Shown here in pieces: positions 1 to 64,000 of a DNA stretch of 64,000 nucleotides. The position numbers and the translations under genes were made by a program. The notes below the pieces were generated by a model. The model searched no databases. It had not been told where the DNA came from and saw only the letters and a program-made list of their open reading frames with translations. The stretch's first letter is position 1, and each line of letters opens with the position of its first letter. This stretch comes from a marine bacterium AO1-C (GTDB taxonomy: Bacteria; Bacteroidota; Bacteroidia; Cytophagales; Microscillaceae), in assembly GCA_001890965.1 (NCBI GenBank), contig MLAY01000008.1, positions 552,341-616,340 of the forward strand, read 5' to 3'.

Positions 1-404
1 TTTGAGCCTGTTCATTTCTATATGTCAAAAATAATTTTGTCACTGAACTATCCTATATGTTTTATTTGTTCCACATAATTTTCTAATTATATCGCAATTA
101 TAGCCATAAAGTTTCATAAACCCAATATTTAATATCCAAAAAAACAAAAAAGTTTTTTTATTTAAATCTTATATAAATAGTAATTGGGGCGTTTTTGGGA
201 ACCAATGAGAAAGCTAAAAATCGCTCTTTGAACTAATTCCTTAGGCAATTTTGATGCAGCTATGAGGTTTTAAAAATCACTCAAAAACCTCTTGATTTAG
301 TGCAATCAACCTTTTTGATATAAGCTGGATTCAATAGAAAATAAACGAGTAAAAAACTCACATTTTCTTACATGGGGCACTATTCTGTATTTGTGTACCA
401 ACAA

Positions 405-437
405 AAAAACCCGTGATTTTCACGGGTTTTTGATACT
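405..437. terminator. Bidirectional rho-independent terminator hairpin (cccgtga-ttt-tcacggg) with an A-run upstream and a T-run downstream
   Basis: Sequence aaaaaaacccgtgattttcacgggttttt. It lies just downstream of the stop of the minus-strand aminotransferase gene at 539. Confidence 0.5.
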
Positions 438-538
438 CAAAAAAGTTATTATTTTTTTTAATTTAAATTCTATCACTTGGTGTTGGTGCTTTGCATCCAC
501 CCTCGACCAACAAGTAATAAAATATATATCTAAAATGC

Positions 539-1528
539 TTACTTCACAAATTGGTAAGTACTAGGCATGGTCTTTTGCTTGGCGCGTAGATCACTCACCT
601 CTTCTCCGTAATCTTTGATTTGTTTAATGATGTCTACTCCTACGTTTTCTCCCCACTTGGTGATCAATTTGTTGAACCAGGGACCTACTTCACCAGTACC
701 AATTTTGTAGTTATTGATAGAAGTACAAGGCATCATACAGAAAGGAGTCGCAGTATAGAACGCTTCGTCGGCATTCATGACATCATAAGGCTCAATATTG
801 GCATATTCGTGCTCAAGCCCTATTGCTGGCGCCAATTCCTCGATTACGTACTCCATACTTACTCCACGCAAAATGTTACGAGGCTCAGGAGAAATCAATT
901 TGTTGCCCTTGATAATGAAGAAGTTACTTCCGGTACCTTCGGTAATAAAACCATCTGGATCTAACAACAACGCCCAGTTACGATCACCGCTCATGTTAGA
1001 TACTTCGATGTTGGCCATCATATAAAACATGCGGCTACGGTTTTTTACCTTAGGCTCTTGCAAAGAAGCAGGAATGGCTCTTTGAGAAGGAATGGCCGCG
1101 TTTACCCCTGTATCGTACAATGGTCCCATAGTGGCTACAGTCCATTTGAAAGGGAAATCGGTAATGACTACTGTAGGCTCTACTTTTCCGTCAAAAATCT
1201 CAGAATAGAAAGACAAAGGACCTCGGCTGATATTTACCATCAAACGGTGCTCATCGTGTGGTTGAAACACCTTATCGTTGCGGTCTAATACCTCGTAGCA
1301 AATCTTCTCAAGTTCTTCGATGGTGTGAGGGATTTTGATGTGCAAATAAGCCATAGAACGATACAAACGCTCTAAGTGCTCACGTATTTTGAACTGCTTT
1401 TTGTTGAAAGAACGGGTCATTTCGAACACCATGTCTCCAAACATTAAGGCAGAATCGTATACCGAAATACGCGCTTGTTTTTCGGGGAGAAACTCTCCAT
1501 TGAGGTAAATTACTCTTCCTGAATCCAT
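539..1528 (-). CDS. Aminotransferase class IV (branched-chain amino acid / D-amino acid aminotransferase fold)
   Basis: 329-aa ORF. EGTGSNFF motif and overall pattern typical of IlvE-like fold type IV PLP enzymes. Terminator hairpin downstream. Confidence 0.75.
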   Translation of the reverse strand: MDSGRVIYLNGEFLPEKQARISVYDSALMFGDMVFEMTRSFNKKQFKIREHLERLYRSMAYLHIKIPHTIEELEKICYEVLDRNDKVFQPHDEHRLMVNISRGPLSFYSEIFDGKVEPTVVITDFPFKWTVATMGPLYDTGVNAAIPSQRAIPASLQEPKVKNRSRMFYMMANIEVSNMSGDRNWALLLDPDGFITEGTGSNFFIIKGNKLISPEPRNILRGVSMEYVIEELAPAIGLEHEYANIEPYDVMNADEAFYTATPFCMMPCTSINNYKIGTGEVGPWFNKLITKWGENVGVDIIKQIKDYGEEVSDLRAKQKTMPSTYQFVK

Positions 1529-2054
1529 ATAATAAAGGTTATTTTATGTAGAAAGTTTTTGGGAGATTATGATTCCCTCCCTATCTACTACAATATAATT
1601 AATTTGGTTACAAAATTAGGAATTCAATTCTTTCTTTTGAGTCCATACATGTTTTTTTACATTTTTGTTTCTATATGTGTTTTTTTAAACACAATCACAC
1701 CTTATGAAACTAAAAGAATTAATAGGATTTGGGTAATGATAAAAAAATACCTTCAATAGTTTTTGGAAGCCTTGAGCCAGGGACAATTGATATTCATGTA
1801 GCACCATTTGGACTGAACGACGGAGGAAGCTTAATAAGAGTAGACACAAATAAAGTTCCCAAAGATTGTAGAATACCAAACACAAAGGTTTGGGTAACTA
1901 TGGTTGATTATAATATTGTGACAGTAGAGAAAATTACTGAAAACAATTAATTTGAAAATAATACTCATTATCAAGCCTTACCAATAAGCATTTTGAAGCT
2001 ATACCCATATAGGTTTGCTTGATCACCGTTGTATTTTCCAAAATCTTACAATAA

Positions 2055-2095
2055 AAAAGGCTTTCCCAGTATATTAGAAAAGCCTCTTTTTTATT
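2055..2095. terminator. Rho-independent terminator hairpin (ggcttttc...gaaaagcc) flanked by A/T runs, downstream of the FN3 gene
   Basis: aaaaaaggctttcccagtatattagaaaagcctctttttt. T-run follows the hairpin on the minus strand after the stop at 2128. Confidence 0.45.
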
Positions 2096-2127
2096 TAAAG
2101 TATTAGATAATCTTCTTCTTTTGATGC

Positions 2128-4356
2128 TTAAAAACCACAACCTGAAAAAGTATATGTTGCCGAAAAGTAACCATCCTGTATTGTGGCTACATCCTTACTA
2201 TTAGTTTTAAAAATAAAGAGTTCTAAGCTTCCTGTTTTTTCTCTTATCACATTATTTATTGGCATAAAGCCTCGGTATTCGTTATATGGAAAATCATTTG
2301 CTGCGGCATCTCTTGTCCATTGGTCACGATTGGTAGCAATAAAAAAGCATAAATCAGCGTGTATTAATGCCAAAGGACTGAGTTTGTCATCATAAGAATA
2401 TTCTCTAATCACTGCATCACTACTATTTCTTATCTCGCTTACACGGCCCTTAGCATCATAGGTATACTTAAATTGATACTTCAACGTACCTGTATTCCTG
2501 TAAATCGTCCAGGATGTGCGTTGGCTATTTGTGTTATAAGTAAACACCCAGTTTTCGTAGTCGCTACGGACACCAGTAGTTAGGTCAAAACGATCTGCTT
2601 TTATAGCGGTAAGCAAACCACCAGTATAAGTATATATAAATTCGGTATATGGTTTATCGTTAAAGAATTGAACTACTGTTTTGATAGAGTTATCAGCATT
2701 GTAGGTTATTTCTACTTTCGCAGTAGTTTTATTGTGATATAAAATCTCAGCAAGTCTATTTTGAGCATCATAAACAAACGTTTGCCCTCTTTCGCTGGAA
2801 TTAGGAATACCAGAATATCCTCCTAAAAAGTCTACTTTAGAAAACTTGCAACCATCACTGATACAAGGCTTTACCTCAATTACATTGGAGTAATCAGATA
2901 TTTTGCTAAGGCGTTTAGAACGCAAACGATAATAATAGGTCTGTCTAAAACTTAACCCAAGCTCATCTACATCAAATGAGGTTCCGATGACTTCTTTAGC
3001 CTGATAACCTGGTACAAAGTTGATAAAACTAGCATCAGTAGCGACATCTATTAAATATGAGCTAATATCGGCTTGAGCTTGCCAATTTGCGGTAAATTTA
3101 AAAACCTTTTGGTTAGATGCAGGCTCTGCCACAGGAGCAGGTAATAACCCTGTAACTACCAAAATTGTATTAGAGTAATCCGAGGTGGCGTTTAACCCTT
3201 GAGCGCGCACTCTATAATAATAATTGGTGCTGGCATCTATAGCCTCAATCAGTGCCGAATTTCCTACTACAGCTTTCGCATTATAGTTGGGCAGAATTTG
3301 ACTAAAATTTTCATCAAGCGCCACATCTAACAGGTAAGAAGCTGCATTGGTAGATACTTCCCAGTTTGCCTGAAAACTTCCACTCTGTACATCGCTTGCC
3401 TTGGTAGCTACTGGTGCCGCCAGGTTTACAGTAGTTACAGCCATGACCTCTGAGTGATTAGAAGTAGCTTCAGCATTGACTGCTCTTACCCGATAGAAAT
3501 AATCCTTGCTGGCGTTGAGATCGGATACGACAATATTGTTGGTATTCACGACTCTGTCATTGTAGCCGGGCAGCATTTGTTGAAACAATGCATCTGAGGC
3601 TACATCTATTCTATAAGAAAGGGCTTCAGACATAGGCTTCCAATTGGCCACAAAACTAGTCAATTGTATATTGGTGGCGGGTAATACTTCGGGGCGAGGG
3701 AGCGTACTTGTAAATACCGATTGAACATTAGAATAATTAGAGAACGAATTAGACTGCTTGATTTTTACCCGGTAAAAATACTGTTTGTTTACAGTTACAT
3801 TACTTACTAAAAATGTGGTATCAGCAGCATCAACCTCTACGTTGTCATAGTTTGGTACTCTGTCACGAAATTTTTCATCCAAAGCAACTTCCAACACATA
3901 AGATGTTACCACTGGCATTTTTTTCCAATGCGTTCTAAATCCAGTAGCACTTACCTCAGTAGCTGGGTATACTTCTGGTACATCCAGTGCTTCGGTGGTT
4001 ACCTGAATAGTGTTTGAGTTTTTGGAGGTTTGGTTGGATATATTGGCCCGAACCCTATAAAAGTAAGGCGTGTTGGCTTCTAAACCTATGATAATGAGTG
4101 ACAACTCATTGATCTGCTTCGCTCTGTAGTTTCCTACAAATTGCGTAAACTCTTCATCGGTGGCTACATCTACCTCATAACTCACTGCCCCAGTCACTTT
4201 TTTCCAGTGGGCTTTAAAACTACCCGCAGTTACTTGATCTGCTGGTTCAGCGGTGGGTAATGGGAGTATAAATTCTTTTTCAAATAGTGTACAGCCAGCT
4301 AGTAAATAAATCAGGCACAAGTTCAACGCCCAATTATATATATTATGCTTCGACAT
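2128..4356 (-). CDS. Lipoprotein with five fibronectin type III-like repeats and a C-terminal YD-repeat (Rhs-like) segment
   Basis: Lipobox LLAGC. Five ~90-aa repeats, each with S-Y-x-(L/I)-D-V-A-x-D and Y(F/Y)YRV motifs. The C-terminal ~200 aa carry YxYDxxGR-type repeats (FVYDAQNRL, ITYNADNSI, YTYDAKGRV, YSYDDKL). Confidence 0.7.
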   Translation of the reverse strand: MSKHNIYNWALNLCLIYLLAGCTLFEKEFILPLPTAEPADQVTAGSFKAHWKKVTGAVSYEVDVATDEEFTQFVGNYRAKQINELSLIIIGLEANTPYFYRVRANISNQTSKNSNTIQVTTEALDVPEVYPATEVSATGFRTHWKKMPVVTSYVLEVALDEKFRDRVPNYDNVEVDAADTTFLVSNVTVNKQYFYRVKIKQSNSFSNYSNVQSVFTSTLPRPEVLPATNIQLTSFVANWKPMSEALSYRIDVASDALFQQMLPGYNDRVVNTNNIVVSDLNASKDYFYRVRAVNAEATSNHSEVMAVTTVNLAAPVATKASDVQSGSFQANWEVSTNAASYLLDVALDENFSQILPNYNAKAVVGNSALIEAIDASTNYYYRVRAQGLNATSDYSNTILVVTGLLPAPVAEPASNQKVFKFTANWQAQADISSYLIDVATDASFINFVPGYQAKEVIGTSFDVDELGLSFRQTYYYRLRSKRLSKISDYSNVIEVKPCISDGCKFSKVDFLGGYSGIPNSSERGQTFVYDAQNRLAEILYHNKTTAKVEITYNADNSIKTVVQFFNDKPYTEFIYTYTGGLLTAIKADRFDLTTGVRSDYENWVFTYNTNSQRTSWTIYRNTGTLKYQFKYTYDAKGRVSEIRNSSDAVIREYSYDDKLSPLALIHADLCFFIATNRDQWTRDAAANDFPYNEYRGFMPINNVIREKTGSLELFIFKTNSKDVATIQDGYFSATYTFSGCGF

Positions 4357-5065
4357 AATTCCAAAATAGTTCTGTTAGTGGTATAGTTAATAAATACCTT
4401 GAAGCAAATTAATAAGGGATGAAAAGAGGTAATGGCTGCTGGAGAAATAGCTAAGAATTTACTTTGTGGTATTTTTCACCTGCAAATCTATGCACACCCT
4501 AAGGCGCATTCAAGCCGAACAAAATAATTTGCAGAAGATGTAAGCTTATGAAAAAAAAGACATTCTTTGGAATGAGTAAAATTTCAAACAATACCTTTTT
4601 TGCAAAACAAAACACTTTAAAACACAAAAAAATCAGCACAAAATACACAATTGCATTTATCAGCAAAAACTTCGAGTGGTTGCATAGGTAGTAACTTATT
4701 GAGTATAAATAGAACTAGAGGAGCAAAATGTAAGAAAACATTTGTATTCTTTCATTTCGGTAATTATCCAGCAAGCAAAAAATCACGAAAGAAGAGGGTA
4801 AATATTGCTTTTGCCTGTTTCTAAATATCATTTTTTTAGATAAAGCTTAACAGTCACTGGCTAAAAGCGAACGCAACTTATATGGATTTTCGCAGAGAAT
4901 TGGTAAGACACTAACCAAGAGCCTTGGTATCATACCCCTACTCGCCGTGAGGCAATCGATAAACATGTATTTGCCCAACTCTGGCCGAGTGAGCAATATC
5001 AAGAGGTTTCCAGTTATAAACAGGTACAGATTATTGTAGCAGGTTTCATATTATAAGCAAACATC

Positions 5066-5102
5066 AACAGGTTTTGCAGACAGCGTGTCCACAAAACCTG
5101 TT
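5066..5102. other. Strong 11-bp-stem hairpin (aacaggttttg / caaaacctgtt) with a 15-nt loop, 70 bp downstream of the outer membrane protein gene stop; possible terminator or structured element
   Basis: Perfect inverted repeat seen directly. It is followed by ttggttt on the plus strand and lies inside an 816-bp ORF-free region. Confidence 0.35.
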
Positions 5103-5172
5103 TTGGTTTAAGAGAGCGTAAGAAAAGATAAGGTTTCTCAAACCCTCAATATTCACTATATATAGCAATTAT

Positions 5173-7914
5173 CTACTTTCCTTTTTTACCCAACGCTTTG
5201 AAAGAATACGCCAGGGATACCATAAAGTAGCGTCCAATGGTTTGTACTCTTTGCTCCTGGACAAAGTTTAGACTACTGTTTCGCGTAATACCTTGGTTAC
5301 GATCCAATATATCAAAGGCAATCAATTTGAGTTGAAGGCGGTTTTGTATAAACGATTTTGCCAATGATGCACGTAGCAAAGGTACAATTTGAGCTCCACC
5401 AGTAAAAGCTTCTCCTGTAAATACCGATTGGGTAAAATTCACGCCCAATTCCCAGGTTTTACCCAAATCCAGGTCTCCTTCTACGAAATAATCTTCCTGC
5501 ATAAAAGTTCGGTCTAAATCGTTGGCATCAGAGTACGCTGTAAAGTTCTGAGAAAAAGTAGCACCAGCTTTTATGTCCATCTTTTTCTTTCTGAAGTTTT
5601 CCAAAGTAAACCTGATAGAGTTTGTCCGACGATTTATTGTATTTTCTACACTATTTACAAACACAATGCCTTGGCCCAGAGAAGCATTCCCATTCACGCG
5701 TATCTTGGCGGCCATCCAGCGTAAAGGCGTACTGTATGACAAATATCCATTGATGTTAGCATCAAAATGTACGTTTACTGGTTGGCTAAACTGATTCAAC
5801 AAGCGATCATTGATTACCTTATTGGTGATTTTATTCTGGGTGTAGCTTCCGGTAAAGCCTCCAAAAATACTGGTAAATGAAAACTGATCAAACGAGTAAT
5901 AATTTAGGTTTACACGATGAACAAATTCTGCATCAAGTTCTGGATTTCCCTGAAAAATATTCGTAGGGTTGCTGTTATCTACCACTGGGCGTAACTGATC
6001 CATACTGGGCGCATTGATATTGGTACTATAGTTTATGTTTAGGCCTTTGGAACCTGCCATACGCCAACGTAAACGCACACTGGGCAACACATTCATAAAC
6101 ACTCGATCGATGCGGGTTTCAGAGGTAGTAATGACCCCGTTCAAAGTAGAATACTGGGCACTGGCTCCAATGGTAAGATTGAGGTTATTTTTATTGTAGA
6201 GAAAGTTCACGATTCCTCGATCAAAGGTAAAGTCGTTGGTATAACGATTACTTAGAGAGTCGATAAAAGTTTCAGGGGTAACTCCAGCATTAAAGAAATC
6301 TTTGAAAGAATTGTTGTTAAAGTTATTGCGCTGATACTTTACTTCTACAAATCTACCTCTACCCAAAGGCTCTATGAAAGACAATTGCACATCGTAGTTT
6401 AACTGTCGATTGTTGAGCGGTTGGCGTTGATTGGTAACCAATGATGGTAAAAGTATGCCCGCAGATTGTTCGTTATTCAAGCGATCTACGCTTTCCAGAT
6501 TTTGTGTGCCTACTTGCCCCTGAAATACCAACGTACGACCTCGTTTGCCAAAACGTTTGCGGAATAGCAAGCGAGTATTCACGCCCAGTTCCTGACTATT
6601 TGCCTGGGTATTGCTATTGGCTTGACTCACGGAAGCATCATTCAGGCGGTTGTCTGTTATGTTTGCCTCATCGTTGTTTCCTTCGTTGTACAATAAATCT
6701 ACATAAAAACGTAAACGAGTTTTTTTACCAAAATTATGATCCAGACGCATATTGGCGCGATGGTTCCAATTGCGTAAAGTTTGATCGCGGGTAGTATTGG
6801 TAAAAAAGGTGCTGGAATCTACAAAGGTTTCCCGGTCGGTTACCTGGTTGATGTCGTTGCCAATGAAGTTGTAAAAGTAGTTGGCATGTAAACGAGTTTT
6901 CTTGCTTATATCACGATTGAAGTTTACCCCTAACACTTGGGTACTGGCCAGGGCCTGGCTACTATTCAAGCGTAACAAAGCACTCAACCCGCTGGTTCCT
7001 CCGCTTCTGATATTACTGATAGCTCCCTGGCTAATGTTCTGAAAACCACCCACAAACCCTACATAATCGACAAACGAGAAGGGCTGTTCATTGATGTTAT
7101 TGGCTCCCCCCAACAAAGATATTTGGGTTTTGGAGTCAAAGCGGTTGAAGTTAAATTTTCCATTGTAGCGATCGTCGGTACCGTACCCAGCAGATACATT
7201 TCCGAAAAATCCTCCTTTACGGTTTTTCTTCAAAACCAGGTTGATGGTTTTCTCCCGGTCGCCATCGTCTACGCCCGTAAATTTTGACATTTCAGATTTG
7301 TCATCAAATACCTGTACCTTGTCTATAGCATCAGCTGGGAGGTTTTTGGTAGCTATTTTAGGGTCTTTACCAAAAAACTCTTTACCATCTACCAATACTT
7401 TTTTCACCTCTTTTCCCTGGGCTTTGACCTTCCCATCTTTGTCTACCTCTACCCCAGGCAATTGTTTGAGTAGCTTTTCTACATTGGCGTTGGGTTTGGT
7501 TCGAAAGGCCTTGGAGTTGTATTCTATGGTGTCTTTCTTGATAACAATAGGCACTCGGTCCTCTTTTACCACAATCTCCTTCAGCATCTTTTTGTCTTCC
7601 TCGAGCTTTACATCTCCCAAAGATAGTTCTTTACCTTTTTCTAAGGTTAAAGGCTTATTGAGCGGTTTGAATCCAGTAAAAGATACCTGTAACAAGTATT
7701 TTCCGGCTTTGGCACCTTTTAGTACAAACTGACCTTTACCATCGGCAATGGCGAACTTGGTCAGGATAGAATCAGGTAAACTCATCAGCAACACTGATGC
7801 TCCTGGCAAGGCTTTGCCTTCTGGGTCGGTAATCTTACCATTTACATTTTGAGCTAAAGCAGCGGTATTCCAGCCTATGAGGGCTAATAGTATATAAAAT
7901 GTTAGCTTTTTCAT
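5173..7914 (-). CDS. Outer membrane beta-barrel protein with an N-terminal carboxypeptidase-regulatory-like (CarbD_reg) domain (TonB-dependent-receptor-like, plugless family)
   Basis: 913 aa with signal peptide. N-terminal NGKITDPEGKALPGASV motif, long beta-rich C-terminus ending in an aromatic residue. Paralog of 44025..46802. Confidence 0.75.
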   Translation of the reverse strand: MKKLTFYILLALIGWNTAALAQNVNGKITDPEGKALPGASVLLMSLPDSILTKFAIADGKGQFVLKGAKAGKYLLQVSFTGFKPLNKPLTLEKGKELSLGDVKLEEDKKMLKEIVVKEDRVPIVIKKDTIEYNSKAFRTKPNANVEKLLKQLPGVEVDKDGKVKAQGKEVKKVLVDGKEFFGKDPKIATKNLPADAIDKVQVFDDKSEMSKFTGVDDGDREKTINLVLKKNRKGGFFGNVSAGYGTDDRYNGKFNFNRFDSKTQISLLGGANNINEQPFSFVDYVGFVGGFQNISQGAISNIRSGGTSGLSALLRLNSSQALASTQVLGVNFNRDISKKTRLHANYFYNFIGNDINQVTDRETFVDSSTFFTNTTRDQTLRNWNHRANMRLDHNFGKKTRLRFYVDLLYNEGNNDEANITDNRLNDASVSQANSNTQANSQELGVNTRLLFRKRFGKRGRTLVFQGQVGTQNLESVDRLNNEQSAGILLPSLVTNQRQPLNNRQLNYDVQLSFIEPLGRGRFVEVKYQRNNFNNNSFKDFFNAGVTPETFIDSLSNRYTNDFTFDRGIVNFLYNKNNLNLTIGASAQYSTLNGVITTSETRIDRVFMNVLPSVRLRWRMAGSKGLNINYSTNINAPSMDQLRPVVDNSNPTNIFQGNPELDAEFVHRVNLNYYSFDQFSFTSIFGGFTGSYTQNKITNKVINDRLLNQFSQPVNVHFDANINGYLSYSTPLRWMAAKIRVNGNASLGQGIVFVNSVENTINRRTNSIRFTLENFRKKKMDIKAGATFSQNFTAYSDANDLDRTFMQEDYFVEGDLDLGKTWELGVNFTQSVFTGEAFTGGAQIVPLLRASLAKSFIQNRLQLKLIAFDILDRNQGITRNSSLNFVQEQRVQTIGRYFMVSLAYSFKALGKKGK

Positions 7915-8056
7915 GGTTTTGTATTTTGTCTGGTAGATAGTTCATAGCATCTATGATGTTGTCAAAAGTTTTCAGTTAATCACTAGATGTAATTCTCAAA
8001 AACCAATCACCTGATACTATAGATTATATATTGCTATGAACTATCGACTCATCACC

Positions 8057-8806
8057 TTAGAATTTTCCTTTGCTTCTGCGTTGTTCTCTCATTTCCTGCA
8101 TCTTTTCCTTGACAATCTTGTTGAATTGCTTGCGGGTCACTTTTTTTCCTTTTTTAGGTGCTTTAATAGCGTCAGCTTCTAGTTTCTTAAATTCTATTTT
8201 AGAAGCAGTGGTGGTGGCTTCAAATTTCCCGTTGCCTTTTTCACTCTTTGAGGATGATTTCATCTCAAGGATCAATCCTGGTAATTGGCCATAGCCTTGA
8301 GGCCCAGAAGGAACCGGAATTTGCATCGTAAACCAAGCTTCCAGCGTGCGTTTCTCTTCTTCAAGGGTGGCTTTACGGCAATCATATCCTTGTATTTTTT
8401 TGGTTTCAGCACTGAGCTTCCACTTATGTTGTTTGGGCTTGTCTTTGATCAAAAATTTACGTCCTAAAAATGAGCGCTGTTCTACTATTTCTTGCTTGCT
8501 GGTATTGTAATACATTTGGTTATCATTTCTACCAAAACTCATAAAGCCTCGTCTTTCTTTTGGATCAACTTCTTTGTTGGGATCTTCATAGGTTTTGTAC
8601 ATGGTTTCACTGGCATTGAACAACAATTGATGTGTGATTACTCGATTTTGCATCTTTTCGAGTTGTTCTTTAGAAATCATTCTCTTAAACCTTTCTGGAA
8701 TCTGCATTTTCATTTTGGTGGCATAGATTATTCGCCCTTCATTGTTTTGAGCCTGCGACATGAAAGGTATCCAGATAAGGACTAGTAGAAAAGTTAGTTT
8801 TTTCAT
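8057..8806 (-). CDS. GLPGLI family protein (Bacteroidota-specific, TIGR01200-like)
   Basis: 249 aa with signal peptide. GYGQLPGLILEMK motif. Immediately upstream of the outer membrane protein gene on the same strand. Paralog of 46920..47801. Confidence 0.7.
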   Translation of the reverse strand: MKKLTFLLVLIWIPFMSQAQNNEGRIIYATKMKMQIPERFKRMISKEQLEKMQNRVITHQLLFNASETMYKTYEDPNKEVDPKERRGFMSFGRNDNQMYYNTSKQEIVEQRSFLGRKFLIKDKPKQHKWKLSAETKKIQGYDCRKATLEEEKRTLEAWFTMQIPVPSGPQGYGQLPGLILEMKSSSKSEKGNGKFEATTTASKIEFKKLEADAIKAPKKGKKVTRKQFNKIVKEKMQEMREQRRSKGKF

Positions 8807-9075
8807 CTTTTGAGAATTTTAAATGAGTTAATGGTATAAAGTAGGGATGGTATAAGCACGTAAAATGTTTTATTGTGATTCTGAAATCATCGCGACTTCT
8901 ATATTTTACACCACACCTTGGTTAATAAATCTAAGATAAGCACAAGCCTGATATTTCGTTTCGAAAATCTACAAACTACCCAAGTAACTCGTCCTACCTT
9001 AAAAAAACCTAGCTCTATACTTTGATAAACAATTTCGTACAGCTTTGGTTTTTTATTAATTATAAGGCAAGTATA

Positions 9076-9133
9076 ATACTATTTTTATAGTAACAAAACT
9101 ATTTTATTAGTTTTTATACTATTTTTATAGTAA
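9076..9133. repeat. Two perfect 18-bp direct repeats (atactatttttatagtaa) spaced 40 bp apart in an intergenic region
   Basis: Seen directly at 9076-9093 and 9116-9133. Confidence 0.6.
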
Positions 9134-9413
9134 TTAAGAAATTTGATAAATAATAGGTTAGCTACAGTTATACCACATTGAAGGCAAAACATAGAGAGAA
9201 AAAGCTATCATGGCTGATGCTTTCCTGAGAAAAGATAGTAAATCGGTAGAATACTGGGGTGCTATTTAGCTTATTGATGCATTTGTTATTTTTGGTAAAT
9301 GGAGGGGCTATAGGGAACAATAAACCAACTTTTTAACTACAAGTTATAAATGTTCATGAGGGCGTATAGCCCTCACGCCATTTATATCTAATCAATCGCA
9401 TGATTGCTCTACA

Positions 9414-9938
9414 TTATGCCCATACTCCTGCCAGTGCTTTAGCTTCAATATCTTTGGCAAACAGGGGAGCCTCTTCGTTGATATGCAACTGAAAAGGGGT
9501 ATTGGCTGGGTCTATGTCCTTGGTAAGTTCGTGGGTGGCATGGATAAACGCCTCGTTTTCTGTTTCAGAAGTTACTTTACAAGTCAATGTACAGGTACTG
9601 TCATCAATCTTTTCCAGGCTCAATTCCCAGGTAATTTGCAGCAAAACATATTTTTCATCATCCAGCCAAAGTACCGTATTTGGCGAAACCGTTAAAACCC
9701 GATCTTTTTCAGAAATGGTTTCGATATAGTGTTGAACCATAAAAAAACCTGCCACAAACTCTACATTCATCGATACTCTTTTCCCCGAGGGAAGTCTGCC
9801 CTGAGCAGCACTTTGATGCCCCTCTGCACAGGCCGCATACTCTTCTGAACTAATATTAAATAGCCATTCTGAAATGTTGATTGAATCAATGTTGGCATTT
9901 ATGGTTGCCTGAGCTATAGCTTCTCCTAGTTTATGCAT
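9414..9938 (-). CDS. Hypothetical protein
   Basis: 174-aa ORF, no recognisable motif. Confidence 0.4.
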   Translation of the reverse strand: MHKLGEAIAQATINANIDSINISEWLFNISSEEYAACAEGHQSAAQGRLPSGKRVSMNVEFVAGFFMVQHYIETISEKDRVLTVSPNTVLWLDDEKYVLLQITWELSLEKIDDSTCTLTCKVTSETENEAFIHATHELTKDIDPANTPFQLHINEEAPLFAKDIEAKALAGVWA

Positions 9939-9999
9939 CTGTTTTCTCTTTTTCTAATGGTGTTGTGAAATCGTTGAATCTTTGTTTGAAAGTTATATT

Positions 10000-10479
10000 C
10001 TAGAAATAAGTATTCTTGTTTCTGAACTTCCCTCCAATCATCCAGAAAAGAAATCGCATAGAACCATGGATTGGTTGAACAGCATCCCAATGTTCGGTGA
10101 TGAGTCCATCTTCTACTTTCCAGATATCCATAATGTTTAGTCCCTTTTGAGGGTTTCCACGGTGCTTTTTGTTATTGGTTGCATGAGAATGAACTGTTAC
10201 AAATGGGCCATCTACATAAATATGTTTTACATCATAGACATAGTCAGGATACCTTTTAGCAAAATTGGATACTACCTTTAGTACACCTGTTAAGCCATCT
10301 ACCATGCTTTGGTTATGCTGTCGGTATGGGTGGCTTCCATATTTCTTTTTGATGTATTCAAAATCATGGTCGTTCATCAAGTGCTGCACAAAATCAGTCA
10401 CTATCTCGGCGTTTCTAGTCTCTTCTTCGGTCCAGCTTGACTTTTTAAGTCTTTCTAAATCTACTTTTAATGTATCCAT
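10000..10479 (-). CDS. NTF2-like / SnoaL-like (ester cyclase-type) protein
   Basis: 159 aa. Divergently paired with an HxlR-type regulator, which is the usual arrangement for SnoaL-like genes. Fold assignment is by sequence pattern only. Confidence 0.5.
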   Translation of the reverse strand: MDTLKVDLERLKKSSWTEEETRNAEIVTDFVQHLMNDHDFEYIKKKYGSHPYRQHNQSMVDGLTGVLKVVSNFAKRYPDYVYDVKHIYVDGPFVTVHSHATNNKKHRGNPQKGLNIMDIWKVEDGLITEHWDAVQPIHGSMRFLFWMIGGKFRNKNTYF

Positions 10480-10576
10480 TGTTATACTATTTAGATGTGT
10501 TTAAAATATTTTTACTCACTTGCATTTTGCAAGTTTTGCAAATATAGATACATTTACTTGCAAAAAACAAGTGTTT

Positions 10577-11011
10577 ATGAAAAAAAATAATTTCAGGTCA
10601 GATTCGCCAGTAAATTATGCGCTCGAATACCTAGGCGATAAATGGACTTTGCTCATCATTAGAGACCTGGTATTTGAGGGAAAAAAGTTTTATAAGGAGT
10701 TTTTAACTTCGGAAGAGAGCATTGCGACTAATGTTTTGTCTGAACGACTCAAAAGGCTGGAAAACGCTGATATTGTTCGGTCAAAAATCTATGAAAAACA
10801 GCGAACACAGAAAATATATGCACTCACCGAAAAAGGAAAAGACCTGATTCCAATTCTGGTAGAAATTATATTGTGGTCGTCAAAACATAAGGATGGCCTC
10901 CGTGTAAGTCCTGCTTTTGTGAAGAAACTGGAAACCAATAGAGCGGAAATAATCAAGGCTATTAAAGCAAATGTGGGCAATACAACATTTAGTGCGAATG
11001 GAGGTAAATAA
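10577..11011 (+). CDS. HxlR family winged-helix transcriptional regulator
   Basis: NYALEYLGDKWTLLIIRDL...FKEF...SERLKRLENADIV pattern typical of HxlR/MarR-type regulators. ATG at 10577 is preferred over the upstream alternative start. Confidence 0.75.
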   Translation: MKKNNFRSDSPVNYALEYLGDKWTLLIIRDLVFEGKKFYKEFLTSEESIATNVLSERLKRLENADIVRSKIYEKQRTQKIYALTEKGKDLIPILVEIILWSSKHKDGLRVSPAFVKKLETNRAEIIKAIKANVGNTTFSANGGK

Positions 11012-11020
11012 ATATGTAAC

Positions 11021-11551
11021 TTGTTCAATATTTCAAATTATTCAATTCCTACCAAAATGCTTAATAGCATAAGGGTAATTCACATGAGAAATTCTGTAAT
11101 AGTTTTTGTCCTGGTTTTATTGCTCGCCGCCTGTGAATCTGGCCCACCAAACCATATCCCAGATGATGAGTTTAGAAAGGTTTTCCATAAAGACGCTAGA
11201 AATATGGGGCAATACTTCGTGCCTACTGATGCTGAACTTCTAAAGTTTGAAGTTGAGTTCAAAAGTTATCTGGAAAGCTTGACCAAATCAGGAAAGGGTT
11301 ATAAGATCAATATCTTGGAGAAAACTCATCCCCTCGAATATGGTCTTGGATGGTTCAAAAGGCGATATTTTGGACGAATCGAAAACGATTATAAACGTAA
11401 GTTGTTTGTTGAATTTGTGGCCATCCGATGTGGGGGCTCTGATGAATGGCAACAAATTGACTATCCTTCAGACTCAAATCGCGCCTGTTGGTGGAATGTA
11501 ATATACGATGTAGATAATAGTAAAATTGAAAAAATAGATTACCCTTGGTAG
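11021..11551 (+). CDS. Hypothetical lipoprotein
   Basis: Signal peptide with lipobox (LLLAACESG). The true start is probably the internal M at about 11057. Confidence 0.45.
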   Translation: MFNISNYSIPTKMLNSIRVIHMRNSVIVFVLVLLLAACESGPPNHIPDDEFRKVFHKDARNMGQYFVPTDAELLKFEVEFKSYLESLTKSGKGYKINILEKTHPLEYGLGWFKRRYFGRIENDYKRKLFVEFVAIRCGGSDEWQQIDYPSDSNRACWWNVIYDVDNSKIEKIDYPW

Positions 11552-11791
11552 AAACTTTCACCTTTTTTGATGTTTGAGCAGAATGACACCAAAAAAGCTT
11601 GGCCAATAAAGGTTAGTGGTGACATTTCACTTAAACACCTTCAACCTCTGAAATTATTGCGTTGATTAAACTTAGACGACTAAAGAAACCATAGTTTTAT
11701 TCTTTCCAATACTCCTCGCAAGTTTTGTTTTTTTGCCAGAATATACCCAAATATTTGTATCTTACTAGACAAATAAAATGATCTGACTAAA

Positions 11792-13504
11792 ATGAAAAAA
11801 CAAACACCTTCTAACAAAAAGACGGGTTCTAAAACAGTGATTCAAACCAAAGCTGCAAGCAGTTCGAAAATAGCTTCTTTAAAGCCACCTGCCTATGGCA
11901 TTCACGCTGTTGATAACTTTCAATCAACACCTTTACAAGCTAAATCAAATGTTTCTCCCTTTCCTAACCAAACTTTAGAAAGGCGAGAAAAACCCATAGG
12001 CAAAGAGCTCCCTAATAACCTGAAAACCAAGATGGAACATTTGGGCGGAGTAGACCTCTCTGATGTGAAAGTCAACTATAATTCTGCCAACCCTCAAAAA
12101 ATAGGGGCCTTGGCTTATACTAAGGGGAACCAGATTGAGATTGGCCCTGGCCAGGAAAAACATCTTCCTCATGAGACCTGGCATGCAGTGCAACAAAAAC
12201 AAGGACGAGTACAACCTACCATACAAGCCAAAGGATTAGCCGTCAACAATGACTCTGTTTTGGAAAAAGAAGCAGATTTGATGGGCAACAGAGTAAACAC
12301 TCAATTTGCAAACAAAACAAGCCCTGGTATTGGTGGAACAAAAAATAGTAAAAACCAGGCGGGGGTTGTGCAGAAAAGGGCAGCAGACCCCAAAAACCAA
12401 GCTGGATTTAGAGTAGGAGATTCTGTCGAAACCTATTGGGGAACCTGGACAATAAGAGCAGAGTCAACCCCCACTGACAATCAATATTATGGCATAAAAG
12501 TCGCCCTTGAGTTTTTACCTAATGAAAAAGTAGACGCGACTAAAATTGAAATGGTACAAGTCATGCGTGCCAGAGAAGGAGGAGAAATAAGTCATTTGGA
12601 GGCTAAAAAGAACCTACCAACCAAAGAAGAGAGAAAAGCAGGAAAAGTATTTGGTGGAGATTATCGCAAAAAACACAGTATAACTAAAAAAGATGCAATA
12701 GTAATTGACCCTAAAACGGGTGAAACTGACGAGGGGACTCACATTGACGCTTGGTGGAATAACAATAATCCCATTTTTCGTTTGAAAGGCAAAGCCAATA
12801 CTCTACAGGAAGGAACACCAGAAACGGATGAACTTAAGGGTGGATCACAAATTTACAAAAATACGCCAGGCAAACGTATTGCTAAGAATCCAACTGATGA
12901 TAGGGCTTATTTGGTTGATGGGCCAGAAATTACCAGCGGTGTCATCACCAAAAAAGGCCTTAAGAATACCTATCATAAATTAGAAACAACTGCTCTGGCA
13001 ATATCTGGCAACCAAAAAGGAACCTATTATGGTTCAGTACAATGGGGGTGGGGATTAGATGCCAATGGTAAATATTATACAGTTCCTTTGAAAGTAGTAT
13101 CAGAGGGATTTGTAAGTCCTTCATTTCTTAAAGCTGCCGAAATTTGGAACAAATCAAAAGCGAATATTGATGGCAAAGAGATAGATACCGTTGATTTACC
13201 GATTTTAAAAAATATTCAAGTGTTGAATAGTGACAAAGAAGTCACTTTATTTGAAAGCCTTAGAACAAATTCTGCTACCCCAACCAAACTTCCAAAAGGT
13301 ACACGTTTTATTATAGTAAAACCCGCCACGATGTTTGCAAAATATAAAGACAAAAAATATAAAAAGAGAAAAGACATTGACGCCAATCGTATGGTAATTA
13401 AAGTTGTAGATGGGCCGCATATCAATAAACAAGGCTATATAAGTTCAACAGTATCTATGTTAAACGAAAGCACCACCTGGCGTAAACAACAACAAAAAAA
13501 GTGA
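11792..13504 (+). CDS. DUF4157 domain protein (zincin-like HExxH toxin/effector-associated N-terminal domain) with an ~400-aa C-terminal region of unknown function
   Basis: N-terminal [26 protein letters not shown]...[17 protein letters not shown]...[12 protein letters not shown] matches the DUF4157 signature (LP..L+..ME..G.DLS.V+VH....A...GA.A.T.G..I.F..GQ...HEL.HVVQQ). Confidence 0.75.
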
Positions 13505-13509
13505 TTTTA

Positions 13510-14718
13510 ATGAGATGTAGAATATGGATATGGAGTTGCCTTTTTCAACTTTTCATCCTAAACACTTATGCGCAGTCCCCCGAAGAACGCTTAGCCAAAT
13601 ACATAATTAATCGTGAAGCGAGAAACTTTCAATTCCCGGCAGATAGTTTTTGGCGTGACTATCAAGTTAGACCAGAGTTGATTCAAATTATTACACACCC
13701 CAATATCAGCGATAGCGTGAAGCTTGTCGTGGACAGACTTATTTCTGCCCGGTTGCATGGTATAAACTACTACAGTGTAAAGGCAAAGCAGTCATTGGCC
13801 CACATGTATGTCAAGGCAATCGCTCTTGCCTGCAACAACCCTACTCAGTCTATCATTGATACCAATATCGTGAGGTACGGCGAACCAGGCACCCCCAACT
13901 ATCGGCTTATACAAATAGGAGAAATAGCCATCCCAGCTCTACTCTCTTTATTAGAGAATCGTTGTATTTTTAATACTTATGCAAATGACCTCTTTGCTGC
14001 TCATAAACTTAGAGTCAGGGATCAGGCTGCTTTGCTAATTGCTCGAATCAAAAACATCCCTCTAACTCTAAATAAATACAAATCTCCCGTAAAACGCGAC
14101 CGGCTCATTGAAAATTTAAAGAAAAGAGTGCTTCAAGAACCTTACACCATTCCTACCAAGGACCTATTGATTGACTTCATTAAAAAAAAGGGCCTAAAGC
14201 AACACCTTCCCTCGAAAGTCAAAGATAGCTTATGGAGTCATCATCGTACAGAATTAATAGAAATCATTACCACTCCTAACATTGATGATAGAATAAAGCT
14301 TCGAGTAGATTGGATTCTGTTCTATCGCCAACGTGATCTTTCTATCTTTAATTTGGCCACCAAAAAAGCCTTGGCTCGCTTATATGCTAAAGCTTTGCGT
14401 AAAAGCTGTTATGCCCCTGATTGGTTTTATTATAGTAATGCATTCTGGGCATATATTACCTTTAATGAATTAGGAAGAATGCCAGGACATAGAATTATGC
14501 AGTTGGGGGATTTAATTGTCCCTGAATTAGCGCTTTTACTGGATGACAATTGTTTTAAATTTGGTCGGCGTGATCGCCGTTATTACTTGAGGATCAAAGA
14601 TTTTGCAGCTTTTTTTATTGCCAGAATCAAAAAAATCTCTTTACCCTTACACAAACACATTACCCCTCAAAAACGAGATGAATTGATTGAGAACTTGAAA
14701 AAAGAACTGGATAAGTAA
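13510..14718 (+). CDS. Secreted protein built from two ~190-aa tandem HEAT-like repeats
   Basis: Signal peptide (CLFQLFILNTYAQ). Clear internal duplication (ELIQIITHPNISDSVKLVVD / ELIEIITTPNIDDRIKLRVD; RIKNIPLTLNKYKSPVKRDRLIENLKK / RIKKISLPLHKHITPQKRDELIENLKK). IPALLSLLEN / VPELALLLDD are HEAT/PBS-lyase-like. Start overlaps the upstream stop. Confidence 0.6.
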   Translation: MRCRIWIWSCLFQLFILNTYAQSPEERLAKYIINREARNFQFPADSFWRDYQVRPELIQIITHPNISDSVKLVVDRLISARLHGINYYSVKAKQSLAHMYVKAIALACNNPTQSIIDTNIVRYGEPGTPNYRLIQIGEIAIPALLSLLENRCIFNTYANDLFAAHKLRVRDQAALLIARIKNIPLTLNKYKSPVKRDRLIENLKKRVLQEPYTIPTKDLLIDFIKKKGLKQHLPSKVKDSLWSHHRTELIEIITTPNIDDRIKLRVDWILFYRQRDLSIFNLATKKALARLYAKALRKSCYAPDWFYYSNAFWAYITFNELGRMPGHRIMQLGDLIVPELALLLDDNCFKFGRRDRRYYLRIKDFAAFFIARIKKISLPLHKHITPQKRDELIENLKKELDK

Positions 14719-14721
14719 TCA

Positions 14722-15276
14722 TTACTCTTCCCCTGGAAACTCCAAATACTTTACAGGTACCTGATCGGTGAGCCATACTTTGTTTTCGGATAAGAAAAAT
14801 TGGTGGCCATCGGCATGCATTTCTGCGGCATTTACAATCAAAATAATGGGTTTGCCATGGCGTGAACCCACACTTTTGGCAGTGGTTTCATCAGCCGAAA
14901 GGTGTACATGGTCTCGGTTTCGTTTTTTCAGACCTTGCGCACGAATGCTATTCACAAAACGGGTGGCTGTACCATGATATAGTACTTCAGGAGGTTTGAT
15001 GGCCTCATAGCCTAGTTTTACTCCAATAGAGTGCCCTTGACTAGCTCGAATGTAGGTTTGATCTTCGTCGAAAGCAAAGCGTTTTTTATCGTTTTCGGCT
15101 ACTACAACCTGCAAATCTTCAAAGGTAATGGGGAAATAATTGTTGGAAAACCGGTCTATCAGCATATCTACTGCTACCCAGCCTTCTTCGTCCATCACTA
15201 GCTCTATAGCCTCAGGGTGATGACGCAACACATAGCTCAATCTTTTACTGATTTTAACCATTTGGTTCTTGTTCAT
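14722..15276 (-). CDS. kptA: RNA 2'-phosphotransferase, Tpt1/KptA family
   Basis: KISKRLSYVLRHHPE ... IRASQGHS ... HGT motifs characteristic of Tpt1/KptA. Confidence 0.8.
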   Translation of the reverse strand: MNKNQMVKISKRLSYVLRHHPEAIELVMDEEGWVAVDMLIDRFSNNYFPITFEDLQVVVAENDKKRFAFDEDQTYIRASQGHSIGVKLGYEAIKPPEVLYHGTATRFVNSIRAQGLKKRNRDHVHLSADETTAKSVGSRHGKPIILIVNAAEMHADGHQFFLSENKVWLTDQVPVKYLEFPGEE

Positions 15277-15511
15277 GCTTTTGCTAATTTGGGTTACACC
15301 TGTTTTAATGGTTACATTGTTTGATCGTCCAATAGTTTATAATATATGGTAAAACTCTTGAACCTTATAGCCATTTAGCAATCGTTTTGGAGATCACTTA
15401 ATTCAGGTAATATGATTGATTTAAAGCGAATTATTGTTTTCTAATTATTCTTCAGAAAACGAAATAAATCTTAGTTGGTTTAATGATTCACCAACTACTA
15501 AAAGCGAAGCA

Positions 15512-16246
15512 ATGAAAATTTACTCAGTAATTAAAAAAGGGGAATTGCACCCGGTATATTGTGAAGATTTTTTGATCAGTACTTATGTAGGCGAAAGTTA
15601 TTATATGGGGGCTGTGTTGGATGGTTGTTCGTCGGGAGAAGACTCTCACTTTGCTTCGGCTTTGATGGGGAAGTTGCTCAAAAAAATTAGTAAAGATATT
15701 TCTCAACAAGAGCGTTTGTTGTTTGAAAACCCTCCACTGAGTGCCGAAAAAATAGCGGTCAAAATGCTCAAAAAGATGTTTTGGGAGTTACGTGATGCTC
15801 GTAAACACCTGGGATTGACCAATGTAGAAATGTTGTCTACGTTGATCTTGATGGTGTATGATGAAAATGAAAAACAGGCATTTATCATTGCCATTGGCGA
15901 TGGTATGGTAGCTATAGATGGCAAAGTCACCGAAATTGACCAGGATAATATGCCCGATTATATGGCTTACCACCTAAATCATAGTTTCGACCAGTGGTTT
16001 CAGAAACAAGAGCATATTTATCGGGTTGATCAGCCTAAGGAAATTAGTATTGCTACGGATGGAGTAGATACTTTTCGAACCCATAAAACAGATAATCCAG
16101 CTGATTTTAGTCCGATTGATTTTTTATTACTGGACAATTCACTGGAAAACACCCAGAACATGCTTACCCGTAAAGCCAATATTTTGCATAAAAAATACGG
16201 CTATTTGCCTGCTGATGATGTAAGTGTTATTCGGGTCAAGTTTTAA
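15512..16246 (+). CDS. PP2C-family (PP2C_2-like) serine/threonine phosphatase
   Basis: HPVYCEDF (CQD-like) N-terminal motif, VLDGCSSGEDSHFAS, IAIGDGMV and ATDGV aspartate-containing motifs. ATG at 15512 is preferred over the upstream TTG. Confidence 0.65.
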   Translation: MKIYSVIKKGELHPVYCEDFLISTYVGESYYMGAVLDGCSSGEDSHFASALMGKLLKKISKDISQQERLLFENPPLSAEKIAVKMLKKMFWELRDARKHLGLTNVEMLSTLILMVYDENEKQAFIIAIGDGMVAIDGKVTEIDQDNMPDYMAYHLNHSFDQWFQKQEHIYRVDQPKEISIATDGVDTFRTHKTDNPADFSPIDFLLLDNSLENTQNMLTRKANILHKKYGYLPADDVSVIRVKF

Positions 16247-16378
16247 GCAGCTCATCATATATTGTTCAATTGTTTTATTGCTGATTCCTTCAACCAAGCG
16301 CAGCACAGCGGGGTTTACCAAGTATTACAGACTTAGCGAAACAGTCTCAAAAAAACTCAACAATTTAATCACCTAACA

Positions 16379-18142
16379 ATGAAAGCAATTACTGAAAACG
16401 GCGACACGATTACGATTGACGACAAATATGAAATTAAACGAGGTGGTGAGGGTAAAATTCTGACCATTCCTGAACGCCCCAACCAAGTAGCTAAGATTTA
16501 CCTCAACCCCAATGTAACCCATTTGGGACAAGCCCAAAAAGATGCGTTGAGTGCACTGGATAACACCCACTTTGTAAAGCCATTGGAATTAATTTACCCT
16601 AAAAAAGGTAAAAAAGCGAATAAGCAAAAAGGGCTTTTAGGGTTCACAATGGAGTATTTGCCTCAGGATTTTGTGCCGTTGGCAGCTTTGTTTAAAAAAA
16701 ACTATTGTGCTGCCAATCAGATAGATACTGCTTTTAAAAATGAGTTGGTAAAGCAGCTACCTGCAATTGTAGACCACGCCCACAATCAAGACATTATCAT
16801 TGGAGATTTGAGCGGCTACAACATCATGGTAAATCCTCAGGGTGACTTGAAGTTTATTGATGTAGACGCTTACGAAACCACCATTCACACCCATACTGGA
16901 GTATTGTTGGATGAAATTCGAGATTATTTGTACAATGGGGTAGTGAGCAAAGAAAGTGATTATTTTGCGCTGGCAGTTGTCATGTTCAATCTGCTTACCC
17001 ACTTGCACCCTTTCAAGGGTATTCATAAGCTGTATAAAGTAATGGCAGAGCGCATGGTGCGCAAACTTCCAGTTTTTGTAAACGATCCCGACTTAATCAT
17101 TCCTAAATGCTATACACCTTTGACTGATGCCGCGCTTCAACAACAATTTGAACTGCTATTTGCCGAAGGCAAACGTTTTTTGATCATTGTGGGGCAACCT
17201 GTAGTACCTAGCGCTAAGCCTCAACCTACACCAGCACCTACTATTACAGCAGGAAATTTATCTATCAAAGAAATTTATCAACCTGTAGCTGGAGAATACA
17301 TCTTACGCGCTACCTTCCAACAAAATCAAGGCTTGATAGAAACCAACCGCCAGGCGTTGGTATACGATTCCAGCAATCAGGGCTATGTGACTCTTAAACA
17401 TACGATCACTCCCAATCAATTGCCACCTGAACTACAACAGGGAGAACTTCGCTGGTTTACTGGAGAAAAAAACGTATTGGCTTTACAGAATGGCGCTTTG
17501 TATCACTTTTTGGGCAATGGTGACTTCCAAAAAATTAGTAACTTCCAACTATCAGACAAGGGGCGTTATCATTTGGTTGATAATATCTTGGTGGTGTTGG
17601 ATGGGGAGTATATGCGTTGGTTGTTTTTAGATGATATTAATCGGGATTTTATTCGCATTGAACAAACTCCAGTGTTTGTACCAGGATTTGATGTATTCAA
17701 TGGTTTGATCCAAAACACAGGTGGGGTACAATATGTTTTTTACTGCTCTGGCAAGCATATCTCTACTGTCAAATCCCCGTTGTCGCTTATAGAATCGGTA
17801 CATATTCAGGGTAATGTAGGCTGGGTGAGCTATGATGAACAGCAAAACGGAGAGATTACTCGCAAATATGAGTACTTTAGCATAGATGGTCTGCAAATGA
17901 AACTCAGTGGAGAACCAGTATTTGGCCAGCGCCAATTTGCCTATAAAGCTACTTCGGCTAGTGGGGGGATTGTGTTTGAACCCGATGATGATAAAATGCG
18001 GGTGCGTCGCAGTCAGGATTTTAAGGTATTGCAGGAGTTTGATTGTAGCGTGCTAAGTACCGAAAGTGCCTTAGTGAGTACACAGGCGGGGATTGTAGCA
18101 TATGAACGAGATTTTTGTTATTTATTGAATAGCCAAAAGTGA
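16379..18142 (+). CDS. Atypical Hanks-type Ser/Thr protein kinase-like protein with a C-terminal beta-rich domain of unknown function
   Basis: Glycine-rich loop RGGEGKI, VAKIY lysine, catalytic-loop-like HNQDIIIGDLSGYNIMV, DVDAY (DFG-like), SDYFALAVVMFNLLT (subdomain IX-like). A PAPT-rich linker follows, then ~330 aa of unassigned sequence. Confidence 0.6.
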   Translation: MKAITENGDTITIDDKYEIKRGGEGKILTIPERPNQVAKIYLNPNVTHLGQAQKDALSALDNTHFVKPLELIYPKKGKKANKQKGLLGFTMEYLPQDFVPLAALFKKNYCAANQIDTAFKNELVKQLPAIVDHAHNQDIIIGDLSGYNIMVNPQGDLKFIDVDAYETTIHTHTGVLLDEIRDYLYNGVVSKESDYFALAVVMFNLLTHLHPFKGIHKLYKVMAERMVRKLPVFVNDPDLIIPKCYTPLTDAALQQQFELLFAEGKRFLIIVGQPVVPSAKPQPTPAPTITAGNLSIKEIYQPVAGEYILRATFQQNQGLIETNRQALVYDSSNQGYVTLKHTITPNQLPPELQQGELRWFTGEKNVLALQNGALYHFLGNGDFQKISNFQLSDKGRYHLVDNILVVLDGEYMRWLFLDDINRDFIRIEQTPVFVPGFDVFNGLIQNTGGVQYVFYCSGKHISTVKSPLSLIESVHIQGNVGWVSYDEQQNGEITRKYEYFSIDGLQMKLSGEPVFGQRQFAYKATSASGGIVFEPDDDKMRVRRSQDFKVLQEFDCSVLSTESALVSTQAGIVAYERDFCYLLNSQK

Positions 18143-18348
18143 GTGAAAAACGAAAAGCGTAAAGTGAAAAATTAGCGCAAAGCGGTGATTTCTCGAGTCC
18201 AAGAAGTTCCCTCCTGTTTAGGTAGGCTAGGGTGGTGATATAAGCTAAAAATGAATAATGGCGCAAAACGGAAATAATTAATTATTAACCATTTCTTATT
18301 GAATCTTTATATACCAAATAAATTACACAATTTTTAAGTATATGTCTT

Positions 18349-19431
18349 ATGGCAAGAAAAAAGAGTAGAAGAAGGACAATTATCAGAAGAATATTGCTAG
18401 CGTTGGTAGTGGGGTTGTTGTTTATGGTAGGTAACACGCTGTATGTAGCAGGCGTTTTTAGAAGCATCAAGCCGCACTTTGCAGGTACCGAAAAATCAGT
18501 GGCTATATTGGGTGGAGCCGAAGATATTACCATCGACCAAACCACGGGGATTGCCTACGTTTCGGCCGATCAGCGTCGAGCTACTTTTCAGGATAAAAAG
18601 AATCCAGTACAAGGCACGATTTATTGGGTAGATTTGAATAATCCTGCTCAGGCACCTGTAAATATGTTACCTGATTTTAAGAAAGATTTCCACCCACATG
18701 GCATTTATTTTTACCGAGCCAAATCGGGCAAGCAATTGCTTTTTGCGGTCAATCACGCCGAAAAGAATACCATTCAAAGCATCGAGCGATTTGAGGTACA
18801 GGGCAAAAAACTAGTACACCTCAATACCATTCAGCATGAGTTGATGACATCGCCCAACGATGTGGTGGCAGTGGGTGAAAATGAGTTTTACGTAACCAAT
18901 GATCACGGTTTTACCAAGGGCTTTGGCCGCACCCTGGAAGAATACTTGCGACTTCCGCTGGGGTATGTCAACTATTATGATGGCAAAACGATGAAAACGG
19001 TTTCGTCCAACATTACTTACGCCAATGGCATTAATGTAAGCCCCGATGGAAAGAAACTGTATTTGGCTTCTCCTTCTACCCGTCGGGTACTGATATTTGA
19101 CCGCAAAGCGGACAATAGCATTGAAAAAGTAACTTCGGTAGCTATAGGTACTGCTGGAGACAATATAGAATTAGACGCACAAGGAAACTTATGGCTGGGG
19201 TGCCACCCACAAATGCTCAAATATGCAGCCCACGCCAAGGATTCGAAGAAAAAGTCGCCTTCGCAAGCCATTAAAATCACGGTAAAAGGTGATAACCAAT
19301 ACGAGGTATCTGAAATATATATGAACGATGGCACTTCGCTTTCGGGGTCTAGTGTAGCGGCGGTTTATAAGAATAATTTGTTGGTAGGCGGCGTGTATGA
19401 CCGTAAGTTTTTGTGGTGTAAGATGAAGTAA
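18349..19431 (+). CDS. Paraoxonase/arylesterase (PON) family lactonase-like protein, membrane-anchored N-terminus
   Basis: Strong collinear similarity to the PON1 pattern: HPHGI, AVNH, DVVAVGENEFYVTNDH, ANGINVSPDGKKLY, NLWLGCHP, GSSVAAVYKNNLLVGGV...C. N-terminal basic stretch followed by a hydrophobic anchor. Confidence 0.8.
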   Translation: MARKKSRRRTIIRRILLALVVGLLFMVGNTLYVAGVFRSIKPHFAGTEKSVAILGGAEDITIDQTTGIAYVSADQRRATFQDKKNPVQGTIYWVDLNNPAQAPVNMLPDFKKDFHPHGIYFYRAKSGKQLLFAVNHAEKNTIQSIERFEVQGKKLVHLNTIQHELMTSPNDVVAVGENEFYVTNDHGFTKGFGRTLEEYLRLPLGYVNYYDGKTMKTVSSNITYANGINVSPDGKKLYLASPSTRRVLIFDRKADNSIEKVTSVAIGTAGDNIELDAQGNLWLGCHPQMLKYAAHAKDSKKKSPSQAIKITVKGDNQYEVSEIYMNDGTSLSGSSVAAVYKNNLLVGGVYDRKFLWCKMK

Positions 19432-19464
19432 GATACTTGTTGGTGTTGTTTTGGGCAAATGAAA

Positions 19465-19500
19465 ATCAAAAAAGCCTGTCTCGTAAGAAACAGGCTCCCT
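19465..19500 (-). terminator. Rho-independent terminator (gcctgtctc-gtaa-gaaacaggc plus T-run on the minus strand) downstream of thioredoxin paralog 1, also terminating the convergent PON-like gene
   Basis: Hairpin 19474-19495 preceded by aaaaatcaaaaa on the plus strand. Near-identical copies at 22122-22158 and 23441-23475. Confidence 0.6.
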
Positions 19501-19521
19501 TAAATATTGGTTGATTCAATG

Positions 19522-20697
19522 TTAGAGTTTTGCATTGATTTTATCAAGCAACTCTTTGGCATATTTAATATTCCCTTTTTCTTGCTTGGCCAAAACAATG
19601 GATTCTTCAACTACTTTTTTGGCTTCTGCATAACGCTCCAACTTAAACAGCAACTGAGCTTTAACATATACATTGCCATAGATTTTCCTCAGTTCTATAG
19701 AACGTTTTATCCAGTCTAAAGCTTTTTCTAAACGCTTAGTATCCAGCTTATCTTTGCTGAAAGCATAGCTATAAGCAGTCATTGCAAAATTCATAGGGTT
19801 TTCACAGTAATTGTCCAGATAACGGCAATCATAATGAAAACTTTTCTCCTTGTCACTTCCATAAAACAAGTACTCAGCTTTTGCAATGTATTTATCAGCT
19901 GATTTTCCCAATATTTTGCTCAGGTTCTTTTTAAAGGCGGTAAGTTGGTCTTTATCCTTAGATTTACTGATGCTTCGCATTTCAGGCTCTATTCCTTTTT
20001 CAATAAATTTATTTACCTCTCGTTTGTTCTTTGCCAATTTCACAAACTTGTCCTGATTGTTCAGCACATAGCCAAAAGCTTCTTGTGAATATTTGGTCAC
20101 AAATTCTTTGATAAATTCCCAGCCTTCAGCAGTAGCCCAATTATTTTTGCCCAATTGGTTTAAATACGTTTCGGTGGGTTTGGTAAAGTCTTGACGAGCA
20201 CCTTTTGCTGCTATAATGTATTTCTTAAGAAAAGCCTTATCTTTTTCACCTTTCTCAAAGCGGCGTTGCATGGTGTAAAACTGGTTTTCAGGGTTCAATG
20301 CATTATTGGCTTGTTTCAATAATTTTTTAGCTGGATAAGCACCTAAGGTTTTATGCACGATTTCGCCTTGAGGATTAAAGTACACCAATGTTGGAAAAGC
20401 ACGTATTTCGTATTTTTTTGCAAAATCTACACCTTCTCCTTTTTCCATGTCCATTTTAAAAGATACAAAGTGTTTGTTGAAAAAATCGCCTACTTTTTTT
20501 TGAGGAAATATTTTCTTGGACTGCCATTTACAAGGGCCACACCAGGTAGTGTAGGCATCCACAAAAATGTGTTTGTTTTCGGCTTTGGCCTTGGCTTTTA
20601 TTTCAGCCCAAGTGCCTTTTTCAAATTTGATTCCTTGAGCAATGGTAAAGTTTGCAAACAAGCCCAGCAGTAAAAGGATATTTAATATTTTTTTCAT
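19522..20697 (-). CDS. Thioredoxin-family protein (secreted, CGPC active site) with a C-terminal alpha-helical domain; paralog 1 of 4
   Basis: Signal peptide. AYTTWCGPCKWQSKK thioredoxin motif. ~395 aa. Tandem with three paralogs. Confidence 0.75.
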   Translation of the reverse strand: MKKILNILLLLGLFANFTIAQGIKFEKGTWAEIKAKAKAENKHIFVDAYTTWCGPCKWQSKKIFPQKKVGDFFNKHFVSFKMDMEKGEGVDFAKKYEIRAFPTLVYFNPQGEIVHKTLGAYPAKKLLKQANNALNPENQFYTMQRRFEKGEKDKAFLKKYIIAAKGARQDFTKPTETYLNQLGKNNWATAEGWEFIKEFVTKYSQEAFGYVLNNQDKFVKLAKNKREVNKFIEKGIEPEMRSISKSKDKDQLTAFKKNLSKILGKSADKYIAKAEYLFYGSDKEKSFHYDCRYLDNYCENPMNFAMTAYSYAFSKDKLDTKRLEKALDWIKRSIELRKIYGNVYVKAQLLFKLERYAEAKKVVEESIVLAKQEKGNIKYAKELLDKINAKL

Positions 20698-20871
20698 TTA
20701 TGTGGTAGTTTAAGTTTAAAACACAACAATTACTATAAATATAGTCATATGACTATTAAACTAGTAATAAGTAGAAAAGTTTCATGTCCAATATACTTAT
20801 TAACAACACATAAATAAGTTTAACCACAGGTTATTTGGATGATTTAAAAGATGTATTTACTCAACAAAGCA

Positions 20872-22068
20872 TTACAATTTGGCCTCAATTTCTTCTAATT
20901 GTTTTTGAGCTTTTTGCACAAACGATTTTACTTCCTTTTTGGCCAGGGTTACTACTTCTTGAGCCACAGGATAAGCTTGTTTATAGCGTTTCATTTTTAG
21001 CAACAAGCCCACCTTTGCATTGAGATTATCTACATTACGCTTTAGCTTGATAGCTCGATTTATCCAATGTAGGGCACTGTTTAAATGTTCCAAATCAGTA
21101 TATTTATTAGTGTACATCCAAGCAGCATATAGTAGGGCTATTTCGTCGTTGGTATGATCTAAAAATTTACGGGCATATTTTAAGGATTTTTTTTCATCGG
21201 GCAGGTAATATAAATACTCCTTTCGAGCAATGGCTTCTTTTGCTTCTTCAGGAGGAAAAACCATTTTTACTTTCTTCCGGTAATCAATCAATGCTTGTTC
21301 TCTTTCTGAATGAGGCACATTCATCGCATCTTCGTTCAGTGATTTGATTAGGTATTGGCTAACAATCTTTTTACCCAAAACTTGAGCAAAACTAGCTCGG
21401 TTGTCAAGAATGTAGTTAAACTCCTTTGAAGTAGTTCTCTTCAAATAAGCTTCTATTATTTTCCAGTTTTCTGGTTTCGCCCAGTTTGCTTTTTCCTGTT
21501 GAGCCAAGTACGCACTCAATGGTTTATCGTAGGGTTCATTTGCCAGGCTCAATGCTTTGATATAACGCTTTAGAAAATCGTTTTCTCTAGCTCCGGCTTT
21601 ATATCGCCTTTGTTGAGCCATCAATTGGGTTTTGGGGTCTAGGGCCTGACGAGCTGCATCTATAATTTTAGCTGCTCCGCCAGAGCCTTTGACAATATGC
21701 ACCAGATTTCCCTGGGGGTCAAAATAAAGCAAGGTAGGATATGATGTCACTTGGTACTTTTTGGCAAACGCAACGCCTTCTCCTTTTTCCATATCCAATT
21801 CGTAACTCACCAAGTGTTGATTATAAACATCTCCTACCTCTTTCAAAGGAAAGACCTTCTTCCTCAGGTATTTGCAAGGGCCACACCAGGTAGTATAAGC
21901 ATCTACAAATATGAATTTATTCTCTTTTTTGGCTTTCGTCTGAATTTCGCTCCAGGTACCTTTTTCAAATTTGATCCCTTGTCCAAGTACTACACTACTC
22001 ACCCAGGCAATAAGAGTGACCACACATAAAATCGTTCTCATATAATTTAAAAGTTTGATTGGTTTCAC
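20872..22068 (-). CDS. Thioredoxin-family protein; paralog 2 of 4 (most divergent)
   Basis: AYTTWCGPCKYLRKK motif. The start may be the internal M at 22041. No terminator copy downstream, unlike the other three. Confidence 0.7.
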   Translation of the reverse strand: MKPIKLLNYMRTILCVVTLIAWVSSVVLGQGIKFEKGTWSEIQTKAKKENKFIFVDAYTTWCGPCKYLRKKVFPLKEVGDVYNQHLVSYELDMEKGEGVAFAKKYQVTSYPTLLYFDPQGNLVHIVKGSGGAAKIIDAARQALDPKTQLMAQQRRYKAGARENDFLKRYIKALSLANEPYDKPLSAYLAQQEKANWAKPENWKIIEAYLKRTTSKEFNYILDNRASFAQVLGKKIVSQYLIKSLNEDAMNVPHSEREQALIDYRKKVKMVFPPEEAKEAIARKEYLYYLPDEKKSLKYARKFLDHTNDEIALLYAAWMYTNKYTDLEHLNSALHWINRAIKLKRNVDNLNAKVGLLLKMKRYKQAYPVAQEVVTLAKKEVKSFVQKAQKQLEEIEAKL

Positions 22069-22121
22069 ATAAAATACGTATTGTATTGACTAGACGCGAC
22101 TTATTTGTGTAAAGCAAACCA

Positions 22122-22158
22122 TCAAAAAAAGCCTATTTCTCGTAAGAAACAGGCCCTT
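22122..22158 (-). terminator. Terminator hairpin copy (gcctatttc-tcgtaa-gaaacaggc) downstream of thioredoxin paralog 3
   Basis: Same hairpin-plus-A-run unit as at 19465-19500, with one mismatch in the stem. Confidence 0.5.
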
Positions 22159-22178
22159 AAATATTGGTTGATTAAGTA

Positions 22179-23366
22179 TTATAACTTCGCATTGATTTTC
22201 TTTAGCAAGGCCTGTGCTCCTCCTGGACTTCCCCCTATTTTTTTGGACAAAGCAATAGATTCTTCCGCTACTTTTTTGGCTTCCTGATAACGCTTCAATT
22301 TATATAATAAGCGCGCTTGGGTACTGGTATTATACCAAGTCTTTTTTAGCTTCACCGATTTTTCGGCCCACACCAATGCTTTTTCCAGTTTTTGAGGATC
22401 ATTCGTAATTAAACTATACCTGGCCGCCATACCGCCTAAATCCTGAGAACCATTGCAATAATTATCATAATACTTGCAGACATACCGAAAAGCTTTTTCT
22501 TTATCTTTGTCAAGATAAAAGAACCAAAAATCTGCTTTAGTCAAGAGCTTTTCAACGTCTCTCTTTTGAACAAATACTTTTCTCAATCTTCGCTTCAATG
22601 AATCTAATTGGGCCTCACTTTTATCTTTAGAAAACGCTACTTTTTTCATGTCCTCTTCTAACACCTTTTCGATATAATTTTTCACGTTCTCTTTTTTCTT
22701 AGCCACTTGCTCAAACTTTGCTTGGTTTTTTAAGACATATTCAAAAGCTACTGCTGAAGGTTTTTCCACATATTGACTTATAAATTCCCAACCTTTGGTG
22801 GTGGCCCATTTGTCTTTACCCAGTTGGTTCAAGTATAGTGTAACGGGTTCAGTAATATCCTCGAAGGCAGTTTTCAAAGTCTTGATGTATTTCTCCAGGA
22901 ACTCATTGCTTTTTTCTCCTTTCTCAAAACGGCGTTGTAAAGTAAAAACCTGAGTTTCAGGGTTCAAGGCGTCTGCAGTCAGTTTCAGTAATATGTCAGC
23001 TGGCGCAGCCCCTCCAATTTTATGAACTATTTGGCCTTGGGGGCTAAAATATAGCAAGGTAGGATATGCACTTATCTTGTATTTTTTAGCAAAAGCAGGC
23101 CCTTCTCCCTTTTCTGTATTCACCTTATAAGACACAAAATGCTTGTTGAAAAAATCGCCTACTTTTTTTTGAGGAAAGACTTTTTTGGATTGCCACTGAC
23201 AGGGGCCACACCAAACAGTGTAGGCATCTACAAAAATGTACTTGTTTTCAGCTTTGGCTTTGGCTTTTATTTCCGTCCAGGTGCCTTTTTCAAACTTAAT
23301 CCCTTGAGCAATCGTGGTATTGGCAAGCCAACCTATCAGTATTAATGTATAGAATGTAACTTTCAT
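22179..23366 (-). CDS. Thioredoxin-family protein; paralog 3 of 4
   Basis: AYTVWCGPCQWQSKK motif. Same architecture as the others. Confidence 0.75.
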   Translation of the reverse strand: MKVTFYTLILIGWLANTTIAQGIKFEKGTWTEIKAKAKAENKYIFVDAYTVWCGPCQWQSKKVFPQKKVGDFFNKHFVSYKVNTEKGEGPAFAKKYKISAYPTLLYFSPQGQIVHKIGGAAPADILLKLTADALNPETQVFTLQRRFEKGEKSNEFLEKYIKTLKTAFEDITEPVTLYLNQLGKDKWATTKGWEFISQYVEKPSAVAFEYVLKNQAKFEQVAKKKENVKNYIEKVLEEDMKKVAFSKDKSEAQLDSLKRRLRKVFVQKRDVEKLLTKADFWFFYLDKDKEKAFRYVCKYYDNYCNGSQDLGGMAARYSLITNDPQKLEKALVWAEKSVKLKKTWYNTSTQARLLYKLKRYQEAKKVAEESIALSKKIGGSPGGAQALLKKINAKL

Positions 23367-23440
23367 CTTTTGAACAATTTAATTGATAACAACCTACACA
23401 GTTCTATACTTGATGGCTTTAAAAAATGGAGCCGATTTAT

Positions 23441-23475
23441 AAAAAAAGCCTGTCTCTCGTAAGAAACAGGCTCTT
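23441..23475 (-). terminator. Terminator hairpin copy (gcctgtctctc-gtaa-gaaacaggc) downstream of thioredoxin paralog 4
   Basis: Hairpin 23448-23471 with an aaaaaaa run on the plus strand. Confidence 0.55.
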
Positions 23476-23495
23476 AAATCTTGATTGATTAAGTA

Positions 23496-24668
23496 TTATA
23501 ATTTCGCATTGATTTTTTCTAACAATGCTTTGGTTTCTTTGGCATTTTGCTTGGCTTCTTTGGCCAAAGCTATAGATTCTTCAGCAACCTTTTTGGCTTC
23601 TTTGTAACGCTTAAGCTTAAATAACAAGTGGGCTTGAGTATCGGTATTGAACGATTTTTTCATCAATTTTACTGATTGTTGTGCCCAGCCTAAAGCCTTT
23701 TCTAAACGCTCAGTATCATTGTACTTTTTGTAATAGCCCCACGCAATGCTGTTAAACTCATAGGCATTGTCACAGTACTTATCAAAGTACTTGCAGGCAT
23801 ATTGCATGGCTTTTTCTTTGTCTCCAGCATAAAACATATATTCGGCCTTGGCAATGTGCTTGTCGGCATCTTTCCCAAATACATCCTTTAATTTCTTTTT
23901 GAAAGTAGTCAGCTGTTTTTTGTCTTTGGAACGAGCTACTCCGCGCATATCCATCATCAACACACGAGTGATATACTTCTCTACTTTTTCTTTGCTTTCA
24001 GCTGCTTTTTCAAACTTAGCCTGGTTTTTCATTACATACTCAAAAGCCTCTGCAGAAGACTTACGTACATACTTGCTGATAAACTTCCAACCTTCGGCAG
24101 TAGCCCATTTGTCTTTGCCCAATTGCGCCAGATACATGTCAGCAGGCTTGCTGAAATCCTCATAGGCACCTTCTAAAGCAGCAATATATTTTTGCAGAAA
24201 CTCATTACTTTTTTCTCCTTTTTCAAAACGACGCTTCAAAGTAAATACCTGGGTCTCGGGGTTTAGCGCATTGGCTGCAGCTTTTAGTAGTACCTTAGCA
24301 GGGTAGGCACCTACGGTTTTATGCACCATTTCGCCTTGGGGGTTAAAATATACCAAAGTAGGATAAGCTCTTACTTTGTATTTTTTTGCAAAGTCAACTC
24401 CTTCTCCTTTTTCCATATCCATTTTAAAAGAGATATAGTTTTTATTGAAAAAGTCACCTACTTCTTTTTGAGGGAATACTTTTTTGGATTGCCACTTACA
24501 AGGGCCACACCAGGTAGTATAGGCATCTACAAAAATGTGCTTGTTTTCGGCTTTGGCTTTAGCCTTAATTTCAGACCAGGAGCCTTTCTGAAAGGCAATT
24601 CCTTGAGCACCTGCGGTAAAGGCGGCTAGTAGTAAAAAAGCAAAGAGGGGTAAAAATTTATGCTTCAT
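23496..24668 (-). CDS. Thioredoxin-family protein; paralog 4 of 4
   Basis: AYTTWCGPCKWQSKK motif. ATG at 24668 (MKHKFLPLFAFLLLAAF, a signal peptide) is preferred over the longer ORF start at 24731. Confidence 0.75.
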   Translation of the reverse strand: MKHKFLPLFAFLLLAAFTAGAQGIAFQKGSWSEIKAKAKAENKHIFVDAYTTWCGPCKWQSKKVFPQKEVGDFFNKNYISFKMDMEKGEGVDFAKKYKVRAYPTLVYFNPQGEMVHKTVGAYPAKVLLKAAANALNPETQVFTLKRRFEKGEKSNEFLQKYIAALEGAYEDFSKPADMYLAQLGKDKWATAEGWKFISKYVRKSSAEAFEYVMKNQAKFEKAAESKEKVEKYITRVLMMDMRGVARSKDKKQLTTFKKKLKDVFGKDADKHIAKAEYMFYAGDKEKAMQYACKYFDKYCDNAYEFNSIAWGYYKKYNDTERLEKALGWAQQSVKLMKKSFNTDTQAHLLFKLKRYKEAKKVAEESIALAKEAKQNAKETKALLEKINAKL

Positions 24669-24866
24669 TGTGTATTGTAGTTTAAGGGTGATTGATTTAT
24701 GTTGAGTTAAATTAATGATTTTTTGCCTCAATGATGTTCTTCCAGCCCAAATAGTTGCTTTCTTCGCAAGAAATTATGCTTTCTTTAGTATTTAGCCTGC
24801 TTTTTTTTCTTAACCTTTTACCTTTGCATCCGGTTATTTAAGCAATCAAAATAAGTATACTGGTTT

Positions 24867-26492
24867 ATGACCAATGCCACTCAAATTCCTGTAAAAAAAA
24901 TCTTGATTTTGGCGCTTGTCTGTATCCTTGGCTTGTGGCTAAGTTGGCAAGTATATCCTATATTTTTATTGGTGGGATTTGTACCTATTTTAATGATAGA
25001 AACCGAAATCGTTCCTCAAAAGCGGGGTGGTTTTAAGTTTTGGCTGGCGTGCTTACTTATTATGCTTGGCTGGAATGCCCTGACTACCTGGTGGCTCGCC
25101 CTGGCTACTATACCAGGTGCTATAGCAGCCATTACATTGAATGGCCTATTTATGACGCTTCCTTTTGTTTGTTATAGAATCACTAAACAAGCACTTGGCA
25201 ATAATTATGGCTATTTCACTTTTGTGCTTTATTGGCTAAGCTTCGAGTACTTGCATTTACACTGGGACATCTCGTGGAGTTGGCTTACCCTAGGCAATGC
25301 CTTTGCCCAAACTACCAACTGGGTGCAATGGTACGAATATACTGGGGTGCTGGGTGGTTCGCTTTGGGTACTAATGCTTAATCTATTGGCTTATTTTATA
25401 GTCAAAAGCACATTGGGGCATAATCGTCGCACTTATGCTATTTACCTGGCACTGCTACTCTTTGTCCCCATCATTGCTTCTTATATCATCAAACCTTCTT
25501 TTGCTAATACAAAACGCCAAACGATAGAGGTAGCCCTGGTACAGCCCAATATTGATCCGCATACCCAAAAATTTCGCAATAACAAAGGCTTTATTCCTTA
25601 TCAGGTACAATTGAAACAGTTTCTCAAACAAGCAAAGTCAGTAGTAACTCCTCAAACCCAAATACTTCTTTTCCCCGAAACCGCTTTTGATGAACAATAC
25701 ATTGAGCCTCAAGTACCCAATTATGGTGTGTTCCAGCAGATCAATACCTTTCTGGCCAAAAATCCCCAACTGTCGCTTATGACAGGGGCCACCACAGCCA
25801 AGTTTTATGGTCGTTCGGCTACTACACCTACCGCACGTCGACACAAAACGCTGAATAAATATTATGATGTATTCAACACCGCTATTTGGCTAAGAGCAAA
25901 GCAAGCACCTGAATTTTATCATAAGTCGAAGCTGGTAGCTGGGGTAGAAACACTTCCTTATCCTGAAGTTTTTTCTATTTTTAATTCCTTATTGCTTGAC
26001 TTGGGAGGTACTACTGGATCGTATGGTACTCAAACAGAACGAAGTATTTTCCAGACACAAGATAGCACCTGGGTAGCTCCGTTGATTTGTTTTGAATCTT
26101 TGCATGGAGATTTTACTACGGCTTATGTAAATCAACAAGCCCAGCTCTTAACGGTAATTACCAATGATGGATGGTGGGGTGATACCGAGGGGCATCGTAA
26201 ACACTTTGCTTATACTCGATTGCGTGCCATAGAAACACGCCGAGCAATTGCTTTCTGTGCCAATACGGGTACTTCTGGATTTATAGACGTAACAGGTGAG
26301 ATACTACAAAAATCAGCTTATAATACACCAGCAGCATTGACGCAGAAAATACCAGTAAATCAAAAAATAACCATTTATACCCAATATGGCGACTACATCG
26401 GGCGACTTGCCGCCTTTTTGGCGGTGGGTTTACTACTTACTTTATTCGTTAAGCGAATTACAGGAGGTAAGACAGGAGCTTTGAAGAAATGA
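24867..26492 (+). CDS. lnt: Apolipoprotein N-acyltransferase
   Basis: N-terminal polytopic membrane region followed by a carbon-nitrogen hydrolase domain (LVQPNIDP, FPETAF, CFESLHGDF, ITNDGWWGDTEG) characteristic of Lnt. Confidence 0.8.
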   Translation: MTNATQIPVKKILILALVCILGLWLSWQVYPIFLLVGFVPILMIETEIVPQKRGGFKFWLACLLIMLGWNALTTWWLALATIPGAIAAITLNGLFMTLPFVCYRITKQALGNNYGYFTFVLYWLSFEYLHLHWDISWSWLTLGNAFAQTTNWVQWYEYTGVLGGSLWVLMLNLLAYFIVKSTLGHNRRTYAIYLALLLFVPIIASYIIKPSFANTKRQTIEVALVQPNIDPHTQKFRNNKGFIPYQVQLKQFLKQAKSVVTPQTQILLFPETAFDEQYIEPQVPNYGVFQQINTFLAKNPQLSLMTGATTAKFYGRSATTPTARRHKTLNKYYDVFNTAIWLRAKQAPEFYHKSKLVAGVETLPYPEVFSIFNSLLLDLGGTTGSYGTQTERSIFQTQDSTWVAPLICFESLHGDFTTAYVNQQAQLLTVITNDGWWGDTEGHRKHFAYTRLRAIETRRAIAFCANTGTSGFIDVTGEILQKSAYNTPAALTQKIPVNQKITIYTQYGDYIGRLAAFLAVGLLLTLFVKRITGGKTGALKK

Positions 26493-26658
26493 GTAGTTTG
26501 ACAATTTTAACATATTTCATTGTTGTATTACTACATTGTTAGTTCCTTCGGCTTCGTTCAGGACAGTACGTTTCGCAATGCAACACTAAAATATACTTGT
26601 TCAAAACTTATTTTTGCAAGCGCAAAAAGCCATTGGGCAACGAAACCATACTATCGAA

Positions 26659-27450
26659 ATGAATTTACAAAAGATTACCGAAGAGGTTATTCAAATTACC
26701 AAGGATGTAGGCTATTTCATCCGTACCGAACTCCAAAACTTTGACCGCTCCTTTATTGAGTATAAAGGTAAAAACGATTTAGTGTCTTATGTAGACAAAA
26801 AAGCAGAGCAAAGTCTCATTAAAGCATTACGAGAGGTGCTTCCTGAAGCAGGGTTTGTATCAGAAGAAGACCCACAAAATCATCAGCTCTCCGACAAAGA
26901 ATATCACTGGGTAATTGACCCGCTGGATGGTACTACTAACTTTTTACATGGATTACCAGTATTTGCCATCAGCATTGCTTTGATGCAGGGTAAAGAAATT
27001 GTAGCTGGAGTGGTATTCGAAATCAACCGTAGTGAATGCTTTTACGCCTGGAAAGATGGTGGAGCTTATCTGGATCAAGCCAAAATTCATGTTTCCCGCG
27101 CCGATTCATTGAGCGAAAGCCTATTGGCTACTGGGTTTCCTTACTACAACTTTGAAAAAATGGAGCAATATCTTACCATTTTGAATGGGTTTATGCAACA
27201 CACCCACGGACTTCGTCGCTTTGGCTCGGCGGCAGTAGATTTGGCCTACGTAGCTTGTGGACGTTTTGAAGGATTTTTTGAATATAACCTCAAGCCCTGG
27301 GATGTAGCCGCTGGTGCCTTATTGGTACAAGAAGCAGGAGGCATGGTAAGCACTTTCAATGGAGGTGATGATTACATTTTCGGCCGTGAAATCGTAGCAA
27401 GCGGACTCATTCACGACGAAATGCTGGAAGTAATCGGAAAACATTGGTAA
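26659..27450 (+). CDS. Inositol monophosphatase family protein (SuhB/IMPase-like)
   Basis: WVIDPLDGTTNFLHGLP metal-binding motif and the WDVAAG motif. ATG at 26659 is preferred over the upstream TTG. Confidence 0.8.
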   Translation: MNLQKITEEVIQITKDVGYFIRTELQNFDRSFIEYKGKNDLVSYVDKKAEQSLIKALREVLPEAGFVSEEDPQNHQLSDKEYHWVIDPLDGTTNFLHGLPVFAISIALMQGKEIVAGVVFEINRSECFYAWKDGGAYLDQAKIHVSRADSLSESLLATGFPYYNFEKMEQYLTILNGFMQHTHGLRRFGSAAVDLAYVACGRFEGFFEYNLKPWDVAAGALLVQEAGGMVSTFNGGDDYIFGREIVASGLIHDEMLEVIGKHW

Positions 27451-27468
27451 TAACTCTCCCTTGTTTAT

Positions 27469-27819
27469 TTAGGAAGGTAATGGATAAGTCAGTTTCTTGT
27501 CCATTACTTTTTGGAATATTACCTTTTCCACGGCTGCCCAATCTTCATAACCTAAAAACTGTACAATCTTTTCTTGATTGATCGTATTGAGTTTTCCCAA
27601 ACATTTGGTAGTGGCTTCACTATTAAACAATCGTTTGAGGGTAGAAATGCTTATGTCGGTCATAGAAGATAAATTCCTAAAATCCTTATAGGTACAATCT
27701 TCAGGCTTTTGGGGTATTCTTTTGCAATAGGTAAGACCGCTGGCAGGTCTTCCCAGCAGTTCATTAGCCCTTTCCAAGATCATTAGGGCAATTGTTTTTT
27801 TTAAAATTCGGGTTAGCAT
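27469..27819 (-). CDS. Small HTH-like protein; paralog A of a pair that brackets the lanthipeptide biosynthetic genes
   Basis: Shares with 33125..33442 the blocks MILE(R/T)A, DFR(N/Y)LS..T.ISI(S/T)TLKRLFN(S/C)EA and QKI..FLGY..W..VE.VI. The S..T..RL block resembles an HTH recognition helix. Confidence 0.5.
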   Translation of the reverse strand: MLTRILKKTIALMILERANELLGRPASGLTYCKRIPQKPEDCTYKDFRNLSSMTDISISTLKRLFNSEATTKCLGKLNTINQEKIVQFLGYEDWAAVEKVIFQKVMDKKLTYPLPS

Positions 27820-28096
27820 ATCGGTATTGTTAGGTATAGACAACTGCAAACGCAGGCACTCTATAGGTTTACGAAATAGCTGCTCGAATTGAAGGAAATG
27901 GATCACTTATTTCTTAGAAGCTGTTTGAGTTTTAGTCATAGAAATTGTTATAGGTTATTTTGAGTCTAATTAAAGCTCATTTTTGATACATAGCCTGTAG
28001 CTACGTGCGAAAAAACAGCTAAAACGTAGGCCCAAAAGAGCCATCACAAAAATATTGAATAGAATTCGAACAGCTTCTGAGACATTCTCTCAACTC

Positions 28097-31000
28097 TTAA
28101 TCATTTTCAGCCATCACCTCTGGCTGATTCGTTTGTTTTTTCTTCGCTCTGGCAATAGTGGAACGATAATGCTGAAAAAGAAAGTCGTACAATACTACTT
28201 CGTGGATGCGTTGTTTAGAACGTAGTAATCGATTAACCATCATATGGATATAACTCGGCAACATGATATTTAGTTGACCTTGCGTTCCATTTGCCTCACA
28301 AATAGTGTGTATTTCTTGAATAATACCTTTCCAGGCTTGAGAACGTTGCTCAAAACAATCAAATGCGGCAGCCAGTGGGTGGGTATTATCGTATGAAGTC
28401 ACCATTATTTCTTGCACCTTAGTACGGGCTTCGCGATATTTTTGACTCAACTGTTTCTTGGCCGCTTTGTCGGTAAAGTTAAAATCTCGGGCAAAATTGT
28501 CTTTCATGTTTTCTATCAACTGCAAGCGCTGGTGCAAATCCAACCCAAAATCGGCCATCAATGCATCTGCACCTCTCAAAGCCAACAACCAACGAAATTC
28601 TTCTATTTCTTCGCCTTCGAATAAGCTTAAAATATTGGCTACTGCCTGACTATCATGGCAAAATAGTTTCTCTGAAAGCTCCATTGTGGCCGCTCCATAG
28701 CGTTCCACTTCGCGCACATAAGTATCGGTATGGAAGTTACTCACCAAACCAGTGCTCACGTAAGGTTCCAGGGCTTGATGCAGCAAGGCAATTACTTGGG
28801 CATAAAACAAGCCTTTACCCTTAAAACGCACTCTCAAATGGCTTTTTGGATCTATATAACGCAAGAAAAACCATTCTTCAATGATTTGTTCCGACAAAAG
28901 TTGATCGGCTACTGGTTTGATCACTTCGGTAATGATTTGATCAGCGATCTTAGCCCCACAATATATTTTTAGATAAAACCATTCTGACCCTAAAGCAAAT
29001 TCACGGGTAATTTGCTGGTCAGTAACCGTAAACAGGTTGGTATTAGTTGGCGACTGGACATCAGCCTGATTTGCATTGGTGGTATAATGAAAAGGCACCA
29101 CAATTTCATTGGTAAAGCTTCCTTCTGGGCCAGTGGCCAACAAGTTTTGTTCATGAAACAAAGATTCCTCTAAAACCGCCACATAAGAAGGTTTGTACAA
29201 GCTCAACAATATTTTGATGGGCCATAGCTGCGATAAATCCAATGGAAGTTTATTGTCTCCAAAAACAGCCGTTATATGTTGGGGTATTTGCAATCGGTCA
29301 CGCAGAGCCTGCATTTTTTCTACTTTGTGCGCATCGCTTGCATCTCTTACCTCCTTTAAATCTTCGGCTTTCACTTTCCATCGGGCCTTGCTCAAAATGG
29401 CTTTGCCCAAGGTTACTCTTGGCAACCAATCAGCATTTTCGAGATGCAGCCAACTCCAGGTTACACCATTGGCAAATTGGGTTTGCAAGTCACACAAGAA
29501 GTAGTATACTGGAACCGATTTCGTTTCATAATTATGAGCAGAACTTAAACGAGGGATTACTTCTTTGCCCAGTTTTTTAGAAAATAAAATCAAACGATCA
29601 TCGTGGATTTTCAGCCATAAATCAGCCAAAGCAATGGTATATGCTTCGTCTACTGCGGTAGTAGCCATTACTGGAATCTCATAATCGCGTAATACCGCTC
29701 GTTGCAATACATTGCCCAAACGAGCCATGGGCAAATGCACAATCTCTGCCAAAATTGCTTCAGGAAAGGCCGCTTGTTCTTTCTCAAAAGTATGTTTTAG
29801 CAAATCGGTGAGTTCTTCTCCTTCATAACAAAAACGCCCCAACATTTTACCTACTGATGCTCCGCCAGCTGAGGTAACCGCTACCTGAAACTTCCCCTGA
29901 TCTACCGCCTCGGGCGATGCAGCTAACACATTGCCTAAAAAGCTAAAAGTAGTTCCCAACTGAAGGTCTTCAGGGCGAGTAAATAGTTTTTCCAGTTCGT
30001 CTTTTGACAATTCTATATTGGCCTTGCCCTGGTGCAAAGCTTCATAATATTTTTCTTGTAAATAATGCGTCCAGGCACTCAGTTCTAAAGAAGCGTTAGA
30101 AGCTCGGCCATTTTTTGCCAATACCAAGTCATCTACCAAAGGAGTAAAGTCTGCTGAGTCTTGATGCTTAAGTGGATATCCCAGGCCAACTTCACTATCT
30201 AAGGCCTGTAGCAATGGTACGGCTTGTTGCTCATACTTTTGCCGAAAATCTACCTTAAAACTCTCTAAGTCTAGATTGGGAGCATTACCTTTGATCAAAA
30301 ATAGCCATTCTACTGCTTCAACTATTTCTTTGGCTACTTGTGGGTGCAAAGTATTTTGGATGGTAGCTTTTTGCATATCTACTTGAAACAGCTCTCCCGC
30401 CTTTATTTCTTGGCCTTTTGCATCCAATTGTTGCGCGAGTGCTTCGATTGCTTGCTGGATTTGGCGATAACGATCTACCTCTACTCCTAGCGGTTGGTGA
30501 TCAATCGCCTGCATTTGTTGAGCGATTTGCTCTAAAGCGTTTACCAATGTCCCCTGTGAAGGAATTGTTTGAAGAATTTCGATTAAACGCCCTAAAAACT
30601 CTTCTCCGGTAACCGTGGGTTCTAACTCACTTAACAATAACTGACTCTCAATGAGTGCCTCAATAAACTCACTGGCTTCTTCCAGGGTAGTTTCGTCGTC
30701 TACAAACAGGTTGGCCAAATCTATAATTTTGGCCCCTTGTTGGGCTTGCTGCAAGACTAACTCTATAAATTCTGAATTGTCTACATCTACCAAATGTAAA
30801 GTTCGTCCTTTTTCCTGCAAACGATATTCGAGGTAGCGTAAATAGTCTCCTACTTTATATAAGGTAGGATTGGGGTAAAATTTTAAATGAGGTTTGATTG
30901 CGGGCCTTTCGGCCAATTGAATTGCAAAATTGCCAAGAAACCCCATGTCGAGTCGGGTATGTCGTTGATTATGTTCGTTCTCGGCAAACTTTACCTGAGT

Positions 31001-31333
31001 TTGTTGCTCAAACTTACCTACCGATATTCCTGCCATCAACCCAAAAGGGGTAGGCCGAAACGACATACGATACAAGTACTTTAGAAATGATATTTTGAGC
31101 TTCTCTTCTTCTTTGGTGCTTTCTACGCCGTTTTTGAACCATTGCAGTAAAGCCTCTAGCAAACTAGGTGATGACAAATAAATTGCCTCTCGAATGATGG
31201 GGTTTTCTAATAGTTTTTCGATCGATATCGCTTCAACATCAGCAAAAGAATTAAAGGGTAAGAGTGGGGTTCTTAAAACGTAATAATCCAGTGGGCGAAT
31301 GTGGTATTTTTTAGGTTGGTTAGTTTGTTTCAT
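28097..31333 (-). CDS. Class I lanthipeptide dehydratase LanB (full-length, unsplit: glutamylation plus elimination domains)
   Basis: ~1080 aa. N-terminus (MKQTNQPKKYHIRPLDYYVLRTPLLPF) is the hallmark start of lantibiotic dehydratases. Its size is consistent with an N-terminal dehydratase domain plus a C-terminal SpaB_C-type elimination domain. It follows LanC after a 25-bp gap. Confidence 0.85.
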   Translation of the reverse strand: MKQTNQPKKYHIRPLDYYVLRTPLLPFNSFADVEAISIEKLLENPIIREAIYLSSPSLLEALLQWFKNGVESTKEEEKLKISFLKYLYRMSFRPTPFGLMAGISVGKFEQQTQVKFAENEHNQRHTRLDMGFLGNFAIQLAERPAIKPHLKFYPNPTLYKVGDYLRYLEYRLQEKGRTLHLVDVDNSEFIELVLQQAQQGAKIIDLANLFVDDETTLEEASEFIEALIESQLLLSELEPTVTGEEFLGRLIEILQTIPSQGTLVNALEQIAQQMQAIDHQPLGVEVDRYRQIQQAIEALAQQLDAKGQEIKAGELFQVDMQKATIQNTLHPQVAKEIVEAVEWLFLIKGNAPNLDLESFKVDFRQKYEQQAVPLLQALDSEVGLGYPLKHQDSADFTPLVDDLVLAKNGRASNASLELSAWTHYLQEKYYEALHQGKANIELSKDELEKLFTRPEDLQLGTTFSFLGNVLAASPEAVDQGKFQVAVTSAGGASVGKMLGRFCYEGEELTDLLKHTFEKEQAAFPEAILAEIVHLPMARLGNVLQRAVLRDYEIPVMATTAVDEAYTIALADLWLKIHDDRLILFSKKLGKEVIPRLSSAHNYETKSVPVYYFLCDLQTQFANGVTWSWLHLENADWLPRVTLGKAILSKARWKVKAEDLKEVRDASDAHKVEKMQALRDRLQIPQHITAVFGDNKLPLDLSQLWPIKILLSLYKPSYVAVLEESLFHEQNLLATGPEGSFTNEIVVPFHYTTNANQADVQSPTNTNLFTVTDQQITREFALGSEWFYLKIYCGAKIADQIITEVIKPVADQLLSEQIIEEWFFLRYIDPKSHLRVRFKGKGLFYAQVIALLHQALEPYVSTGLVSNFHTDTYVREVERYGAATMELSEKLFCHDSQAVANILSLFEGEEIEEFRWLLALRGADALMADFGLDLHQRLQLIENMKDNFARDFNFTDKAAKKQLSQKYREARTKVQEIMVTSYDNTHPLAAAFDCFEQRSQAWKGIIQEIHTICEANGTQGQLNIMLPSYIHMMVNRLLRSKQRIHEVVLYDFLFQHYRSTIARAKKKQTNQPEVMAEND

Positions 31334-31358
31334 TTGGTAAAGAATTAAGTCATCATTT

Positions 31359-32615
31359 CTAAGCAATATCAAGCAAAAAGGCTCGCTCCCAATCGGTATT
31401 ATTTTCGTTATCCAAGAAACCCAGCATTACCATTGCAATCCCGGCATAGCCTTCTAAGAAACTGTAATCTTCTACCCAGTAAGGCTCTTTGGTATCAGGA
31501 TTCACTTTCATTCGTTTGTAATGTTCTTGTGCTTCGTTTTCTTGGTATTGTGTTACCAATAGGTTTAGCCAATGATCAGCAGCTTGTTGAAAGGCTTCTT
31601 CTTGTGTTGCCTGGTACAACTTACGATACATGTGGGCTATGCCTCCACCGCCATGGCAAAAGCCTGCATCCATCAGATTATCTTGAGGACTAAGGTGTAC
31701 CCCCGCTTCCTGAGGAGTTGCTTTTTGGGTAGTTTGTAGCGCAATCGCAATGGCCTTTTGCTTCCATTGATCCTGATCTAGGGCTTTTGAGGCATGCATC
31801 AAGGCTACCACAATGCATAAATCTCCGTAACACCAAGCCAACCGACCTTGTCGCTCATTGGCGGCTCCTTCTATAATCGTCAGCGGAAAGCACTCTGGTT
31901 GGTCTTCAAGCTCTTGCTGCACTAGCCAGGTCACGCTTTGCTCCAGCAATGTTTTACTTACTTCGGGTAAAATTTCGTTTTGAAAAGCCTTAGCCAAAAA
32001 GCTAATAATTCCAGGAATGCCATGGGCTAGCCCCAGATTGTAGCGAACATGGTGTTGGTATTCTTCATCTATGGTAAAATGGTCTTGCCAATAAGTAAAT
32101 CCATTTTCTTTGATGGCAGTTTGGTCTAAAGAAGTAACAATTTGTTCTAGTTGTGTCCTTGCTGAATCTGCGTGAGGTAAACGCTCGAGGTAATAAATAC
32201 CTTTGCTCACTAAACCATACAGCGTATCATAATTTTTATGTTGGCTATTTTGTACCAACGATGCCTCTATCATATCATCTAAATCGCTCAACATTTCGGC
32301 ATCTTCAGGATCAAGAATTTCTATGTTTACCAAATGTTGTAGCAACCAGGCTGCCCCCAGGTATTTGCCTGCCATAGCTACCTCGGCATGGGCTATCTCG
32401 CTATTTACTTGCATAAACTCCTCCAACGCCTCCACAGCTCCCTGGGCAAACTTATCGGCTTGCGATGCATCAAATAAGCTTGCATAGGCATACAGTAATG
32501 ATTGGGCCGCGTGATAATTGCTAAACAGGTAAGGAGTAGTAGGCAATGGATGCTTCTCGAACTTATTGAGTAGTTTTTGGACGATGTTTTTTTGAAGCTC
32601 AGGGGAAGACCACAT
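31359..32615 (-). CDS. Lanthionine synthetase C-like cyclase LanC
   Basis: Zinc-ligand and catalytic motifs GLAHGIPGI, LAWCYGDLCI and GFCHGGGGIAHMY (GxAHG / WCxG / CHG). Confidence 0.85.
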   Translation of the reverse strand: MWSSPELQKNIVQKLLNKFEKHPLPTTPYLFSNYHAAQSLLYAYASLFDASQADKFAQGAVEALEEFMQVNSEIAHAEVAMAGKYLGAAWLLQHLVNIEILDPEDAEMLSDLDDMIEASLVQNSQHKNYDTLYGLVSKGIYYLERLPHADSARTQLEQIVTSLDQTAIKENGFTYWQDHFTIDEEYQHHVRYNLGLAHGIPGIISFLAKAFQNEILPEVSKTLLEQSVTWLVQQELEDQPECFPLTIIEGAANERQGRLAWCYGDLCIVVALMHASKALDQDQWKQKAIAIALQTTQKATPQEAGVHLSPQDNLMDAGFCHGGGGIAHMYRKLYQATQEEAFQQAADHWLNLLVTQYQENEAQEHYKRMKVNPDTKEPYWVEDYSFLEGYAGIAMVMLGFLDNENNTDWERAFLLDIA

Positions 32616-32699
32616 ATTTCAGAGAATGAATTGGCAATGAATAAAAAATGATCACCCCCTTTGATAGCAAAGGAGGTGATTGAAAGCAACGCTTAATGT

Positions 32700-32924
32700 T
32701 TATACTGGGTAGTTAGATGGAGTTCTGCATTGTCTAGAGTCGTTGCAGGTAAACTGAGAAGCAGCACAAGGACCACCCATGCTACGGTCACAAGTCATGT
32801 CTTCTACACGAGTAAGATACTGACAAGCTTCTCCACCTTGAATAGTTTTCAGGTTCAAATCGTTTTGACCTTTGGTAAAATTCTTTAATGTACGTTTGTT
32901 TACTTTGAATTTGTTTTTGCTCAT
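32700..32924 (-). CDS. Lanthipeptide precursor peptide LanA (double-glycine leader, Cys/Ser/Thr-rich core)
   Basis: 74 aa. Leader MSKNKFKVNKRTLKNFTKGQNDLNLKTIQGG with an NDLNL (FNLD-like) box and a GG site. Predicted core EACQYLTRVEDMTCDRSMGGPCAASQFTCNDSRQCRTPSNYPV has 5 Cys and 8 Ser/Thr. Immediately upstream of LanC and LanB on the same strand. Confidence 0.7.
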   Translation of the reverse strand: MSKNKFKVNKRTLKNFTKGQNDLNLKTIQGGEACQYLTRVEDMTCDRSMGGPCAASQFTCNDSRQCRTPSNYPV

Positions 32925-33124
32925 GATTAAAATTAGATTTAGTTAACATACCTACTCTGTTTCCGATTTTCGGCGTACTCGGTCTTAGAAACTGTGTAGA
33001 CTTTAATGAAAAATGGCTTATAACATTTCTTGTCACTAAAACCACACAATTTCACAATCCAAAGATCAAAAAGAAAATAAATATATTTCCCTCACAAAAT
33101 GACCAAATAAAATTTGGATAAAGA

Positions 33125-33442
33125 TCAATCTTTCTTATCAATTAGATTATCAAGAATGACCCCTTCGACCTCGTCCCAGGTGGCATATCCTAAAAAATGA
33201 GCAATTTTTTGTTGGTTTTTGGCATTACAAAATCTTACTCCTTGAGCCTCACAGTTGAAGAGACGTTTGAGCGTAGTAATGCTAATCCCTGTAAGGTAAG
33301 ACAGGTATCGAAAATCGGCGTGTCGGCAAGTCTGCGTGTCGGTAGCTAATTTGGTTTGCTGTTCACAGAATGCTTGATTTTTTGCGGTAGCAGTTTCCAA
33401 AATCATTTGAGCCACTTGCTGTTTAAGGAGATGGTATAGCAT
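33125..33442 (-). CDS. Small HTH-like protein; paralog B, immediately upstream of the precursor gene
   Basis: See 27469..27819. 105 aa. Confidence 0.5.
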   Translation of the reverse strand: MLYHLLKQQVAQMILETATAKNQAFCEQQTKLATDTQTCRHADFRYLSYLTGISITTLKRLFNCEAQGVRFCNAKNQQKIAHFLGYATWDEVEGVILDNLIDKKD

Positions 33443-33730
33443 GATGTTTTGTGATTTATGATGAGAATATGCCTGACATATTCTTTTTTCATATGTTGTT
33501 TTACTTAACTATTTGTTACACTTATTATGATTTTAAGTCAGGGTCTTCGTTAGAAAGTTTGATAAAATTTTAATAAAAATATGGTATTTTATCTGGATAA
33601 GCTTGAGGATTGGCTTTTTTTATAGCAAATGGGGGTGGTGAACTAGCAACTTTTTAAAACGATGGATATTTTGATGTATCGGCTTGTTTAAGAAAACAGG
33701 AAAGGATGTTGGGGACTTGCCCCAACAAAA

Positions 33731-35041
33731 CTACTTCACCAAAACCCTTTTTTCCATCAACAATCGTTTCTCTACATCCCATACTTTCACCTGATAAGAG
33801 CCTTTAGGTAGCACCAAATAAGAAGGCTTATCTAGTTGCTTGAGGTGGATTTGGTCTATGGGCACTGCATTTTCAGCATCACTTGGTTTAAAAGCTTGCA
33901 CCAAACACTCTTGCTTGATATTCCACTTTTTAGGATCAACCTTGTAGTACTTTTTGGCGGTCCCCCAACTGAGCCAGGTTGGGCGTCCGTTTTTGAGTTG
34001 GGTACGGGGCAAAAAGACTTGCACATCTACGTAGTTTACAAACAAATTGCCCGTATCGGCTACCCAAGGTTTGCTTTGATACTCAAGCACAATGGGGCTA
34101 TTTTTTAACCAACCTTGTTTGATCACCTGACGATAATACACATGTTCATATTTTTTATGAAAACGCTCGGTCATCTCAGTTTGATCTATAGTAAAAGGGT
34201 TGATTCCGGTCAATTTGATGAACTCCTCGCCCATTTTTACCCAACTTTTCTTCTGGTGGTTTTCTTCTATATTCTGGATACCTCCATATACCAGCATCTT
34301 GGCTTCAGGATTTTTCTTAAGCACCTCCTGTAAGTGCATCGCTTGCTGTTTAGATCTTGAGGTACCTCGTTTGTTGGCCTCGTAAGGCAATACTTTAAAG
34401 CCTAGCTTGATGGCTTGGCGAATCAAGTTACTCATCATAGGTTCTAAAGTAAAATACCCCGAATTGGCCAATGGATAACCTCGTTGGTTCAGCAAAGTAT
34501 CTTTATGGCTCAATGTCTCGACCATCAAGAAACGAAAGCCTTGTTGGTATAAACCAGCTAATAGTGTCGCAGCAAAGGCTCGGTGCTGGCCCACATGGTG
34601 CGCTTCATTGATCATTATTACTTGCTCACGCTTGGCTCTTTGGAGAATGTAGTTTTTAGCATCAGGCACCTTTACTTGCTTACTATCCAGCGATTTGACT
34701 ACTATTTTCTTTCTACCCTCAATCATCAAGGCTTTGTCAAAATAGTAAAGTGCGCTATCATAATTCGTCACAAACGAATTGTAAAACCCTTGGTATTGGG
34801 CATAAAAACTCTTGGTATCAGGATCGGCATTGGCCACAAGGCTTTCGTTGGCTTTGAGCGCAACTACTGGCTTGAGATAATTAGGGTTAGAGCGATCTTG
34901 TATAGCCTCTCTCACTATACTATCTATTTTGCTCATGAGTTCGAACTGAGCAAATGCTTGTGTTTGAAAAAATAGTATTCCACAAAGGATACTACCTATC
35001 ACAAAAGCTTTTCCGGCGGATAATTTCGCAAATTTGATCAT
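33731..35041 (-). CDS. Secreted protein of uncertain function encoded inside the lanthipeptide operon (possible Tiki/TraB/erythromycin-esterase-like hydrolase)
   Basis: Signal peptide (GILFFQTQAFAQ). INEAHHVGQHR and VYGG segments weakly resemble the paired GxxH motifs of the Tiki/TraB/PrgY/ChaN superfamily. Assignment is tentative. Confidence 0.4.
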   Translation of the reverse strand: MIKFAKLSAGKAFVIGSILCGILFFQTQAFAQFELMSKIDSIVREAIQDRSNPNYLKPVVALKANESLVANADPDTKSFYAQYQGFYNSFVTNYDSALYYFDKALMIEGRKKIVVKSLDSKQVKVPDAKNYILQRAKREQVIMINEAHHVGQHRAFAATLLAGLYQQGFRFLMVETLSHKDTLLNQRGYPLANSGYFTLEPMMSNLIRQAIKLGFKVLPYEANKRGTSRSKQQAMHLQEVLKKNPEAKMLVYGGIQNIEENHQKKSWVKMGEEFIKLTGINPFTIDQTEMTERFHKKYEHVYYRQVIKQGWLKNSPIVLEYQSKPWVADTGNLFVNYVDVQVFLPRTQLKNGRPTWLSWGTAKKYYKVDPKKWNIKQECLVQAFKPSDAENAVPIDQIHLKQLDKPSYLVLPKGSYQVKVWDVEKRLLMEKRVLVK

Positions 35042-35343
35042 TACTTTAAAACAGTTTAAAATTTTAATGTTTTATCACTAATGGGGCTACCTCTTAGAAG
35101 AATGACTTTAATAGATAAGTATAAATTAGGAGAGACTTGTTAATTATGATTTATTGGGTGTACCTAAGAGATTAGTCTCCAGGTAACCTTACTTGAGAGA
35201 TAAAAAAAGTGGAGAGATTTTATGATTTGATTCGGGTAATAGGCTGGCTTTTAAGAAAATGTGCTGATAATAAAGCAAAAAAAATTGTAGGCAATTCACA
35301 TCATTGCCTACAACCTTTTATATCGTTACGAAAGCGAAAGGGC

Positions 35344-37539
35344 TTACCCTCCTAATTCTAACTGGTTTTTCACCAAGTCGTAGTACATACCTTTTTGGGC
35401 AGTAAGTTCTGCGTGAGTTCCTTGCTCTACCAGTTTTCCTTTCTCGAGTACAATGATTTGGTCAGCATTTTTTACCGTACTCAATCGGTGGGCAATCACT
35501 ACTGCGGTACGTCCCTTGAAGAACTCATTTAAGTTCTCCATAATGATCTTCTCATTGTTGGCATCCAGAGCCGAAGTAGCCTCATCAAAAAACAAAAATT
35601 CAGGGTTTTTATACACTGCCCGAGCAATCAAAATCCGTTGTTTTTGTCCACCACTTACCCCAATTCCATCCTGGCCAATTTTGGTGTTATAGCCCAAAGG
35701 CAAACCTTCAATAAACTCTTGAATGTTGGCCACTTGTACTGCCTGACGCAAACGCGCCTGATCTATGATTTCGTCACTTACTGCAATATTACGAGCAATG
35801 GTATCAGAGAAAATAAATCCATCTTGCATGACAGTACCACAACGCTCTCGCCACATACGACCATTGAGGTTATTCAACTGAATACCTTCAAGTTTAATAA
35901 CACCTTCTACCGTATCATAAAACTTAAGCAAGAGTTTCAGAAGCGTAGTTTTTCCACTACCACTGGTACCTACCACTGCGGTAATTTTCCCTTCAGGGAT
36001 GGTAAAAGAAACATCTTCTAAAACCTTAGGAGAATGAGGTCCTTCGTATTGAAAGGTAACATCTTCGAGGTGAATATTTTTACCTTCAGGCAAAATCGTA
36101 ATCTGAGGGGTTCCATCTTCTTCCTCGTTGTCTTTGTCATGAATTTCACCCAATCGCTCCAGACTTATCTTGGCATCCTGCATTTCATATACAAAGTTGA
36201 TCATTTGGCTAATAGGGCCATCCAACTGCCCAATAATAGACTGTACTGCCAACATCATACCCAGCGTCATAGAACCATTCACTACTGCGTAGGCTGCCGA
36301 AAACGTGATCAGAATGTTTTTACTTTGGTTGATAAATAAGCTTCCTGCCTGCTGTATTTGCTCCAAGGTTACACTCTTTACATTGATCTTAAACATTTTG
36401 GCCTGAATACGCTCCCATTCCCACCGCTTTTGTTTTTCACAGTTGTTTAGCTTAATCTCTTGCATACCATTAATCAAGTGAATCAAGCTACTTTGGTTAC
36501 GTGACATTTCCTGAAAACGCTTGTAATCCAGTTTTTTACGCCAGTTTAAGAATGCCAATACCCAGGCAATGTACAAGATACTTCCTACTAAAAATATCAA
36601 AAAGATATAGATATTGTAAAAGGCCAGAATGACCCCAAATACTATAAAGTTGAAGAAGGAGAATAGGATAGAAAGCGTGGAAGTACTCAGAAACTGCTCA
36701 ATGCGGTGGTGGTCGTTGATTCGTTGCAATAAATCTCCGATCATTTTGGTGTCGAAAAAGCCAATGGGGAGTTTCATCAACTTGATCAAGAAATCGGAAA
36801 TCAGTGAGATATTGATCCGGGTACTGAGATGTAGCAGTATCCACCGCCTTATAAAGTCCACTGCTGTTTGGCTAAAAAAGAGTACAAATTGGCCAATTAG
36901 CACAATGTAAATAAAATCCAGATTGCGGGTATTAATCCCGATATCTACTACCGATTGGGTAAGAAATGGGAAAATCATACTGAGCAAACTGCCCAACAAT
37001 AATCCCAAAAACAATTGGAATAAAAACTTACGATAACGCACCAAATACCCCAACAAAAAGCGCCAACTAGCCTTATTAATCTTTTCGTCAGTTTCTTTTT
37101 GATAAAACTCTGGGGTGGGTTCCATCAACATGGCTACCCCTTTGTCTTCGCCTCCTTCCCGAGTACTTGCCCAGTGTTTTAGAAATTGCTCTCGCTCATA
37201 TGTTACTAATCCTACTGCTGGGTCAGATACAAATACTTTCTTTTTTGTGACTTTATATACCACTACAAAGTGCTGTTGATTCCAGTGGGCAATAAAAGGC
37301 ACTGGAGCTTCATCGGCTAGTTGCTGGAAGGTAGTTTTTACACCAATAGTACGAAAACCAACTGCTTCGGCAGCATCGCTAATACCCAATAAAGAAACGC
37401 CTTCACGGGTAATATAGCTTTGCTCACGCAGGTATTGTAATGAATATTTTTTACCGTAATGTTCTGAAATAATTTTGACACATGAGGGGCCGCAGTCCAT
37501 CATGTCTAATTGTATATAGGAGGGAAATTTCTTCGCCAT
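35344..37539 (-). CDS. Peptidase C39 domain-containing ABC transporter (LanT/bacteriocin-processing exporter)
   Basis: N-terminal C39 motif MDCGPSC plus downstream His/Asp. Six-TM core. Walker A GTSGSGKTT, ABC signature LSGGQKQRILIARAV, Walker B LFFDEATSALD. Confidence 0.85.
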   Translation of the reverse strand: MAKKFPSYIQLDMMDCGPSCVKIISEHYGKKYSLQYLREQSYITREGVSLLGISDAAEAVGFRTIGVKTTFQQLADEAPVPFIAHWNQQHFVVVYKVTKKKVFVSDPAVGLVTYEREQFLKHWASTREGGEDKGVAMLMEPTPEFYQKETDEKINKASWRFLLGYLVRYRKFLFQLFLGLLLGSLLSMIFPFLTQSVVDIGINTRNLDFIYIVLIGQFVLFFSQTAVDFIRRWILLHLSTRINISLISDFLIKLMKLPIGFFDTKMIGDLLQRINDHHRIEQFLSTSTLSILFSFFNFIVFGVILAFYNIYIFLIFLVGSILYIAWVLAFLNWRKKLDYKRFQEMSRNQSSLIHLINGMQEIKLNNCEKQKRWEWERIQAKMFKINVKSVTLEQIQQAGSLFINQSKNILITFSAAYAVVNGSMTLGMMLAVQSIIGQLDGPISQMINFVYEMQDAKISLERLGEIHDKDNEEEDGTPQITILPEGKNIHLEDVTFQYEGPHSPKVLEDVSFTIPEGKITAVVGTSGSGKTTLLKLLLKFYDTVEGVIKLEGIQLNNLNGRMWRERCGTVMQDGFIFSDTIARNIAVSDEIIDQARLRQAVQVANIQEFIEGLPLGYNTKIGQDGIGVSGGQKQRILIARAVYKNPEFLFFDEATSALDANNEKIIMENLNEFFKGRTAVVIAHRLSTVKNADQIIVLEKGKLVEQGTHAELTAQKGMYYDLVKNQLELGG

Positions 37540-37822
37540 CAGTATTCTTGAGTTAAAGGTTATTTAGGGAATTGTACATGACCACTTTCTAAAAACAAGG
37601 CTACAAAGTTAGTAAACCTTTAGGAATTGTCGTATTCATTTTTTGCTCAATAATTCTCAAAGTAAAATGTTAGATGACTTTAGTACAATCTCTCACCTAT
37701 ATTTTTATGGCGTTTACCGCTACAAAAACCTCCCTTAACCCCAAAATAAGCTCGCCGAATTATTAGATAAATTAAATTAACTCTTAATAAAACTCAATTT
37801 TGTATTACTACAATTAAACCCA

Positions 37823-38845
37823 ATGATGAATTTTTCAAAACCTATTTTGGGAGGGTTATTGGCGATGTTGCTTGCTTTGAACGCCTGTAGCCCATCCAAC
37901 GAAAAAGTGGAGCCTGCCAACAAGGCCAAACCATTGCCCATAGCAAGTTCGGTAAGTCAACAGGCTGCCAGTTTGCAAAATGGCCTTACCAGTCATTTTC
38001 GCCAATGGCTCAACAGTAACGGTTATGGTAGTTATGATTTTGCTCGTTTAGGCCTCACTGGAGGAAGTTATGGAGGCAAACAAAGTAATAGTGATGCAGT
38101 AAATAACGAACCCGTAATTTTTATTCACGGCAACTCAGACAAAGCTTTTGGCTCGGCAAGTGGGCAAACTGGCTGGACTAGTTCTATCAGTTATTTTTTA
38201 CAAAATGGCTACAAACAATCTGAAGTGTATGCCATTACCTGGGGACCTGCCAGTGCCAGTTTGGCCGCTCAACAGTACCACTCTAAACCTTACATTGAAC
38301 GCATACGTGCTTTTATTCAAGCTGTGAAAGCTTACACTGGCAAAAACAAAGTAGACGTAGTAGCTCATTCTATGGGAGTTACATTGTGTCGTAAGGCCAT
38401 CAAAGGTGGTTCGGGGAGCGATTTACTCAATGGCGGCTCTTATAATCTGGGAGGTTCACTTACCAATAGTGTAGATACTTTTGTGGGTATTGCTGGGGCC
38501 AACTGGGGACTCACCAATTGTATAAGTTTGGCAGCGACTCCTACTTGTGGGTCTACCAATGGCTTTTATCCTGGTGCTTATGCTACATTTTTTGGTCCAG
38601 TAGGCTTATCAAACATTCTGAGCGATTTGAATAGCTCTAGTGGTTACGAGGGGCGATATGTGTATTCTATTTGGTCGAGTGCCGATCAGGTAGTGGGCTA
38701 CGGATGCATCGTATGGGGGCGCAATACTTGCAAAGTACCTGGGCAAGATGGACAAAAAAGTTTTTCTACACTGGGGCACTTTGGGGCAAAAGACAATACA
38801 GCCTACTATCAATTGCGTATGGTAAAACATCATCGCACCAATTAA
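37823..38845 (+). CDS. Secreted lipase/esterase, alpha/beta-hydrolase (lipase class 2-like)
   Basis: Lipobox LALNACS. Nucleophile elbow VVAHSMGV (GxSxG variant AHSMG, as in Bacillus LipA-like lipases). Confidence 0.65.
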   Translation: MMNFSKPILGGLLAMLLALNACSPSNEKVEPANKAKPLPIASSVSQQAASLQNGLTSHFRQWLNSNGYGSYDFARLGLTGGSYGGKQSNSDAVNNEPVIFIHGNSDKAFGSASGQTGWTSSISYFLQNGYKQSEVYAITWGPASASLAAQQYHSKPYIERIRAFIQAVKAYTGKNKVDVVAHSMGVTLCRKAIKGGSGSDLLNGGSYNLGGSLTNSVDTFVGIAGANWGLTNCISLAATPTCGSTNGFYPGAYATFFGPVGLSNILSDLNSSSGYEGRYVYSIWSSADQVVGYGCIVWGRNTCKVPGQDGQKSFSTLGHFGAKDNTAYYQLRMVKHHRTN

Positions 38846-38852
38846 TAATCTT

Positions 38853-38888
38853 ATGGCTAAATGTTTCTACCATTTAGCCATAAAATAA
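38853..38888. terminator. Bidirectional terminator hairpin with an 11-bp stem (atggctaaatg / catttagccat) between convergent genes
   Basis: cttatggctaaatgtttctaccatttagccataaaataa, between the lipase stop (38845) and the Trx-NHL stop (38903). Confidence 0.55.
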
Positions 38889-38902
38889 TTACTTATCTAA
38901 AC

Positions 38903-40438
38903 TTATTTTCCCACTTTTATCACGTTTTTTTTCAATGTTTTCAGGTCAATTTTAAGCAATTGATGATTGTTGGTATCCGAAACCCATAGCGTGTTTCCCA
39001 TAAATAATACGTCATTGGGTTCATTCAACCCTGACACAAAGGTTTTTAGTCGTTTATTTTGTAGGTCAAATATTTTGATTTTGCCGTTGTAAGTATCTGC
39101 TATATAGATTTTGTTATTACGAAAAGTAAGCCCCACTGCGTGTTGTAAGCGTGCTTTATCGGCACCTCCATCTACATCGCCAAACTCAAATAATCCTTTT
39201 CCTAAGGGGGTAGTTACTTGTTTTTTAGATAAATCTATGGCTCGAATGGCACTGGCTTCGCTATCGGCTATATACAAGGTGTTTCCATTTTTTACTAATC
39301 CACTGGGCTGGTTAAATGCCGACTGGCGATAGTTCCCATCTGTCAATGCTTCTCTCCCGCTTCCAGCAAAGCGTCTTACTTCTTCGGTTTGCAAATTCAT
39401 GGTGAGGATTTGGTGATTCCCTGCATTGGCAATATACATTTGGGTTCCGTCTATCCACAAGTCCCAGGGGCTATTTGGATTCACGGCTTCGTTCCAGCGC
39501 TCTTCACCAAAATAATAGTCTAGTTTGCCGTTTCCAGCGATGGTTTTCACGGTCTTGTTTTTCAGATCTACCTTGCGAATGCGGTTATTCTTGGTATCGG
39601 CTACATACAAGAAATCTCCTTTCAGTGCCAAGCCATGAGGCTCATAAAAAGTCGCCATCTTAAAGCTTCCATCTTTGGCTCCTTGCTTTCCTTCACCAAT
39701 TTGCTCTAGTACTTTTCCTTGGTTATTAATATGTAAAATACGGTTATGACCACTATCTGATATATATAGGGTGCCATCCGCAGCTTGAATCATTTTGGAA
39801 GGAAATCGCAAAAATGTTTGCTTACCAGCCAGATACTCCTGGTCTTTTTCCAGTTGAAACTTCAAAGGCTTGCGGTTAATGGCATTGCCTCGTTCTTGTA
39901 CAATGCGCTTAATGTATCCTCTAATTGCCTCATAAAACCCCTCTCCTGAAGCTTGTCCCATTACTCGCCCTTCGGGATCAATCAATACTACCGTAGGCCA
40001 GGCATTTACTCCATAGCTCTGCCATACTTTAAACTTGGCATCGTTTACTACGGGGTGCTCAATCCCAAATTTGAGAATAGCTTTACGAATGTTTTTATTG
40101 GAACGCTCAGAGAAAAACTTGGCAGAATGTACCCCAATTACGACTAACTCTTTGGCAAACTCTTCTTCTAGCTTGCGTAAATCAGGAATAACATGCTGGC
40201 AATTGATACAACCAAAGGTCCAAAAGTCGAGCAAGACTATTTTACCCTTAAAGTCCTCTATAGTCCAGGATTTATCAGTATTTAGCCATCCATAAGGTGT
40301 ATTAATCTCTGGTGCTGGATAAACACCCTTTGTTTTATATTTTTTGCTTTTTGAAGTTTTGTTTTGAGTAGTGGTTTGCCCTTGACAGCTCAAAAAGAGT
40401 ACTGAGCAAATACCCAATAACAGCAAGAATTTGTTCAT
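38903..40438 (-). CDS. Thioredoxin-like (TlpA/AhpC-TSA type, CxxC) domain fused to an NHL-repeat beta-propeller (NHLRC2-like architecture)
   Basis: FWTFGCINCQHVIP CxxC motif. At least five NHL repeats (YISDSGHNRILHIN, LYVADTKNNRIRKVD, LYIADSEASAIRAID, IYIADTYNGKIKIFD, LWVSDTNNHQLLKID). Confidence 0.75.
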   Translation of the reverse strand: MNKFLLLLGICSVLFLSCQGQTTTQNKTSKSKKYKTKGVYPAPEINTPYGWLNTDKSWTIEDFKGKIVLLDFWTFGCINCQHVIPDLRKLEEEFAKELVVIGVHSAKFFSERSNKNIRKAILKFGIEHPVVNDAKFKVWQSYGVNAWPTVVLIDPEGRVMGQASGEGFYEAIRGYIKRIVQERGNAINRKPLKFQLEKDQEYLAGKQTFLRFPSKMIQAADGTLYISDSGHNRILHINNQGKVLEQIGEGKQGAKDGSFKMATFYEPHGLALKGDFLYVADTKNNRIRKVDLKNKTVKTIAGNGKLDYYFGEERWNEAVNPNSPWDLWIDGTQMYIANAGNHQILTMNLQTEEVRRFAGSGREALTDGNYRQSAFNQPSGLVKNGNTLYIADSEASAIRAIDLSKKQVTTPLGKGLFEFGDVDGGADKARLQHAVGLTFRNNKIYIADTYNGKIKIFDLQNKRLKTFVSGLNEPNDVLFMGNTLWVSDTNNHQLLKIDLKTLKKNVIKVGK

Positions 40439-40547
40439 AGATGTTCAATTTTAAAATTGGTTACCAAGTATACGAGCTTGGAAGATGATTTGGATGCACA
40501 CAAATATGAACAATATTCGTTACACGGTTTGTCAGGAGGTAGACATA

Positions 40548-41138
40548 TCAGGCTTTGGGCTTTTCAAAGTTCACTCTTTTGTAAATATCACCTACTTTCA
40601 ACGTAAGGTTTAATTTGGGGAAAGTAATGGATTGATTGGCATCATCATAAAAAGTATATGCCCAGAAATCTTGCCGACGTTCGTATAACTTTACCAAGCA
40701 CTGTTCTTGTGATACCAATACGTAGTATTCTAAGGCGGGCAAACGCATATAAGCATCTTTTTTATGCTCTTTGCCATAGTTTTGAGTAGATTTAGATAAC
40801 ACCTCGATAATAAGGCTTGGATTCCGAATAAAAGCTTTTTGATCATCTTCTAAATCTTGTGGATCACAGGTTACTACCACATCTGGATATACATAATAAC
40901 CCTGAGAAAAAATCTCTACTTTTACATATCCAATAAAAGATTCACAATCATCTCCTAATGATGAGTCCAATGCTGTCACAAGGTTCTTGGAGATACGATT
41001 ATGTCGTTTTGTACCTCCTGCCATAGCGAATACTTCTCCCTGATAGTATTCATAGCGAATACCATCTTGTTGTTCCAAGGCAAGGTATTCTTCATAGGAA
41101 TAATGTGTTTTGACTGGCTCTGCTTGTCCCATACTCAA
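40548..41138 (-). CDS. Uma2-family (DUF820) PD-(D/E)xK endonuclease-like protein
   Basis: YEYYQGEVFAMAGGTKRHNRISKNL ... PDVVV ... IIEVLSKST pattern typical of the Uma2 family. Confidence 0.7.
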   Translation of the reverse strand: MSMGQAEPVKTHYSYEEYLALEQQDGIRYEYYQGEVFAMAGGTKRHNRISKNLVTALDSSLGDDCESFIGYVKVEIFSQGYYVYPDVVVTCDPQDLEDDQKAFIRNPSLIIEVLSKSTQNYGKEHKKDAYMRLPALEYYVLVSQEQCLVKLYERRQDFWAYTFYDDANQSITFPKLNLTLKVGDIYKRVNFEKPKA

Positions 41139-41296
41139 AGATAAAAAATTACAGGCACAAAAAAACTCCTGAAAACGGGTTGACTTTCAGGAGTTTATAA
41201 TAACAAGTTAATATTATTATTGAATGGCTACATTGTTTTATGGTTTGTAATATGATTATACAACCATTAACCACAAAACAATATGGTCATCGGTTG

Positions 41297-41932
41297 TTAA
41301 CCTTGTTGAGCTTGTTGGTCATTTACGTGATTAGTTCCATTGATAGGTACCACATTACTTTCTGCCTCATAAAAGCATTTACGACACAATGGCTCGTATA
41401 TGTCTTTTTCACCCAATACCACTTTTTCATCTGAAGATACCAAACGATGCGAATAATGGGCAATATCACCACAAGTTACACAAATCGCATGTACCTTGGT
41501 CACGTATTCGGCTACTGCCATCAAATGCGGCATAGGCCCAAAAGGCTTGCCTCTAAAGTCCATATCCAATCCAGCAGCAATGACCCGAATGCCTCGATTG
41601 GCCAATTCTATACTTACATCCACGATGCCTTCATCAAAAAATTGGGCTTCGTCAATACCTACTACATCACAGTTGTTTACGTGGTTCAAAATCTCTACCG
41701 CAGAAGTTACTGGATTCGACATCACTGCATTGGCATTGTGAGATACCACATGTCTTGCGTGAAAGCGTTTGTCAATAGAGGGTTTAAAAATAATCACTTC
41801 TTGTTTAGCAATCTTAGCCCGCTTCACTCTACGAATCAGCTCCTCTGTTTTGCCCGAAAACATTGATCCACATACTACTTCAATCCACCCGGTTTTATGG
41901 GGAGTGTTATTCAAATTAGGTTCAATAAACAT
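41297..41932 (-). CDS. tdk: Thymidine kinase
   Basis: P-loop [14 protein letters not shown]. Length and the C-terminal zinc-ribbon cysteines (CxxC...CRKC) are typical of type II thymidine kinase. Confidence 0.85.
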
Positions 41933-42274
41933 ATTGACTTGATTAAAACTAGATAACTCAGCTACGAATTTGTGTTCTGGGTTAAGTAATACCTTATTAC
42001 TCTAAAATTACGTAAAACCTGAGCTAACATGAAGGTAAAAAGTGCCACGAATTTACTTTATTTTTTTCAATAAATTCAGGCTCAAAAGGTGGGATTTTCA
42101 AGCTATTTTCTAACTCCCTGATTAGGAATAAATTAAGTAGGTGTGTCGAAAATGTGAATAAATTATGGGCTATTCTGACAACCTAATTTAGCTAAAGAAC
42201 TTGCTTACTTTTTTGCATAAAAAAAAGCTGATTTACCTCTTGCAAACCAGCCTTTTAGCAATTGTTACTACTAT

Positions 42275-43663
42275 CTAACCTTTATTTTGATTGTCACTCA
42301 GTTTTTGCTGCAATGTATCTTCTATAAAGTCATTTACCATAGTCTCCATCAACGAGAGAGGTATTTGCCCTTTGCTAATGACTTTACTATGAAACTTACG
42401 GATATCAAAGCGCTTTCCCAGCTTTTGCTCACAGCGACGTTTAAGCTCTAGCAGCTTGGCTTCGCCTAGTTTGTAGCTCAATACCTGGGCAGGCCAACGG
42501 GTTACTCGATCAATTTCTCGCTGGGCAATATCCATTCTAAAGGATAGATGCTTTTTCCAATAGTCCATTGCTTGCTGTTTGCTCCAGCCAAAGTGATGAA
42601 TACCAGCATCAAGCACGATTCTTACCGATCGTACCAAATCCCACGACCACTTGCCAAACTCTGTATATATATTTTGATACAACCCCAGCTCTTTCCCTAA
42701 ATTTTCTACATAAGCCGCCCAACCTTCAAAAAAACCTGGGTACCTTACCAGTTTATGAAAGGCTGGTAGATTTTTCAGGTGCAATTGTTCATGTTCAAAA
42801 TGATAGCTATGTCCAGGTAATGCTTCGTGGATATACAAAAAGTCCATAGCTCGCCAATTATGCTTACCCTGATAATATTTAAAATAAAAAGTATTGCCAC
42901 TCATTCTATTGGGGATCAAATACCCGGGAGGAGAATCATAATTTACATTTGGGATAGGCTTAATCTTCACTTTTCGGGCTTTGGTATACTCAAATAAGCG
43001 ATGGAGGTTTTCCCTAACAGTATGATCGAGTTGAGCATAACGAGCCAAGATCGTGTCCATATTATTCAAGTTAAATCTGTCATTTTGCAAATGTGCATAA
43101 AATGCTTTGTCATGACCCGCAAAGCCAGCTTTTGCCTGTATTTTCTTAATTTCACCTTTTATTCTGGCTACTTCCTTTTCACCAAACTTCATTAATGCTT
43201 TAGGGCTTATCTCAGCGGTAGTCATGCGTTTTACATACATCGCATACCAGCCTTTAGGCAAGAACTTCATTCCCTGATCCGATATTTTCAAAGGCTGTTG
43301 TTGGAATGCCAACTGCAAGGCAACTTGCTCTTGATTACGTTTAAGCTCATACAAGAAATGGGCATAATCGTACTGATCATTTCTGGAAAGTCTTGTATGA
43401 TCAATGGTTTGGGCCTTTTGGGTGTATCGAGCAAAAAAACGCTTTTGCTCTTCCAGTTTTTTTACACTTGGTAGGTTCTGTAAATTGGTCACATAACTTA
43501 AGCCGAAACGAGAGGCTATTCCTAGTTTTTCGAACTCTCGAGTATACTCTTCAAACAATTGATGGAGGATGTTTTTTGGAGCAGACTTGGATTGACAACT
43601 TCCAGTAAACCCTACCCCACAAAGAATGGCTAACAATAATATTTTTTTCATCATAAGCAGCAT
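42275..43663 (-). CDS. DUF885-family lipoprotein (zincin-like HExxH fold)
   Basis: Lipobox (GFTGSC). IHEALPGHSYHFEHE motif characteristic of DUF885. Confidence 0.6.
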   Translation of the reverse strand: MLLMMKKILLLAILCGVGFTGSCQSKSAPKNILHQLFEEYTREFEKLGIASRFGLSYVTNLQNLPSVKKLEEQKRFFARYTQKAQTIDHTRLSRNDQYDYAHFLYELKRNQEQVALQLAFQQQPLKISDQGMKFLPKGWYAMYVKRMTTAEISPKALMKFGEKEVARIKGEIKKIQAKAGFAGHDKAFYAHLQNDRFNLNNMDTILARYAQLDHTVRENLHRLFEYTKARKVKIKPIPNVNYDSPPGYLIPNRMSGNTFYFKYYQGKHNWRAMDFLYIHEALPGHSYHFEHEQLHLKNLPAFHKLVRYPGFFEGWAAYVENLGKELGLYQNIYTEFGKWSWDLVRSVRIVLDAGIHHFGWSKQQAMDYWKKHLSFRMDIAQREIDRVTRWPAQVLSYKLGEAKLLELKRRCEQKLGKRFDIRKFHSKVISKGQIPLSLMETMVNDFIEDTLQQKLSDNQNKG

Positions 43664-43945
43664 TTGATTGTTAGGCCTAAAGTTCGGTATTTATGTCGAG
43701 GTGAGATTGTCAAAAACTGCTATATGCAAAGAAGGTGAGTCAAATTGTTACGACATTTCGCACACATAACGATATTTCGTAAAAAAATTCATTTTTCACA
43801 CAACTGGCATTGGCTTGCAAAATATTTTTTCACAAATTAACTCACTGATTATCAAAATCTTAAAATTTATTTTTCGCTCTAACTTAAAACTGGTATCTGG
43901 TTTGAATAATTATAATCAAAGATATTTAATAAGCTTTGTGGTTAG

Positions 43946-43985
43946 GAAAAAAAAGCACGGTTTCAATGAAGCCGTGCTTTTTCAT
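43946..43985. terminator. Rho-independent terminator (agcacgg...ccgtgct, flanked by A8 and T5 runs) downstream of outer membrane protein paralog 2
   Basis: aaaaaaaagcacggtttcaatgaagccgtgctttttc, 40 bp past the stop at 44025 on the minus strand. Confidence 0.55.
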
Positions 43986-44024
43986 TTATTAACTCATTTT
44001 TCCAATTAATTACACTAAACTTTC

Positions 44025-46802
44025 TTAGCGAATTACAAATCCGTTGCCTCTTCCTTTGCCAAAGGCTTTGATAGAATACGCCAACGAAATCATAAAATAT
44101 CTTCCAATGGTTTGTACCCGACGCTCCTCTACAAAATTCAATACACTGTTTCGAGTAATCCCCTGGTTACGGTTCAAAATATCAAAGGCAGTGAACTTTA
44201 CCTGTAAGCGGTTTTTCATAAAAGATTTGGAAAGTGACGCTTTGAACAAAGGAATCGTTTGAGCACCTCCAGCAAAAGCTTCCCCAGTATATACCGATTG
44301 GGTATAAGAAGCTTCCAATTGCCAGGTTTTACCAATATCTAAGTCACCTTCTACGAAATAATCTTCTTGCATAAAGTTTCTATCCAAATCGCTTGATTCA
44401 GAATAAGCCGTAAAGTTTTGCGCAAAACGAGCACCTATACGTACATCCATTTTTCGCTTTTTAAAATTCTCTAAGCTTACTCTTATAGAGTTGGTGCGAC
44501 GACTCACCGTATTTTCAACATCATTTACAAAGATTAGCCCTTGGTTATACATTCCATTGGCACGGATACGAATCTTCGCTGCCATCCATCGCATGGGCGT
44601 GCTAAACGAAGCATAAGCATTGATGGTCGCATCGTAATCTACATTCACAGGCTGCGAAATTTGGTTAAGGTTTGCCAGGGTAGTCACTTTGTTGGTAATT
44701 CTGTTTTGGGTGAGGCTACCATAGGCTCCTCCAAAAAAGCTTGTCATCGAGAATTGATCAAAGGAATGATAATTTAGATTGACACGATGTACATACTCTG
44801 CATCCAAATTGGGATTTCCCTGATACAATCTGCTAGGGTTGCTATTGTCTACCACAGGGCGCAATTGCTGCATGTTGGGCGCGTTCATATTGGTAGAGTA
44901 GTTAAAGTTTACACTAGACACACCACCCAGGCTCCAACGAAAACGTAAGCTGGGCAATACATTCAGGAAATTACGATTGATGCGTGTTTCTGACGTAGTA
45001 ATTACCCCATTTAAAGTAGAGTATTGTACACTGGTTCCCAAAGTCAAATTAAACTTCTTGGTACGATACATATAGTTTAAGTATCCACGATCAAAGGTAA
45101 AAGCGTTGGTGTAGCGATTACTCAAAGAACCAATAAAGGTTTCGGGTTCAGTGGTCTGATCATAAAAATCTTTGAAAGAGTTGTTGTCAAAGTTGTTGCG
45201 TTGGTATTTCAGTTCTATCGCCTGACCTTTGCCAAATACTGGCTCAATAAACGACGCCTGGATATCGTAATTCATTCGGCGGTTATTCAAAGGTTGGCGT
45301 TGATCAATGATATTGTTGAATATGGGATCTAAAAAGGTTTGGTTGTTAACGATTCTATCTTCACTGGTTACATTTTGCATACCCAATTGCCCTTGCAATA
45401 CCAATACTCGGCCTTTGCGCCCAAAACGCTTACGATATAACAATCGGGTGCTTAGTCCAAAATCATTACTTTGCGCTTGGGTAGTGCTTCGGGTTTGGCT
45501 TTGTTGTACCTCATCCCCTTGTGCATTATTAATCAGGTTTGTACTTTGACTAAAAGCATCGTTATTGCCTTCATTGTACATTGCGTCTACATAAAAGCGC
45601 AAGCGAGAAGATTTGCTAAACTTATGGTCTAAACGAATGTTGGTTCGATGATTCCAATTACGTAAAGTACGATCTTGCAAACTATTGGTAAAGAAGCTAC
45701 TGGAATCTAAGAAGGTTTCTCGAGCTGTAGATTGATTGATTTCGTTGCCTAAGAAATTATAAAAGTAATTGGCGTGTAAGCTCGTATTTTTAGTGAGGTC
45801 TATATTCAGGTTGGCTCCCAATACGTTGGTATTCGACAAGGCCTGGTTGGAGTTCATTGCCAATAAAGCCCCTAACCCGCTACTTCCGTTGAGCTGAATA
45901 GAACCTCCTCCCCCACTGCTCATATTGCTAAAGCCTCCCATAAAATTGATATAATCCATAAACGAGAAGGGACGTTTATTGATATTATTGGCAGACCCTA
46001 AAAACGAAAGTTGCGTCTTGGCACTAAAGCGATTGAGGTTGAACCTACCATCATAACGATTGTCGGTGCCTCCACCCGCCATCACATTCCCAAAGAATCC
46101 ATTCTTGCGGTCTTTCTTAAGTTTTAGGTTGATTGTTTTCTCCCGATTGCCATCATCGACTCCAGTAAATTTCGACATCTCCGATTGGTCATCAAATACT
46201 TGTACCTTGTCTATAGCATCGGCTGGTAGATTTTTGGTGGCAATTTTAGGGTCTTTGCCAAAAAACTCTTTGCCATCTACCAGTACTTTTTTCACTTCTT
46301 TTCCCTGGGCCTTAATCTTTCCATCACGGTCTACCTCAACTCCTGGCAATTGCTTGAGCAGCTTTTCTACATTGGAGTTGGGGCGGGTACGAAATGCTTT
46401 AGCATTGTACTCAATTGTATCCTCTTTGATAACAATGGGTACCCGATCATCTTTGACTACGATCTCGTCAAGCACTTTTTTGTCTTCCTGAAGCGTGAGA
46501 TTGCCTAAGGCAAGGTCTTTACCTTTTTCCAAAGTAAGAGCCTTGTTCAAAGTTTTGAAGCCAGTAAAAGTTATCTGAAGGTTATAATTACCTGCTTTTA
46601 CCCTTGGTAAAGTAAAAACACCTGCATTATTGGTACTACCAAATTTATTTAAAATAGAATCTGGTAAGTTCATCAGCATCACAGTGGCACCTGGCAATGC
46701 TTTACCTTCTGGGTCAATTACTTTTCCACTGATTTTTTGGGCTTGGGCCGTTGCCCCCCACCCGAGGATGAATAAAATGATGTATAGTGAAGTATTTTTC
46801 AT
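44025..46802 (-). CDS. Outer membrane beta-barrel protein with CarbD_reg N-terminal domain; paralog of 5173..7914
   Basis: 925 aa, collinear with copy 1 over its full length. The N-terminal ~250 aa are nearly identical at protein level and about 85% identical at nucleotide level in the segment compared (46150-46460 versus 7241-7560). Confidence 0.75.
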   Translation of the reverse strand: MKNTSLYIILFILGWGATAQAQKISGKVIDPEGKALPGATVMLMNLPDSILNKFGSTNNAGVFTLPRVKAGNYNLQITFTGFKTLNKALTLEKGKDLALGNLTLQEDKKVLDEIVVKDDRVPIVIKEDTIEYNAKAFRTRPNSNVEKLLKQLPGVEVDRDGKIKAQGKEVKKVLVDGKEFFGKDPKIATKNLPADAIDKVQVFDDQSEMSKFTGVDDGNREKTINLKLKKDRKNGFFGNVMAGGGTDNRYDGRFNLNRFSAKTQLSFLGSANNINKRPFSFMDYINFMGGFSNMSSGGGGSIQLNGSSGLGALLAMNSNQALSNTNVLGANLNIDLTKNTSLHANYFYNFLGNEINQSTARETFLDSSSFFTNSLQDRTLRNWNHRTNIRLDHKFSKSSRLRFYVDAMYNEGNNDAFSQSTNLINNAQGDEVQQSQTRSTTQAQSNDFGLSTRLLYRKRFGRKGRVLVLQGQLGMQNVTSEDRIVNNQTFLDPIFNNIIDQRQPLNNRRMNYDIQASFIEPVFGKGQAIELKYQRNNFDNNSFKDFYDQTTEPETFIGSLSNRYTNAFTFDRGYLNYMYRTKKFNLTLGTSVQYSTLNGVITTSETRINRNFLNVLPSLRFRWSLGGVSSVNFNYSTNMNAPNMQQLRPVVDNSNPSRLYQGNPNLDAEYVHRVNLNYHSFDQFSMTSFFGGAYGSLTQNRITNKVTTLANLNQISQPVNVDYDATINAYASFSTPMRWMAAKIRIRANGMYNQGLIFVNDVENTVSRRTNSIRVSLENFKKRKMDVRIGARFAQNFTAYSESSDLDRNFMQEDYFVEGDLDIGKTWQLEASYTQSVYTGEAFAGGAQTIPLFKASLSKSFMKNRLQVKFTAFDILNRNQGITRNSVLNFVEERRVQTIGRYFMISLAYSIKAFGKGRGNGFVIR

Positions 46803-46919
46803 GGGTTATATGGTTTTTTAGTAGATAGTTGATAGTATCAAGTCAATGGTTCATAGTCTGCAATACTAGCTAGACTAAATTTTGATACTGTGGTCTGTTG
46901 GCCGTTAACCGTAGACTCT

Positions 46920-47801
46920 CTAATTTCTCTCTATTCTAATCCCTCCACCTTTGTTGCGGTACATCTCCTTCATCTCTTCTGTCTTCTTCTTTACAATTTT
47001 TCTGAACTGTTTGCGAGTAACTTTCTTACCTTTTTTGGGTGGTACTATAGCTCCTTTGTCTAACTTGGTAAAGTTAATTTTGGTAGCAGTGGTAGTAGTA
47101 GCTGCTCGTTGGGTAGTTGAGATACTCACTCCATTTTCACTTTCTTTTCTTTCTTCCTTGTCTGCTTTAGAAGGCTTAGGGATTTTTTTCAATTCTAAAA
47201 TCATCCCTGGCAACTTTCCATACCCCTCAGGACCAGCAGCTACTGGTATTTGCATCGTAAACCAAGCCTCTATCGTCAGCTTTTCTTTCTCCATTACTGC
47301 TTTTTTACACTCATAACCCAAGATTTTCTTAGACTCTCCTTTTATTTTCCAAGCAGCTTTAGATGCCTCATCTTTGATCAAAAACCTACGTCCCATAAAG
47401 GTGCGCATGTCTACCACCTTGTTTTCGGCTACATTATAATATAGTTTGTCGTCGTTAGAGGCTCCAGCAAATTTGATTACTACGTTGGCTCCACCACTAC
47501 TAAACTGTTGCTCACTTGGGGTATCGTCATCCTTCTTGGCATCGTACCTTTTATAAACAGATTCTTTACTATTAAATAGCAATTCCTTGTGAGTCACTCG
47601 ATTTTGCAATTTTTCGAGTTGCTCCTTCGACAACATATTTGCAATATTACCCGAAAGCTTCACTTTCGATTTGGTTGTAAATACGATTTTCCCTTCGTTT
47701 TTAGGGGCGTTTTCCTGAGCCATCGTTACCAGTGGAAACAAGGCTACTAATGCGACAATCAATACTTTTCTCATAGTTTTATGTGAATGTAACCTAGCCA
47801 A
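46920..47801 (-). CDS. GLPGLI family protein; paralog of 8057..8806
   Basis: 293 aa with signal peptide and a GYGKLPGMILELK motif. Same position relative to the outer membrane protein gene as copy 1. Confidence 0.7.
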   Translation of the reverse strand: MARLHSHKTMRKVLIVALVALFPLVTMAQENAPKNEGKIVFTTKSKVKLSGNIANMLSKEQLEKLQNRVTHKELLFNSKESVYKRYDAKKDDDTPSEQQFSSGGANVVIKFAGASNDDKLYYNVAENKVVDMRTFMGRRFLIKDEASKAAWKIKGESKKILGYECKKAVMEKEKLTIEAWFTMQIPVAAGPEGYGKLPGMILELKKIPKPSKADKEERKESENGVSISTTQRAATTTTATKINFTKLDKGAIVPPKKGKKVTRKQFRKIVKKKTEEMKEMYRNKGGGIRIERN

Positions 47802-48184
47802 TTATGCGAAACGCACCATTGAATAAGTTGGGTAAACATGATTGGGTTTATACAAAAGTAGCTTTTCGAGGAGGGATAGTTTTTAAAGGAAAGTTAAAGA
47901 GTGTTAAAAGATGTTAAAGAGGAAATGGCGTGAAAAATGAAAAACTAACGGCAAGGAATGATACAAAGTACCCCTAAAATTTAAGAAAGCAAATCGTGAC
48001 TTTTGGCTATTAGCATACGACTAATTTATGCGCTTTAATTGCAAGGCTGAATTCATTCAAGCCGTTTTAATAACAATAAAAGTCCTATTTTGTCATTGTT
48101 AAGGCCACTAAAAATTGTCTAATTCTTCTGGATTCATTAATGTTAGCTTTTGGTTCTTTGTTGCCTTTTACCAACCCCTACATA

Positions 48185-48673
48185 ATGAAGGTTTTAAAAA
48201 TTTGTGTGTTCCTTTTCTTGATAAATACGAGTTGCCAAACAAAGTTTAATCCCACTGGCTATTATCGTTTAACCAACCAATGGCAAGGGGCTGGTAAGTC
48301 ATTGGCTTTGGTAAAGAATGGCAAGAATTATCAATTACGATTGGTCAAATCCAATAATTCTTCAGAACAAATGTGGAGATTCATTCATTATGGAGGGTAT
48401 TATCGCTTGATAAATAAGTCGCAAGGATATGACAGGTCGCTGGATGTAATAAATGATGGTAAGAATAATCGCCTGGAATTGGCCAAATCGGGAAATTATT
48501 TAGGGCAAATGTGGAAGATCTCTTCCATAGGTAATGGCTATTATCGCTTAACCACTAAGTGGCTAGGCTCCAAAAAATCGCTGGATGTAGTAAACGATGG
48601 CCAGAATAATAAGATACAATTGGCTAAATCTGGAAGTTTTTCGAGGCAAACGTGGAAAATTGAGCCATTTTAA
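48185..48673 (+). CDS. Ricin B-like (beta-trefoil, QxW) lectin lipoprotein
   Basis: Lipobox LINTSC. Three ~45-aa repeats each containing GYYRL...LDV.NDG.NN.L.LAKSG....Q.WKI (QMW, QMW, QTW). Confidence 0.7.
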   Translation: MKVLKICVFLFLINTSCQTKFNPTGYYRLTNQWQGAGKSLALVKNGKNYQLRLVKSNNSSEQMWRFIHYGGYYRLINKSQGYDRSLDVINDGKNNRLELAKSGNYLGQMWKISSIGNGYYRLTTKWLGSKKSLDVVNDGQNNKIQLAKSGSFSRQTWKIEPF

Positions 48674-48710
48674 AAAGGCATTTCCTCCTATATACTTCGC
48701 AGGTTTTGTG

Positions 48711-49400
48711 TTAACTCCTAATAATCCCTATTAACACCACAATTATCAACAATTGAATAAAGAATAAGGCAGTGGAGCCAAGTGACTGTAAAAATGCCTC
48801 TACATCCTTTTTCTTTTGCTTAAATATGTTGTAGGTAATCCAAATTATTGCAATATAGACAAGGGGATTAAATAGCAATCCTTGTTTGGTTATAACAAAA
48901 CTGATTAACCCCACTAAAGTAGCTTGCCCCATCACAAAGGAATTGATGGCTAAATGTTCCGCATAATTGTACTTTCGGAATACAAGCTTTGTAGAAATGC
49001 TCAGCCATACAACAGAGAGTATCCAAAAATATTTGAAGTACAATTTCACAAATCTTCCAGCTTCATATCCAACCGAATAAACCCTTAAGTTCGTCTTAGT
49101 TGTGGTTGTTTTAACCACAATGATGGAATCTATGATTAAGTAAACAGTAATTGTGATGATCAGAAATGATATTGGATTGAAAATATTTTTTCTCTTGCCC
49201 TTAATAAAATCATTTACTATTCCATTCGGGTTCAACACAAGTTGCTTTACATTGAATAAGAATCCTCTATTCATGTTAGTAATTGTGGATAGTCCATGAC
49301 TGAAAATAGAGGTGAAGGTAATTTGGGGTACTGCGGCTTTTTCTCCACAGTTTGGGCAAAAGTTACTATGGTGTTCATAGTTACAGTTAACGCATCTCAT
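48711..49400 (-). CDS. DUF3667-like membrane protein with an N-terminal zinc-ribbon
   Basis: MRCVNCNYEHHSNFCPNCGEK double CxxC, followed by multiple hydrophobic helices. Confidence 0.6.
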   Translation of the reverse strand: MRCVNCNYEHHSNFCPNCGEKAAVPQITFTSIFSHGLSTITNMNRGFLFNVKQLVLNPNGIVNDFIKGKRKNIFNPISFLIITITVYLIIDSIIVVKTTTTKTNLRVYSVGYEAGRFVKLYFKYFWILSVVWLSISTKLVFRKYNYAEHLAINSFVMGQATLVGLISFVITKQGLLFNPLVYIAIIWITYNIFKQKKKDVEAFLQSLGSTALFFIQLLIIVVLIGIIRS

Positions 49401-50141
49401 ATCTTATCACTTGTATAATTTTCCTTACTTATCAAGAACATATTCAAATATACAACATTTGTCAAGCCAATATTTAACACATTCCATTCAGGGCATTTAC
49501 AATACACGCTTTTCAATTCAAATTTTCACATTTGCTCGTTGACTCTATTTTGAGAACACACCTGTAAACGTTTCGAACGCCTCTACCTTTTGGCTCTTGC
49601 TCCCTTAAAACGACTTCGTAAAGGAGAGTATCAGGATTGCATTTTTTTGTAAAATTCTTTTAACCTCAGGTTTGATATCTGTCTGGGCTAAACACACTGC
49701 AACAGGATATTAAACACTTATAATCAAGCATTTTGCTTTTCACTGTGTATGATGAAGTTCCTTTGGGGAGTTGGGGTTATTAACCAAATCACCTCTGATA
49801 CTTTTACTTTCAGGACATAATCGAGATAATTCAATTCAAGGCATTGTATTCTTATACTCTTCGCTTACCAAGGCTAATTGAAAATCTAATAACTGCAAAA
49901 ATCATAATGCATTTAGTCTGCTTTTTATCAAACCTTTAAGCATCTTCATTATGAATTCTCAACGCTTTTTATGTTTGACAATACCGTAATTTCAGATTAA
50001 TTTATATAGTTTAGGTTTAAATTTTCTTCCACAAGAAAAGGCAATAATAATGTTTCGTAAATACCACTTTCTGCCTTTTCCTCATTTTTCACAAAATCAT
50101 CGGGTAGAGCACAAAATAGCTCTTTTAATAAACAGTACACA

Positions 50142-52373
50142 ATGTCTTATACAATACCTGTTCTCAAAAAATGTGGTTATCTAGGGAATAAAGCTGCCTA
50201 TTTTTGCTTCTGTTGGGTCATTTTTCTAAGTAATTATACAACATTTGCCCAAAAGCAAGCCCAGATAGATTCTCTTTCAAAGGTGTTCAAGTCAAATATA
50301 TCAGACAAGGAAAAAGTAAATGTATGCTTAAAACTGGCTCGAATATACTTGGAAATAGATTCTTTGGCCACTGTTCAATACGCTGACCAAGCGGTACAAT
50401 TGGCCAACCAAATCAATGACAAGAAAGGAGCCATTAATGCATTTTACTTACTGGGTAAACTCAACACCCGAAAGGGCAATTACGCCAGGGCAAAAATGTT
50501 TCAGCAACAAGTTATCGAACAGTCCAAAACCATTAATTATTTGGTGGGGCAAGCGAAGGGACTCAGCGAGCTTGGAAGTATCAACGATGAAGAAGGAGTA
50601 TACGAAAAAGCCTTGGATTATTGCTTACAAGCTTTAAAAATCAACCAGAAGCTAGATAATCAAGAAAAAATAGCAGACAATTATAACCTCATTGCCATTG
50701 TATATGCCAACCTGGGCAATGAAGACAAAGCCATTGATTACTTCAATCAATCATTTTCAATCAAACAACAATTAGAAGATAAAAAAGGTATGGCCATCAC
50801 GCTAGGTAATATAGGAACTCTACTTAGCAACCAAGAAAAATACCAGGAAGCCTTGAAGTATCACCAACGATCACTCATTCTGGAAAAGGAAATAGACAAC
50901 CAAGTAGGCATCGCCCTCAGCTACAGAAGCATAGGGGACACTTACCTATACCTAAAGCAATACGAGCGAGTCTTAGACTATTATTCTAAATCTTTGAAAA
51001 TCATCAAAACCATTGGGGCAAGTGTGTATGAACCTCAGGTTTTGTTCAGTATTGGAACGTTGCAGGCCGAGCAAAACCAATGGAAAGTAGCCAAACAATA
51101 CTTCTTGGATGCTATGAAAATAGCAAAAAAAATGAAGCTTATCCGTCTCATGAAGGATACCGCAGAACAACTAGCATTGGTACAAAAGAATTTAGGGAAT
51201 TATGAGGCTGCTTACGAAGCTCAGGTGCTATTCAAGAAAATGGCCGATAGCCTGAGAAACGATGAAGTTACTCAAAACGTGACTCGATTAGTCGCAGAAT
51301 ACGAATTTCAACAAGAAAAGGATTCTATCAAGTTTGCGAATAAAGCGCAACGCATTGCCCTAGAGAAAGACATCGAAAACAGAAAAGTTACCCAGCAAGC
51401 TACCTTAATAGGCATCGGGTTGTTGGCTCTATTGGCCTTGATCCTGTTTTTGTTTTTCCAATCCAAACGACGCTCCAACAAGCTTTTAACCGAAAAATCT
51501 AAAGAGTTGGAAACCGCCAACGGAGAACTCCAAGCAGCCAATAAGGAGATTCAGACTATGAACAAAAAGCTTAGCAAGACCCTCGATACCGTAGAACATC
51601 AACGCGACGATATCCTGAGTAGCATTCGGTACGCCAAGCGCATTCAAAACTCTATTTTGCCTCGTGAAAACTATTGCAATCATGTGCTGCCAACTCATTT
51701 TATCTTTTTTAAACCTCGAGATGTGGTTTCGGGAGATTTTTACTGGTTATCAAAAATCAATCAGAAGGTGATACTGGCCGTGGCAGACTGCACGGGACAC
51801 GGAGTACCTGGCGCTTTTATGTCTATGGTGGGCAACGACCTACTCAATAACATTGTGAAGGATAAAAAAGTAGATCAGCCCCACTTGATTTTAAATCAGC
51901 TCCACAAAGAAGTGAGGCAAGCCTTGCACCAAGATGAAACCAACAACCGTGATGGTATGGACATTACATTAGTAAGCATAGACACAACCAATAAAAAACT
52001 GGAGTTTGCTGGGGCTAAAAATCCTTTAATTTATGTACAAAATGGGCAATTGAACCAAATAAAAGGGGATCAAATGTCGATTGGAGGAGAACAACTGGAG
52101 GGAGAAAGAATTTTTACCCCACATGAGATTGATATTACCCCACCTACTACTTTTTACCTGTTCTCGGATGGGTTTCAGGATCAGTTTGGAGGTCCCAAAG
52201 GGCGAAAATTCCTAACACATCGTTTTAGGGAATTGTTGTTTGAAATACACGACCAAGAAATGGCCGCCCAACACACCACCTTGGAGCAAACCCTAAATGA
52301 TTGGATGAACTATAAAGAGCAACAGCTTGGTCAAATTGATGACATTTTGGTAGTAGGTGTAAAAGTTGAATAG
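50142..52373 (+). CDS. Tetratricopeptide-repeat sensor protein with a transmembrane segment and a C-terminal SpoIIE/PP2C-like phosphatase domain
   Basis: Multiple TPR-like units (AINAFYLLGKL, LDYCLQALKI, AIDYFNQSFSI, ALKYHQRSL). TM helix (LIGIGLLALLALILFLFF). Coiled coil. SpoIIE-type motifs (SGDFYW, VADCTGHGVPGAF, FLFSDGF). Confidence 0.75.
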   Translation: MSYTIPVLKKCGYLGNKAAYFCFCWVIFLSNYTTFAQKQAQIDSLSKVFKSNISDKEKVNVCLKLARIYLEIDSLATVQYADQAVQLANQINDKKGAINAFYLLGKLNTRKGNYARAKMFQQQVIEQSKTINYLVGQAKGLSELGSINDEEGVYEKALDYCLQALKINQKLDNQEKIADNYNLIAIVYANLGNEDKAIDYFNQSFSIKQQLEDKKGMAITLGNIGTLLSNQEKYQEALKYHQRSLILEKEIDNQVGIALSYRSIGDTYLYLKQYERVLDYYSKSLKIIKTIGASVYEPQVLFSIGTLQAEQNQWKVAKQYFLDAMKIAKKMKLIRLMKDTAEQLALVQKNLGNYEAAYEAQVLFKKMADSLRNDEVTQNVTRLVAEYEFQQEKDSIKFANKAQRIALEKDIENRKVTQQATLIGIGLLALLALILFLFFQSKRRSNKLLTEKSKELETANGELQAANKEIQTMNKKLSKTLDTVEHQRDDILSSIRYAKRIQNSILPRENYCNHVLPTHFIFFKPRDVVSGDFYWLSKINQKVILAVADCTGHGVPGAFMSMVGNDLLNNIVKDKKVDQPHLILNQLHKEVRQALHQDETNNRDGMDITLVSIDTTNKKLEFAGAKNPLIYVQNGQLNQIKGDQMSIGGEQLEGERIFTPHEIDITPPTTFYLFSDGFQDQFGGPKGRKFLTHRFRELLFEIHDQEMAAQHTTLEQTLNDWMNYKEQQLGQIDDILVVGVKVE

Positions 52374-52574
52374 ATAATTGTCCGAACATTATCCTCTTTT
52401 AAGCTTTGCGCCTAGAAAGGGTGAAACAAGTTCTTTGATTTTTTACCTTTACAAGAAGACCTTTGACAAAACGCTGGTTTTAGTGCACTATACTACTTCT
52501 AATACCCAAAAACCCACTAAAGCTAGCGAATGAGTATCAAAACAATCAAACTTAGTAGATTTTATGGCGGATGT

Positions 52575-53558
52575 CTATTGCTTACCCAGGGTTTTTCGAT
52601 ACCCTACGGTGATTTCAGTGGCCGTTCTCTTATTTTCTTGTGAGACAGCAATATCATAACTTACCCCAACAAAAAGATTTTTGAAAGTATAATCTAAGCC
52701 TACAATTACCAAACCCTGACTCCACCAAGCCCCCATCCCAAGCATATGGTTTGGTTGGAGACGATATCTACCCAAAGCTCCCACATTCAATTGAACAAGT
52801 TGGTTTTCTAAAATCCAGCGGAAGTTGGGTTGTAAACTAAATTTATCCGTATTGAGTACTTCTATTCCACCATTGATGATGAAATGAATTGGTTGGGTTA
52901 CGGCATCGGCTGAGCCAATAAACTCAAAATCAGGCTGATTGAGGTGATAAGCGGCAACTCCAAAAAAGGATCTATGTTGTCCAAAATCCCCTGATTGATA
53001 CCACAAAACACCTGTGTTGAAAGAAACCACCCCTTTGGTTCTGATTCCTCCCGACAGTAACGGATCGACCGTAGGTTGTCCCAACAAGTCTTGTTCACTT
53101 TGCAAAGCATCAGGGTTGAGCGATTTCCGTAAATAACCCACTTGGCCTCCAAAGCTAATAAAATGATGCTTGGCCAGCTTTACATTATGGGCATATGTCA
53201 CTCCAAAACCAATCGTTTGCAAGGAGTTGCCCAAGGTTTGATCCTGAATGATGTGTACACCAGCTCCCCCCCATCGTTTACCCTGTCCAGTGGAGCCATC
53301 TTCTTTTTTAGCTTTATTCACAAATGGGCGAATAAATGACAACATCGGATTAGAAAAACTTTCGTTCCCCCCAAGCATTTCCCGACGATAATTTATCAAT
53401 ACCGTCATTTGATTATTGGCAGCTACCCACGCTGGATTGACCAGCAAAGGTGATTGGTGGAATTGAGAATATTGTTGGTTTTGAGCCGACAAATGTAAAA
53501 AGGGCAAGCTCAGTAAATATATGATTATACTACAAGTAATTATTTTCTTCTGTATCAT
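52575..53558 (-). CDS. Type IX secretion system membrane protein, PorP/SprF family
   Basis: 327 aa. Signal peptide then QQYSQFHQSPLLVNPAWVAANN, the canonical PorP/SprF N-terminus. Sits directly downstream of a type-B C-terminal-domain cargo gene, as is usual. Confidence 0.75.
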   Translation of the reverse strand: MIQKKIITCSIIIYLLSLPFLHLSAQNQQYSQFHQSPLLVNPAWVAANNQMTVLINYRREMLGGNESFSNPMLSFIRPFVNKAKKEDGSTGQGKRWGGAGVHIIQDQTLGNSLQTIGFGVTYAHNVKLAKHHFISFGGQVGYLRKSLNPDALQSEQDLLGQPTVDPLLSGGIRTKGVVSFNTGVLWYQSGDFGQHRSFFGVAAYHLNQPDFEFIGSADAVTQPIHFIINGGIEVLNTDKFSLQPNFRWILENQLVQLNVGALGRYRLQPNHMLGMGAWWSQGLVIVGLDYTFKNLFVGVSYDIAVSQENKRTATEITVGYRKTLGKQ

Positions 53559-53604
53559 AGTATCTTCTCTAAATGATTAATTAAAAAAATCAGTGTGTTA
53601 GGTT

Positions 53605-56391
53605 TTATCTTGCTAGTTTCACAACCCCTCGTAACACCCCTTCTTTACCTGTGGTAGTAAGATATGACACTTCATAGACGTAGATTTTAGCCGTAGCATT
53701 TGCCCCATCCCATCCCTGGTTGAGGGCCTCCTCTACATTATTAGTGCTATACACCAGGCGATATTTGTCAAATACTTTGAAGCTAACTCTTTGTAATTGG
53801 AAAGATGATATCACTTTGAAATAGTCATTATTTCCATCACCATTGGGGGTAAAGATATTAGGTACAAATACTCCAACCTTTCCTATTCCTGTGACTGCGG
53901 GGGTGACTTCAAAACGCTGACTAATATTAGGGGCAACATTATAATTCGAATTTCCAGCCTGACTTGCCGTAATACTGATAGTACCTACCCCTATAATGGT
54001 GACGGTACTGCCAGAAATGGTAGCCACTGCTGGATTAGAACTGGTATAGGTCACGGTGAGGCCCGAACTGGCAGAGGCTGTAAGATCAAAGGCTGCATCT
54101 CCTATTTTTTTTGCAGCAAGGGATTCAAAGGTGATCATTTGATCACCTTTATCCACTACTAAGGCGTGTGTTACATCAGGAGCCGCATTATAATTCGCAT
54201 TTCCAGCCTGACTCGCCGTGATATTGGTAGTACCCGCTCCTACAATCGTTACCGTACTGCCTGAAACAGTAGCTACTGCTGGATTGGAACTAGTATAAGT
54301 CACGGCTAGCCCAGAACTTGCCGTAGCATTTAGATTGAAAGGAGTATCTCCAAAAGTTTTAGTAGCATCTGTACCCAAGATAAAATTAATGGTTTGGTCA
54401 GCCTTAGAAGTAGCAGTGTTGGCTTCACCTCCAGTACTCTCAAAAGTATTTGTACCACCGCAATCGCTGTAAGCAAATACTTTGAAATAATAAGTAATTC
54501 CTGAATTCAACCCAGTAACTGTAATACTTGGATTAGTCGAAGTACCCGCATAAATCACTTGCTCACCTGCTCCTACCCAAGTCAGACTTGCAGTTGGTAA
54601 AGTACCATCAGTAGGGGTTGTAAATGTATTGGTGTTATTGATTTTAACTACATAACCAACAGCTCCTCCTGCTGGAGCAGTAAAACCAGTAAATACTATG
54701 CTATTGATGGTGGCAGTGCCCAACATAATCCCAGTTACTGGATCATTAGGCCCATTACAAAGCGTGTAGGTTTCATCAGTACCTGGCTCATTGCTTGGCA
54801 AAGTATTACCCGCCAAATCAGTAATGGCTACTCCCGTTGCGAAATTCAAACCAAGCGTACCATTCAACGTCGCCAAGTCTCCACCAGAAACTACCACATC
54901 ATAAGTAGAGGCGGTCAATTGAGTCACCGTAATTGTGGCTCCAGTTGGCCCTACTGCTTCAAAATCAGATAAACCCACTCCGGTTACATCTTCGCCAAAG
55001 GTCGCCAAGAAAGTAATGGCATCCGCACTGGTGACTTGATTAGCTGGCGTCTTACGGGTAAAACTCACTACAGTTGGCGCAGTATTATCCAACCCATAAG
55101 TATTTACATTAGTGCCAGTGGGGGTGGTATTCGCTAAGGCATTTCCTGCAATATCGGTAATGTTCTGACTTCCGTTAAAACTCAAAGTAACTGTACCATT
55201 TAGACCAGCTATATCTCCACCAGAAACGGCTACTTCATAGGTGGTCCCCGATCCAGTTACATTAATCGCAGCTCCAGTAGGGCCAGTCACCTCAAAGTCA
55301 GCATCATCTATGGCAGTCACTGCTTCGTTGAATACCACTTCAAAGGTAACTACATCGGCATTGGTAGGACTCCCTGTAGGTGTTTTTCGGTTAATACTAG
55401 TAACTGTAGGGGCTATCGCATCATTGGTACCGGCAAGGTTAAATGTGAGCTGTTTGTCTCCTGAGGCAACATTACTCCCTGGTGTCCAATTTGTAAAACC
55501 CGAACCAAAAATATTATTTTGATCCCATAAGTGAAATTCAGTTCCTGTCCCATTGGTTGTTCTTTCCCAAAACCAACGCCCTGAACCTCCATCAAAATCT
55601 AATATAGGAGTTACTGAAAGCCAATAAGTTCCTGCAGGTATCGCTAAAGGAGCCGAAAGCGACAATGTCAAATTAGGATCGTTCTGACCATTGACTGCGG
55701 TCAATGTTTCCTCATAAAAAACTCCATCAGGCAAACCGGTTACCCCATTTGAAGACCAGATGCGCACTAATATTTGATTGATAGGATCCGCACCTTTAGA
55801 TCCTACTGTACCGATCTCCCATATTTTCCAATTTTCTCCAGCAGGCACTGTAAAGTCATCTGCGGTAAAAACAATACCACCCAGATCAGTAAAATTCTGT
55901 GACGTAATCCCAGCCACATTCGCGTCTTTAGGTAATTGAGAAACAAGGGTGCTGGTGTATGCCGGAACCACAACACTCTTTAATCTGATGTTGGTGGTTA
56001 CCCCAGTACTTGCCAAAGCCAATCTCTCGACCCGCATTCCTCTCACACTAGCAGCAGCTACTCTTACTTGAATGGCAACAGTCGTATTGATATTGGTGAC
56101 CGTGGTGGTAGTATTAGTCACAAAAGTAGCTCCTCCGTCTACCGATATTTCAAAATTTGCTGGAACCGTTACCGTTATATTTTCTGTGAGGCCAGTACTG
56201 GTAATGTCTACCGATTGTGTGGTTGAGACTGATCCTTCGTTTGCACTAAAACCATTGAGGACTGTGGCGCTCGGAACAATGGTTTGAGAATGTACCTTCA
56301 GACTAATGAGAAGGCAAAGATTTAACAACCCTATAACAATAATTTTTTTACTGCGAAGGGTTGAATGGCTATTGTGGAAGGTATACTGCAT
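53605..56391 (-). CDS. Large cell-surface adhesin with Ig-like tandem repeats and a type IX secretion type-B (gliding-motility-associated) C-terminal sorting domain
   Basis: C-terminal VPNIFTPNGDGNNDYFKV is the T9SS type-B C-terminal-domain hallmark. Two near-identical ~50-aa repeats (TYTSSNPAVAT(V/I)SGSTVTI(V/I)G(A/V)GT..ITASQAGN(A/S)NYN(A/V)AP). Thr/Ser/Gly-rich beta repeats throughout. Confidence 0.75.
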   Translation of the reverse strand: MQYTFHNSHSTLRSKKIIVIGLLNLCLLISLKVHSQTIVPSATVLNGFSANEGSVSTTQSVDITSTGLTENITVTVPANFEISVDGGATFVTNTTTTVTNINTTVAIQVRVAAASVRGMRVERLALASTGVTTNIRLKSVVVPAYTSTLVSQLPKDANVAGITSQNFTDLGGIVFTADDFTVPAGENWKIWEIGTVGSKGADPINQILVRIWSSNGVTGLPDGVFYEETLTAVNGQNDPNLTLSLSAPLAIPAGTYWLSVTPILDFDGGSGRWFWERTTNGTGTEFHLWDQNNIFGSGFTNWTPGSNVASGDKQLTFNLAGTNDAIAPTVTSINRKTPTGSPTNADVVTFEVVFNEAVTAIDDADFEVTGPTGAAINVTGSGTTYEVAVSGGDIAGLNGTVTLSFNGSQNITDIAGNALANTTPTGTNVNTYGLDNTAPTVVSFTRKTPANQVTSADAITFLATFGEDVTGVGLSDFEAVGPTGATITVTQLTASTYDVVVSGGDLATLNGTLGLNFATGVAITDLAGNTLPSNEPGTDETYTLCNGPNDPVTGIMLGTATINSIVFTGFTAPAGGAVGYVVKINNTNTFTTPTDGTLPTASLTWVGAGEQVIYAGTSTNPSITVTGLNSGITYYFKVFAYSDCGGTNTFESTGGEANTATSKADQTINFILGTDATKTFGDTPFNLNATASSGLAVTYTSSNPAVATVSGSTVTIVGAGTTNITASQAGNANYNAAPDVTHALVVDKGDQMITFESLAAKKIGDAAFDLTASASSGLTVTYTSSNPAVATISGSTVTIIGVGTISITASQAGNSNYNVAPNISQRFEVTPAVTGIGKVGVFVPNIFTPNGDGNNDYFKVISSFQLQRVSFKVFDKYRLVYSTNNVEEALNQGWDGANATAKIYVYEVSYLTTTGKEGVLRGVVKLAR

Positions 56392-56394
56392 AAA

Positions 56395-56691
56395 TCAAAG
56401 TGAGTTTTTTGTAAGGGTAATTCGACTTGGGTTGGGACTCAGATTCCTGGCAGCATCAATTTGCTGGGTGACAAGACTTTGAGGTCTCTCCGAAATGGTG
56501 AAATCATTGGTTGTATGAAGGATTACCCGATCTGTACTGGCATTTCCTTTTGGGGCCTGAAACTTTTGCGTATTTGCTAGTATAACCAGCCCTAAGGCCA
56601 GTGACCAGATCAACCTGCCTACCTCCTTTCTGGTTGTTATCTTCCTGATTGTCTTCATTTTAGTGGTTATTGTATGCTTAAATTGTATCAT
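56395..56691 (-). CDS. Small hypothetical protein with one predicted TM helix, immediately upstream of the adhesin gene
   Basis: 98-aa ORF. Hydrophobic stretch LIWSLALGLVILA. No other support. Confidence 0.3.
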   Translation of the reverse strand: MIQFKHTITTKMKTIRKITTRKEVGRLIWSLALGLVILANTQKFQAPKGNASTDRVILHTTNDFTISERPQSLVTQQIDAARNLSPNPSRITLTKNSL

Positions 56692-57428
56692 AACTCTATG
56701 CTTTGTCTTTCAAAAGAAGCAGTAAAAAAGATGTATTCTATCATCTCTCAATTTTGCAAAAATGATTAGCCAAGGATAAAGCATGTATTGATCACTACCT
56801 GTCTTGATCATCAATATTGACAATCTTTTACAAGAGTAATCGCGATCTGGTGAACAAAATTTATGTGGTATTTATACAAATAATCGGTTTGGGTGGAGTA
56901 GTTCACAAACACTGAAAAGATTATTTGTTGGTGTGGGTGAAAGGTTAAAAATAAGCAAATAATTTTAAACACAGAAATACGGATTTTGCCAACTGCTTAG
57001 GCATCCAAGACAAGTTTCGCCAAACATTCCCTGATTATATCCAAGAATGTATCGCGAAAAACCCTTCTAATCAAGAGACTAAAAGTTGCAAAAGAGGGTG
57101 GGATCAATGGGTATTTTTTGTGTACTCAAGGCCTTGCGCTCAGAAAGCACAAATCCTCGGTAAAACACTTTTACTCAAAACAAGTCAGCAACGGATTCTC
57201 ATTGAAAAGCACCAAATCATCCTTATTTCCTGGTTGCCAAAGCTTTTTTCTTCTTATAACTGTCCAGTCCCATCATAGAGGCACTGAATGCCTATGTGAC
57301 AAACAATAGACAAGCGAAATCTGTGGTTAAACGATGATTTTAGCGTTGCTTTGTATTCAAGGCTGATGCATCAATCAGCTTCTACCGTATTTCTGTTATT
57401 CAGTACCAAGGCTTGTGTTGAAGATGAA

Positions 57429-58070
57429 TCAATCAAACCGCCGCCTAAGCCAAATAATGAAGAGCAGGAGGGTGAAGACTAGCCCCAAAACTGAAATAAT
57501 GAATAGGTGGGTCGGCATGTTGAGAACATTAACTACAAGGAATATAAGCGCTACAACATACACAACAATACCTGCAATGAAGATCAGAGTTGAGCGATTA
57601 GAGTTAGTTTCTCCTTTTTTCTTGGATAAAGTTTTTTTAGGATGTCCTTTTCTGGATTGAGAAGATTTCAGTTCATTAATAACATGATATGCTTGCTTCA
57701 AATTAGGGTTTATCTCAGTGCAGTTGTAAGCATATGCCAGAGCTTTTTCTTTGTCTACTTTTTTACGCTGCTCACGCCATTTGCCCGCATATGCCTGAGC
57801 CAGCCCACATAGCCCCTTATCATTATTGGGTGCTAATAAAAGCAATTGTTCATATTCTTTGATCGCATCGTTGTAGTTGCCCGCACGACGATGATTATGA
57901 CCACGAATAAGGTAGTCTTTCTTAGCTTTGGCAAGTTCCTGAATGTTGAGTCCTAATTTTTGGGCAATGTCTTGCAAATCTTCTTCACTGAGATAATCCT
58001 CTGTTTTGGAGTTGAGCACTTCTTGTGCTTTTATAAGGTATTTTTCTAAATCCTGATCAGAGTAAGCCAT
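57429..58070 (-). CDS. TPR-like repeat protein with a C-terminal membrane anchor
   Basis: AIKEYEQLLLLAPNN and LAQAYAGK TPR-like units. Basic linker. Two C-terminal hydrophobic helices. Confidence 0.55.
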   Translation of the reverse strand: MAYSDQDLEKYLIKAQEVLNSKTEDYLSEEDLQDIAQKLGLNIQELAKAKKDYLIRGHNHRRAGNYNDAIKEYEQLLLLAPNNDKGLCGLAQAYAGKWREQRKKVDKEKALAYAYNCTEINPNLKQAYHVINELKSSQSRKGHPKKTLSKKKGETNSNRSTLIFIAGIVVYVVALIFLVVNVLNMPTHLFIISVLGLVFTLLLFIIWLRRRFD

Positions 58071-58674
58071 ATGTTTTAGGTCGTTGGTTTAAGTTTTTTG
58101 GCATAAAAAAGTTGTGCATAGCTCTAGTCCTGAGCACTTCGTTGAACGATGCAGGAATTAGCAAAAATAAAGATTATAACACAAATAGCTTTGCATTCGT
58201 TGTTTTGATGGACTTTAGAAAAACTCAAAGGGTTGTAACTTTTGCTAAACAAGTTATAAATAAAAGAGAAGTCGTATCTAGAATAGGTAGGTCTGCGAAG
58301 CGAAGAAATTCGTATTCGACATAACTAGAATGGATTACTTAGATGAAAAAGTGACTTATTTATTGTACAAATCACTTTTAACATTCATTAACAACATGCC
58401 CCCTCCTTTTCCCATACTCTTCAAGGCCTCAAAAAACAAACGAGGTTCACAGACATCGCATCCATAAAACGCTATTCCAAAATGCTTACAGGGGACTTTC
58501 ACTGACCAATATTTGATACACCCATCATTATTTCAGGTACTTTCATCCTCGTTTCAAACCTGCTCATCATTTCCCTCCTTTTCTTAACTTGAGGTAACCT
58601 ATCTTGCATTCAAGAAATAGCTATTTCCTAAACATATTCTAACCTCAAAATTATTTTACTAACCAAAAATTATT

Positions 58675-59586
58675 ATGACATACAGAAAAACATCTAGATT
58701 ATCAGTGCTTGTATTTTTGCTGGCACTTATTTTCTCTTCCTGTCAAACAAATAATGTAGACCCATTCAAAACCGATCTTATAAGCTATCAAGAAATACCA
58801 GGGCTTACAAATACAGGCCCTATCCAATTTGATATATTAACTAAAAGGGGAAGTTTAACAATTGACAGCAAATGGGAAGGGCCTGGCTCAGGTACAAAAG
58901 AAGATCCTTTTATTGTAGAAAATGTAGATATTTCGGGAGTCCTGAAAATAAAAGTGAGCAATGTTATTGTTAGAAACTTTAGGGTTAAATCTAACTCAAC
59001 TTATCCAGTGCAAGCTCACTTCAAAAAAACCAGCAATATTTTGCTTGAAAATGGTGAAGTAATAGGGGGAGTAAGATCCAGTGCAACTATTATTGCTAAA
59101 AACGGAGTTACGTTAAGAAAGCTAAACCTACACGAAACCGGAGGAGATGGTGTAAAAGTGCAAGGCAGTAACTTTACAATGGAGAACTGCTGGATTCACC
59201 ATATAGGACTTGCCGATGGAGCCCATGCCGACGGTGTGCAAGGAACAGTCAGAGGAAGTAATAAAAGATGGAAAAATCATGTCTACCGAGGAAATTTCTT
59301 TGATATGGCAGTAAATAAACTGACAGGTGATTATTCCTCAAACGCTACTATCCTTTTACATAGTAAAGGAGAAGGAGCAGGTATAGATGGTGTACTTATT
59401 GAAAATAACTGGTTGATAGGAGGGAATTTTAGCTTGCCTCTGGGAAAAGGGATTAAAGGAACAAAAATACTCAATAACAAATTTGGGCATAGAGGAGTCG
59501 AGGTTAGATTTGGGAATTTACGCTTGAAAGAAACCCCTGATTTGGTTGAGGGGAATGTATATTATGATACCGAAGAGCCAATTTAG
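58675..59586 (+). CDS. Lipoprotein with a predicted right-handed parallel beta-helix (pectate-lyase-like) fold
   Basis: Lipobox FSSCQ. Repeated G/N-rich ~22-aa beta-helix-like rungs (NVIVRNFRV, NCWIHHIGLADGAHADGVQG, GVLIENNWLIGGN). Fold call is by pattern only. Confidence 0.45.
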   Translation: MTYRKTSRLSVLVFLLALIFSSCQTNNVDPFKTDLISYQEIPGLTNTGPIQFDILTKRGSLTIDSKWEGPGSGTKEDPFIVENVDISGVLKIKVSNVIVRNFRVKSNSTYPVQAHFKKTSNILLENGEVIGGVRSSATIIAKNGVTLRKLNLHETGGDGVKVQGSNFTMENCWIHHIGLADGAHADGVQGTVRGSNKRWKNHVYRGNFFDMAVNKLTGDYSSNATILLHSKGEGAGIDGVLIENNWLIGGNFSLPLGKGIKGTKILNNKFGHRGVEVRFGNLRLKETPDLVEGNVYYDTEEPI

Positions 59587-60050
59587 AATAATTAAACCAA
59601 TGAATAGGCTTACATTCCTGAGCCTCCATCGCTGCTGGTCGTGTCTCCACAAGCAACTCGAAGGCAATAATGGGTGATCTACACGTATGTGATCTTAGCT
59701 TGCTCTCAAGCCTGCCCCTAACAAGCCATAATTCTTGACCATTATTAAACTTCGCTTTAGTAGTGTTTAGAGTTACAAAGAATTGTTGAATTCAGCTTTG
59801 GGGTTTTACAGAAAAGAGTAATCTACTAAAAGCAAAAAAGCCCTCCAACCAGAGGGCATTTTTGCTTATAAGCTATTATTCTTTAATAATTTACACCATT
59901 GGCAGTGAGGACACTACCAACAGGTTACTCCTTGATCATTTTTTGGATACTTATCTTTCGAGCCACGTGTAACTTTAAGCAAATACATACCTTTAGGCAA
60001 TGCTTGCATATCCAATAAAACTAGTTCTCAAACTCGAAATTAATCTTTTG

Positions 60051-61127
60051 TCAATCCACCACTCGCTTCTTAAGCACGCGGTTCAAATCTAAATACAAAG
60101 AAAGGAAGTTGCGCCCACCCGCGGCGTGGTAGCTGGCACGAGAGAAAGCAAATTCCTGGCCTTTGATTCTAATGCGAAAACCATAAGAAAAGCCATTAAA
60201 ACGAGAAGCGCCTTCTTCTCGTAATTCTCTATTAATCAAATGATTGTACCCTAAGCGAATACTAAAGGCCTTTTCAGGCATCAGTTCTCCCCCAATTACA
60301 AAGTGGCGTAACAAGTTATCTCCAAAGTTTTTTTCACGAGGTACAGTATTGCCGTTGGCATCAAAAGTTACATCTTGCAAGGGATCAAGGTAGGTAATGT
60401 CAAACTGCTGCATTTGCTGAAAAGTAAGCGAGAAGCGGAAAGGCATGTATTTGGGTTTAAAAGAAGTTCCCAATTGTACCTCAAAAGGCAAACGACTCTG
60501 GGTAAAATCGTTGTAATCGCTCAATACTACCCCTATATTCTTAAATACCAACCCAATGGTCCAATCATACTTGGGATGAACAAATGCCCCACCAATATCT
60601 ACCGCCAAAGCCGAAGAATTATAGGTTTCTATTTGTGATCCAATAAACTTCAGATTGATACCCATCCGAAAATACTTGATTTTATGGGCATAAGACACCG
60701 TAAAAGCAAAATCGTTGGCCACAAAAGTACCCAACACTTGTCCACTGGCATCAGTTTCCTCAAAGCTTCCATAAGCCATATAGTTGAGACCAGCCCCAAA
60801 GGTGCCTATTTTGGGCACATCATGCACATAAGACAAGTGGGTGTTTTTGATATCGGCAAAATAAGGGGTGTAATTAAAAGCAAACTTACGAGAACTTGCC
60901 GAATCTATCAGTGCCGGGTTTTGCCACAATACATTCGGATCGCCTTGGTGCAATGATACATTTACTCTACCAATCCCCGCCAAGCGAGCGTTGCCAGGTA
61001 CTTGCAAAAACTCAAAGTTGCGTCGTCCGCCAATTTGGGCCTGGGTACTACACGTAAAGAATACGCCTAGTACCCACACCACTATTTTATAAAAACTTTG
61101 ATTAGATTTGATATGTATCAATTGCAT
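60051..61127 (-). CDS. Type IX secretion system outer-membrane protein, PorQ family
   Basis: Signal peptide then GGRRNFEFLQVPGNARLAGIGRVNVS, matching the PorQ N-terminal signature (..FLNLP.SAR..ALGG.). ~340-aa beta-barrel-like remainder. Confidence 0.6.
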   Translation of the reverse strand: MQLIHIKSNQSFYKIVVWVLGVFFTCSTQAQIGGRRNFEFLQVPGNARLAGIGRVNVSLHQGDPNVLWQNPALIDSASSRKFAFNYTPYFADIKNTHLSYVHDVPKIGTFGAGLNYMAYGSFEETDASGQVLGTFVANDFAFTVSYAHKIKYFRMGINLKFIGSQIETYNSSALAVDIGGAFVHPKYDWTIGLVFKNIGVVLSDYNDFTQSRLPFEVQLGTSFKPKYMPFRFSLTFQQMQQFDITYLDPLQDVTFDANGNTVPREKNFGDNLLRHFVIGGELMPEKAFSIRLGYNHLINRELREEGASRFNGFSYGFRIRIKGQEFAFSRASYHAAGGRNFLSLYLDLNRVLKKRVVD

Positions 61128-61134
61128 ATAAGTC

Positions 61135-63621
61135 TTAATCTTTCTTCTCTTCTCTAATAGATAGATCGATCTGACGTTTTACTTTTTCGGGCAACAGGGC
61201 TGCTTCCAATACCTGATCTACATGATTTACAAAATGGAAAGTCAAATCCTCAATGTAGCTGCTATTAATCTCATCTACATCTTTGCGGTTCTTTTCACAC
61301 AAAATCACTTCTCGAATACCCGCTCGTTTTGCTGCCAATATTTTCTCTTTGATACCTCCCACGGGTAGCACTCGCCCTCTTAGGGTAATTTCACCCGTCA
61401 TCGCCAACTTTTCTTTTACCTTACGTTGGGTAAATACTGAGGCTAAAGAAGTAAACATTGCGATCCCTGCTGATGGCCCATCTTTGGGTACTGCTCCTGC
61501 TGGTACGTGTACGTGCAAATCAAATTGATCAAACACCCGATGGTCAATGTCCAACTGATCAGCGGTCGCCTTCAAATATGATAAAGCTGCAGAAGCCGAT
61601 TCCTTCATCACATCGCCTAGCTGTCCAGATAAGGTTAGCTTACCTTTACCCCTACTCAAAATAGATTCTATATATAAAATCTCTCCACCTACCTGGGTCC
61701 AGGCCAGTCCGGTTACCACTCCTGAAATGTCTTCTGTTTGATATTCTTCTTTGTCAAAAAGCTCAATACCTAACAAACGGTTCACATCTTTGGGTTGTAT
61801 AGTTTTACCGTACTTCTCTTCCATCGCCACCGATTTGGCAATTTTACGCACTACCTTCCCAATTTGGCGTTCGAGATTTCTCACCCCCGATTCGCGGGTA
61901 TAGTTTTCTATAATTTTATGAATAGCCGTTGGCTGAAATTTGATCTCCTTGGCAGACAAGCCATGTTCTTTGCGTTGTTTAGGGATCAAATGCTTCTTGG
62001 CAATTTGTACTTTTTCTTCTTCGGTATACCCAGTAATCTCAATGATTTCCATCCGATCGCGTAATGCAGGATGAATCGTTTCCAGCGAGTTTGCTGTGGC
62101 AATAAACAATACCTTTGATAGGTCATAGGGTAGCTCCAAATAGTTATCAGCAAAAGTGTTATTTTGCTCAGGATCAAGCACTTCTAAAAGCGCAGAGGCT
62201 GGATCGCCTCGAAAATCCGAAGATACCTTATCTATTTCATCCAATATAACTACTGGATTTGACGAGCCTGCTTTCTTGATATTTTGGATGATTTTACCTG
62301 GCATCGCTCCAATATAGGTTTTACGATGACCTCGTATCTCGGCTTCGTCGTGCAAACCACCCAACGACATACGAATGTATTTACGATTAAGCGATTTGGC
62401 AATAGAGCGTCCCAAGGAGGTTTTACCTACCCCAGGAGGGCCATAAAAACATAAAATCGGCCCACGCATATTGTTTTTGAGCTTCAGCACTGCCAAATAT
62501 TCAATAATACGCTCTTTTACTTTTTCTAACCCATGGTGGTCACTATCTAGTATCTTCTGGGCTTTGGCCAAATCCAACGAATCTCGAGTTACCTCGTTCC
62601 AGGGCAAATCTACCAACAATTCTGCATAATTTACCGCAATAGGGTATTCTGCCGAGGCAGGATTCATTCTGGATATTTTGCCTAATTCTTTTTCAAATTG
62701 CTTGGCTACATCTATTGGCCATTTTTTCTTCTTGGCCCGCATCTTAAGCGCATCCAGCTCTTGATCGCCCGTTTCGCTGCCTAGCTCATCCTGCAACACC
62801 TTCATTTGCTGTCGCAAAAAATAATCACGCTGCTGTTGATCAATATCTGAGTGGACTTTGCTTTGAATTTCACGCTTAAGTTCCAACAACTGGATATCCT
62901 TATGCATAAACTCCAGCAACATTGTAGCACGTTTTAAGCCATCGTTGGTTTCCAACAAGCGTTGCTTTTCCCCTGCATCTGCATTGATGTTAGATGATAA
63001 AAAGTGGGTCAAAAAACTCGCACTCTCTATATTATCTAGAGCAATTTGGGCTTCCTGAGGAATCTCTGGATTCAGTTTTAAAATTTTGGTAGCAGCTTCC
63101 TTAAGCGATGAAATCAATGCCTTGGTTTCGCGCTCGTCCTGAGAAGGGAAAGTTTCGCTTACAGTTTCGATACGTGCCTTAATAAAAGGCGTATCTTCGG
63201 TAAACGCCAAAACATTGAAGCGCTTCTTACCTTGTAAAATGATGGTCGTATTACCATCTGGTAATACCAGCATTTTTAGAATATGGGCCATCGTGCCCAT
63301 TCTATAGAGATCATCAGAGGTAGGATCTTCAATATCTGGGTTATCCTGAGCAATAACTCCAATTGTTTTATCACTATTGTAAGCCTTTTTTACAAGCTTG
63401 ATGGATTTTTGCCGTCCTACAGTTACCGGAATCACTACTCCTGGAAATAGCACGGTGTTTTTTAAAGGTAAGATGGGTAGATCGTCTATTACGACATCCT
63501 CGGTATTCAAATCTTCTTCCTCTTCTTCCATCGAGAGTAGAGGGATCATTTCCACGGTATTTTCATCCGAAGATTCAGAAAGCATCATTTCTATATAGGA
63601 AAAATCAATGTTTTGACTCAT
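61135..63621 (-). CDS. lon: ATP-dependent Lon protease (endopeptidase La)
   Basis: Lon N-domain LPILPLKNTVLFPGVVIPVTV. Walker A GPPGVGKTSLGRSIA. Protease active-site region PKDGPSAGIAMFTSLAS. ATG at 63621 (MSQNIDF) is preferred over the upstream non-ATG start at 63660. Confidence 0.9.
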   Translation of the reverse strand: MSQNIDFSYIEMMLSESSDENTVEMIPLLSMEEEEEDLNTEDVVIDDLPILPLKNTVLFPGVVIPVTVGRQKSIKLVKKAYNSDKTIGVIAQDNPDIEDPTSDDLYRMGTMAHILKMLVLPDGNTTIILQGKKRFNVLAFTEDTPFIKARIETVSETFPSQDERETKALISSLKEAATKILKLNPEIPQEAQIALDNIESASFLTHFLSSNINADAGEKQRLLETNDGLKRATMLLEFMHKDIQLLELKREIQSKVHSDIDQQQRDYFLRQQMKVLQDELGSETGDQELDALKMRAKKKKWPIDVAKQFEKELGKISRMNPASAEYPIAVNYAELLVDLPWNEVTRDSLDLAKAQKILDSDHHGLEKVKERIIEYLAVLKLKNNMRGPILCFYGPPGVGKTSLGRSIAKSLNRKYIRMSLGGLHDEAEIRGHRKTYIGAMPGKIIQNIKKAGSSNPVVILDEIDKVSSDFRGDPASALLEVLDPEQNNTFADNYLELPYDLSKVLFIATANSLETIHPALRDRMEIIEITGYTEEEKVQIAKKHLIPKQRKEHGLSAKEIKFQPTAIHKIIENYTRESGVRNLERQIGKVVRKIAKSVAMEEKYGKTIQPKDVNRLLGIELFDKEEYQTEDISGVVTGLAWTQVGGEILYIESILSRGKGKLTLSGQLGDVMKESASAALSYLKATADQLDIDHRVFDQFDLHVHVPAGAVPKDGPSAGIAMFTSLASVFTQRKVKEKLAMTGEITLRGRVLPVGGIKEKILAAKRAGIREVILCEKNRKDVDEINSSYIEDLTFHFVNHVDQVLEAALLPEKVKRQIDLSIREEKKD

Positions 63622-63657
63622 AGAGTAATTTTGATCAAAGGTTCGTCCAACTTGGCA

Positions 63658-63665
63658 CAAATTTA
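63658..63665 (-). promoter_or_regulatory. Candidate Bacteroidota -7 promoter element TAAATTTG (TAnnTTTG consensus) upstream of lon
   Basis: Reverse complement of caaattta at 63658-63665, about 37 nt upstream of the lon ATG. A match to the known Bacteroidetes sigma-A -7 consensus. Confidence 0.3.
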
Positions 63666-64000
63666 GTAATATTAAAGGGATAGCTTGGTTTTATTTGTAT
63701 TATATTTGCATTACACAAGGCTTATACCAAGTTCATGACTAGGACCATTTGACAGGCAAACGTATACTTTCGTATAAAACACAATAATTTAACAGCTGTT
63801 TGTATATAAACAAACTATAATTTACGTTCAGAATAAATCAGGTATTAACGTCTTTAAGTTAATTACATTCTTTTGTTTGATGAAAGCATACTCCTACATA
63901 TTTTGCCTTTCGGCAATACTTCTTTTCACTCCTTTTTTGACACTTGCCCAACCTCCAGGGCAACGCATGGTTAGAGTAGGCAACCAAGACACTTTGTCAT

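Follow-up and report, generated by a model that had tools for sequence, protein, structure and literature searches.

The closest described systems to the locus considered here fall in the Tiki/ChaN/erythromycin-esterase superfamily. In RRSP the catalytic 2His/2Glu set consists of E3900, H3902, E3930 and H4030, the last of which is essential (PMC6254334), while in the erythromycin esterases (EreC numbering) the corresponding set is E47, H50, E78 and H289, with R261 stabilizing the transition state and the substitution H289A lowering kcat about 1000-fold (PMC7979712). PrgY, a Tiki-like extracellular peptidase, is thought to degrade its producer's own pheromone (PMC7117660). Tiki/TraB peptidases and an erythromycin-esterase-like family have also been recorded in graspetide loci of other branches, where "modification or resistance" has been suggested (Makarova et al. 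2022, PMC8939145).

Here we describe BKI52_25215, a slightly degenerate new member of this superfamily from marine bacterium AO1-C (Bacteroidota, Cytophagales; an unclassified member of the Cytophagaceae). Its gene lies in a 64,000-nucleotide stretch of DNA, which we refer to as the window, inside a group of lanthipeptide genes; an earlier note on this DNA had read it as a candidate accessory hydrolase or immunity factor of a lanthipeptide operon.

The protein differs from each of its described relatives. ChaN proper (PDB 2G5G, PF04187) is a heme-binding single-domain lipoprotein of about 290 aa in an iron/TonB context, whereas BKI52_25215 has 436 aa (about 150 more) in three domains, the additional ones being a TPR-like N-terminal domain and a C-terminal beta-sandwich, and it has a predicted SPase I signal instead of a lipobox, no iron-uptake context and Asn for the second His. 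The erythromycin esterases (EreC, PDB 6XCQ; Bcr135/136-like 2QGM and 2RAD) are cytoplasmic, whereas BKI52_25215 is predicted to be exported, and its counterpart of EreC H289 is Asn, the same change as in the engineered EreC H289N used for crystallization. RRSP (5W6L), HopBA1 (5T09), Tiki and PrgY/TraB have no sequence-level match to BKI52_25215; PrgY and TraB are membrane proteins encoded on plasmids of Gram-positives, RRSP and HopBA1 belong to the injected effectors, and the essential His of RRSP (H4030) is missing from BKI52_25215. The graspetide accessories of Makarova et al. share with our family the superfamily and the association with ATP-grasp RiPP operons and double-glycine peptidases, but they belong to other ATP-grasp branches (branch 2; cluster 575 in gammaproteobacteria), whereas ours occurs in the Bacteroidetes grasp-with-spasm branch and an MvdC/D-like branch. 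Given that precedent, the association we report is of a known kind, and what is new is this family and these branches; a search of the PMC8939145 supplements for the NEAHH motif, bearing on identity with "cluster 23", gave no match.

Results

The gene, its family and its surroundings

The open reading frame of 436 aa described in the earlier note is present, starts with ATG and encodes a product 100% identical to the NCBI hypothetical protein BKI52_25215 of AO1-C. It has 99 homologs in a large protein collection, with E values down to 1e-20, and is therefore a real gene. A scan of one-genome-per-species contigs, in which the query was a 10-sequence alignment of the family, gave at least 507 genomic loci spanning Bacteroidota, Acidobacteriota, Planctomycetota, Armatimonadota, Gemmatimonadota, Proteobacteria and other phyla, mostly at 30-40% identity to BKI52_25215; a metagenome scan with BKI52_25215 alone as query returned a single irrelevant weak match. 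We conclude that BKI52_25215 belongs to a large family of uncharacterized, secreted proteins that are mostly stand-alone and keep the 2His/2Glu set. The features of the window surrounding its gene are as follows.

24867..27450 (+), inositol monophosphatase and apolipoprotein N-acyltransferase (LNT) genes, one island boundary
27469..27906 (-), orf105 paralog, 145 aa, 47% identity to orf105, closing the lan module
28097..31372 (-), LanB dehydratase, N- and C-terminal domains
31359..32615 (-), LanC cyclase
32700..32924 (-), 74-aa precursor with a double-glycine leader (..LKTIQGG/EAC..) and a Cys/Ser/Thr-rich core
33125..33442 (-), orf105, a 105-aa protein with no family match, the only gene shared by every island variant
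33731..35041 (-), CDS BKI52_25215, 436-aa protein of the Tiki/ChaN/Ere superfamily, predicted to be secreted
35279..35319 (-), terminator-like hairpin of 17 pairs and a T-run, between the LanT stop and the BKI52_25215 start
35344..37539 (-), LanT-type exporter with an N-terminal C39 double-glycine peptidase domain
37823..38845 (+), class-2 lipase gene, the other island boundary

With orf105 at one end and its paralog at the other, the lan genes are bracketed by two orf105-like genes. The BKI52_25215 gene looks like a transcription unit of its own, because a hairpin follows LanT and the gene has about 300 bases of spacer on either side. The position that had been given for it, between exporter and precursor, is correct, but orf105, which went unmentioned, lies between the gene and the precursor. 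We found no grasp, SPASM or C39-VKOR remnants in the window (tblastn, E 10), no LanI, LanFEG or LanP genes at 20-47 kb of the window, and no TonB receptor or iron genes adjoining the BKI52_25215 gene there.

Export

The N-terminus of BKI52_25215, MIKFAKLSAGKAFVIGSILCGILFFQTQAFA/QFEL, consists of a basic n-region, a 14-residue hydrophobic core and A-F-A preceding Gln, and the peak 10-residue Kyte-Doolittle mean of the region is 2.5. Gln at +1 after SPase I cleavage is in line with the Bacteroidetes habit. A comparable hydrophobic stretch is found in 74 of the 88 full-length relatives, a lipobox-like motif in only five of them.

34949..35041 (-), predicted Sec/SPase I signal peptide, codons 1-31, cleavage at AFA/Q, from sequence composition

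BKI52_25215 is thus predicted to be exported by a Sec-type signal peptide, its cleavage being read from the sequence, in agreement with the earlier description of a secreted protein with a cleavable signal peptide.

Fold and superfamily

Direct Pfam and NCBIfam scans of BKI52_25215 gave no match (E 0.1-1), whether to HlyD, a coiled coil or any other entry, which bears out the statement that it is not an HlyD-type protein; nor did these scans show homology to known LanP (subtilisin), LanI or LanFEG. A PDB search with the single sequence and with a 42-sequence profile returned nothing meaningful. Among the 42 aligned relatives, however, 29 match PF04187 (ChaN, Tiki superfamily) at E <= 0.1 (best 4.5e-6) and two touch PF05139 (erythromycin-esterase family), although BKI52_25215 itself reaches no PF04187 score. 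An AlphaFold2 model made with the family alignment as input (pLDDT 91.5, pTM 0.89) has three parts.

residues ~36-106, TPR-like helical N-terminal part
residues ~120-350, alpha/beta core
residues ~360-436, C-terminal beta-sandwich

In this model the core is alpha/beta with a parallel beta-sheet, as in ChaN, Ere, RRSP and HopBA1, and the predicted fold is that of the Tiki/ChaN/erythromycin-esterase superfamily; the guess of a Tiki/TraB/erythromycin-esterase relationship was right. Alignment by hhalign, against a single ChaN sequence and then against an alignment of 25 canonical ChaN lipoproteins, gave with the latter a consistent register over 175 columns at a probability of only 2.2%, a value so low that we used the result for motif correspondence only.

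Active-site residues

The residues that correspond to the catalytic set are these.

34598..34609 (-), motif 1, N145-E146-A147-H148, first Glu and first His of the 2His/2Glu set, aligning to ChaN G-E-E-H
34517..34519 (-), E175, second Glu of the 2His/2Glu set, conserved in 180/181 sequences
34271..34282 (-), degenerate motif 2, G254-I-Q-N257, with the family consensus G-Y-x-H

The two segments singled out in the earlier note, INEAHHVGQHR and VYGG, are residues 144-154 and 251-254. The first does contain the first catalytic motif, since it aligns to the GEEH of canonical ChaN, but the second GxxH that was supposed to pair with it is not intact: Asn257 stands where 174 of 181 family sequences carry His. 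The superfamily pattern of (G)-E-x-H followed by Glu about 28 residues on is present in BKI52_25215, E175 lying 27 residues past H148, a distance comparable to that from H50 to E78 in EreC. Conservation of the set among the 181 sequences is close to complete (N145 in 180, E146 in 179, H148 in 178, R154 in 181, R229 in 181 and G254 in 178). The ChaN profile register, of low formal probability, places NEAH on GEEH, E175 on E90 and G254..H257 on G237..H240. From the order of the motifs, this low-probability alignment and the place of the residue after core strand 248-253, we infer that N257 corresponds to EreC H289 and RRSP H4030; the second G-x-x-H is carried by the family but not by BKI52_25215.

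Asn at position 257 is confined, among the 181 sequences, to BKI52_25215, its 60% relative L001/P0002 and its 80% relative P0003, with Gln in one other sequence and Ala in one other. Is this the mark of a protein that is generally eroding? When we considered the 52 columns at least 85% conserved across the other 80 genomic homologs, about 45 were retained in BKI52_25215, and 257 was the sole fully conserved position at which the N257 clade departs. Thus the fold and the rest of the pocket have been kept and one catalytic His has been specifically changed. The change H257N may mean that activity has been lost in the AO1-C lineage.

Island variants in close relatives

Was the gene ever a fixed part of the lanthipeptide cluster? 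Among 80 distant loci searched by tblastn in 10-kb flanks, LanB, LanC, a C39 domain or orf105 was found near the homolog in none, and the gene tables of three long contigs with distant homologs show unrelated neighbors. In close relatives, the same chromosomal island is marked by orf105, of which only eight homologs are known (67-100% identity), and has the same flank of inositol phosphatase, LNT and thioredoxin. Three of the five lanthipeptide-bearing variants lack the BKI52_25215 gene and a fourth has only a 5'-truncated copy. The variants that differ from the window, from a tblastn panel, are as follows.

L094/L095: lipase, LanT (93% identical to that of the window), orf105, 107-aa precursor, LanC and LanB (55%), orf105 paralog; BKI52_25215 homolog absent
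L092/L093: NlpC/P60 gene, 193-aa ORF, orf105, precursor (78%), LanC, LanB (78%); no LanT and no BKI52_25215 homolog
L096/L097: 66-aa ORF, 340-aa ORF, C39-VKOR-thioredoxin fusion, orf105, precursor (85%), LanC, LanB; no BKI52_25215 homolog
L004/L005: truncated BKI52_25215 homolog, orf105, precursor, LanC, LanB

In L004/L005 homology to BKI52_25215 begins at residue 110, the first ~109 codons being missing; the 65 bases upstream of it are unrelated and have stops in all frames, and two independent assemblies break there. The L094 DNA follows that of the window as far as the LanT stop (35344), departs from it for 146 unrelated bases and matches it again from 33433, which defines the following block in the window.

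33434..35343 (no strand), presence/absence block, the BKI52_25215 gene and both spacers, from the L094 comparison

Since L092, L094 and L096 keep the lan genes without a BKI52_25215 homolog, the protein is not needed for the lanthipeptide in those relatives and counts as an optional passenger in a mosaic peptide-antibiotic island. We also considered and rejected a leader-protease role: with the IQGG/E leader of the precursor and the C39 domain of LanT, leader removal needs no additional enzyme, so that the leader processing raised in the earlier note is superfluous. Its view of the gene as lying within the lanthipeptide operon and working for it is not supported either, and the synteny with LanBC in other genomes that it had itself proposed as a check fails, given the count of zero among the distant loci, the three variants without the gene and the hairpin that separates it from LanT. 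Three lines of evidence (distant loci, close relatives and transcription layout) therefore lead to the conclusion that the BKI52_25215 gene is not a fixed component of the LANTHIPEPTIDE (lanthipeptide) cluster; in AO1-C it is an optional cassette, apparently transcribed on its own, within a mosaic RiPP island. We consider the island itself a more interesting by-product of this work than BKI52_25215.

Association with graspetide operons

A different setting is found in L001, in which a 60% ortholog of BKI52_25215 occupies the same chromosomal site (inositol phosphatase 92% and LNT 81.5% identical to those of the window) in this operon.

L001 operon: ATP-grasp maturase (TIGR04192, 283 bits, cut-off 230), 82-aa ORF, SPASM maturase (TIGR04193, 366 bits, cut-off 175), BKI52_25215 ortholog, C39-VKOR fusion, orf105

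The ortholog overlaps the SPASM gene by 29 nt and the C39-VKOR fusion starts at the very next base after its stop; the operon is a Bacteroidetes grasp-with-spasm graspetide system. Grasp and SPASM genes directly adjoin the homolog in two of the 80 distant loci, L037, which has the same gene order as L001, and L045, where the grasp gene begins 5 nt after the homolog. In another of the 80, L032, an MvdC/D-like ATP-grasp maturase is accompanied by two TIGR04500-like maturation genes, with a 4-nt overlap between the last of these and the homolog. The homologs of these four loci are on the same strand as the ATP-grasp RiPP genes that they overlap or abut, and they fall on four separate branches of a neighbor-joining tree. 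An operon shared with an ATP-grasp maturase is therefore present in L001, L032, L037 and L045 and absent from the window. As a rough estimate, not a computed value, chance would account for about 0.2 cases of an ATP-grasp gene within 5 kb in a set of 82 loci, assuming about one maturase per 5-Mb genome.

No other recurrent cross-lineage partner emerged from all-against-all clustering of the neighbors at the 82 loci, which otherwise gave generic MacB/FtsX permeases, histidine kinases, ABC transporters and lineage-specific synteny. Because 76 of the 82 family loci have no RiPP genes near the homolog, the general role of the family is not RiPP-specific.

Evolutionary rate

Between the window and L001, dN is 0.32 for BKI52_25215, 0.045 for the inositol phosphatase, 0.118 for LNT and 0.145 for orf105, so that the gene evolves 2.2-7 times faster than its neighbors; dS is saturated for all of these genes, and therefore only dN was compared, the dN/dS ratio being unusable. 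The gene is intact and constrained. Over shared columns, the BKI52_25215 copies of the window and L004, both of them lan-linked, have 75% identity, against 63% for those of the window and L001, while for orf105 the order is reversed (71% and 76%, respectively). These values, from three sequences, weakly suggest that the protein may diverge along with the RiPP module.

Discussion

What, then, does BKI52_25215 do in AO1-C? The reading that we tentatively favor, with a confidence that falls somewhat short of an even chance, is that it is an optional periplasmic, catalytically attenuated peptide-handling accessory that was recruited in a graspetide setting. After Sec export it would meet the exported, leader-less modified peptide in the periplasm and would neutralize or trim it. 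The retained pair H148-E175, whose Ere counterpart is proposed to activate water (PMC6254334, PMC7979712), could activate water for slow ester or peptide hydrolysis, although binding and sequestration may dominate over catalysis because the second His (H257) has been lost. The outcome would be self-protection of the producer or turnover of the peptide in the manner of PrgY/TraB, PrgY being by analogy the closest functional counterpart we can offer. As graspetides carry side-chain ester and amide cross-links, an Ere-type hydrolase is a chemically sensible partner for them. The accessory role was probably acquired in the graspetide setting, and any relevance to the neighboring lanthipeptide is conjectural. 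Against this reading are the 76 family loci that have no RiPP genes nearby, a window without an ATP-grasp or SPASM gene, the three relatives that retain their lan genes without a homolog, and the loss of the second His, which may abolish activity if the ~1000-fold kcat drop of H289A and the essential H4030 of RRSP are a guide.

Several of these same observations would suit a protein that has nothing to do with RiPPs, that is, an ordinary periplasmic hydrolase or binding protein with a RiPP-unrelated substrate that happens to be sited in a recombination hot spot of RiPP cassettes. Members of the family are mostly stand-alone, in unrelated contexts and many phyla; in the window, a terminator-like hairpin and long spacers delimit the gene, and its presence or absence is independent of the lan genes. 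We nonetheless consider this rather unlikely, as the four homologs that overlap or abut same-strand ATP-grasp RiPP genes compare with the roughly estimated 0.2 chance cases, and every known member of the N257 clade sits in the RiPP island.

A bolder version of the accessory role, which we regard as improbable, would see in the N257 clade a naturally "half-dead" Tiki/Ere-type hydrolase that now binds the modified peptide of its own producer in the periplasm, for immunity or buffering. The clade would then belong to a modular RiPP island in which recombination at the orf105-like genes swaps class I lanthipeptide and grasp-with-spasm cassettes, with a regulator, a double-glycine peptidase and the accessory protein as the common kit.

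It is doubtful, and to our minds slightly harder to credit again, that BKI52_25215 serves the lanthipeptide cluster as a dedicated accessory, whether for immunity or as a second-step hydrolase trimming leader or core, as the earlier note read it. The gene does sit inside the island between LanT and precursor, LanI, LanFEG and LanP were not found at 20-47 kb of the window, the protein is predicted to reach the peptide's destination, members of the superfamily cleave or neutralize peptides, and identity to the lan-linked L004 exceeds that to L001 whereas orf105 shows the reverse. However, none of the 80 distant loci has LanB or LanC, L094 (with its 93% identical LanT), L092 and L096 retain the lan genes without a homolog, the L004/L005 copy is without its first ~109 codons, the C39 domain already provides for leader removal, and one catalytic His is missing.

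That the gene is a decaying remnant, functionless in AO1-C after loss of its graspetide partners and of the catalytic His, we judge very unlikely. The change H257N, the loss or truncation of the gene in several relatives and its fast divergence would agree with decay, but the frame is full-length and intact, about 45 of the 52 highly conserved positions remain unchanged, and dS, which is saturated, far exceeds dN. Moreover, since N257 is common to the window, L001 and P0003, H257N predates their split and was kept. Least probable is a ChaN-like heme or iron-uptake binding protein, given that BKI52_25215 has no lipobox (nor have all but five of the 88 family members), no adjacent TonB receptor or iron genes in the window and no PF04187 score, and that the hydrolase-type Glu/His/Arg set is conserved in its family.

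For genome mining, location inside a RiPP cluster did not imply membership of the lanthipeptide pathway, and it was the island variants of close relatives that settled the point. A residue known to be critical in Ere and RRSP has here changed naturally from H to N, which provides a ready-made contrast between catalysis and binding. The Bacteroidetes graspetide branch is large and, to our knowledge, none of its products has been characterized; should the link to graspetides prove functional, this family of 430-aa proteins would offer a testable candidate for a self-protection or maturation step of Bacteroidetes graspetides.

Variation at a common chromosomal site

A lipase gene on one side and inositol-phosphatase/LNT genes on the other mark a common chromosomal site, which is found in the window (27469..37539), in L001 (the locus of the 60% orthologue), in L004 (a locus with a shortened target copy) and in L092, L094 and L096 (island variants of close relatives that carry lan genes and lack the target). 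Next to LNT, in the window and also in relatives, stand tandem thioredoxin-like genes:

Window 20872..24731, minus strand: three tandem paralogous genes of ~400 aa each, each with an N-terminal thioredoxin-like domain

Among the close relatives compared, the site between the lipase and inositol-phosphatase/LNT genes holds no fewer than six distinct sets of RiPP genes. The class I lanthipeptide modules there are of two types, with LanB/LanC either 78% or 55% identical to those of the window, and a grasp-with-spasm graspetide module is another occupant; LanT and a C39-VKOR fusion are alternatives among the variants, and the sole gene constant across all of them is orf105. Because the L094 LanT is 93% identical to that of the window while its LanB/LanC are just 55% identical, these sequence comparisons point to cassette shuffling at the island site. 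The constant gene also has a paralogue in the window:

Window 33125..33442, minus strand: orf105
Window 27469..27906, minus strand: orf105 paralogue, 47% identical to orf105, directly after LanB

Since the paralogue directly follows LanB, two orf105-like genes bracket the lan genes, an arrangement that recurs in L092, L094 and L096. Neither gene gave a family match, and a search of a collection of 5.8 billion proteins returned only eight orf105-like homologues. Are these genes recombination points, or are they cassette-specific regulators? They could be either. In some variants the gene beside orf105 is a C39-VKOR fusion in place of an ABC-type LanT:

L001 3532-5226: C39 double-glycine peptidase fused to a VKOR domain
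L096 1988-3652: C39-VKOR fusion with an additional thioredoxin domain

The L096 fusion accompanies a lanthipeptide module, with no ABC exporter in view at that locus. Such a domain combination suggests that leader cleavage is coupled to periplasmic disulfide formation.

A shortened target copy

In an 80% relative (upstream stretches L004 1-70 and L005 1-48), homology to the target begins at residue 110; what lies upstream of that point is unrelated sequence with stop codons in every frame. This breakpoint is also where each of two assemblies, made from different samples, terminates, and the copy may have been cut short by a repeat or a mobile element.

Neighbors of distant homologues

At the distant loci L037 and L045, target homologues lie beside grasp-with-spasm genes. 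Further features of these two loci, the last of them shared with L001, are:

L037 3607-4479, minus strand: canonical lipoprotein of the ChaN family, scoring 167 bits against PF04187
L045 14845-16608, minus strand: LanC-like protein, 587 aa
L001 1007-1255, L037 1073-1291 and L045 12293-12499: small ORF between the ATP-grasp and SPASM genes

In L037 the target homologue follows the grasp-with-spasm genes, and the ChaN lipoprotein gene comes directly after it in convergent orientation; thus two Tiki-superfamily proteins are encoded side by side. In L045 a distance of 1.3 kb separates the LanC-like gene from the target homologue and the grasp-with-spasm genes. [quoted passage not shown]

Did some members of the target family come to act in signalling? 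In the gene call for P0073, a 755-aa member with Gln at the H257 position, the protein is fused to sigma-70 region 2/4 domains; this may be a gene-calling artefact. At another locus, L009, the target homologue is adjoined by genes for ECF sigma factors and by a protein kinase. Together, the predicted fusion and this gene context may hint at a signalling role for the family in some lineages.
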